A stretch of 37,298 nt of DNA from the IMG/VR virus record IMGVR_UViG_2872158770_000003. One strand, given 5' to 3'. The notes beneath the pieces are model-generated. The model saw nothing but the letters and a program-made list of their open reading frames with translations. It did no database searches and was not told the origin of the DNA. Shown here piece after piece: positions 1 to 37,298 of this stretch. A program made the translations under genes and the position numbers. How positions within the stretch are numbered: position 1 is the stretch's first letter; the number at the start of each line of letters is the position of its first letter. This stretch comes from a virus. Its lineage: Duplodnaviria > Heunggongvirae > Uroviricota > Caudoviricetes.

Positions 1-219
1 TCAGTTTTCCTTATACGGATTAATTTTATTGTGCAGTGTGTTGAACGACGCCCATACAACGTCGGTATACAATTCAGTAACTGGCTCAATTATTTTCCCG
101 ATTGCCCAGACAAAAATTAGAGGGGATATCGGTATCATCAATACGATAAACAGAATGAGAAACAAAAATTCTGTCGCCCTACTTTTTTGCGGATATTCTT
201 TTCTGAATAATGTAGTCAT
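1..219 (-). CDS. hypothetical small membrane protein (72 aa)
   Basis: Complete minus-strand ORF; hydrophobic stretch FLFLILFIVLMIPISPLIFVWAIG suggests one TM helix; no family recognised. Confidence 0.35.
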   Translation of the reverse strand: MTTLFRKEYPQKSRATEFLFLILFIVLMIPISPLIFVWAIGKIIEPVTELYTDVVWASFNTLHNKINPYKEN

Positions 220-251
220 TTCTTACCGCCCTTTCGGGCGGCCTCCCGACA

Positions 252-464
252 TTAATCGTTGTGGTAACTCATGGCTTCATTTGCAGCATCAACCGGATCA
301 ACCTCCCACCAGCAATAATTTGGTGCGTTTCCTTCAGGTGTCCACGGTTCTAATTCATTTTTTGCCACATTCTCGTCGCCAGTAATTTTAAAAATCTGCT
401 CAGAGAATTTTTTCACCCACTCGTTATATTTTTCAGTGTTAATAATTTTCTGTGTATTTGACAT
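252..464 (-). CDS. hypothetical small protein (70 aa)
   Basis: Minus-strand ORF with GGAGG-type ribosome-binding site just upstream of ATG; sits directly upstream of the 72-aa membrane ORF as a possible two-gene unit. Confidence 0.4.
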   Translation of the reverse strand: MSNTQKIINTEKYNEWVKKFSEQIFKITGDENVAKNELEPWTPEGNAPNYCWWEVDPVDAANEAMSYHND

Positions 465-522
465 AGATATACCTCCAGTTAAGGATTAAATTTTATTTAC
501 AGTGCCGGGTAATGACTCCAAC

Positions 523-1026
523 TTATTGATAGTGTTTTATGTTCAGATAATGCCCGATGACTTTGTCATGCAGCTCCACCGATTTTGAGAACGACAGCGA
601 CTTCCGTCCCAGCCGTGCCAGGTGCTGCCTCAGATTCAGGTTATGCCGCTCAATTCGCTGCGTATATCGCTTGCTGATTACGTGCAGCTTTCCCTTCAGG
701 CGGGATTCATACAGCGGCCAGCCATCCGTCATCCATATCACCACGTCAAAGGGTGACAGCAGGCTCATAAGACGCCCCAGCGTCGCCATAGTGCGTTCAC
801 CGAATACGTGCGCAACAACCGTCTTCCGGAGACTGTCATACGCGTAAAACAGCCAGCGCTGGCGCGATTTAGCCCCGACATAGCCCCACTGTTCGTCCAT
901 TTCCGCGCAGACGATGACGTCACTGCCCGGCTGTATGCGCGAGGTTACCGACTGCGGCCTGAGTTTTTTAAGTGACGTAAAATCGTGTTGAGGCCAACGC
1001 CCATAATGCGTGCAGTTGCCCGGCAT
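523..1026 (-). CDS. insB: IS1 InsB transposase reading frame (167 aa)
   Basis: Translation ...[47 protein letters not shown]... matches IS1 InsB; overlaps insA for InsAB' frameshift fusion. Confidence 0.9.
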
Positions 1027-1220
1027 CCAACGCCATTCATGGCCATATCAATGATTTTCTGGTGCGTACCGGGTTGAGAAGCGGTGTAAGTGAACTGCAG
1101 TTGCCATGTTTTACGGCAGTGAGAGCAGAGATAGCGCTGATGTCCGGCAGTGCTTTTGCTGTTACGCACCACCCCGTCAGTAGCTGAACAGGAGGGACAG
1201 CTGATAGAAACAGAAGCCAC
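945..1220 (-). CDS. insA: IS1 InsA (91 aa)
   Basis: Translation [43 protein letters not shown]... matches IS1 InsA zinc-finger/HTH protein. Confidence 0.9.
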
Positions 1221-1347
1221 TGGAGCACCTCAAAAACACCATCATACACTAAATCAGTAAGTTGGCAGCATCACCACAGTGCTGAACTTAATTATTCAGA
1301 TTTTGGATTATGCTTTCTCTTCACGAAGTTCCGATTGTTAATTTGGC

Positions 1348-1737
1348 TCACAACAGCACCTTCTGAAAATTACCCTGATAGAAAGCCAGTACACGCTGCA
1401 TAGCTTCGCTCTTCCGGCACTCGCTACAGATTATGTTTTGACGCCTGTCGTAGCGGCGTATTTCTCCGTCTGGTAATGACCAGATAAGGTCAGGATCAAC
1501 CACAGATGGTTTCTTCAGATTTGCCCTTGAGAGTTTTTTGCGGGCGTTTTGCCAGTCCTTACGCGCCTGTTCAGACGGGAATAACCCGTAACCAGAGTTG
1601 TATACATCGCCACTGGCAACCAGCTCTCTGGCGAGAACACTCATCAGATATCTTGTCGCACCTGTCTTGGCTTCCAGTTGCCGCAACGTCTCGCGACCGC
1701 TCAGACGTACAAGTTCAACAACCTGCCCTTTAATTTT
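1348..1737 (-). pseudogene. 5'-truncated gene of unknown function, cut by IS600
   Basis: Minus-strand reading frame stays open upstream of the annotated TTG start right up to the IS600 boundary at 1738, so the N-terminus is missing. Confidence 0.4.
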
Positions 1738-1801
1738 TGAGGTAGCCTGAGTTTAACGGACACTCCTTCCTGAAATAGAATGGCATCAGAAGGAGCTAAT
1801 A

Positions 1802-2104
1802 ATGAGCAGAAAAACCCAACGTTACTCTAAAGAGTTCAAAGCCGAAGCTGTCAGAACGGTTCCTGAAAATCAACTTTCGATCAGTGAAGGCGCTTCCCGA
1901 TTATCTCTTCCTGAAGGCACTTTAGGACAATGGGTTACCGCCGCCAGAAAAGGGCTCGGTACTCCTGGTTCCCGCACGGTGGCTGAACTGGAATCTGAAA
2001 TTCTGCAACTGCGTAAGGCGTTAAATGAAGCTCGCCTTGAGCGAGATATATTAAAAAAAGCAACAGCGTATTTTGCACAGGAGTCGCTGAAAAATACGCG
2101 TTAA
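1802..2104 (+). CDS. IS600 OrfA (HTH transposase N-terminal protein, 100 aa)
   Basis: Translation MSRKTQRYSKEFKAEAVRTV...LQLRKALNEARLERDILKKATAYF is typical IS3-family OrfA with leucine zipper. Confidence 0.9.
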   Translation: MSRKTQRYSKEFKAEAVRTVPENQLSISEGASRLSLPEGTLGQWVTAARKGLGTPGSRTVAELESEILQLRKALNEARLERDILKKATAYFAQESLKNTR

Positions 2105-2139
2105 TCGAACAATGGCGACAACAATTTCCCATTGAAGCG

Positions 2140-2958
2140 ATGTGTCAGGTATTTGGTGTATCCAGGAGCGGTTATTACAACTGGGTACAGCATGAACCCT
2201 CAGACAGAAAACAAAGTGATGAGCGGCTAAAACTGGAGATTAAGGTGGCACATATCCGCACTCGCGAAACATATGGAACCCGGCGGCTCCAGACGGAGCT
2301 GGCAGAGAATGGCATCATCGTTGGTCGTGACCGACTGGCACGTCTTCGTAAGGAGCTAAGGCTACACTGTAAGCAGAAACGCAAGTTCAGAGCGACTACG
2401 AACTCGAACCACAATCTGCCAGTTGCGCCAAATCTGCTGAACCAGACGTTCGCTCCTACAGCACCAAATCAGGTCTGGGTGGCGGACCTGACGTATGTTG
2501 CCACACAGGAGGGATGGTTGTACCTCGCTGGCATCAAAGATGTTTATACGTGCGAAATTGTCGGCTACGCCATGGGAGAGCGCATGACAAAAGAGCTGAC
2601 AGGTAAAGCCCTGTTTATGGCGCTCAGGAGCCAGCGCCCACCTGCCGGGCTAATCCACCACTCTGATCGAGGTTCACAGTACTGCGCATACGATTACCGG
2701 GTCATACAGGAGCAGTCTGGTCTGAAAACATCAATGTCGCGTAAAGGTAACTGTTACGACAACGCTCCGATGGAAAGCTTCTGGGGAACGCTGAAAAATG
2801 AGAGCCTGAGCCACTATCGTTTTAATAACCGGGATGAAGCCATCTCAGTAATACGGGAATACATTGAGATTTTCTACAATCGTCAGCGTCGTCACTCTCG
2901 TCTGGGGAATATCTCCCCGGCAGCCTTCAGGGAAAAATATCATCAGATGGCTGCTTAA
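2140..2958 (+). CDS. IS600 OrfB (DDE transposase catalytic domain, 272 aa)
   Basis: Translation contains IS3-family integrase-core motifs (WVADLTYV..., HSDRGSQY..., NAPMESFWGTLK); normally expressed as OrfAB fusion. Confidence 0.9.
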   Translation: MCQVFGVSRSGYYNWVQHEPSDRKQSDERLKLEIKVAHIRTRETYGTRRLQTELAENGIIVGRDRLARLRKELRLHCKQKRKFRATTNSNHNLPVAPNLLNQTFAPTAPNQVWVADLTYVATQEGWLYLAGIKDVYTCEIVGYAMGERMTKELTGKALFMALRSQRPPAGLIHHSDRGSQYCAYDYRVIQEQSGLKTSMSRKGNCYDNAPMESFWGTLKNESLSHYRFNNRDEAISVIREYIEIFYNRQRRHSRLGNISPAAFREKYHQMAA

Positions 2959-3001
2959 AAAAAGAACAAATGGTAGTGTCCGCTATTGCCAGTACACCTC
3001 A

Positions 3002-3200
3002 TCCATCACCGAAAAAAATTGGCTTTTACACCATTGGCGATAAAAGCATTTACCTGTATGACCTACGCCGCATGGATGAAATCATGGAGGCTCTTGATAA
3101 TCGTTCGTCGATGGATTGGTGTGTTGCTGTTCATGATATGAATGCAGGGTTTGATGAAAAGATTTTGTTCCCCTCATCAGTTGAAAGCACTGCGGGTTAA
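3002..3200 (+). pseudogene. 3' fragment of a prophage gene truncated by IS600
   Basis: Reading frame enters from inside IS600 and ends ...DEKILFPSSVESTAG; no start codon outside the IS. Confidence 0.35.
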
Positions 3201-3210
3201 GGAGTAACAC

Positions 3211-3378
3211 ATGACCACTATTACCAAAGAACGTATTGAATTGTTCATTAAAAACCCGCTTGAAAACGGGCTTACCCGTGGTGAACAAATGGAACTGGCA
3301 CGGATTGCGCTGGCATCGCTGGAAGCAGAGCCGGTTGTGTTCTGGTTTGAAAAATATCAAGAAGGGGCTACGGCATGA
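3211..3378 (+). CDS. hypothetical protein (55 aa)
   Basis: ATG at 3211 preceded by AAGGAG (3199-3204); stop overlaps next start (ATGA); shares ALASLEAEP / ALVSLAAEP motif with the following ORF. Confidence 0.45.
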
Positions 3379-3719
3379 CGACTTTTACCAGAGAGCAGTT
3401 AATAGCTCACGCAGAGGAGACTATTGAAGCACAGAGACTGTGCATACCGGGCACAATCGACCATGACATCATCCGCACATATAAGATGGATATTGCTGTT
3501 CTGGAAATCGCACTGGTATCGCTGGCAGCAGAGCCAGCCGGTAAATTGCATGAATACAAACCAGTGGGATATCAGCGTCTGGTCGATGAGTTAACCATGC
3601 TGGTAAAGCAGTTAACCTGGCAACTGAGAAAAGCGAAGCCAGACTGCAAATTACCGGATAAGGCGATGAGTTATCTGGAGCGGAACGGACTGATAAGCGT
3701 GGAGGATATTTTACGATGA
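3375..3719 (+). CDS. hypothetical protein (114 aa)
   Basis: ORF translationally coupled to neighbours on both sides; lies in the prophage region upstream of hok. Confidence 0.45.
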
Positions 3720-3799
3720 CCTGGCCTGAAGCATTAACAACGGTAGGAATTGCGATGGCGGTGGCGCTGGTGGTGTATTCGATTTGCCGCTGGGGATAA
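3716..3799 (+). CDS. possible small hydrophobic peptide (27 aa)
   Basis: ATG overlaps stop of preceding ORF (ATGA); translation [27 protein letters not shown] is membrane-like; too short for the ORF track. Confidence 0.25.
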
Positions 3800-4010
3800 A
3801 AACGGTTTGCGGGAAAAGGAGAGTTAAGTAGAATTGCAGCGGGTGCTTGAGGCTATCTGTCTCAGGCATGAACACCAAAAGGCAGATAGAGAAAAGCCCC
3901 AGTTAACATTACGCGTCCGGCAAGACGCTTAACATTAATCTGAGGCTCAATCTATGAACGGCAAATCTAGGTTAGCCTCTTACGTGCCGAAAGGCAAGGA
4001 GAAGCAGGCT

Positions 4011-4166
4011 ATGAAGCAGCAAAAGGCGATGTTAATCGCCCTGATCGTCATCTGTTTAACCGTCATAGTGACGGCACTGGTAACGAGGAAAGACCTCTGC
4101 GAGGTACGAATTCGAACCGGCCAGACGGAGGTCGCTGTCTTCACAGCTTACGAACCTGAGGAGTAA
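4011..4166 (+). CDS. hokD: Hok/Gef-family type I toxin (51 aa), HokD/RelF-like
   Basis: Translation MKQQKAMLIALIVICLTVIVTALVTRKDLCEVRIRTGQTEVAVFTAYEPEE has the Hok signature (TM helix then C-x-[VI]-R and EVAAF-like motif); followed by a strong terminator. Confidence 0.75.
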   Translation: MKQQKAMLIALIVICLTVIVTALVTRKDLCEVRIRTGQTEVAVFTAYEPEE

Positions 4167-4236
4167 GAGACCAGGCGGGGGAGAAATCCCTCGCCACCTC
4201 TGATGGGTCAGGCATCCTCAATGCACCCACACTTAA

Positions 4237-4260
4237 CCCGCTTCGGCGGGTTTTTGTTTT
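4237..4260 (+). terminator. rho-independent terminator downstream of hok
   Basis: Hairpin CCCGC-TTCG-GCGGG followed by TTTTTGTTTTTATTTT. Confidence 0.7.
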
Positions 4261-4383
4261 TATTTTCAACGCGTTTGAAGTTTTAGATGGTGCCGGAATA
4301 GAATCAAAAATACTTAAGTAGCGCGCAGGGAGAAGAGGGATGGACCCCGAACAGGGGAGTGCTATTTATCTGGAAGGATTCTG

Positions 4384-4647
4384 TTGATGAAAATCGAAGA
4401 ATTACGTGAAATTTTTAGTGAAGATGGCCTCTATACTGTGCGCGTTGAGAATGGCGCTATTGTCAGCCACTGCCGTATTAAATGTTTACAGTCTCAACAA
4501 AGGAAGAGTGGAGCTGCGTTAATTCATTTTGTGGATGGGCTTGTGACGGATGGTTTTATTTCGCGTGCAAATGAATTTGTCACATCGTTGCCGTCTCTGA
4601 AAGAAGCTGGGATTAAGGCTGGTTTTTCTGCTTTTGAAGATGAGTGA
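4384..4647 (+). CDS. hypothetical protein (about 86 aa; ATG at 4387)
   Basis: ORF in the position of the small gene that follows hokD in K-12 Qin-type prophages (recalled gene order); identity not verifiable. Confidence 0.4.
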   Translation: MMKIEELREIFSEDGLYTVRVENGAIVSHCRIKCLQSQQRKSGAALIHFVDGLVTDGFISRANEFVTSLPSLKEAGIKAGFSAFEDE

Positions 4648-4713
4648 ATTCATCTACAATTCAGCGCAGGGCTGAACCCCTGTTGAGTAACACTGTGCCA
4701 CCGGAGAAAGCCG

Positions 4714-4992
4714 ATGGCGCAAAATTCCAGACTACACAATTCTGATAATTCAGCCGTCTTTGCCAGCAGGCACGGGCGGCGCTCTCACGCATTTAAATCT
4801 GATTGGTACCAGCATCCCCCATGCACTGAAGAACAGGCCGAATGGCTCATTCAGTGTTACCGCAGGCGCGGATGCGAGGTTAAAAAAGCCCTTAGCCTCG
4901 ACTACCGTCACTGGATAATCTCCGTCAGGCTCCCTTACTCCGAACGGCCAACGCGTCCGTCCCGCACATTCCAGCAACGGATCTGGAGGTAA
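4714..4992 (+). CDS. hypothetical protein (92 aa), possibly a split-off N-terminal part of the next gene
   Basis: ORF ends 1 nt before the DUF968-like ORF begins in another frame. Confidence 0.3.
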   Translation: MAQNSRLHNSDNSAVFASRHGRRSHAFKSDWYQHPPCTEEQAEWLIQCYRRRGCEVKKALSLDYRHWIISVRLPYSERPTRPSRTFQQRIWR

Positions 4993-4993
4993 T

Positions 4994-6052
4994 GTGCGGG
5001 TATTACTTCGACCTGTTCTGGTACCGGAACTCGGTCTGGTTATCGTTAAGCCAGGCCGTGAATCAATGTCAGCATTCCATAACGGCAGAATACTGGTGGA
5101 GCCGGAACCAAAAAGCATGCGTAATCTGCCGTCCGGGGTCGTTCCTGCCGCTCGCCAGCCGCTGGTGGAAGACAAAACATTGCTGCCGTTTTTCAGTAAC
5201 GCACGGGTGATTCGTGCTGCTGGTGGTGCTGGTGCATTGTCTGACTGGCTGTTGCGCCATATTAAATCCTGCCAGTGGCCACACGGCGATTATCATCACA
5301 GCGAAACCGTCATTCACCGTTATGGTACCGGCGCAATGGTGTTGTGCTGGCACTGCGACAACCAGCTGCGTGACCAGACATCCGAATCACTCGAGCAACT
5401 TGCTCATCAAAACCTGTCAGCATGGATGATTGACGTCATCGGTCACGCAATAAGCGGTACGCAGGAGCGTGAATTATCTCTGGCTGAATTATCCTGGTGG
5501 GCGGTCCGCAATCAGGTGGCGGACGCGCTACCGGAAGCGGTATTACGTCGTTCGCTGGGGTTGCGTGCGGAAAAAATTCGCTCTGTGTACAGTGAAAGCG
5601 ACATCATACCGGGAGAGCAGACAGCCACCAGCATACTGAAGCAGCGCACAAAAAATATTGCGTTACTGCCTCACGTCCACCAGCAACAGAACCCACCACA
5701 GGAAAAGACGGTGGTCAGCATTGCCGTTGATCCGGAGTCACCGGCTCAGTATCTCCAGCGCCAGAAATCACAACGGGAAGAGATGCCTGTATACACGCGC
5801 TGGGTAAAAACGCAGAAATGCATGACGTGTGGCAATCAGGCAGATGATCCGCATCACATCATTGGTCATGGACTGGGAGGGATGGGAACAAAGGCTGATG
5901 ATTTGTTTGTTATTCCGTTATGCCGTAAATGCCGTAACGAACTACATGCCGGAGTAAAAGATTTTGAAGAGAAACACGGCAGTCAGCTGTTGTTGCTGAT
6001 TCGTTTTTTAATGCACGCGAGAAATTCGGGTGTTCTGAAGTGGAAAGCATAA
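4994..6052 (+). CDS. YdfU-like (DUF968) prophage protein with C-terminal HNH-like zinc motif (352 aa)
   Basis: Length and position (upstream of Q) match YdfU-type proteins; C-terminus CMTCGNQADDPHHIIGHG...CRKCRNELH resembles an HNH/zinc finger. Confidence 0.6.
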   Translation: MRVLLRPVLVPELGLVIVKPGRESMSAFHNGRILVEPEPKSMRNLPSGVVPAARQPLVEDKTLLPFFSNARVIRAAGGAGALSDWLLRHIKSCQWPHGDYHHSETVIHRYGTGAMVLCWHCDNQLRDQTSESLEQLAHQNLSAWMIDVIGHAISGTQERELSLAELSWWAVRNQVADALPEAVLRRSLGLRAEKIRSVYSESDIIPGEQTATSILKQRTKNIALLPHVHQQQNPPQEKTVVSIAVDPESPAQYLQRQKSQREEMPVYTRWVKTQKCMTCGNQADDPHHIIGHGLGGMGTKADDLFVIPLCRKCRNELHAGVKDFEEKHGSQLLLLIRFLMHARNSGVLKWKA

Positions 6053-6433
6053 ATGACCGAGCGCATAGAATTTGTTTTACCTTACCCGCCGACGGTGAAC
6101 ACTTACTGGCGTCGTCGTGGCAGCACATATTTTGTATCAAAAGCCGGGGAGCGTTATCGCCGGGCAGTGGCGCTTATTGTTCGCCAGCAGCGGCTGAAAT
6201 TAAGCCTGTCCGGAAGGTTGGCAATAAAAATTATTGCAGAACCACCGGATAAGCGCCGCCGTGACCTGGACAATATTCTGAAAGCGCCGCTGGATGCGCT
6301 GACGCATGCGGGGTTGCTAATGGACGATGAGCAGTTTGATGAAATCAATATCGTTCGTGCTCAGCCAGTATCTGGTGGACGTCTGGGGGTGAAGATTTAT
6401 CCCATAATGCTTGAAGGGCAGGTCAAAAAATGA
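6053..6433 (+). CDS. rusA: RusA-family Holliday junction resolvase (126 aa)
   Basis: N-terminal LPYPPTVNTYWRRRG and central PDKRRRDLDNILKAPLDALTHAGLLMDDEQ match the RusA catalytic motif pattern. Confidence 0.8.
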   Translation: MTERIEFVLPYPPTVNTYWRRRGSTYFVSKAGERYRRAVALIVRQQRLKLSLSGRLAIKIIAEPPDKRRRDLDNILKAPLDALTHAGLLMDDEQFDEINIVRAQPVSGGRLGVKIYPIMLEGQVKK

Positions 6434-7251
6434 AACTGGAAGATTTACCGAAATACTACTCCCCAAAATCCCCCGGCCTGACTGATGCATCGGCCTCAAC
6501 GTCGAAAGATGCGCTGAGTATCACTGATGTGATGGCCGCGCAGGGCATGACACAGAATCGGGCTGAGATGGGGGTTTCTGCGTTCCTTGGGAAAATGGGC
6601 ATTAGTATGAATGACAGAGAGCGGGCAACAGAATTGCTGACAGAATATGCACTCAGTCGGTGTGATCGCGTGGCGGCGTTAAGAAAACTCCCGGCAGAAA
6701 TAAAACCGGCAGTGATGCGTATTATGGCTTCGTATGCGTTTGAAGATTATGCCCGTAGCGCGGCGAGCAAAAAACAGTGCCCCTGCTGTCACGGAAAAAA
6801 ATTTATTGAAAGCGAGGTTTTTACAAACAAGATCCAGTATCCGGATGGTAAGCCGCCGGTATGGGCAAAGTGTACGAAAGGTGTGTATCCGTCTTACTGG
6901 GAAGAATGGAAAAAAGTCAGGGAGGTGGTAAAAGTTGCCTGTCCGGAGTGTGGCGGAAAGGGTGAGGTTTCCACCGCCTGTAAGGATTGCCGTGGGCGTG
7001 GTGTCGCCATTCATCGTGAAGAGTCGGTAAAACGTGGTATGCCTGTTATCAGAGACTGCCAGCGTTGTGGTGGTCGTGGCTATGAAAGACTACCATCAAC
7101 GGAGGCATTTAATGCTATATGCGAGGTGACAAACCAGATAACACGCGCGTCATGGGAAAAAACAGTTAAGAAATTTTATGATGCGCTGGTGACCCGGTTT
7201 GATATTGAAGAAGCATGGGCTGAGCGGCAGTTAAAAAAGGTAACTAGGTAA
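6430..7251 (+). CDS. late-gene antitermination protein Q (273 aa)
   Basis: Overlaps rusA stop (ATGA); several CxxC zinc-finger pairs; sits directly upstream of a PR'-like promoter and short-transcript terminator. Confidence 0.7.
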   Translation: MKLEDLPKYYSPKSPGLTDASASTSKDALSITDVMAAQGMTQNRAEMGVSAFLGKMGISMNDRERATELLTEYALSRCDRVAALRKLPAEIKPAVMRIMASYAFEDYARSAASKKQCPCCHGKKFIESEVFTNKIQYPDGKPPVWAKCTKGVYPSYWEEWKKVREVVKVACPECGGKGEVSTACKDCRGRGVAIHREESVKRGMPVIRDCQRCGGRGYERLPSTEAFNAICEVTNQITRASWEKTVKKFYDALVTRFDIEEAWAERQLKKVTR

Positions 7252-7256
7252 CAAGG

Positions 7257-7284
7257 TTGATTTTTCCGGAATCTGTGGTAAATT
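7257..7284 (+). promoter_or_regulatory. candidate late promoter PR' (-35 TTGATT, 16-nt spacer, -10 TAAATT)
   Basis: Hexamers read directly after the Q stop; TAAATT is the lambda PR' -10 hexamer (recalled). Confidence 0.4.
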
Positions 7285-7333
7285 CGTCATAACGATGGGC
7301 GTTTTATGCCTGACGTTAGAAGAGTTTCTACAA

Positions 7334-7356
7334 CCCGCCGCCGAGCGGGTTTTTTA
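7334..7356 (+). terminator. tR'-like rho-independent terminator (end of short 6S-like late leader)
   Basis: Hairpin CCCGC-CGCCGA-GCGGG followed by TTTTTT, about 50 nt downstream of the candidate PR'. Confidence 0.5.
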
Positions 7357-7475
7357 TGACTGAAATCGCGTCAGTACAGTAAACGCGCTGGTGGCGGTGA
7401 ATACCTGTCTTTCAGCTTGCTGGCTTTTTCGACAAGAGTTATTGGTGTGTCACGTTAACCGGAAAAGGAAAAGAC

Positions 7476-7673
7476 ATGCTAAAACAGCAGGATATGACAG
7501 AAACCGCCAGAGTGGTGTTTAATGAATTAAGCGTTACCGAACCGGCGACAGTCGGGGAGATAGCGCAGAATACTTACCTTTCACGCGAACGCTGCCAGTT
7601 AATACTGACCCAGCTGGTTATGGCGGGTCTGGCAGACTATCAGTTCGGTTGTTACAGACGCCTTCCGCAGTGA
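7476..7673 (+). CDS. small winged-helix DNA-binding protein (65 aa), PapI/FaeA-like
   Basis: RBS AAGGAA upstream; helix-turn-helix-like segment TVGEIAQNTYLSRERCQLILTQLVMAGLA; sits directly upstream of a DNA methyltransferase. Confidence 0.4.
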   Translation: MLKQQDMTETARVVFNELSVTEPATVGEIAQNTYLSRERCQLILTQLVMAGLADYQFGCYRRLPQ

Positions 7674-7823
7674 AGGCTTTTTTATTTGTGGTAAATGGGC
7701 GGCTGGTGGGTGTTAGGGGCACCCACCAGCCATCTGCTCATGCGTTGGGTTCACAAGCAAACCTCAGGCCCACTGCTTTGCGCAAAAGCAGAATGAGCCT
7801 ATCAGAGACAGGCTTAATGATCC

Positions 7824-8882
7824 ATGCTTAATACTGTAAAAATATCCAGTTGTGAGTTAATCAACGCCGACTGCCTGGAATTTATCCGGTCGTTACCCGA
7901 AAATTCTGTTGACCTGATAGTCACGGACCCGCCGTACTTTAAAGTGAAGCCTGAGGGCTGGGATAACCAGTGGAAGGGCGACGATGATTACCTGAAGTGG
8001 CTGGACCAGTGTCTGGCGCAGTTCTGGCGGGTGCTGAAACCTGCCGGAAGTCTTTACCTGTTCTGTGGTCATCGCCTGGCATCTGATATCGAAATCATGA
8101 TGCGTGAACGCTTCAGTGTGCTGAACCATATTATCTGGGCGAAGCCGTCCGGACGCTGGAACGGATGCAACAAGGAAAGCCTGCGGGCGTATTTCCCCGC
8201 CACAGAGCGCATTCTGTTCGCGGAACATTATCAGGGGCCGTATCGTCCGAAAGATGCCGGGTATGCGGCGAAGGGCAGTGCACTGAAACAGCATGTGATG
8301 GCCCCGCTGATTTCTTACTTTCGTGATGCGCGAGCTGCCCTGGGGATAACGGCAAAACAGATTGCAGATGCCACAGGAAAGAAAAACATGGTGTCGCACT
8401 GGTTCAGTGCCGGTCAGTGGCAGTTGCCGAATGAAAGCGATTATCTGAAATTACAGGCGCTGTTTGCCCGGGTGGCAGAAGAGAAGCATCGGCGTGGTGA
8501 ACTGGAAAAGCTCCACCACCAGCTGGTGGATACGTATACCTCACTGAACCGGCAGTATGCGGAGCTGCTGAGTGAATATAAACATCTGCGGCGGTATTTT
8601 GGCGTGACGGTGCAGGTGCCGTATACCGATGTGTGGACGCATAAACCGGTGCAGTTCTATCCCGGGAAACATCCGTGCGAAAAACCGGCAGAAATGCTGC
8701 AGCAGATAATCAGCGCTAGCAGTCGTCCGGGTGACCTGATTGCAGATTTTTTCATGGGGTTGGGTTCGACAGTGAAAGCGGCACTGGCGCTCGGGCGTCG
8801 TGCAATTGGCGTTGAGCTGGAGACTGAACGTTTTGAGCAGACGGTTCGGGAAGTACAGGATTTAGTCAGCCAGAACGGATGA
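7824..8882 (+). CDS. DNA methyltransferase (N6-adenine/N4-cytosine, beta-class order) (352 aa)
   Basis: Catalytic DPPY motif near N-terminus (LIVTDPPYF) and SAM-binding FxGxGS motif near C-terminus (DFFMGLGST), i.e. motif IV before motif I. Confidence 0.8.
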   Translation: MLNTVKISSCELINADCLEFIRSLPENSVDLIVTDPPYFKVKPEGWDNQWKGDDDYLKWLDQCLAQFWRVLKPAGSLYLFCGHRLASDIEIMMRERFSVLNHIIWAKPSGRWNGCNKESLRAYFPATERILFAEHYQGPYRPKDAGYAAKGSALKQHVMAPLISYFRDARAALGITAKQIADATGKKNMVSHWFSAGQWQLPNESDYLKLQALFARVAEEKHRRGELEKLHHQLVDTYTSLNRQYAELLSEYKHLRRYFGVTVQVPYTDVWTHKPVQFYPGKHPCEKPAEMLQQIISASSRPGDLIADFFMGLGSTVKAALALGRRAIGVELETERFEQTVREVQDLVSQNG

Positions 8883-8922
8883 TATTGAAGAATTAATTAC
8901 GCGTCGTTATTATGCGGCTCCC

Positions 8923-8998
8923 GGCCCTTTAGCTCAGTGGTGAGAGCGAGCGACTCATAATCGCCAGGTCGCTGGTTCAAATCCAGCAAGGGCCACCA
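8923..8998 (+). tRNA. ileZ: tRNA-Ile2 (anticodon CAT, lysidine-type)
   Basis: Cloverleaf folded by hand: acceptor GGCCCTT/AAGGGCC, anticodon loop CTCATAA, T-loop TTCAAAT, encoded CCA; close to E. coli tRNA-Ile2 (recalled). Confidence 0.85.
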
Positions 8999-9005
8999 TC
9001 ACATA

Positions 9006-9082
9006 CCGCCATTAGCTCATCAGGAAAGAGCGCCAGCCTTCGAAGCTGGCTGCGCGGGGTTCAAGTCCCCGATGGCGGTCCA
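9006..9082 (+). tRNA. tRNA-Arg (anticodon TCG)
   Basis: Acceptor CCGCCAT/ATGGCGG, anticodon stem CCAGC/GCTGG with loop CTTCGAA, T-arm CGGGG-TTCAAGT-CCCCG, encoded CCA. Confidence 0.85.
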
Positions 9083-9095
9083 TTATCTGCATCAT

Positions 9096-9172
9096 GCGTT
9101 GTTAGCTCAGCCGGACAGAGCAATTGCCTTCTAAGCAATCGGTCACTGGTTCGAATCCAGTACAACGCGCCA
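9096..9172 (+). tRNA. tRNA-Arg (anticodon TCT, reads AGA/AGG)
   Basis: Acceptor GCGTTGT/ACAACGC, anticodon stem ATTGC/GCAAT with loop CTTCTAA, T-arm CACTGG-TTCGAAT-CCAGT, encoded CCA. Confidence 0.85.
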
Positions 9173-9186
9173 CACTTATTTTCCCT

Positions 9187-9212
9187 GGCTCGCTTTTGCG
9201 GGCCTTTTTTTT
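9187..9212 (+). terminator. rho-independent terminator after the tRNA cluster
   Basis: Stem GGCTCGC/GCGGGCC (one G-U pair), loop TTTT, followed by eight T. Confidence 0.6.
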
Positions 9213-9217
9213 AAATG

Positions 9218-9435
9218 TCTCACAATTCAGACGGTTGACAGTTGTCTGTTTTGCGGGGAGTTTGTTAAAAGAAACTGGCATGGTGAATCCCCCTGTGCGG
9301 AGGGGCAATCAGCGAGTAGGTATATGGGATAATCGCGGATTCAGGTGCTGGTACTGAATTCACCGGGAGGCACCCGGCATCATGCAATGGCACATAGCGC
9401 CACTCTCCAGCCCTCTCCGGAGGGGCTTTTCTGTG
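9218..9435 (+). repeat. module A of a diverged tandem duplication (TTGACA hexamer, conserved hairpins, terminal terminator)
   Basis: Shares collinear blocks with module B: CTCACAATTCAG, TTGACAGTTG, TTTGTTAAAA, GCATGGTGAATCCCCCTG, GCGGAGGGGC, CACCGGGAGGCACCCGGCA, CCCCTCTCCGGAGGGG + T-run. Confidence 0.6.
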
Positions 9436-9685
9436 CCGGATACATCACAGTTTCTGGAACCTTAGGTACTACAGTATCAGTCAGGGTGCTATATTTTCAG
9501 ATGTGATGAAAGCCTGTCAGCAGGCAGGGCGTATCGGAAATGACCCAGTAGAGAAAACGTTGACTCAGATACCGGTGCTGAGTTACCGGGAAACCGGCAT
9601 CACATGACCGCTATCCTTCCAGGCCCATCCGCTCCGGTGGGCCTTTTTACTGCAGAAAACAGGTTCCCCGTTAAATGCTATGTTG

Positions 9686-9919
9686 CTCACAATTCAGTAA
9701 GTTGACAGTTGCCTGTCAGACTGGGCATTTGTTAAAAAAATTTCGCATGGTGAATCCCCCTGAGCGGAGGGGCGACTGGTGACGGTATAATCTCTGATTA
9801 TCAAAACGAGAATGACGCGGGTTTAGTGGCACCGGGCTGAACTCACCGGGAGGCACCCGGCACCATGTGCATGATGATACAGATACGCGGCTTTAGCCCC
9901 TCTCCGGAGGGGTTTTCTT
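9686..9919 (+). repeat. module B of the diverged tandem duplication; contains a perfect TATAAT at 9786-9791
   Basis: Same ordered blocks as module A about 467 bp downstream; preceded by terminator hairpin GGCCCA-TCCGCTCCGG-TGGGCC + TTTTT (9622-9649). Confidence 0.6.
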
Positions 9920-10147
9920 GTGGGCAAAAAAAGCCCGCGCTGGGAGACGCGGGCGGCAAGGAATAAACAATAAAACGTGAAGTAATATTTCAGCTGGCGA
10001 ATAATACCCCATAGTAATCACTCTGCGCAACTGCGCGGTCTTTTTCGAATTGCGGGCTGTCGTCTCTCTTCTGCCATTGTCCTGTAACTTCCGGACTTCA
10101 GCCCGCTCCTTATTTTACTCACAATATTATCCCGGCCGGGAGGATTC

Positions 10148-12001
10148 ATGGCATTTAAACACTATGACGTGGTCAGGGCGGCATCGCCGTCAGACCTTGC
10201 GAAACGACTGACACAAAAACTGAAGGAGGGCTGGCAGCCGTTTGGTAGTCCGGTGGCCATAACCCCTTATACCCTGATGCAGGCGATTGCAGCAGAAGGT
10301 GATGTGGTCGTCAGTGGTGCAACTGAGCCGGAGTGGTACTACGTCATCGTACTGGCCGGGCAATCCAATGCCATGGCTTACGGTGAAGGTCTTCCGCTTC
10401 CGGATTCATACGATGCGCCCCATCCGCGCATTAAGCAACTGGCCCGTCGTAACACAGTGACTCCCGGTGGTGAAGTATGCGTATTTAACGACATCATTCC
10501 TGCTGACCATTGTCTGCATGATGTTCAGGATATGAGTACGATTAACCATCCCCGGGCTGACCTGAGCAAAGGGCAGTACGGCTGTGTCGGACAGGGCTTA
10601 CATATTGCCAAAAAACTGCTTCCGTATATCCCTAATAATGCGGGGATCCTGCTGGTACCATGCTGTTGTGGTGGTTCGGCATTCACCCAGGGCACGGAGG
10701 GGACATTCAGCGAGTCCACGGGGGCCAGTCAGGATTCGGCTCGCTGGGGAGTGGGTAAGCCGTTATATCAGGATCTGCTTTTCCGCACGAAGGCAGCATT
10801 GCAGAAAAACCCGAAAAACGTTTTGCTGGCGATATGCTGGATGCAGGGGGAATTCGATATGACGAATGCCAGTTACGCCCAGCAGCCAGCAGCATTTCTT
10901 GCAATGGTACAGCAGTTCCGTGCTGACCTTGCCGGGCTGGCGGCGCAGTGTCACGGTGGAAGTCCGGCATCAGTCCCCTGGATTTGTGGCGACACGACAT
11001 ACGCGTGGAAACAAGAACACGGTACGCAATATGAAGTGGTATATGGTGCATATAAAGGTAAAGAATCCCAGCAGATTTATTTTGTTCCCTTTATGACCGA
11101 TGGTAGCGGAGTTAATACACCGACAAACAACCCGTCAGAAGATCCTGATATTGCCGGGTCTGGTTATTACGGTTCGGCATCCCGAACGAACAAAAACTGG
11201 GTATCATCAAATCGCCCGACGCATTTCAGCTCATGGGCGCGTCGTGGCATTATTCCCGATCGTATGGCAACTGCTATTCTGAACGTAGCCGGTCGCACCT
11301 TAGCCTTCATTAGTGGTAAGGCACCGGAAATCAAACCCTCGCCCGGCGGCGACACGCCATCGGGGCCGTCTGAAGATGCATCCATACGCACAATCTCCCT
11401 GTTGCCGACAGCCGGAGACGCTGCTGCGCAGGGCTGGAGCATTAAGAATGGCGGAGTTCAGTTGTCAGATGGTGTATTTAAGATCACCAAGCAGAGCAAT
11501 AAAGCCTGGTCCCTGACGCGCCCGGTGGATGACGCAGTCTCCCTGCTGACACGGGGTGGCAGACTGAGCTGTAAGTTTCGACTGTCAGGCGCACTGACCA
11601 ACAACCAGTTCGGTCTGGGAATTTATCTGTATACCGATGTAGCGTTACCTGACGTCGTGGCGATGACCGGGACTGGTAACCCGTTCCTGATGTCGTTCTT
11701 CACCCAGACCACAGACGGCAAACTGAATCTGATGCATCACAAGAAAGCAGGAAACACAAAGTTGGGCGAGTTCGGGAATTACAGTAACGACTGGCTGACG
11801 CTGGAGCTGGTGTTCACCGCCGGCAGTGCCACGGTTACTCCGAAACTGAATGGAGTGGCTGGCCCGGCATTCCAGGTCATAAAAGACAGTCTGACACTGG
11901 GGCTGAATGCGCTGACGCTGACGGATATTACCAAAAATGCAGCGTATGGCGTTGAGATAGAAAGTCTGGTGCTGGAGATAAATGCACCGGCATCATCATA
12001 A
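10148..12001 (+). CDS. nanS-p: prophage NanS-p-type sialate O-acetylesterase (617 aa)
   Basis: RBS GGGAGGA upstream; SGNH-hydrolase-like block VIVLAGQSNAMAYGEG; size and position (after phage tRNAs, before the holin) match Stx-phage nanS-p (recalled). Confidence 0.7.
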   Translation: MAFKHYDVVRAASPSDLAKRLTQKLKEGWQPFGSPVAITPYTLMQAIAAEGDVVVSGATEPEWYYVIVLAGQSNAMAYGEGLPLPDSYDAPHPRIKQLARRNTVTPGGEVCVFNDIIPADHCLHDVQDMSTINHPRADLSKGQYGCVGQGLHIAKKLLPYIPNNAGILLVPCCCGGSAFTQGTEGTFSESTGASQDSARWGVGKPLYQDLLFRTKAALQKNPKNVLLAICWMQGEFDMTNASYAQQPAAFLAMVQQFRADLAGLAAQCHGGSPASVPWICGDTTYAWKQEHGTQYEVVYGAYKGKESQQIYFVPFMTDGSGVNTPTNNPSEDPDIAGSGYYGSASRTNKNWVSSNRPTHFSSWARRGIIPDRMATAILNVAGRTLAFISGKAPEIKPSPGGDTPSGPSEDASIRTISLLPTAGDAAAQGWSIKNGGVQLSDGVFKITKQSNKAWSLTRPVDDAVSLLTRGGRLSCKFRLSGALTNNQFGLGIYLYTDVALPDVVAMTGTGNPFLMSFFTQTTDGKLNLMHHKKAGNTKLGEFGNYSNDWLTLELVFTAGSATVTPKLNGVAGPAFQVIKDSLTLGLNALTLTDITKNAAYGVEIESLVLEINAPASS

Positions 12002-12085
12002 AAAGTGAGCCAGCCAAATGGAAGGTATCGTTAAACTCACCGGTAGTGTCAGTGGGTCGTCTGAGATGCCTGCATGAGTTATCAG

Positions 12086-12117
12086 AGCCATCAGTACTTA
12101 ACTGGTGGCTTTTTTTA
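12086..12117 (+). terminator. rho-independent terminator downstream of nanS-p
   Basis: 9-bp stem AGCCATCAG/CTGGTGGCT (one G-U), loop TACTTAA, then TTTTTTT. Confidence 0.6.
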
Positions 12118-12151
12118 TTGTTGTCAGCTTCCGGATAACGGGAGACGGGGT

Positions 12152-12367
12152 ATGTACCAGATGGAAAAAATCACAACAGGTGTGTCATACACCACGTCAG
12201 CGGTGGGAACGGGCTACTGGTTCCTGCAGTTGCTGGACAGGGTTTCCCCGTCTCAGTGGGCGGCAATAGGCGTGCTGGGGAGTCTGCTGTTTGGGCTGCT
12301 GACATATCTGACTAACCTGTATTTCAAAATCAGAGAGGACCGTCGTAAGGCTGCACGGGGAGAGTAA
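12152..12367 (+). CDS. S: class II holin (phage-21 S-type pinholin), dual-start motif MYQMEK
   Basis: Translation ...[51 protein letters not shown] matches phage 21 pinholin (recalled); two in-frame ATGs at 12152 and 12161. Confidence 0.75.
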
Positions 12368-12371
12368 TTCA

Positions 12372-12686
12372 ATGACTCAAAACTATGAACTGATTGTGAA
12401 AGGGATCCGCAATTTTGAGAATAAAGTTACGGTAACTTTAGCGTTACGGGACAAAAAACGCTTTGACGGTGAAATTTTTGACCTGGACATCTCGCTGGAC
12501 CGTGTTGAAGGTGCCGCGCTGGAGTTTTATGAGGCAGCAGCCAGAAGGAGCATCAGACAGGTCTTCTTGGATGTTGCTGCCGGGTTATGTGAAGGGGACG
12601 AGCTGTTGCCAGAAACGCGCCCCTGTTCAGAGGCGCGGTATACCATAAAAATTAACAGTTCTGATAACTCGATTACGGGTTGTTAG
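12372..12686 (+). CDS. hypothetical protein (104 aa) between holin and endolysin
   Basis: ORF with GGGGAGAG RBS region 5 nt after holin stop; no family recognised. Confidence 0.4.
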   Translation: MTQNYELIVKGIRNFENKVTVTLALRDKKRFDGEIFDLDISLDRVEGAALEFYEAAARRSIRQVFLDVAAGLCEGDELLPETRPCSEARYTIKINSSDNSITGC

Positions 12687-12741
12687 CTTTTTGCAGTTGG
12701 CTTTCCAGTATCTTTCATTGGTAGCATCCTGATAAATATCC

Positions 12742-12794
12742 ATGAGCGCAAAAATCAAATACGGCCTGTCAGCTGCTGTTCTGGCGCTGATTGC
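12742..12794 (+). pseudogene. R: SAR-endolysin (R) 5' fragment, truncated after about 17 codons
   Basis: N-terminus MSAKIKYGLSAAVLALIA matches the signal-anchor-release start of Stx-phage/phage-21 endolysins (recalled); frame then runs into unrelated repeat DNA. Confidence 0.55.
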
Positions 12795-12912
12795 AAAATG
12801 GCATCTGAATCGATCGCAGTTTGGCATTCGAATCGATCATGATTTGGCATCCATCTCCGATCACAGTTTGGCATCACAATCGATCACGATTTGGCATACT
12901 TCCGATCATTGA
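12795..12912. repeat. five tandem direct repeats of about 23 bp (consensus TTTGGCATCnnAATCGATCAnGA)
   Basis: Units AAATGGCATCTGAATCGATCGCAG / TTTGGCATTCGAATCGATCATGA / TTTGGCATCCATCTCCGATCACAG / TTTGGCATCACAATCGATCACGA / TTTGGCATACTTCCGATCATTGA. Confidence 0.7.
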
Positions 12913-13119
12913 TTGGAATTCGCCAGTCACTCCGGGAATTAACTCTTTTCACCACAGTCTCCATTGCCGTGTTTAAACCAGTGGAGACGTCAATGTCCAA
13001 AAAGAGAAAATCCAGGAGCACTATGGAAACTTGTTTTAAGATCCTTCAGCTCAAGTTCGATAAGAAGCTGACTAACTGAGGTGTACTGGCAATAGCGGAC
13101 ACTACCATTTGTTCTTTTT

Positions 13120-13938
13120 TTAAGCAGCCATCTGATGATATTTTTCCCTGAAGGCTGCCGGGGAGATATTCCCCAGACGAGAGTGACGACGCTGACGATT
13201 GTAGAAAATCTCAATGTATTCCCGTATTACTGAGATGGCTTCATCCCGGTTATTAAAACGATAGTGGCTCAGGCTCTCATTTTTCAGCGTTCCCCAGAAG
13301 CTTTCCATCGGAGCGTTGTCGTAACAGTTACCTTTACGCGACATTGATGTTTTCAGACCAGACTGCTCCTGTATGACCCGGTAATCGTATGCGCAGTACT
13401 GTGAACCTCGATCAGAGTGGTGGATTAGCCCGGCAGGTGGGCGCTGGCTCCTGAGCGCCATAAACAGGGCTTTACCTGTCAGCTCTTTTGTCATGCGCTC
13501 TCCCATGGCGTAGCCGACAATTTCGCACGTATAAACATCTTTGATGCCAGCGAGGTACAACCATCCCTCCTGTGTGGCAACATACGTCAGGTCCGCCACC
13601 CAGACCTGATTTGGTGCTGTAGGAGCGAACGTCTGGTTCAGCAGATTTGGCGCAACTGGCAGATTGTGGTTCGAGTTCGTAGTCGCTCTGAACTTGCGTT
13701 TCTGCTTACAGCGTAGCCTTAGCTCCTTACGAAGACGTGCCAGTCGGTCACGACCAACGATGATGCCATTCTCTGCCAGCTCCGTCTGGAGCCGCCGGGT
13801 TCCATATGTTTCGCGAGTGCGGATATGTGCCACCTTAATCTCCAGTTTTAGCCGCTCATCACTTTGTTTTCTGTCTGAGGGTTCATGCTGTACCCAGTTG
13901 TAATAACCGCTCCTGGATACACCAAATACCTGACACAT
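13120..13938 (-). CDS. IS600 OrfB (272 aa)
   Basis: Same protein as 2140-2958 apart from one substitution (R/H). Confidence 0.9.
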   Translation of the reverse strand: MCQVFGVSRSGYYNWVQHEPSDRKQSDERLKLEIKVAHIRTRETYGTRRLQTELAENGIIVGRDRLARLRKELRLRCKQKRKFRATTNSNHNLPVAPNLLNQTFAPTAPNQVWVADLTYVATQEGWLYLAGIKDVYTCEIVGYAMGERMTKELTGKALFMALRSQRPPAGLIHHSDRGSQYCAYDYRVIQEQSGLKTSMSRKGNCYDNAPMESFWGTLKNESLSHYRFNNRDEAISVIREYIEIFYNRQRRHSRLGNISPAAFREKYHQMAA

Positions 13939-13973
13939 CGCTTCAATGGGAAATTGTTGTCGCCATTGTTCGA

Positions 13974-14276
13974 TTAACGCGTATTTTTCAGCGACTCCTG
14001 TGCAAAATACGCTGTTGCTTTTTTTAATATATCTCGCTCAAGGCGAGCTTCATTTAACGCCTTACGCAGTTGCAGAATTTCAGATTCCAGTTCAGCCACC
14101 GTGCGGGAACCAGGAGTACCGAGCCCTTTTCTGGCGGCGGTAACCCATTGTCCTAAAGTGCCTTCAGGAAGAGATAATCGGGAAGCGCCTTCACTGATCG
14201 AAAGTTGATTTTCAGGAACCGTTCTGACAGCTTCGGCTTTGAACTCTTTAGAGTAACGTTGGGTTTTTCTGCTCAT
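13974..14276 (-). CDS. IS600 OrfA (100 aa)
   Basis: Identical to 1802-2104 product. Confidence 0.9.
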   Translation of the reverse strand: MSRKTQRYSKEFKAEAVRTVPENQLSISEGASRLSLPEGTLGQWVTAARKGLGTPGSRTVAELESEILQLRKALNEARLERDILKKATAYFAQESLKNTR

Positions 14277-14332
14277 TATTAGCTCCTTCTGATGCCATTC
14301 TATTTCAGGAAGGAGTGTCCGTTAAACTCAGG

Positions 14333-14890
14333 CTACCTCAGCCGGAAGAACAGACTGGCTTCCTCTCTGTTCATCGGCAGATAGCCTATTTCATCCAGGA
14401 TCAACACCCGGGCATAACTCAGTTGCTGTAGCTGACGCTCCAGCCGGTTTTCCTGTTTCGCTTTCATCAGTGTCGCGATCAGTCTGTCCAGTGGCATAAA
14501 CAGTACCCGATGTCCCGCATCCACCGCTTTCACGCCAAGAGCTATGGCCAGATGAGTTTTTCCGACACCAGGAGGGCCCAGCAGGATCACGTTTTCGCTG
14601 CGCTCCACGAACGCCAGACCAGCCAGTTCCCGGACAACCTTACGGTCGATGCCCGGCTGGAAGGTAAAGTCGAACTGCTCCAGCGTTTTGACCCACGGCA
14701 GACGAGCCTGCTTCAGCCTGGACTCCATACCGCGCTGATGCCTGCCGTTCCATTCCTGCTGTAGCGCCATGCACAGGAACTCCCGGTAGTTCAGCTCTTT
14801 TTTAGCTGCCTGTTCCAGCAGGCTTTCAACGTGATAACTCAGATGCTCCATTTTCAGGCGACTCAGCAGGACTTCCAGTTCATGCATCAC
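14333..14890 (-). pseudogene. istB: IS21-family helper ATPase IstB, C-terminally truncated by IS600 (185 aa remain)
   Basis: Walker A LLGPPGVGKTHLA and Walker B VLILDEIGY present; frame runs into the IS600 terminus where a stop is supplied by IS600 sequence. Confidence 0.75.
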
Positions 14891-16160
14891 AACAGCTCCT
14901 CATAGGCACTCAGTGGTCGATGTTCCACCTGACTGACCTGCTGCCAGAGCGGGGCGTGATGCTCCGGCACTGTCTGCCAGCCAGACGATGCTGAACAGAG
15001 GCGATGTGAGGCCACCAGTTTCTCATTACTGTAGATCCGCAACTCGTCATCCAGCGATATTCGTATCGATACCGGCTGACCACACAGCGCTTCGGGAACG
15101 CTGTAACGATTACCACCAACCTCGATATAGCTGTCCCAGGACACATGGCGGATATCGAAGTAACTGGTATCGAAGTCTGTATCCGGTAACGGCTGCAGAT
15201 GTTCCTGCTCCAGCGCGAAGCGCTGTTCCGGCGTTTCTTTGAACTGGCGAAGCTCCCGTTTGTCAGCCACATCGGCTATCCATTGCTCCAGTTGTTGATT
15301 GACATGAGTGAAGCTGTCGAACCTGCGGTACCGGACGAAGAAGTTCTCCTTGAGGTATTTCACCATCCGCTCAACCTTACCTTTTGTTCTGGCCCTGCGT
15401 GGACGGCATGCCCGTGGCAGGAAGTTATAGTGGTCAGCCAGCAACAGGAATCCGGAGTTGAACACGACTTTCCCGTTGTTATTCTTCAGCACCGCAGCCT
15501 TCTGGTTATCAACCAGCACCGTTTTCACACAACCACCGAAGTAGCGGAAGGCGCGAACCAGTGATTCGTAGGTATGCTCAGCATCCTGTTTTGGTGCGGC
15601 GAAGACATGGAAGCTGCGGGAGAACCCCAGCGTATTAACCGCAAAGTTAACTTTGCACCGTTGCCCGGCAACCTCCACCTCAACTTCGCCCCAGTCATGC
15701 TGGAGCTGGTATCCAGGCTGAGTTTCGAAGCGAACTGTTCTTTTTGACGGACGCATTTTACGTTTGGGCTGGATGTAGTAACGCAGCATGGAACGTCCGC
15801 CCGTATAACCCATTGCCTTAATCTCCGCGAAGATAACCTCGCTATTCCAGACATTCTCTGCCAGGCGCATGTCGATGTAATCCATAAACGGTTTCAGCTT
15901 AACCATTTTGTGGCGGGTCTTTCTGGCTGGCGGTTCAGGGTATTTGAGGTAGCGTCTGACCGTCCGTTCAGAGCAACCAATCTGAGTCGCAATATCGACG
16001 ATGTACGCGCCCTGCTGGCGCATTTGCTTTATCATGTAAAAGTCCTCTCTGCTCAGCATGTTGATGTCCTTTCTGGTGTGAGAACCTTAAGGAAACAACA
16101 TGTTGGGTGGAGCGGACAATCCAAATGGCGAATTACCGTCTTATATCACTGGCGCTGACA
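14341..16160 (-). mobile_element. IS21-family element, partial: one terminus at 16160, other end removed by IS600
   Basis: istA then istB on minus strand; high-coordinate terminus reads ...CTGACA, placed where homology to FII begins at 16161; istB cut at the IS600 boundary. Confidence 0.6.
14887..16059 (-). CDS. istA: IS21-family transposase IstA (390 aa)
   Basis: N-terminal HTH and DDE integrase-core-like region; 4-nt overlap with istB as in IS21-family operons. Confidence 0.8.
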   Translation of the reverse strand: MLSREDFYMIKQMRQQGAYIVDIATQIGCSERTVRRYLKYPEPPARKTRHKMVKLKPFMDYIDMRLAENVWNSEVIFAEIKAMGYTGGRSMLRYYIQPKRKMRPSKRTVRFETQPGYQLQHDWGEVEVEVAGQRCKVNFAVNTLGFSRSFHVFAAPKQDAEHTYESLVRAFRYFGGCVKTVLVDNQKAAVLKNNNGKVVFNSGFLLLADHYNFLPRACRPRRARTKGKVERMVKYLKENFFVRYRRFDSFTHVNQQLEQWIADVADKRELRQFKETPEQRFALEQEHLQPLPDTDFDTSYFDIRHVSWDSYIEVGGNRYSVPEALCGQPVSIRISLDDELRIYSNEKLVASHRLCSASSGWQTVPEHHAPLWQQVSQVEHRPLSAYEELL

Positions 16161-16235
16161 TCTCCGGATGACGGGGGCAGCTGTTATCTCTGGCTCAACC
16201 GTGGGCAACCACCCGCAGTTAACCGGCGACGATAA
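16161..16235 (+). pseudogene. FII: 3' remnant of head-tail joining gene FII
   Basis: Frame translates ...SPDDGGSCYLWLNRGQPPAVNRRR*, matching the lambda gpFII C-terminus (recalled); upstream part replaced by the IS21-family element. Confidence 0.55.
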
Positions 16236-16249
16236 ACGCAGGGTGAATT

Positions 16250-16825
16250 ATGGCGATAAAAGGGCTTGATCAGGCGATTGACAATCTGAACCGGGTTCGT
16301 AAAAACGCCATTCCGGCTGCTTCTGCAATGACCATTAACCGCGTGGCCACAACGGCGATTAATCAGTCTTCGTCACAGGTTGCCCGGGAAACCAGGGTGA
16401 GACGGAAACTGGTAAAGGAACGGTCCAGACTGAAACGGGCGACGGTCAGAAATCCGAATGCCAGAATTATCGTTAACCGCGGTGATCTCCCTGTGATTAA
16501 GCTGGGGATCAGAATGCTGGGGCGTCGTCCGAACAGCATACTCAAAGCCGGTCAGCATCGTTATCAGCGGGCATTTATCCAGCGATTAAATAATGGGCGC
16601 TGGCATGTTATGCAACGTCTTCCCCAGGCCAGATATGAGGAGGGCAATGACGACAAGGGAAGGAAAAAGCGTAATCGCCTTCCCATTCAGGTGGTGAAAA
16701 TCCCGATGGCGGCCCCACTGAAACAGGCATTTGATGAGAATGTTGACCGTATCCGGCGTGAACGCCTGCCTAAAGAACTGGCATACGCGCTGAAACAACA
16801 ACTGAGGATTGCGATAAAACGATGA
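16250..16825 (+). CDS. Z: tail completion protein Z (191 aa)
   Basis: Lambda gpZ-like sequence and length; stop overlaps U start. Confidence 0.85.
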   Translation: MAIKGLDQAIDNLNRVRKNAIPAASAMTINRVATTAINQSSSQVARETRVRRKLVKERSRLKRATVRNPNARIIVNRGDLPVIKLGIRMLGRRPNSILKAGQHRYQRAFIQRLNNGRWHVMQRLPQARYEEGNDDKGRKKRNRLPIQVVKIPMAAPLKQAFDENVDRIRRERLPKELAYALKQQLRIAIKR

Positions 16826-17217
16826 AACACACTGACATTCGTGCCGCAGTGCTGGATGCACTCGAGCAGCATGAACACGGGGCGACGCTGTTTGATGGTC
16901 GCCCCGTTGTTTTTGACGAAGAGGATTTTCCTGCGATCGCGGTTTATCTGACGGATGCAGAGTATACCGGTGAAGAGCTGGATGCAGATACCTGGCGGGC
17001 CACACTGCATATTGAGGTGTTTTTACCGGCACAGGTACCTGATTCGGAGCTCGATCAGTGGATGGAAAGCCGGATTTATCCGGCGATGACTGCGATCCCT
17101 GCACTGGCAGGACTGATTACCACGATGGTTACGCAGGGCTATGAGTATCGTCGTGATGACGATATGGCGTTATGGAGCTCTGCGGATCTGACTTATTCCA
17201 TTACATACGAGATGTGA
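16822..17217 (+). CDS. U: tail terminator protein U (131 aa)
   Basis: [54 protein letters not shown]... matches lambda gpU. Confidence 0.9.
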
Positions 17218-17224
17218 GGACGAT

Positions 17225-17977
17225 ATGGCAACACCAAATCCCCTGGAGCCGGTAAAAGGTGCCGGTACCACTCTGTGGGTTTACAACGGCAAGGCTGATG
17301 CTTATGCAAACCCGTTGTCAGACGATGACTGGCAGCGACTGGCTAAGGTGAAGGATCTGACGCCGGGCGAGATGACGGCTGAATCCTATGATGATAACTA
17401 CCTGGATGATGAAGACGCGGACTGGAGCGCGACCGGGCAGGGGCAGAAATCTGCAGGTGATACCAGTTTTACGCTGGCCTGGAAACCGGGAGAGGAAGGC
17501 CAGAAAGGGCTTATAGGCTGGTTTGAAAGCGGCGATGTCCGGGCCTATAAAATCCGTTTTCCGAATGGCACGGTGGATGTGTTTCGTGGCTGGGTCAGCA
17601 GTATCGGTAAGGCCGTGACGGCGAAAGAAGTGATCACCCGCACGGTGAAAGTCACTAACGTGGGTAAACCTTCTGTAGCGGAAGAACGCAGCAAAATTAC
17701 GCCGGTCAGTGCGATTAAGGTGACGCCGACATCCGGTACGGTGGCAAAAGGGAAAACAACCACCCTGACGGTTTCTTTTGAGCCGGAAAGTGCAACCGAC
17801 AAGACGTTCAGAGCGGTTTCCGCCGATCCGTCGAAAGCCACCATTAGTGTGAAAGATATGACAATTACGGTAAACGGCGTGGCGACAGGTAAGGTGCAGA
17901 TCCCTGTGGTGAGCGGAAATGGTCAGTTCGCCGCAGTGGCTGAAGTCACCGTTACTGAAGCGGGCGCTGCAGGGTAA
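17225..17977 (+). CDS. V: major tail tube protein V (250 aa)
   Basis: [14 protein letters not shown]...[41 protein letters not shown] matches lambda gpV, including C-terminal Ig-like domain. Confidence 0.9.
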
Positions 17978-17990
17978 ACGGAGGTAATAC

Positions 17991-18422
17991 ATGTTTCTGA
18001 AAACAGAACAATTTGAATATAACGGTGTGTCTGTCACGCTTTCCGAATTGTCTGCGCTGCAGCGTATCGAGCATCTTGCCCTCCTGAAACGGCGTGCAGA
18101 ACAGGCAGAATCCAGCGGCAACCTGCAGGTAAGCGTGGAAGATCTCGTCAGAACCGGCGCGTTTCTGGTGGCGATGTCCCTGTGGCATAACCATCCACAG
18201 AAAACGCAGTCACCGTCAATGAATGAGGCCGTGATGAAGATAGAGCAGGAAGTGCTCACCACCTGGCCTGCCGATGCCATTGCCCGGGCGGAAGACGTGG
18301 TGTTGTGCCTGTCCGGGATGATCGAAGCTGTTCGTCCGGATACTGATATTACTGAAGTGGCGAAAAATAACACGCTGACTGATGATGATTTTTCTGCGGG
18401 AAAGTCTTCGACGGCGAGCTGA
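17991..18422 (+). CDS. G: tail assembly chaperone G (143 aa)
   Basis: MFLKTEQFEYNGVSVTLSELSALQRIEHLALLKRRAEQAES... matches lambda gpG. Confidence 0.9.
   Translation: MFLKTEQFEYNGVSVTLSELSALQRIEHLALLKRRAEQAESSGNLQVSVEDLVRTGAFLVAMSLWHNHPQKTQSPSMNEAVMKIEQEVLTTWPADAIARAEDVVLCLSGMIEAVRPDTDITEVAKNNTLTDDDFSAGKSSTAS
18398..18404 (+). other. programmed -1 ribosomal frameshift heptamer GGGAAAG (makes G-T fusion)
   Basis: Slippery sequence near the 3' end of G; the T frame is -1 relative to G. Confidence 0.8.
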
Positions 18423-18448
18423 ACTTTGCCCTCAGACTGGCGCGTGAG

Positions 18449-18862
18449 ATGGGGAGACCCGACTGGCGCGCCATGCTTGCCGGGATGACATCCACCGAAT
18501 ATGCCGACTGGCGCCGTTTTTACCGCACGCATTATTTTCAGGATACCCAGCTGGATATGCATTTTTCCGGGCTGACGTACGCTGTACTCAGCCTGTTTTT
18601 TTGCGATCCGGATATGCATCCCTCTGATTTCAGTCTGCTTGTCCCCCGGCATGAGGAAGAGCAGGTGGAGAGGCCGGATGAGGACAAAATGCTGATGCAG
18701 AAAGCGGCAGGACTTGCCGGAGGCGTCCGGTTCGGTGGGGACGGAGGGCGCGATATTTTATCGTCTGCGGATGTGGCGGATGTCATGGTGGATGATGCCG
18801 CATTAATGATGGCTTCAGCGGGGATTCCGGGAGGTGTGAGATATGTCCCAGCCGGTTGGTGA
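18449..18862 (+). CDS. T: tail assembly protein T (translated as G-T fusion via -1 frameshift)
   Basis: ORF in -1 frame relative to G, between G and the tape-measure gene. Confidence 0.8.
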   Translation: MGRPDWRAMLAGMTSTEYADWRRFYRTHYFQDTQLDMHFSGLTYAVLSLFFCDPDMHPSDFSLLVPRHEEEQVERPDEDKMLMQKAAGLAGGVRFGGDGGRDILSSADVADVMVDDAALMMASAGIPGGVRYVPAGW

Positions 18863-21416
18863 TCTTGTTATTGACCTGAGTCTGGATGCTGTCCGTTTCG
18901 ATGAGCAGATGAGCCGGGTAAGGCGTCATTTTTCAGGTCTGGATACCGACGCCAGAAAAACCGCCAGTGCTGTTGAACAGGGCCTGAGCCGCCAGGCGCT
19001 GGCTGCACAAAAAGCCGGGATTTCCGTCGGGCAGTATAAAGCGGCCATGCGAACCCTGCCCGCACAGTTTACGGATATCGCCACGCAGCTTGCCGGTGGT
19101 CAGAATCCCTGGCTGATCCTGCTGCAACAGGGCGGTCAGGTGAAGGACTCCTTCGGCGGGATGATCCCCATGTTCAGGGGGCTTGCCGATGCGATCACCC
19201 TGCCGATGGTCGGGGTCACCTCGCTGGCGGTGGCGACAGGTGCACTGGTGTACGCCTGGTACCAGGGAGATTCCACGCTTTCAGCGTTTAATAAAACCCT
19301 GGTTCTTTCCGGTAATCAGTCCGGACTGACTGCCGATCGTATGCTGACTCTCTCAAGAGCCGGGCAGGCAGCAGGGCTGACGTTTAACCAGGCGAGAGAG
19401 TCACTGGCAGCCCTGGTGAATGCCGGTGTGCGTGGTGGTGAACAGTTTGATGCCATCAACCAGAGTGTCGCGCGTTTTGCGTCTGCATCCGGTGTGGAGG
19501 TGGATAAAGTCGCTGAAGCCTTCGGGAAGCTGACCACTGACCCGACGTCGGGACTGATGGCGATGGCGCGCCAGTTCCGTAACGTGACGGCAGAGCAGAT
19601 TGCGTATGTTGCACAGCTGCAGCGTTCCGGAGACGAGGCCGGGGCATTGCAGGCGGCGAACGATATCGCCACGAAAGGCTTTGATGAGCAGACCCGTCGC
19701 CTGAAAGAAAACATGGGAACACTGGAGACCTGGGCGGATAAAACAGGGAAGGCATTCAAATCGATGTGGGATGCCATTCTGGATATCGGTCGTCCGGAAT
19801 CCTCAGCGGATATGCTCGCCAGTGCGCAGAAGGCATTTGATGAGGCGGATAAAAAATGGCAGTGGTACCAGAGTCGGAGCCAGCGCCGCGGTAAAACCTC
19901 CTCTTTCCGGGCCAACCTTCAGGGCGCATGGGATGACCGGGAAAATGCCCGTCTGGGTCTGGCAGCGGCAACGCTGCAGTCGGATATGGAAAAAGCCGGT
20001 GAACTGGCGGCAAGGGACAGGGCTGAGCGTGAGTCGTCACAGCTGAAGTATACCGGAGAGGCGCAGAAGGCGTATGAGCGCCTGCTGACGCCACTGGAGA
20101 AATATACCGCCCGGCAGGAAGAGCTGAATAAGGCCCTGAAAGACGGGAAAATCCTGCAGGCGGATTACAACACGCTGATGGCGTCGGCAAAAAAGGATTA
20201 TGAGTCGACGCAGAAAAAGCCGTCCGGTGTGAAGGTGTCTGCCGGTGAGCGCCAGGAAGACCAGGCGCATGCAGCCCTGCTGGCGCTTGAAACTGAGCTC
20301 AGGACGCTGGAGAAGCACAGCGGTGCGAATGAAAAAATCAGCCAGCAGCGCCGTGATTTATGGAAAGCGGAAAATCAGTATGTGGTCCTGAAAGAGGCCG
20401 CCACGAAACGGCAGTTATCTGAGCAGGAAAAATCCCTGCTGGCCCATGAGAAAGAAACGCTGGAGTACAAACGCCAGCTGGCTGAGCTGGGCGACAAGAT
20501 TGAACACCAGAAACGGCTGAATGAGCTGGCACAGCAGGCGGCGCGGTTTGAACAGCAGCAGAGCGCGAAGCAGGCGGCAATCAGCGCAAAAGCCCGCGGA
20601 CTCACCGACCGTCAGGCGCAGCGGGAGTCGGAAGAGCAGCGCCTTCGTGAGGTGTACGGTGATAATCCGGCTGCGCTGGCGAAGGCCACATCTGCACTGA
20701 AGAACACCTGGTCTGCGGAGGAGCAGCTTCGTGGAAGCTGGATGGCCGGGATGAAGTCCGGCTGGGGCGAGTGGGCGGAAAGTGCGACGGACAGTTTTTC
20801 GCAGGTTAAAAACGCGGCCACGCAGACCTTTGACGGTATTGCACAGAATATGGCAGCGATGCTGATCGGCAGCGAACAGAACTGGCGTGGTTTCACCCGT
20901 TCTGTGCTGTCCATGCTGACAGAGATTTTTCTGAAGCAGGCGATGGTGGGGATAGTCGGGAGTATCGGCAGCGCCATTGGCGGTGCTTTCGGTGGTGGTG
21001 CGTCTGCCTCCACGGGGACGGCCATTCAGGCTGCGGCGGCGAACTTCCATTTCGCGACCGGGGGATTTACGGGGACGGGGGGTAAATATGAACCTGCGGG
21101 GATTGTTCATCGCGGGGAGTTTGTCTTCACGAAGGAGGCGACCAGCCGGATTGGTGTCGGCAATCTGTACCGCCTGATGCGGGGCTATGCGGAAGGTGGT
21201 TATGTCGGCGGTGCCGGAAGTCCGGCGCAGATGCGGCGGGCGGAAGGCATTAATTTTAATCAGAACAATCACGTGGTGATTCAGAACGACGGCCCCAACG
21301 GGCGGGCAGGGCCGCAGCTGATGAAAGCGGTGTATGAGATGGCCCGCAAGGGGGCACAGGATGAACTCCGGCTGCAGTTGCGTGATGGCGGTATGTTATC
21401 AGGGAGCGGTGGATGA
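18843..21416 (+). CDS. H: tail tape measure protein H (857 aa)
   Basis: Lambda gpH-like length, coiled-coil-rich centre and Gly-rich C-terminus; gene order G/T-H-M. Confidence 0.9.
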   Translation: MSQPVGDLVIDLSLDAVRFDEQMSRVRRHFSGLDTDARKTASAVEQGLSRQALAAQKAGISVGQYKAAMRTLPAQFTDIATQLAGGQNPWLILLQQGGQVKDSFGGMIPMFRGLADAITLPMVGVTSLAVATGALVYAWYQGDSTLSAFNKTLVLSGNQSGLTADRMLTLSRAGQAAGLTFNQARESLAALVNAGVRGGEQFDAINQSVARFASASGVEVDKVAEAFGKLTTDPTSGLMAMARQFRNVTAEQIAYVAQLQRSGDEAGALQAANDIATKGFDEQTRRLKENMGTLETWADKTGKAFKSMWDAILDIGRPESSADMLASAQKAFDEADKKWQWYQSRSQRRGKTSSFRANLQGAWDDRENARLGLAAATLQSDMEKAGELAARDRAERESSQLKYTGEAQKAYERLLTPLEKYTARQEELNKALKDGKILQADYNTLMASAKKDYESTQKKPSGVKVSAGERQEDQAHAALLALETELRTLEKHSGANEKISQQRRDLWKAENQYVVLKEAATKRQLSEQEKSLLAHEKETLEYKRQLAELGDKIEHQKRLNELAQQAARFEQQQSAKQAAISAKARGLTDRQAQRESEEQRLREVYGDNPAALAKATSALKNTWSAEEQLRGSWMAGMKSGWGEWAESATDSFSQVKNAATQTFDGIAQNMAAMLIGSEQNWRGFTRSVLSMLTEIFLKQAMVGIVGSIGSAIGGAFGGGASASTGTAIQAAAANFHFATGGFTGTGGKYEPAGIVHRGEFVFTKEATSRIGVGNLYRLMRGYAEGGYVGGAGSPAQMRRAEGINFNQNNHVVIQNDGPNGRAGPQLMKAVYEMARKGAQDELRLQLRDGGMLSGSGG

Positions 21417-21742
21417 AAACCTTTCGCTGGAAAGTGAAGCCGGATATGGAGGTGAACTCGCAGCCATCGGTGCGTGAAGTGCGTTTTGGTGACGGGTACT
21501 CACAGCGTATGGCGGCAGGGCTGAATGCTGACCTGAAAACATACAGGGTGACGCTTTCCGTGACCCGGGAGGAGGCCCGGCATCTGGAAGCGTTCCTGGC
21601 AGAGCACGGTGGCTGGAAGGCATTTTTGTGGAAGCCACCCTATGCATACCGGCAGATAAAGGTGACCTGTGCCGGGTGGTCTGCGCGGGTCGGGATGTTG
21701 CGCGTTGAGTTCAGCGCGGAGTTTAAGCAGGTGGTGAACTGA
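21413..21742 (+). CDS. M: minor tail protein M (109 aa)
   Basis: Length and sequence match lambda gpM; overlaps H stop. Confidence 0.85.
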   Translation: MKTFRWKVKPDMEVNSQPSVREVRFGDGYSQRMAAGLNADLKTYRVTLSVTREEARHLEAFLAEHGGWKAFLWKPPYAYRQIKVTCAGWSARVGMLRVEFSAEFKQVVN

Positions 21743-22440
21743 TGCAGGATATTCGCGAAGAAAGTCTGAACGAGTCGGTTAAGTCAGAGCAGTCACCGCG
21801 GGTGGTACTCTGGGAAATCGACCTGACGGTACAGGGTGGTGAGCGGTATTTTTTCTGTAATGAGCTGAATGAAAAAGGGGAGCCGGTCACCTGGCAGGGG
21901 CGTAAGTATGAGGCATACCCGATTGACGGCAGCGGCTTTGAGATGAACGGCCGGGGCAGCAGTGCCAGACCGTCGCTGACGGTGTCCAATCTGTTCGGTC
22001 TGGTCACCGGGATGGCGGAAGACCTGCAGAGTCTGGTGGGGGCCACGGTGGTCCGCCGCCGGGTGTATGCCCGTTTTCTGGATGCGGTGAATTTCGTTGC
22101 GGGCAATCCGGAGGCGGACCCGGAGCAGGAGCTGAGTGACCGCTGGGTGGTGGAGCAGATGTCGCAGCTGACAGCCATGACGGCCTCGTTTGTGCTGGCT
22201 ACACCGACCGAGACGGACGGGGCGCTGTTTCCCGGTCGCATCATGCTGGCGAACACCTGTATGTGGGATTACCGGGGAGATGAATGCGGGTATAACGGTC
22301 CTGCGGTGGCGGATGAGTTCGACAACCCCACCACGGATATCCGTAAGGACAGATGCAGCAAGTGCATGCGCGGGTGTGAACTGCGCAGGAATGTCGGCAA
22401 TTTTGGCGGTTTCCTTTCCATTAATAAACTTTCGCAGTAA
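21742..22440 (+). CDS. L: tail tip protein L (232 aa)
   Basis: Length identical to lambda gpL; C-terminal cysteine cluster CSKCMRGCELRRN. Confidence 0.85.
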   Translation: MQDIREESLNESVKSEQSPRVVLWEIDLTVQGGERYFFCNELNEKGEPVTWQGRKYEAYPIDGSGFEMNGRGSSARPSLTVSNLFGLVTGMAEDLQSLVGATVVRRRVYARFLDAVNFVAGNPEADPEQELSDRWVVEQMSQLTAMTASFVLATPTETDGALFPGRIMLANTCMWDYRGDECGYNGPAVADEFDNPTTDIRKDRCSKCMRGCELRRNVGNFGGFLSINKLSQ

Positions 22441-22450
22441 ATCCCGGTTT

Positions 22451-23194
22451 ATGACACAGACTGAATCAGCGATTCTGGCACATGCCCGGCGGTGTGCGCC
22501 TGCGGAGTCGTGCGGCTTCGTGATAAGCACGCCGGAGGGGGAGCGGTATATCCCTTGTGTGAATATTTCCGCAGAGCCGGAGGCGTATTTTCGTATCGCA
22601 CCGGAAGACTGGCTGCGGGCAGAGATGCAGGGGGAGATTGTGGCACTGGTCCACAGTCATCCCGGTGGGCTGCCCTGGCTGAGCGAGGCTGACCGGCGGT
22701 TGCAGATAAAAAGCGCACTGCCCTGGTGGTTGGTCTGCCGGGGTGACATTCACAAATTCCGCTGTGTGCCACATCTGACAGGACGGCGCTTTGAGCACGG
22801 GGTGACGGACTGTTACACGCTGTTCCGGGATGCTTATCATCTGGCGGGGACTGAAATGCCGGATTTTCATCGCGAGGATGACTGGTGGCGCAACGGTCAG
22901 AACCTTTACCTGGACAATATGGCGGTCACCGGCTTTTACCGGGTGCCCCTGTCCTCTGCACAGGCGGGCGATATTCTGCTGTGCTGCTTTGGTGCTTCGG
23001 TACCGAACCATGCCGCCATTTACTGCGGCAACGGTGAGCTGCTTCACCATCTGCCTGAACAACTGAGTAAACGGGAGAGGTATTCCGAAAAATGGCAACG
23101 ACGAACGCATTCAGTCTGGCGTCACCGCCACTGGCACGCATCTGCCTTCACGGGGATTTACAACGATTTGGCCGCCGCCTTAGCCTGTATGTGA
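22451..23194 (+). CDS. K: tail tip assembly protein K (JAB/MPN plus NlpC/P60-like); start uncertain
   Basis: MTQTESAILAHARRCAPAESCGF...VHSHPGG (JAMM-like) then ...GVTDCYTLFRDAYHLAG (NlpC/P60-like Cys); 103-bp overlap with I as in lambda. Confidence 0.75.
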   Translation: MTQTESAILAHARRCAPAESCGFVISTPEGERYIPCVNISAEPEAYFRIAPEDWLRAEMQGEIVALVHSHPGGLPWLSEADRRLQIKSALPWWLVCRGDIHKFRCVPHLTGRRFEHGVTDCYTLFRDAYHLAGTEMPDFHREDDWWRNGQNLYLDNMAVTGFYRVPLSSAQAGDILLCCFGASVPNHAAIYCGNGELLHHLPEQLSKRERYSEKWQRRTHSVWRHRHWHASAFTGIYNDLAAALACM

Positions 23195-23772
23195 ACACGG
23201 CAGCGGAAGCCATTCGCGCCCTGTCGATGCAGATGCCGGGCTTTCGCCGTCAGATGAACGAAGGCTGGTACCAGATACGTATTGCCGGTTATGACACGGC
23301 ACCGGAGGCGGTGTACGCCCGTCTTCACGAACAGCTGGGTGAGGGAACGGTCATCCACATTGTGCCGCGACTGGCCGGGGCCGGAAAGGGTGGACTGCAG
23401 ATTGTGCTGGGGGCGGCAGCCATCGTGGGCTCTTTCTTCACTGCCGGGGCATCAATGGCGTTATGGGGTTCAGCCCTGGCAGCCGGTGGTTTTTCTGCCA
23501 CCACGATGCTGTTTTCACTTGGAGCCAGCATGATTCTGGGCGGTGTGGCCCAGATGCTGGCCCCGAAGGCAAAAACACCGGATTACCGCGCAACGGATAA
23601 CGGCAGACAGAACACGTACTTTTCCTCACTGGATAACATGATTGCCCAGGGGAACCCGATGCCGGTGCCTTACGGGGAAATGCTGGTTGGCTCCCGCCGT
23701 ATATCCCAGGACATCAGCACCCGTGATGAAGGCGGGGGCGGAAAGGTCGTGGTTATCGGGCGGCAGGGGTAA
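23092..23772 (+). CDS. I: tail tip assembly protein I (226 aa)
   Basis: MATTNAFSLASPPLARICLHGDLQRFGRR... and C-terminal QNTYFSSLDNMIAQGNPMPVPYGEMLVGSRRISQ match lambda gpI. Confidence 0.85.
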   Translation: MATTNAFSLASPPLARICLHGDLQRFGRRLSLYVNTAAEAIRALSMQMPGFRRQMNEGWYQIRIAGYDTAPEAVYARLHEQLGEGTVIHIVPRLAGAGKGGLQIVLGAAAIVGSFFTAGASMALWGSALAAGGFSATTMLFSLGASMILGGVAQMLAPKAKTPDYRATDNGRQNTYFSSLDNMIAQGNPMPVPYGEMLVGSRRISQDISTRDEGGGGKVVVIGRQG

Positions 23773-23985
23773 AAAGAATAAAAAAATCCCGCAGTGATCG
23801 CGGACAGGAACTGCGGGAGAGTTACGAAGATTAAGTGTAAGGAATTATTCTTATATCACGACAAAAAAATTAACGCAGAGAAATTATACGCGCCACAGTC
23901 AGTTTGTGAAAATGTGAAGATATTCAGAATTTTTATGCCATTACCGGTTTTAACCAACAGGATTATCGGTGGGCATGAAAGAAAA

Positions 23986-24018
23986 CCCCGGTATCTGCTG
24001 ATACCGGGGTTTCTCTTT
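23986..24018. terminator. strong hairpin with flanking T-runs in the I-J intergenic insert
   Basis: 9-bp stem CCCCGGTAT/ATACCGGGG, loop CTGCTG, followed by TTTCTCTTT; the opposite strand also has a T-rich tail. Confidence 0.55.
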
Positions 24019-24115
24019 AGCATGGCAGAAATGTGTTTCATGCTTTTCGGGCGAAGGATATCCGACTTCTGTACGGAATGGCAAGTGGCGGTTAATTTAT
24101 TCAGGGGAAGGCTGT

Positions 24116-27100
24116 ATGGGAAAAGGTGGCGGTAAGGCACACACGCCTCGTGAGGCGAAGGATAATCTCAAATCCACGCAGATGATGAGCGTGATTGATG
24201 CGATTGGTGAGGGACTGATAGAAGGTCCGGTGAAGGGACTGCAGAGTATCCTGGTGAACAAAACCCCGCTGACGGACACGGACGGTAATCCCGTGATACA
24301 CGGTGTGACGGCGGTCTGACGCGCCGGGGAGCAGGAGCAGACACCACCGGAAGGCTTTGAGTCCTCCGGTGCTGAAACCGGACTGGGCGTGGAAGTGACG
24401 AAGGCAAAACCGGTGACGCGCACCATTACGTCCGCGAACATTGACCGCCTGCGGGTTACCTTCGGGGTGCAGTCACTGGTGCAGACCACGTCAAAGGGTG
24501 ACCGAAACCCGACATCCGTCCGCCTGCTGATTCAGTTACAGCGTAACGGTAACTGGGTGACAGAAAAGGATGTCACCATTAACGGCAAGACCACCTCGCA
24601 GTTTCTGGCGTCGGTGATTCTGGATAATCTGCCTCCCCGTCCTTTTAACATCCGGATGGTCCGGGAGACAGCGGACAGCACCACGGACCAGCTGCAGAAT
24701 AAGACGCTGTGGTCGTCATACACCGAAATCATCGATGTGAAACAGTGCTACCCGAACACGGCCATTGTGGGGCTGCAGGTGGATGCGGAGCAGTTCGGCG
24801 GCCAGCAGATGACGGTGAACTACCATATCCGCGGTCGCATCATCCAGGTGCCGTCAAACTATGACCCGGAAAAACGCACGTACAGTGGTATCTGGGACGG
24901 TAGCCTGAAACCGGCATACAGCAACAATCCGGCCTGGTGTCTGTGGGACATGCTGACTCACCCGCGCTACGGCATGGGAAAACGTCTGGGGGCGGCGGAT
25001 GTGGACAAGTGGGCGCTGTATGCCATCGGGCAGTACTGCGACCAGACGGTCCCGGATAGTTTCGGGGAGACCGAGCCGCGGATGACCTTCAATGCGTACC
25101 TGGCACAACAGCGTAAGGCATGGGACGTGCTCAGTGATTTCTGCTCGGCGATGCGCTGTATGCCGGTATGGAACGGCCAGACGCTGACGTTTGTTCAGGA
25201 CCGCCCGTCGGATGTGGTGTGGCCGTACACCAACAGCGATGTGGTGGTGGATGATAACGGCGTGGGTTTCCGCTACAGCTTCAGTGCCCTGAAGGACCGG
25301 CACACGGCGGTGGAGGTGAATTATACCGACCCGCAGAACGGCTGGCAGACCTCCACGGAACTGGTGGAAGACCCGGAAGCCATACTGCGCTACGGACGCA
25401 ACCTGCTGAAGATGGACGCGTTCGGCTGTACCAGCCGCGGTCAGGCCCACCGTGCCGGACTGTGGGTGATAAAGACCGAACTGCTGGAAACGCAGACGGT
25501 GGATTTCACGCTCGGGTCTCAGGGGCTGCGGCACACACCCGGTGACATCATTGAAATCTGTGATAACGACTATGCCGGGACCCTGACCGGCGGACGTGTC
25601 CTGTCCATTGATGCTGCCACCCGCACTCTGACGCTGGACCGTGAAGTGACACTTCCGGAGACCGGTGCCGCCACGGTGAACCTGATTAACGGCAGCGGTA
25701 AGCCGGTGAGTGTGGACATCACCGAACACCCCGCGCCGGACCGGATACAGGTCAGTACCCTGCCTGATGGTGTGGGGACTCTCCCTGCCGTCACTGCGCC
25801 GTCTCCTGTTCCGCTGTGTCTCCGTCCGGGAAAACACGGACGGCACCTTTGCCATCACGGCGGTGCAGCACGTACTGGAAAAAGAAGCCATCGTGGATAA
25901 CGGTGCCCGCTTTGAGCCGCAGTCAGGTTCCCTGAACAGCGTCATCCCACCGGCAGTGCAGCACCTGACGGCCAGTATCTGGCGCAGGCGAAATGGGACA
26001 CGCCGCGGGTGGTGAAGGGTGTGCGCTTCAGTCTGCGCCTGACCAGTGGTAAGGGAACGGATGCCAGACTGGTGACCACCGCCATCACCGCAGACACGGA
26101 GCACCGTTTCAGCGGCCTGCCGCTCGGGGAATACACCCTGACGGTGCGGGCGATAAACAGCTATGGCCAGCAGGGTGAACCTGCCACCACCACCTTCCGG
26201 ATTGCCGCACCGGCAGCACCGTCGCGGATTGAGCTGACGCCGGGCTATTTTCAGATAACCGCAACGCCGCATCTTGCCGTTTATGACCCGACGGTACAGT
26301 TTGAGTTCTGGTTCTCGGAAAAGCGGATTGCGGATATCAGGCAGGTTGAAACCAGCGCCCGCTATCTTGGCACGGCGCTGTACTGGATAGCCGCCAGTAT
26401 CAATATCAAACCGGGCCATGATTATTATTTTTACGTTCGCAGTGTGAACACCGTTGGCAAATCGGCATTCGTGGAGGCTGTCGGTCGGGCGAGCGATGAT
26501 GCGGAAGGTTACTTGGATTTTTTCAAAGGAGAGATAGGGAAAACACATCTGGCTCAGGAGCTGTGGACGCAGATTGATAACGGTCAGCTTGCGCCTGACC
26601 TGGCTGAAATCAGGACGTCCATTACGGATGTCAGCAATGAAATCACGCAGACTGTCAATAAGAAACTGAAAGACCAGAGTGCGGCAATCCAGCAGATACA
26701 GAAGGTTCAGGTTGATACAAATAATAATCTGAACAGCATGTGGGCTGTGAAGCTGCAACAGATGAAGGACGGACGCCTTTATATTGCGGGTATCGGTGCC
26801 GGTATTGAGAATACGCCAGCAGGAATGCAGAGTCAGGTGCTGCTGGCGGCAGACAGGATTGCGATGATTAATCCTGCGAATGGCAACACAAAGCCGATGT
26901 TTGTTGGTCAGGGCGATCAGATATTCATGAACGACGTGTTCCTGAAACGCCTGACGGCTCCCACCATTACCAGCGGCGGTAATCCTCCGGCATTTTCCCT
27001 GACACCGGACGGAAAACTGACCGCTAAAAATGCAGATATCAGTGGCAGTGTGAATGCGAACGCCGGGACGCTCAACAATGTCACAATTAATGAGAACTGT

Positions 27101-27550
27101 CAGATTAAGGGGAAACTGTCAGCCAACCAGATTGAAGGCGATATAGTCAAAACAGTGGGTAAGGCTTTTCCGCGGGACTCCCGGGCACCGGAGCGGTGGC
27201 CATCAGGGACCATTACCGTCAGGATTTATGACGATCAGCCTTTTGACAGGCAAATTGTTATTCCGGCGGTGGCATTCAGCGGCGCTAAACATGAGCGGGA
27301 GAATAACGATATTTATTCGTCATGCCGCCTGATAGTACGGAAAAACGGTGCTGAAATTTATAACCGTACCGCGCTGGATAATACGCTGATTTACAGTGGT
27401 GTTATTGATATGCCAGCTGGTCGCGGCCACATGACGCTGGAGTTTTCGGTGTCAGCATGGCTGGTGAATAACTGGTATCCCACAGCAAGTATCAGCGATT
27501 TGCTGGTTGTGGTGATGAAGAAAGCCACCGCAGGCATCAGTATCAGCTGA
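24116..27550 (+). pseudogene. J: central tail fiber / host specificity protein J, inactivated by one in-frame stop and two frameshifts
   Basis: Lambda J-like sequence over the full length, but in-frame TGA at 24317-24319 and frame changes near 25775 and 25975 break it into three ORFs (67, 503 and 513 aa). Confidence 0.85.
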
Positions 27551-27569
27551 ATTTTATAACCCATATACG

Positions 27570-27594
27570 GGCGCCAGAAATGGCGCCTTTTTTA
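27570..27594 (+). terminator. rho-independent terminator downstream of J
   Basis: Stem GGCGCC, loop AGAAAT, stem GGCGCC, then TTTTTT. Confidence 0.7.
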
Positions 27595-27617
27595 TTGCAG
27601 AAAAGCGAGAGGTAATT

Positions 27618-28217
27618 ATGCGTAAAGTTTGTGCAGCCATTTTGTCCGCAGCCATCTGTCTGTCCGTATCCGGTGCGCCTGCATGGGCGTCTGAACATCA
27701 GTCCACACTGAGCGCGGGGTATCTTCATGCCCGTACGAACGCTCCCGGCAGCGATAATCTGAACGGGATTAACGTGAAATACCGTTATGAGTTTACGGAC
27801 GCGCTGGGGCTGATTACGTCCTTCAGTTATGCCAATGCTGAGGATGAGCAAAAAACGCACTACAGCGATACCCGCTGGCATGAAGATTCCGTGCGTAACC
27901 GCTGGTTCAGCGTGATGGCGGGGCCGTCTGTACGCGTGAATGAATGGTTCAGCGCGTATGCGATGGTGGGTGTGGCTTACAGCCGTGTGTCGACTTTCTC
28001 CGGGGATTATCTCCGCGTAACTGACAACAAGGGGAAAACGCACGATGTGCTGACCGGAAGTGATGACGGTCGCCACAGCAACACGTCTCTGGCGTGGGGG
28101 GCTGGCGTGCAGTTTAACCCGACCGAATCCGTGACCATTGACCTTGCTTATGAAGGTTCCGGTAGTGGTGACTGGCGAACGGATGCATTTATTGTTGGTA
28201 TCGGATACCGTATCTGA
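27618..28217 (+). CDS. lom: Ail/Lom-family outer membrane beta-barrel protein (199 aa)
   Basis: Signal peptide MRKVCAAILSAAICLSVSGAPAWA; alternating aromatic beta-strand pattern ending ...FIVGIGYRI; position after J as in lambda. Confidence 0.8.
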   Translation: MRKVCAAILSAAICLSVSGAPAWASEHQSTLSAGYLHARTNAPGSDNLNGINVKYRYEFTDALGLITSFSYANAEDEQKTHYSDTRWHEDSVRNRWFSVMAGPSVRVNEWFSAYAMVGVAYSRVSTFSGDYLRVTDNKGKTHDVLTGSDDGRHSNTSLAWGAGVQFNPTESVTIDLAYEGSGSGDWRTDAFIVGIGYRI

Positions 28218-28321
28218 CAACAGACGCCGATTTATCTTCTGTAAATATTGTTATGATACGCAGGTTCATCCACCTTATGGGGTGAACTGCGTTTGAGGAA
28301 ACGTAAAGTTACACTGTCCTG

Positions 28322-28354
28322 AAGCCCGTGGCGTCACTGCTGCGGGCTTTTTTT
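28322..28354 (+). terminator. possible terminator between lom and stf
   Basis: Stem AGCCCG/CGGGCT with a 14-nt loop, followed by TTTTTTT. Confidence 0.45.
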
Positions 28355-28368
28355 ATTGGTGGAAAAGT

Positions 28369-30996
28369 ATGACAGTAAAAATTTCTGGCGTGCTTAAAGA
28401 TGGCACAGGAAAACCAGTACAGAACTGCACCATTGTGCTGAAGGCCAGACGAACCAGCAGCACGATGGTGGTGAACACGGTGGCCTCTGAAAATCCGGAT
28501 GAAGCCGGACGTTACAGCATGGATGTTGAGCATGGTCAGTACAGCGTCACCCTGCTGGTTGAAGGTTTTCCGCCTTCACATGCCGGGACCATTACCGTCT
28601 ATGAAGGTTCCAGACCAGGTACGCTGAATGATTTTCTCGGTGCCATGACGGAGGATGATGTCCGACCGGAGGCACTGCGCCGCTTTGAGCAGATGGTGGA
28701 AGAGGTGTCACGTAACGCCTCCGCGGTTGCACAGAATACGGCAGCCGCGAAAAAATCAGCCAGCGAGGCGGCAACTCATGCAACCGATGCTGCAGCCTCA
28801 GCACGTGCCGCCAGCACGTCAGCCGGACAGGCCGCGTCGTCGGCTCAGTCAGCGTCTTCCAGCGCAGGAACGGCATCGACAAAGGCCCGTGAAGCAGCAA
28901 AAAGTGCTGCTGCAGAGTCATCAAAAAGCGCGGCAGCTACCAGCGCCAGTGCCGCGAAAACGTCAGAAACGAATGCCGCAGCATCACAAAAATCGGCAGC
29001 CACTTCTGCATCCACAGCGACCACGAAGGCGTCAGAAGCTGCCACCTCGGCACGGGGTGCGGCGGCCTCAAAAGAGGCAGCGAAATCTTCAGAAACGAAT
29101 GCATCATCAAGTGCCAGTAGTGCAGCTTCCTCGGCAACGGCGGCAGGAAATTCCGCGAAGGCGGCAAAAACGTCCGAGACGAACGCTAAGTCTTCTGAAA
29201 CAGCAGCGGGACAGAGCGCCTCAGCTGCGGCAGGTTCAAAAACAGCGGCTGCATTATCTGCCAGTGCCGCGTCAACAAGTGCCGGGCAGGCCTCAGCCAG
29301 TGCCACCGCCGCCGGAAAATCGGCAGAAAGCGCCGCATCATCCGCTTCAACAGCCACAACGAAGGCTGGCAAAGCCACTGAGCAAGCCACTGCAGCAGCG
29401 AGGTCTGCTTCTGCAGCAAAAACCTCTGAAACAAATGCAAAGACTTCAGCAGACAATGCTGCTTCCTCTAAGGCAGCAGCCGCATCGTCAGCCAGTTCAG
29501 CGGCGTCATCGGCATCATCTGCGTCTGCTTCAAAAGATGAGGCGACCAGACAAGCGTCAGCAGCGAAAGGTAGTGCCACGACAGCAACAACGAAAGCATC
29601 AGAGGCGGCAGGCAGTGCGACGGCTGCATCTCAGAGCAAAGTTGCTGCTGAATCCGCGGCAACGCGCGCCGAGACAGCAGCAAAACGGGCAGAGGATATT
29701 GCATCCGCCGTGGCGCTGGAGGATGCGAGCACGACGAAAAAGGGGATAGTACAGCTCAGCAGTGCGACCAACAGCACTTCCGAGTCACTGGCGGCAACGC
29801 CAAAAGCGGTTAAGGCGGTAATGGGTGAAACGAACAAGAAAGCGCCCTTAAATAGTCCTGCACTGACCGGAACGCCAACAACACCAACTGCGCGACAGGG
29901 AACGAATAATACCCAAATCGCAAGCACGGCTTTCGTTATGGCTGCGATTGCCGCCCTTGTAGATTCGTCACCTGATGCACTGAACACGCTGAACGAGCTG
30001 GCTGCGGCGCTGGGCAACGACCCGAATTTTGCGACCACCATGACTAACGCGCTTGCGGGTAAGCAACCGAAAGATGCCACCCTGACGGCGCTGGCCGGAC
30101 TTACTACTGCGGCAGGCAAGTTTCCGTATTTTACGGGGAATGATGTCGCCAGCCTGGCAACCCTGACAAAAGTCGGGCGGGATATTCTTGCGAAATCGAC
30201 CGTTGCTGCCGTTATCGAATACCTCGGTTTACGAGAACTCGGCACAAGCGGGGAGAAAATACCGTTACTCAGTACAGCGAATACCTGGACTAATCGACAA
30301 ACATTCAGCGGTGGCCTTTCTGGTGAACTATCCGGCAATGCTTCTACAGCTGCAAAATTAAAAACTGCCAGGAAAATAAGCAATGTGGCTTTTGATGGTT
30401 CCTCCGATATCACATTAAAAGCAAGTCATGTTGGTGCGTTTGCCTTAGGGAAAACAGGAAGCACCGTTGCGAATGATAAAGCAGTTGGATGGAACTGGAG
30501 TAGCGGAGCCTATAACGCAACTATTAGTGGTGCATCAACGTTAATTATTCATTTTTATATGGGAGAAGGAAGTTGTCCTGCAGCTCAGTTTCGGATTAAT
30601 TATAAAAATGGCGGTATTTTTTATCGTTCAGCCCGTGATGGTTATGGTTTTGAAGCCGACTGGTCCGAATTTTACACCACCAGAAAACCTTCAGCAGGAG
30701 ATGTTGGTGCACTGCCGTTATCTGGTGGTCAACTGAATGGTGCACTGGGTATCGGAACATCCAGTGCTCTTGGCGGTAATTCGATTGTATTGGGTGATAA
30801 TGACACGGGCTTTAAACAAAAAGGCGATGGTAATCTGGATGTTTATGCTAATAACGTCCATGTTATGCGCTTTGTCTCCGGAAGCATTCAAAGTAATAAA
30901 ACCATAAATATTACGGGACGTGTTAATCCCTCGGATTACGGTAACTTTGATTCCCGCTATGTGAGAGATGTCAGACTTGGCACACGAGTTGTTTAG
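28369..30996 (+). CDS. stf: side tail fiber protein Stf (875 aa to an in-frame amber; frame continues to 31146)
   Basis: Lambda Stf-like N-terminus MTVKISGVLKDGTGKPVQNCTIVLKARRTSSTMVVNTVASE; long Ala/Ser/Thr-rich repeat region; crosses invertase crossover site at 30212-30237. Confidence 0.8.
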   Translation: MTVKISGVLKDGTGKPVQNCTIVLKARRTSSTMVVNTVASENPDEAGRYSMDVEHGQYSVTLLVEGFPPSHAGTITVYEGSRPGTLNDFLGAMTEDDVRPEALRRFEQMVEEVSRNASAVAQNTAAAKKSASEAATHATDAAASARAASTSAGQAASSAQSASSSAGTASTKAREAAKSAAAESSKSAAATSASAAKTSETNAAASQKSAATSASTATTKASEAATSARGAAASKEAAKSSETNASSSASSAASSATAAGNSAKAAKTSETNAKSSETAAGQSASAAAGSKTAAALSASAASTSAGQASASATAAGKSAESAASSASTATTKAGKATEQATAAARSASAAKTSETNAKTSADNAASSKAAAASSASSAASSASSASASKDEATRQASAAKGSATTATTKASEAAGSATAASQSKVAAESAATRAETAAKRAEDIASAVALEDASTTKKGIVQLSSATNSTSESLAATPKAVKAVMGETNKKAPLNSPALTGTPTTPTARQGTNNTQIASTAFVMAAIAALVDSSPDALNTLNELAAALGNDPNFATTMTNALAGKQPKDATLTALAGLTTAAGKFPYFTGNDVASLATLTKVGRDILAKSTVAAVIEYLGLRELGTSGEKIPLLSTANTWTNRQTFSGGLSGELSGNASTAAKLKTARKISNVAFDGSSDITLKASHVGAFALGKTGSTVANDKAVGWNWSSGAYNATISGASTLIIHFYMGEGSCPAAQFRINYKNGGIFYRSARDGYGFEADWSEFYTTRKPSAGDVGALPLSGGQLNGALGIGTSSALGGNSIVLGDNDTGFKQKGDGNLDVYANNVHVMRFVSGSIQSNKTINITGRVNPSDYGNFDSRYVRDVRLGTRVV
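30212..30237. other. Pin/Gin/Hin-type invertase crossover site (left), inside stf
   Basis: TTATCGAATACCTCGGTTTACGAGAA is an inverted match (22/26) to the site at 33127-33153. Confidence 0.65.
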
Positions 30997-31148
30997 ACCA
31001 TGAAGAAAGGCGTGATGTATGAAAAATCAGGCCATGTAATCACGGGGCTTGGTATTATCGGTGAAGTCGATGGTGATGATCCGGCAGTATTCAGACCAAT
31101 ACAAAAGTTAATTAACGGAACATGGTATAACGTATCGCAGGTATAATC

Positions 31149-31682
31149 ATGCAGCATTTAAAAAACATTGTCGCAGGTAATCCAAAAACCGTTGAACAAT
31201 ACCAGCTAACAAAGAATTTTGATGTTATCTGGTTATGGTCCGAAGATGGAAAAAATTGGCATGAGGAATTAAAAAACTTTCAGGAGGATACAATAAAACT
31301 GGCTTACACAGTTGAGGGAATAATTATTGCTATAGACAAGGATGTATCAGCAATTAATCCAGAAGGTTTAAGTGTCGTTGAGTTGCCTGATATTACAGCA
31401 AATCGCCGGGCTGATATTTCGGGCAACTGGATGTTCAAAGATGGTGCGGTGATAAAGCGAACTTATACCGAGGAAGAGCAAAGGCAACAAGCGGAAAATG
31501 AAAAGCAGAGCCTGCTGCAGCTCGTCAGGGATAAAACCCAGCTGTGGGACTCTCAGCTACAGCTGGGCATCATTTCCGATGAGAATAAACAAAAATTAAC
31601 CGAGTGGATGCTCTATGCGCAGAAGGTTGAATCCACAGACACCTCCAGCCTGCCAGTAACGTTTCCCGAACAACCAGAATGA
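31149..31682 (+). CDS. tfa: tail fiber assembly protein Tfa (177 aa)
   Basis: N-terminus [22 protein letters not shown]... typical of Tfa chaperones; paralogous to the minus-strand copy at 31711-32238. Confidence 0.75.
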
Positions 31683-31685
31683 GAG

Positions 31686-31714
31686 AAGGCCCGCTATCGG
31701 GCCTTAATTTTTAT
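31686..31714 (+). terminator. terminator hairpin between the convergent tfa genes
   Basis: 8-bp stem AAGGCCCG/CGGGCCTT, loop CTAT, then AATTTTTATT. Confidence 0.6.
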
Positions 31715-32238
31715 TCAGGCTTTTGTGGCCATTCAGGATTTGCCGTATCCACACGGCTGACCAGAACACTGTAGCGTTCCCATGCTTCCAGTCGTGTGCG
31801 TTCCTCGTCTGTTGCCATATTCAGCCTGACAGCGCGTTCCAGCGGCTGGATGACTGATTCAGCTTCGGAAAGCAATGCGGCCTTTTGTGATTCGGCCTGT
31901 TGTTGCAGTTCCTGTTCTGTATATTCCCTCTTTACTACTTTACCATCCAGAAACATCCATTTTCCGTTATTGTCTGCGTGACGATTTGCCGTAATATCAG
32001 GAACTTCAACTATGCTTAGCCCTTCAGGATTAATAGTTGAAACGTCTTTACTGACAGCAACGATGATGTTGTTCTCATCGTAAGCAATTTTTATGGTGTC
32101 TGGCTGAAAATTCTTTTGTTCCTCATACCAGTTTTTGCCATCTTCGCAAAAGAGCCATACCACGCCCGCTTTTTTAGTTAGCTGGTATTGTTCCGGTGTT
32201 TTCGGATTCCCGGCCTTAATATTTTTCAGGTGCATCAT
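31711..32238 (-). CDS. tfa: alternative tail fiber assembly protein Tfa' (about 175 aa from MHLKN)
   Basis: [21 protein letters not shown]...[25 protein letters not shown]; ORF track's longer 31711-32274 form overlaps the stf' end. Confidence 0.7.
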
Positions 32239-32239
32239 C

Positions 32240-33126
32240 TTAAACACTCCCCACGTTGTACCATATTCCCCCAATCAATTTCTGAATTGGCCTTCTGGCA
32301 ACAGTGTCGACAATATCATCCGCATTGCTGTTAATTGCGGCTGTTAAAACATAACCTGACGCATCGCCAAAGCCGTAGTCGCGCCATACGTTTTTATATT
32401 CAATGCTGCCAAGACGAATATCCCGAACGACATGATTATGCAGCCATGTGCTTAACCAGTTGTTTTCCCACACTGAACCATAAATATCGCCACTAGACGC
32501 AACTTGCGCACCACTTCCCAGCGCAAATCCCCCATCTGTTTTAAAAATGAAATCACCACCACCATCTGAACCGTTATTAATATGAACACCATCACCACCG
32601 TTATCTTTCCACAAAAACATACGAATTCTTCCGTCTTCGTTGGCGAATGTAATGTGGTGGCGGTAATTACTTTTTAATCTAAAATTGCTGCCATTAGATT
32701 CAATATCTTTATAAAGATGTAATCCTAACTCATCAATATGTCCGATGCGCGAACCATTTGAATAGAAGCTAATAATACCATCTCCATCTTGCCTAAATCC
32801 GGTGTCGTTATCTCCCAGAACAATGGAGTTTTCACCCAGTGCGTTATCAGTAGCTCCAATAGCTAGACCTCCTTTAATTTTGGCCCCGTGGCTGACAGAT
32901 ATAGCACCTGTTCTCAGATTTATAGCGAATGGCCTTAATGGGCCGATATTACCGTTTTCGCCTTGTCCTTCAGCCGTCGGAATGAAATGAAGAAAATCTT
33001 CTGAACGACGGAAAATTAGACCGAAGGTATCATTGAAAATTCGCAGCGCATTCACCGTGCCAATTTTCAGTTCTCCGGTCATTTTATCGCCGGAACGCTG
33101 AACGGCGTTACCAGCCTTGTTTACCG
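32240..33126 (-). CDS. alternative side-tail-fiber C-terminal cassette (Stf'), no own start; would fuse to stf constant part after inversion
   Basis: Minus-strand frame open from the crossover site; ends ...[17 protein letters not shown], homologous to the plus-strand stf end; recombining the half-sites gives an in-frame junction. Confidence 0.6.
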
Positions 33127-33153
33127 TTTCCTGTAAACCGAGGTTTTAGATAA
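33127..33153. other. Pin/Gin/Hin-type invertase crossover site (right), next to the invertase gene
   Basis: TTTCCTGTAAACCGAGGTTTTAGATAA; reverse complement matches 30212-30237. Confidence 0.65.
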
Positions 33154-33207
33154 TGGCGGTTTCTGGCCTGCATGGCATGATTTGTGCTTTTGGACGGGAG
33201 ATTCAGC

Positions 33208-33450
33208 GTGCTGATTGGCTATGTAAGGGTATCAACAAATGACCAGAATACAGACCTGCAACGAAACGCTCTTGTTTGTGCAGGATATGAACAAATATTT
33301 GAAGATAAATTAAGCGGAACAAGGACAGGCCGACCTGGATTAAAACGTGCTTTAAAGCGCCTTCAAAAAGGTGACGCACTGGTTGTCTGAAAACTGGACT
33401 GACTGGGTCACTGTATGCGGCATCTTGTCGTGCTGGTGGTGGAAGCCTAG
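33208..33450 (+). pseudogene. pin: serine DNA invertase (Pin/Gin/Hin family), decayed: in-frame stops and loss of C-terminal half
   Basis: GTG start; LIGYVRVSTNDQNTDLQRNALVCAGYEQIFEDKLSGTRTGRPGLKRALKRLQKGDALVV has the catalytic Ser region; then TGA at 33388-33390 and further stops, and the rest of the gene is absent. Confidence 0.75.
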
Positions 33451-33534
33451 AAAAAGTATCGGGTGTTGCTGAACCGTGTTGATACATCAACTGCACCTGA
33501 TATTGAGTGGCCTACGAACCCTGTCAGGGAGTAA
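33451..33534 (+). pseudogene. 3' remnant of a tfa gene fused to the pin remnant
   Basis: Translates [26 protein letters not shown], the conserved Tfa C-terminal motif; near-identical DNA recurs at 34509-34583. Confidence 0.5.
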
Positions 33535-33588
33535 TCATTGGGATTATGCCGCAGCACGTCTTAAGCAAGAACGTGCTGCGGTTGGATG

Positions 33589-34257
33589 CTATTTTTTCCC
33601 TGAAGCGGAAAACATTACTACAGTACCTTGAACCCTGGTTTTAACATTCTCGAAATGCTCTGAGAGTATATGTGTTAAGCCTTCTTCGGAATCTTTTGTG
33701 TTTGAAAAGATGCCTTTCTGATTGTAAATGCGCATCAGTTTTTGACCGAAGCTATTGTGCACAACTCCATCGCCAAGAATTGTGGCTCCGTATAGAGTTC
33801 CATCGTCAGTTAAGGCCTGCGCCGCATTGCGTATTACACAGCTTTTTGTAGATATATTTCCAGGCAGGCAGTGAAGAAGGTAAAACATGGAAATGGAATC
33901 AAATTGACCATGTAACGCCGCGGGATAAGGTTCAAAAACATCATGGCTAATTTTATGTTTAATTTTTGATTCCCCAGCCCTTGTAGATGCCGCGTTCAGG
34001 CTAGCTTCGTTCAAATCCATTAAAGATATCAGACTACTCTCAGGTACGTGAGTAAGGTAAAACCCAGTTCCAACACCAATATCCAGATGGTTGTTACCTA
34101 AATGTTCCAGAAAGTGTGGAAGAAGGTGTTCCTTTGTAGGACATCCCCATGCAAGCCGATTTGATACTCCCAAAACCCACCAGTCATAAAGCTTTAGGGT
34201 AAGTGGTGTGTAAATTTTAGCCCCATCATCTGTGTTTGTTTTCATTGATTTCACCAT
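33589..34257 (-). CDS. class I SAM-dependent methyltransferase (222 aa), probably small-molecule/protein type
   Basis: Rossmann motif I HLDIGVGTGFYL and downstream acidic residue; single minus-strand gene between two direct repeats. Confidence 0.7.
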   Translation of the reverse strand: MVKSMKTNTDDGAKIYTPLTLKLYDWWVLGVSNRLAWGCPTKEHLLPHFLEHLGNNHLDIGVGTGFYLTHVPESSLISLMDLNEASLNAASTRAGESKIKHKISHDVFEPYPAALHGQFDSISMFYLLHCLPGNISTKSCVIRNAAQALTDDGTLYGATILGDGVVHNSFGQKLMRIYNQKGIFSNTKDSEEGLTHILSEHFENVKTRVQGTVVMFSASGKK

Positions 34258-34349
34258 GTTATAGTTTTATTTGTGAATTAAATCAATTATGGCGATGAAT
34301 TACAAGGGGTTAAATGCTGCCGCAGCATAGCGATATTGAAATAGCCTAG

Positions 34350-34583
34350 TATGCTTCGATACAGCAGGAGCCGAATGGCTGGAAGACCGTCACCACACAG
34401 TTCTACATCCAGGAATTTAGTGAGTATATTGCGCCACTGCAGGATGCTGTAGATCTGGAAATCGCAACGGAGGAAGAAAGATCGTTGCTGGAGGCATGGA
34501 ATAAATATCGGGTATTGTTGAATCGTGTTGATACATCAACTGCACCTGATATTGAGTGGCCTGCAAATCCTGTCAGGGAGTAA
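34350..34583 (+). pseudogene. 3' fragment of a tfa gene
   Basis: In-frame from a TAG at 34347; ends ...[37 protein letters not shown]; no start codon. Confidence 0.5.
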
Positions 34584-34657
34584 TCATTGGGATTATGCCG
34601 CAGGTGATGCTGCCAACTTACTGATTTAGTGTATGATGGTGTTTTTGAGGTGCTCCA

Positions 34658-34933
34658 GTGGCTTCTGTTTCTATCAGCTGTCCCTCCTGTTCAGCTACTG
34701 ACGGGGTGGTGCGTAACGGCAAAAGCACTGCCGGACATCAGCGCTATCTCTGCTCTCACTGCCGTAAAACATGGCAACTGCAGTTCACTTACACCGCTTC
34801 TCAACCCGGTACGCACCAGAAAATCATTGATATGGCCATGAATGGCGTTGGATGCCGGGCAACTGCACGCATTATGGGCGTTGGCCTCAACACGATTTTA
34901 CGTCACTTAAAAAACTCAGGCCGCAGTCGGTAA
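34658..34933 (+). CDS. insA: IS1 InsA
   Basis: Same protein as 945-1220 with one substitution (G/S at residue 21). Confidence 0.9.
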
Positions 34934-35355
34934 CCTCGCGCATACAGCCGGGCAGTGACGTCATCGTCTGCGCGGAAATGGACGAACAGTGGGGCTATGT
35001 CGGGGCTAAATCGCGCCAGCGCTGGCTGTTTTACGCGTATGACAGTCTCCGGAAGACGGTTGTTGCGCACGTATTCGGTGAACGCACTATGGCGACGCTG
35101 GGGCGTCTTATGAGCCTGCTGTCACCCTTTGACGTGGTGATATGGATGACGGATGGCTGGCCGCTGTATGAATCCCGCCTGAAGGGAAAGCTGCACGTAA
35201 TCAGCAAGCGATATACGCAGCGAATTGAGCGGCATAACCTGAATCTGAGGCAGCACCTGGCACGGCTGGGACGGAAGTCGCTGTCGTTCTCAAAATCGGT
35301 GGAGCTGCATGACAAAGTCATCGGGCATTATCTGAACATAAAACACTATCAATAA
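34852..35355 (+). CDS. insB: IS1 InsB reading frame
   Basis: Identical to 523-1026 product. Confidence 0.9.
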
Positions 35356-35399
35356 GTTGGAGTCATTACCTATGCCGCAGACACGTCGTATGCAGGAAC

Positions 35400-35645
35400 G
35401 TGCTGCGGTTAGTTTGTGAGCTTTCGATAGTGGTTGTTATTTTTGCCCTTATTTGTTCCGGAGGCCATGGTTCAATGGTCCGTCTGCCCCCTGTGGTGAT
35501 GTCAGCAAAATCAGCCACTGCGCGAACCACAATAGCCCGGGAAGATGCTGAAGATCACCAGGTAAAGCTGTCAGCGCAGAAACTGGAAGAACTGCTCGCA
35601 TCAATGGTTAAGGATGAGGTTGATCGCAATGATGGGATTTATTGA
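35400..35645 (+). CDS. hypothetical small protein (81 aa; alternative start)
   Basis: ORF directly after the repeat interrupted by IS1; N-terminal hydrophobic segment; no family recognised. Confidence 0.35.
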   Translation: MLRLVCELSIVVVIFALICSGGHGSMVRLPPVVMSAKSATARTTIAREDAEDHQVKLSAQKLEELLASMVKDEVDRNDGIY

Positions 35646-35771
35646 CGTCAGCGAGAGCAGAAGGAAGAACTGAATAACCTGAATGATTTACGCTCAATCA
35701 GAGCGATGGCGATTAGCGGCAATCACGCTCGATAAAATTAACCTCGGTGATCATCCGGGGTTTTGCATTCA

Positions 35772-36344
35772 TTAAAACCGCATCAACCTTTCCACCAATT
35801 GTTCTTTACGGGCAACGATCCACCCATGTTGCTCCAGATAAAATTTAAACCGTTCCAGAGTGCATACCATCGCATCGGCGGGGACTTTTTCTGTGAACTC
35901 GACCTGACCGTGTTTATCGAAGTGGATCAGTAATGCGCATCCATTATTTGGGGCGGGGGAGTTTTGTGCTGCAGGAGGACGTTTGTGGAGTTCTTCTTCC
36001 ATTGCGTTAAATTTTTCAATGTAAGCTTCTTTTAGTCTGGCTGCTTTTTTGCCAGTAAATCCCATTACGAGGAACATGAAGCCGTCTTTTGTGATCAGGT
36101 AGCATCGTGATTCACGTTCTGCGCCGTTGCCAATTTCGACAGTCTGAACATCGGCCGAAAAGTTGGCTGATGTAAATTCGGGAGAGCAGTCGAGTGTGTC
36201 AATCTTAGCTAAAACGTGTTTATGTTGTTTATCGAAGTAGTCGGCAACAGCTTGAGAGGTGGTAACCAGGCGACCATCTTTGAAAAAGACTTTTGGTGAC
36301 TCGTTAGAAAAAGTTATAGCTGTATTCATATGTGATGACTCCAA
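35772..36344 (-). CDS. Rha-family phage regulatory protein (190 aa)
   Basis: N-terminal LVTTSQAVADYFDKQHKHVLAKIDTL resembles the Rha/ORF6 N-terminal domain signature. Confidence 0.55.
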   Translation of the reverse strand: MESSHMNTAITFSNESPKVFFKDGRLVTTSQAVADYFDKQHKHVLAKIDTLDCSPEFTSANFSADVQTVEIGNGAERESRCYLITKDGFMFLVMGFTGKKAARLKEAYIEKFNAMEEELHKRPPAAQNSPAPNNGCALLIHFDKHGQVEFTEKVPADAMVCTLERFKFYLEQHGWIVARKEQLVERLMRF

Positions 36345-36904
36345 TTAATTGGATGATCACCACCTCTGACGCCAATCAGGGAGGTGGTGAGACGTACAGG
36401 GTTGGCGTAACCGGTCATCACAAAACCCGGCGCGGATTTCTCCGCCCCTGCACGCCCCACCATAATGCGAATGTGGCAATGCTTAACGCAAAAAAAACCG
36501 CAAACGCGGCTATGCGTTGTGATGTTATCCGAGACGCCAATCCCGACAACCGATTTTGCGGTTGTGTGAGGAATATAGCCCCGGAGAACAAAAACTGTCA
36601 ACGGGCAAAAAAATTTCCGTTATCAGGAATGTATAAAATTAAAGCGATCGAGCAAAAAATCCTTTCTGCAAAACTAAAAAAGATTTCAATAAAATCAGGC
36701 AGTTAAAAACACGGAAAAACGGTATAAAAAAGCGCCTCAAAATCCTGTTTTTTCTTTCAGATACAATGTCTTATTGCATTTTTTAAAACATGTCAGTGTG
36801 GTACATGGATATCGATACCATCGCCAATTATAAACTGGGCGGTGCACAGCAACATGATAGCGTACGCCTCGATCCGTGGGTGTTTATGTTCTCAGCAGGA
36901 TATC

Positions 36905-37298
36905 GGGTAATGACTCCAACTTATTGATAGTGTTTTATGTTCAGATAATGCCCGATGACTTTGTCATGCAGCTCCACCGATTTTGAGAACGACAGCGACT
37001 TCCGTCCCAGCCGTGCCAGGTGCTGCCTCAGATTCAGGTTATGCCGCTCAATTCGCTGCGTATATCGCTTGCTGATTACGTGCAGCTTTCCCTTCAGGCG
37101 GGATTCATACAGCGGCCAGCCATCCGTCATCCATATCACCACGTCAAAGGGTGACAGCAGGCTCATAAGACGCCCCAGCGTCGCCATAGTGCGTTCACCG
37201 AATACGTGCGCAACAACCGTCTTCCGGAGACTGTCATACGCGTAAAACAGCCAGCGCTGGCGCGATTTAGCCCCGACATAGCCCCACTGTTCGTCCAT
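36905..37298 (-). mobile_element. IS1, third copy, partial (runs off window end)
   Basis: Terminal repeat GGTAATGACTCCAACTTATTGATAGTG at 36905; sequence identical to the insB end of the other copies. Confidence 0.9.
36921..37298 (-). CDS. insB: IS1 InsB, partial at window edge
   Basis: Translation identical to the C-terminal 125 aa of InsB. Confidence 0.85.

Follow-up and report, generated by a model that had tools for sequence, protein, structure and literature searches.

A ybcY-type methyltransferase between two tfa ends in the probable cargo zone at the right end of a lambdoid prophage

Introduction

How did a single methyltransferase gene come to lie between two copies of the 3′ end of a tail-fibre-assembly gene (tfa), and do these copies record a recent event at this locus or an older arrangement? 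The question is raised by positions 33,208 to 35,645 of a 37,298-nucleotide stretch of viral DNA, hereafter the window, by which we mean the whole stretch analysed. The morons lom and bor of lambda lie downstream of lambdoid tail-fibre genes, and Tobe et al. reportedly described the effector loci of STEC prophages in 2006 as cargo loci downstream of tail-fibre genes. Our literature searches found nothing linking exchangeable effector loci with tail fiber, or tail fiber assembly with a SAM-dependent methyltransferase in lambdoid phages. We take the definition of a moron from PMC8065619. We put at roughly 0.8 the probability that the region is a cargo zone at the right end of a lambdoid prophage integrated in ompW, with the order tfa, ybcY-type methyltransferase and tfaX, whose origin, movement and moron role are as proposed below.

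Results

The features of the region, in the order of the plus strand, are as follows.

33208-33445, plus strand: pseudogene of pin (Pin/Gin-type DNA invertase), N-terminal ~79 codons only
33437-33583, plus strand: direct repeat copy 1, made up of the final 28 codons of a lambda-type tfa and the next 50 nt, in which a stem-loop lies
33549-33581: stem-loop with an 11-bp perfect stem (CCGCAGCACGT...ACGTGCTGCGG), in the gap that separates the convergent tfa end from the stop codon of the methyltransferase gene
33589-34257, minus strand: class I SAM-dependent methyltransferase gene, ybcY homologue, intact, annotated at 222 aa
34258-34286, minus strand: putative sigma-70 promoter of the methyltransferase gene, TTGATT-17-TATAAC, exact pattern match
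34314-34583, plus strand: tfaX-like relic of a second tfa, whose open reading frame begins MLPQHSDIEIA and then meets a stop
34486-34602, plus strand: direct repeat copy 2, left part, as far as the IS1 insertion point
34603-35370, plus strand: complete IS1 of 768 bp, with insA at 34658-34933 and insB' at 34852-35355
35371-35410, plus strand: second copy of TATGCCGCA (35371-35379), then what remains of repeat copy 2, the right-hand portion of its stem-loop
35457-35735, plus strand: DUF4376-family gene fragment with an internal stop, after the RefSeq annotation of the 99.6%-identical locus L001

The direct repeats seen by an earlier note on this DNA proved real with slightly shifted limits, which we place at 33437-33583 for copy 1 and at 34486-34602 plus 35380-35410 for copy 2, rejoined at 35380 after IS1 and one copy of its target duplication had been taken out. 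Aligning the two copies, the check proposed at the time, gave similarity well past chance over 148 columns, with 89.2% identity, one gap and E = 7e-54, and both flanks are indeed tfa 3′ ends, with stops at 33532-33534 in copy 1 and 34581-34583 in copy 2. Copy 2 codes for the last ~57 Tfa codons, corresponding to positions 75-130 of the 131 in the Pfam Caudo_TAP profile, and the Tfa part of copy 1 aligned with full-length tfa genes from other loci. Neither copy is a functional Caudo_TAP gene, as copy 1 holds only its 28 codons with an in-frame TAG before them, and copy 2 has a partial profile match with TAG at codon 12. Both repeats run ~50 nt beyond the tfa stop and include a strong stem-loop. 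As ends of the cassette the two are not equivalent: the methyltransferase keeps copy 2 (tfaX) as its constant partner, and copy 1 is whichever tfa happens to be upstream.

The tfaX relic resembles Tfa only over residues ~31-89, from ~34404, and tblastn matched it to K-12 TfaX at 98% and to a 101-aa Tfa fragment of phage PhiR26_1 at 97%. Its 30 non-Tfa codons are shared by all cassette loci, its left junction is common to every cassette locus examined, and about a dozen signature substitutions are common to the cassette loci by our reading of the alignment. Copy 2 is a 5′-truncated relic with one old illegitimate (non-homologous) left junction to the region upstream of the methyltransferase gene. 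The TAG at codon 12 (34347-34349) is private to the lineage of the window and does not occur in tfaX of strain 600055 (L018). Over the same stretch, at 34337-34540, the Rfam model IS009 (RF02111) matched end to end (model positions 1-199) with 110.8 bits against a gathering score of 117, and a second, partial match over copy 1 scored 46.4 bits. We rejected the IS009 match as an sRNA gene because it lies below gathering, the model consensus amounts to tfa coding sequence and only a few of the model's pairs have support; it is a label for the region and no evidence of an RNA gene. A CssrB match in Rfam, also below its gathering score, was rejected as an sRNA gene as well.

Between the repeats lies one intact minus-strand open reading frame for a class I SAM-dependent methyltransferase, in agreement with the single gene described earlier. 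Its true start is probably the ATG at 34245, giving a protein of 218 aa, a choice made partly because the −10 hexamer abuts the annotated ATG. The protein matched Methyltransf_12 with 37.6 bits against a cut-off of 30, with Methyltransf_23, Methyltransf_25 and Methyltransf_11 also above their Pfam gathering cut-offs, and carries the SAM-binding GxGxG motif as GVGTG at residues 57-61, with D55, G57, G59, G61 and D77 invariant across 42 homologues. The fold has the alternating beta/alpha order and seven-stranded sheet of class I enzymes and resembles small-molecule and lipid methyltransferases, unlike DNA methylases; its structural likenesses include a juvenile hormone acid methyltransferase (7ec0), a bacterial phosphatidylethanolamine N-methyltransferase (8ys9), MM_2633 (3dtn) and UbiG (4kdr). 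These likenesses to small-molecule and lipid enzymes are limited to 11-22% identity and TM-scores of 0.55-0.69, a sequence search of the PDB returned only weak matches to JHAMT and UbiG, and no NCBIfam model reached its cut-off, CpaM and RquA scoring ~17 bits against cut-offs of 175-180. None of the residues could be identified as setting the substrate.

A role in DNA methylation or anti-restriction was considered and rejected: neither a catalytic (D/N/S)PP(Y/F/W) nor a PC motif was found in the sequence, no DNA methylase family of Pfam matched, and none of the 50-60 best structural matches is a DNA methylase, the structural neighbours being small-molecule enzymes. A genuine N6/N4 DNA methylase is coded elsewhere in the prophage, at 7824-8882. 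Membership in a defence system was likewise rejected, as PADLOC gave nothing significant, its one match being to mad2 (E 0.0026, 14.6 bits). Methyltransferase alleles differ by 0-2 synonymous changes, too few for dN/dS, and the literature searched held no study of YbcY function, ybcY being mentioned only in passing.

The exact promoter pattern upstream of the gene recurs in 9 other loci. PMC3946193, whose title announces a catalogue of the constitutive RpoD promoters of E. coli K-12, lists the ybcY promoter with the identical string and a divergent tfaX promoter, and notes H-NS in the ybcY/tfaX spacer. We take the promoter of the window as putative by reference to this table for K-12, whose own ybcY is a pseudogene. 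The GC content of the methyltransferase gene is 41.4%, against 56.1% in the tail genes and 51.6% in the window. With lambdoid morons the module shares its site between the tail-fibre genes and attR, an opposite-strand gene, a putative promoter of its own, a deviant GC content, and its absence or replacement in some related prophages.

The stem-loop at 33549-33581 folds with −28.5 kcal/mol on the plus strand (z −4.3) and −25.6 kcal/mol on the minus strand (z −4.8), accompanies the methyltransferase gene at every locus examined, and marks the left limit of shared sequence (33549) in loci of the Kati/UTAK-5 type. A consensus scan called no intrinsic terminator there and an adjacent U-run is absent on both strands, so the module does not clearly carry the terminator of its own expected of a moron. 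Unlike most morons, it also lies between copies of a segment duplicated from the adjacent structural-gene operon.

Copy 1 follows directly on the pin remnant, which contains in-frame TGA codons at 33388-33390 and 33400-33402, retains the Pfam Resolvase N-terminal domain (E 4.6e-15) and is 74% identical in nucleotides to K-12 pinE up to the junction. The recombinase of Kati/UTAK-5 had been tried as the reference for pin but is unrelated, and K-12 pinE was taken instead. At ~33441-33446, pin ...GCTGGTGG is joined to tfa TGGAAGCC..., and this illegitimate, microhomology pin::tfa fusion trimmed copy 1 to 28 codons here. The same junction occurs in ST131, and RefSeq labels the pin stretch of the E. 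coli 81009 locus (L001) "recombinase family protein, missing C-terminus".

IS1 interrupts the second repeat with a perfect 9-bp duplication, as first described, TATGCCGCA standing at 34594-34602 and again at 35371-35379. The element has the full 768 bp, imperfect terminal inverted repeats, and insA and insB' reading frames whose proteins match Pfam InsA and DDE_Tnp_IS1. It lies in the left arm of the second stem-loop, 11 nt past the tfaX stop, disrupts no functional gene and appears to be a neutral insertion. E. coli 81009 holds the precise empty site, with 99.6% identity over 2524 nt once IS1 and one duplication copy are left out; a search of 5426 complete E. coli genomes gave no match to the IS1 junction in one piece, and the junction was not found among GTDB species representatives.

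This same locus of E. coli 81009 belongs to a lambdoid prophage of an ST131-type strain, integrated in ompW, whose right end has in common with the window the pin::tfa junction, both repeats, the DUF4376 fragment, rha and ash. An O104:H4 prophage carries the same module, but with a full-length tfa as copy 1. In both the ST131 and the O104:H4 loci the stem-loop is free of IS1, and their methyltransferases have K3 and K204 where that of the window has T3 and R204. In the cryptic prophage DLP12 of K-12 MG1655, tfaD-ybcY-tfaX (b0561-b0563) has the gene order and orientation of the window, with ~97% identity over 1124 nt between window positions 33437-34560 and NC_000913.3 581,534-583,060, and the two share the promoter string and the 30 non-Tfa N-terminal codons of tfaX. 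By contrast, a 2-nt deletion at the ATG/A-run has made ybcY of K-12 a pseudogene and the gene of the window is intact; copy 1 of DLP12 is the full-length tfaD rather than 28 codons joined to pin; K-12 tfaX diverges past 34560 and has no second stem-loop, whereas the relic in the window retains its whole 3′ end and stem-loop; and DLP12 lies beside appY/ompT rather than in ompW and has no IS1 in the module. The viable phage PhiR26_1 also has this gene order.

Methyltransferase DNA was found in 3836 of the 5426 complete E. coli genomes, at up to 4 places per genome and at several prophage sites, as well as in 14 isolated lambdoid phages. The junction of tfa end, stem-loop and methyltransferase gene was present in 3066 of these 5426 genomes, and that of methyltransferase gene, promoter and tfaX in 3441. 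The proposed look for the same cassette beside tfa in other prophages thus found it widespread there and in isolated phages, and the gene is cargo, as had been supposed, rather than a conserved core gene: it is accessory and has copies at several prophage sites. More distant homologues, at 56-65% identity, lie in chromosomal surroundings of non-phage character in Enterobacter, Salmonella and Yersinia. The module is a common, already annotated and ordinary cargo of lambdoid prophages, and ybcY ranks among the most common cargo genes of E. coli prophages. The discovery value is small, the module being annotated in K-12 and found in most E. coli genomes.

The site is also known in other states. 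The module is present in L018 and missing in L017, L024, L025 and L026, and in these four cassette-free prophages the DUF4376 fragment directly follows tfa in a contiguous order of tfa, stem-loop and DUF4376'. This cassette-free allele of tfa, stem-loop and downstream sequence occurs in 20 genomes, in different prophages and at different sites; substitutions in L017 are distributed patchily and fit either an ancestral cassette-free allele or recurrent deletion. One STEC prophage has IS1 and an OspG-family effector kinase in the place of the module. Sequence shared between loci ends on the left at 33437, 33461 or 33549 and on the right at 34538 or 34560, and copy 1 of L014 and L018 combines a coding end of the copy-2 type with stem-loop 1, which makes these recombinant alleles. 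Mosaic breakpoints within the tfa ends argue that recombination there shuffles the module.

Discussion

Of the earlier proposal that the cargo came by recombination between tfa ends, one part holds: the tfa ends are mosaic joints, as the breakpoints and the recombinant and cassette-free alleles indicate. The other part, a local or recent acquisition or duplication, fails, since the same arrangement occurs in ST131, DLP12 and viable phages. We take the unit to be made up of the stem-loop, the opposite-strand gene for the 218-aa methyltransferase, its sigma-70 promoter and the 5′-truncated tfaX. A phage with the order tfa, stem-loop and methyltransferase gene would have been joined once, illegitimately, to the middle of tfa in another phage, itself probably of the order tfa, stem-loop and DUF4376, and as an outcome the conserved final ~57 codons of tfa and the stem-loop would have come to stand twice, as a direct repeat. 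Given that the C-terminal coding sequence of Tfa is conserved in lambda-type phages, these ends can recombine homologously, and such recombination may shift the module between prophages, swap its flanks and at times delete it. The lineage of the window has in addition the microhomology deletion that fused the decayed pin to tfa, the TAG in tfaX and the IS1 insertion. The proposed order of events is reconstructed from ~15 loci. The methyltransferase would be a moron expressed from the resident prophage, probably acting on a substrate of the small-molecule or lipid type and not on DNA.

The repeats could instead be footprints of a recent local capture or duplication by recombination between the tfa genes of co-resident prophages. 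They are real direct repeats, and tfa-containing queries match a median of 2-3 places per E. coli genome and up to 9-10, so that substrates for local recombination exist. Yet IS1-free ST131 strains match the whole structure at 99.6% identity, pin::tfa junction and both repeats included, the module recurs in K-12, O104:H4 and free phages, and what is private to the window is limited to IS1, the TAG in tfaX and two conservative amino-acid substitutions. An identical IS1-free allele in unrelated strains largely refutes a recent local origin, which we regard as very improbable. Scarcely credible, in our judgement, is a dedicated mobile cassette, whether transposon-, integron- or miniature-element-like, that inserts in tfa and has the repeats as its ends. 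One gene flanked by direct repeats, found at several chromosomal sites, would look like this, but the unit (33437-34602) contains no transposase, integrase, attC or terminal inverted repeats, the repeat (147-215 nt) is much too long for a target duplication, and its copies differ by 11% and vary in length by locus. Moreover, the left partner is missing in the Kati/UTAK-5 type, the right copy is cut at varied points, and every E. coli site examined is a prophage right end or a phage genome, so that the phages themselves account for its movement.

Methyltransferase and tfaX might also be retained together as a functional pair in fibre biology or sRNA regulation, with tfaX as a mini-chaperone or IS009 RNA and an enzyme that acts on a fibre- or receptor-related substrate; such a pairing would account for their being found together beside tfa in nearly all cases. 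Consistent with this, tfaX is present in ~90% of the genomes that carry the methyltransferase gene, an ATG-initiated tfaX frame of 61-101 aa is kept in K-12 and viable phages, the K-12 table gives tfaX a promoter, and an Rfam family was modelled on the stretch. However, a joint that arose once would by itself lead one to expect the linkage, and the 3′ end of tfaX has been cut or replaced at three points across lineages and carries an early TAG here, a pattern of truncation unexpected for a selected product. The IS009 consensus is simply tfa coding sequence and its match falls short of gathering, and no tail-fibre or tfa genes neighbour the chromosomal homologues of the enzyme in other genera. 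We therefore consider a functional pair improbable, though less so than either a recent local event or a dedicated mobile cassette.

Under the reading that we prefer, of a module shuffled by recombination in tfa ends, this locus is a clean example of the conserved C-terminal coding sequence of Tfa serving as a recombination joint in lambdoid mosaics, with occupied, empty and effector-bearing alleles all known at one site. A bolder version, doubtful but the least improbable of the further readings, holds that tfa ends act as portable homology arms which spread the moron among lambdoid prophages with unrelated tail-fibre modules, and that a lipid or small molecule is methylated by the enzyme, for instance in the manner of PmtA, giving lysogens a selectable phenotype. 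If so, lysogens might show, for example, an altered envelope or altered phage adsorption. The methyltransferase gene is present in ~70% of complete E. coli genomes.

Two tfa gene ends flank a methyltransferase gene

A repeat search of the window paired positions 33437-33554 (copy 1) with 34486-34603 (copy 2; 118 nt, 90% identity), and 33555-33583 with 35382-35410 (29 nt, 90% identity). Once IS1 was removed together with a single target-duplication copy, copies 1 and 2 formed a single 148-column alignment (89.2% identity, one gap, E 7e-54), establishing that the direct repeats proposed in the earlier note are real. Both are Tfa coding ends, as proposed there: on translation, Tfa reading frames terminate in both copies, and copy 2 matched Pfam Caudo_TAP at profile positions 75-130 of 131. 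The repeat extends ~50 nt past the tfa stop codons and includes a strong stem-loop (33549-33581; −28.5 kcal/mol, z −4.3 by folding). Copy 2 lies in tfaX, a 5′-truncated relic of a second tfa gene, whose first 30 codons lack Tfa similarity and which is Tfa-like only from ~34404.

The tfaX stretch scored 110.8 bits against Rfam IS009 (gathering score 117), the consensus of which is tfa coding sequence, and the region of copy 1 (33412-33491 and 33518-33580, plus strand) gave sub-threshold matches to IS009 (46.4 bits) and to CssrB, 'Chromosome-encoded Shigella sRNA B' (32.6 bits, gathering score 76), which suggests that tfa 3′ ends with their stem-loops underlie the models of some described enterobacterial sRNA candidates. 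A 45-aa RefSeq 'hypothetical protein' of related genomes (WP_001309429.1; window equivalent 33507-33644, plus strand) covers the tfa end, the stem-loop and the opposite-strand methyltransferase 3′ end, and is probably a spurious call.

The sole substantial ORF between the repeats (33589-34257, minus strand) encodes a class I SAM methyltransferase, again as first described, with Pfam Methyltransf_12, _23, _25 and _11 all over the gathering score. Across the 11 loci examined, from E. coli and from phages, its coding sequence was 99.5-99.7% identical, and the window-private changes K3T and K204R both fall in variable columns, so the gene looks intact. Alignments with PHROG 2132 (function unknown) and with homologues from other genera start at the second ATG, and M1 of the resulting 218-aa form is invariant, making 34245 the probable start. 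Upstream of the gene, the string TTGATT-17-TATAAC (34286..34258) is the one given as the promoter of ybcY, the K-12 counterpart, in a paper whose title presents it as a catalogue of K-12 constitutive RpoD promoters (PMC3946193), and which also notes H-NS in the ybcY/tfaX spacer.

Most alleles start ATG AAAAAAAA C, an A8 run (34234-34245, minus strand, in the window). The K-12 ybcY pseudogene carries a 2-nt deletion exactly at this run (ATAAAAAAAC; ~6800 in comparison locus L004), and in the window allele AAA to ACA (K3T) interrupts it; the run may be a slippage-prone on/off site.

At 41.4% GC, the gene lies below the tail genes (56.1%). In Enterobacter, Salmonella and Yersinia, homologues of 56-65% identity occur as single genes in unremarkable chromosomal surroundings, away from any phage families, which makes a captured host-type gene the best reading of the phage copy. 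It shows the moron features set out in PMC8065619, except the terminator; by consensus scan, the stem-loop is not a canonical one. As for the substrate class, which the earlier note hoped to obtain from homology, the searches gave sub-threshold NCBIfam matches only, weak JHAMT and UbiG matches in PDB sequence searches, and nothing significant in PADLOC. DNA methylase identity was rejected, as the sequence holds no DNA methylase motif or domain. The searched literature yielded no study of YbcY function, and YbcY is one of the commonest prophage cargo genes in E. coli.

The module is old and widespread

The IS1-free window 33100-36400 matched E. coli 81009, of ST131 type, with 99.6% identity over 2524 nt, and RefSeq orders that locus as recombinase (partial), tfa (partial), class I SAM methyltransferase, tfa (partial), DUF4376 (partial), Rha, Ash, OmpW (partial) and trpA; the whole arrangement, including the junction of pin with tfa, is thus older than the source genome. 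In a check that the earlier note proposed, the cassette was also found beside tfa in other prophages. The tfaD-ybcY-tfaX of K-12 cryptic prophage DLP12 is ~97% identical to window 33437-34560, the viable phage PhiR26_1 has the same order (J, lom, stf, tfa, 'YbcY', tfa fragment ... ompT), and so does the O104:H4 ompW prophage. Among 5426 complete E. coli genomes, 3836 carried the methyltransferase DNA (up to 4 places per genome), 3066 the tfa end-stem-loop-methyltransferase junction and 3441 the methyltransferase-promoter-tfaX junction; 14 isolated lambdoid phages encode the protein at an identity of at least 98%. The module is the annotated tfaD-ybcY-tfaX of DLP12, and the structure is old, extremely common and not new to annotation.

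Origin of the module

The limits of shared sequence differ between loci. On the left, the limit lies at 33437 in the window and ST131 (also in DLP12 and PhiR26_1, where similarity runs on into a full tfa), at 33461 in ev243, and at 33549, the stem-loop itself, in Kati and UTAK-5, where ydfK and ynaM lie to the left. On the right, it lies at 34538 in PhiR26_1 and ev243 and at 34560 in DLP12, Kati and UTAK-5; ompW prophages have no right limit, and their copy 2 keeps its whole end and stem-loop. These variable limits define a constant core of stem-loop, methyltransferase, promoter and 5′ part of tfaX. The tfaX junction, where 30 non-Tfa codons pass into the Tfa-like part, is common to all cassette loci; so, as we read the alignment, are roughly a dozen signature substitutions within the Tfa-like part. 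This argues that the methyltransferase-tfaX joint arose once.

An invertible tail-fibre segment of the e14/Mu G type (28369-33445) is located upstream of copy 1 and has these features:

28369-30996, stf
31149-31682, plus strand, tfa, opposed to the tfa on the minus strand
31711-32274, minus strand, tfa
32240-33082, minus strand, alternative fibre C-terminus
30208-30237 and 33128-33157, 30-nt inverted repeats (crossover sites)
within the same segment, Pin-type invertase gene, dead

The pin gene has two in-frame TGA codons (33388, 33400) and its similarity ends at ~33441, where ...GCTGGTGG (pin) passes into TGGAAGCC... (tfa) at a microhomology junction. Since the invertase is dead, fibre orientation is presumably frozen unless invertase is supplied in trans. 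Because of the fusion to pin, copy 1 does not represent an in-place gene end; it consists of 28 tfa codons joined to a truncated pin, and the two copies differ in history.

Taking these observations together, we infer that a phage with tfa, stem-loop and methyltransferase was joined illegitimately to mid-tfa of a phage with tfa, stem-loop and a DUF4376-type gene, which would have given rise to the direct repeat, the last ~57 codons of the resident tfa and its stem-loop surviving as a relic. Homologous recombination, acting in the conserved stretch that encodes the Tfa C-terminus, would then have spread and reshuffled the module. The lineage shared with ST131 probably received the invertible-fibre module upstream, and there pin became fused to the final 28 tfa codons through a microhomology deletion; in the source genome's own lineage, tfaX gained a TAG and IS1 entered the second stem-loop.

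In comparison loci L014 and L018 (the latter strain 600055), copy 1 joins stem-loop 1 to a copy-2-type coding end (CCTGCAAATCC), evidence of crossing-over inside the repeat. We built the predicted repeat-recombination product (tfa, stem-loop 2 and DUF4376 fragment) as a query; it matched E. coli NMBU-W13E19 in one piece (98.8% over 1005 nt), and the other 24 among the matches listed fell in two pieces spanning 1049 nt more, the cassette. A shorter diagnostic query found the contiguous cassette-free junction in 20 genomes (94.8-100% identity), in prophages with different fibres and at both ompW and uspF/ompN sites. The discriminating positions of cassette-free locus L017 are patchy and favour neither an ancestral nor a recurrent-deletion origin of these alleles. 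The earlier note described the region accurately, and its suggestion that the cargo was acquired or duplicated by recombination between tfa ends was right in spirit, given the hybrids and cassette-free alleles, but what it described is a common, annotated structure whose repeats have separate histories.

IS1 and the prophage right end

IS1 lies in the second repeat, as the earlier note stated, flanked on both sides by TATGCCGCA (34594-34602 and 35371-35379). It interrupts the second stem-loop in its left arm, 11 nt past the tfaX stop codon, and disrupts no functional gene. E. coli 81009 holds the unoccupied target, and the IS1 junction was absent both from the 5426 complete E. coli genomes and from the GTDB representatives. 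The window holds three IS1 copies in 37 kb, together with other insertion sequences:

34603-35370, plus strand, IS1, 768 bp, imperfect terminal inverted repeats, InsA and InsB′ ORFs with strong Pfam matches
36906-37298, minus strand, second IS1, at the extreme end of the ompW 3′ remnant (...SAGYR|IS1)
508-1275, minus strand, third IS1
1802-2958, plus strand, IS3-family element, copy a, 100-aa HTH_Tnp_1 ORF and 272-aa rve ORF
13120-14276, minus strand, IS3-family element, copy b, inverted relative to copy a, ~10 kb away, both copies inside the prophage
14887-16059, minus strand, further rve/Mu-transposase-C ORF

Copy 2 is followed by a DUF4376 gene fragment, a Rha-family regulator, an Ash-family gene, the ompW 3′ end and the second IS1. 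The first two IS1 copies are in opposite orientation, with 100% identity across the visible 393 nt. They enclose the DUF4376 fragment, rha, ash and the ompW remnant, and recombination between them could invert or remove this 1.5-kb segment. In STEC prophage L016 (E. coli 2013C-3250; 2750-4484), the corresponding position of the ompW prophage is taken not by the module but by IS1, an OspG-family effector kinase and a transposase remnant, with the same DUF4376 fragment and the same ompW remnant coming immediately after; the position is a classical cargo zone, from tail-fibre genes to attR.

Directly upstream of the ash-rha pair (36601-35772, minus strand), 36380-36578 (minus strand) matched Rfam C4 antisense RNA (75.9 bits) and isrK (72.2 bits), both over the gathering score, and the c4-a1b1 target at 43.8 bits, just under its gathering score of 46.7; together these resemble an antirepressor module under antisense control in the P1/P7 style (IsrK/AnrP-like), sited at the right end of the prophage. 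Elsewhere, the prophage encodes a genuine N6/N4 DNA methylase (7824-8882, plus strand; Pfam N6_N4_Mtase, E 8e-42) and a DUF1737/SASA sialate-O-acetylesterase-type protein (10148-12001, plus strand). The density of insertion sequences points to an E. coli host that is Shigella-like or IS-expanded in another way, and a rearrangement of the prophage between the two IS3-family copies is possible.
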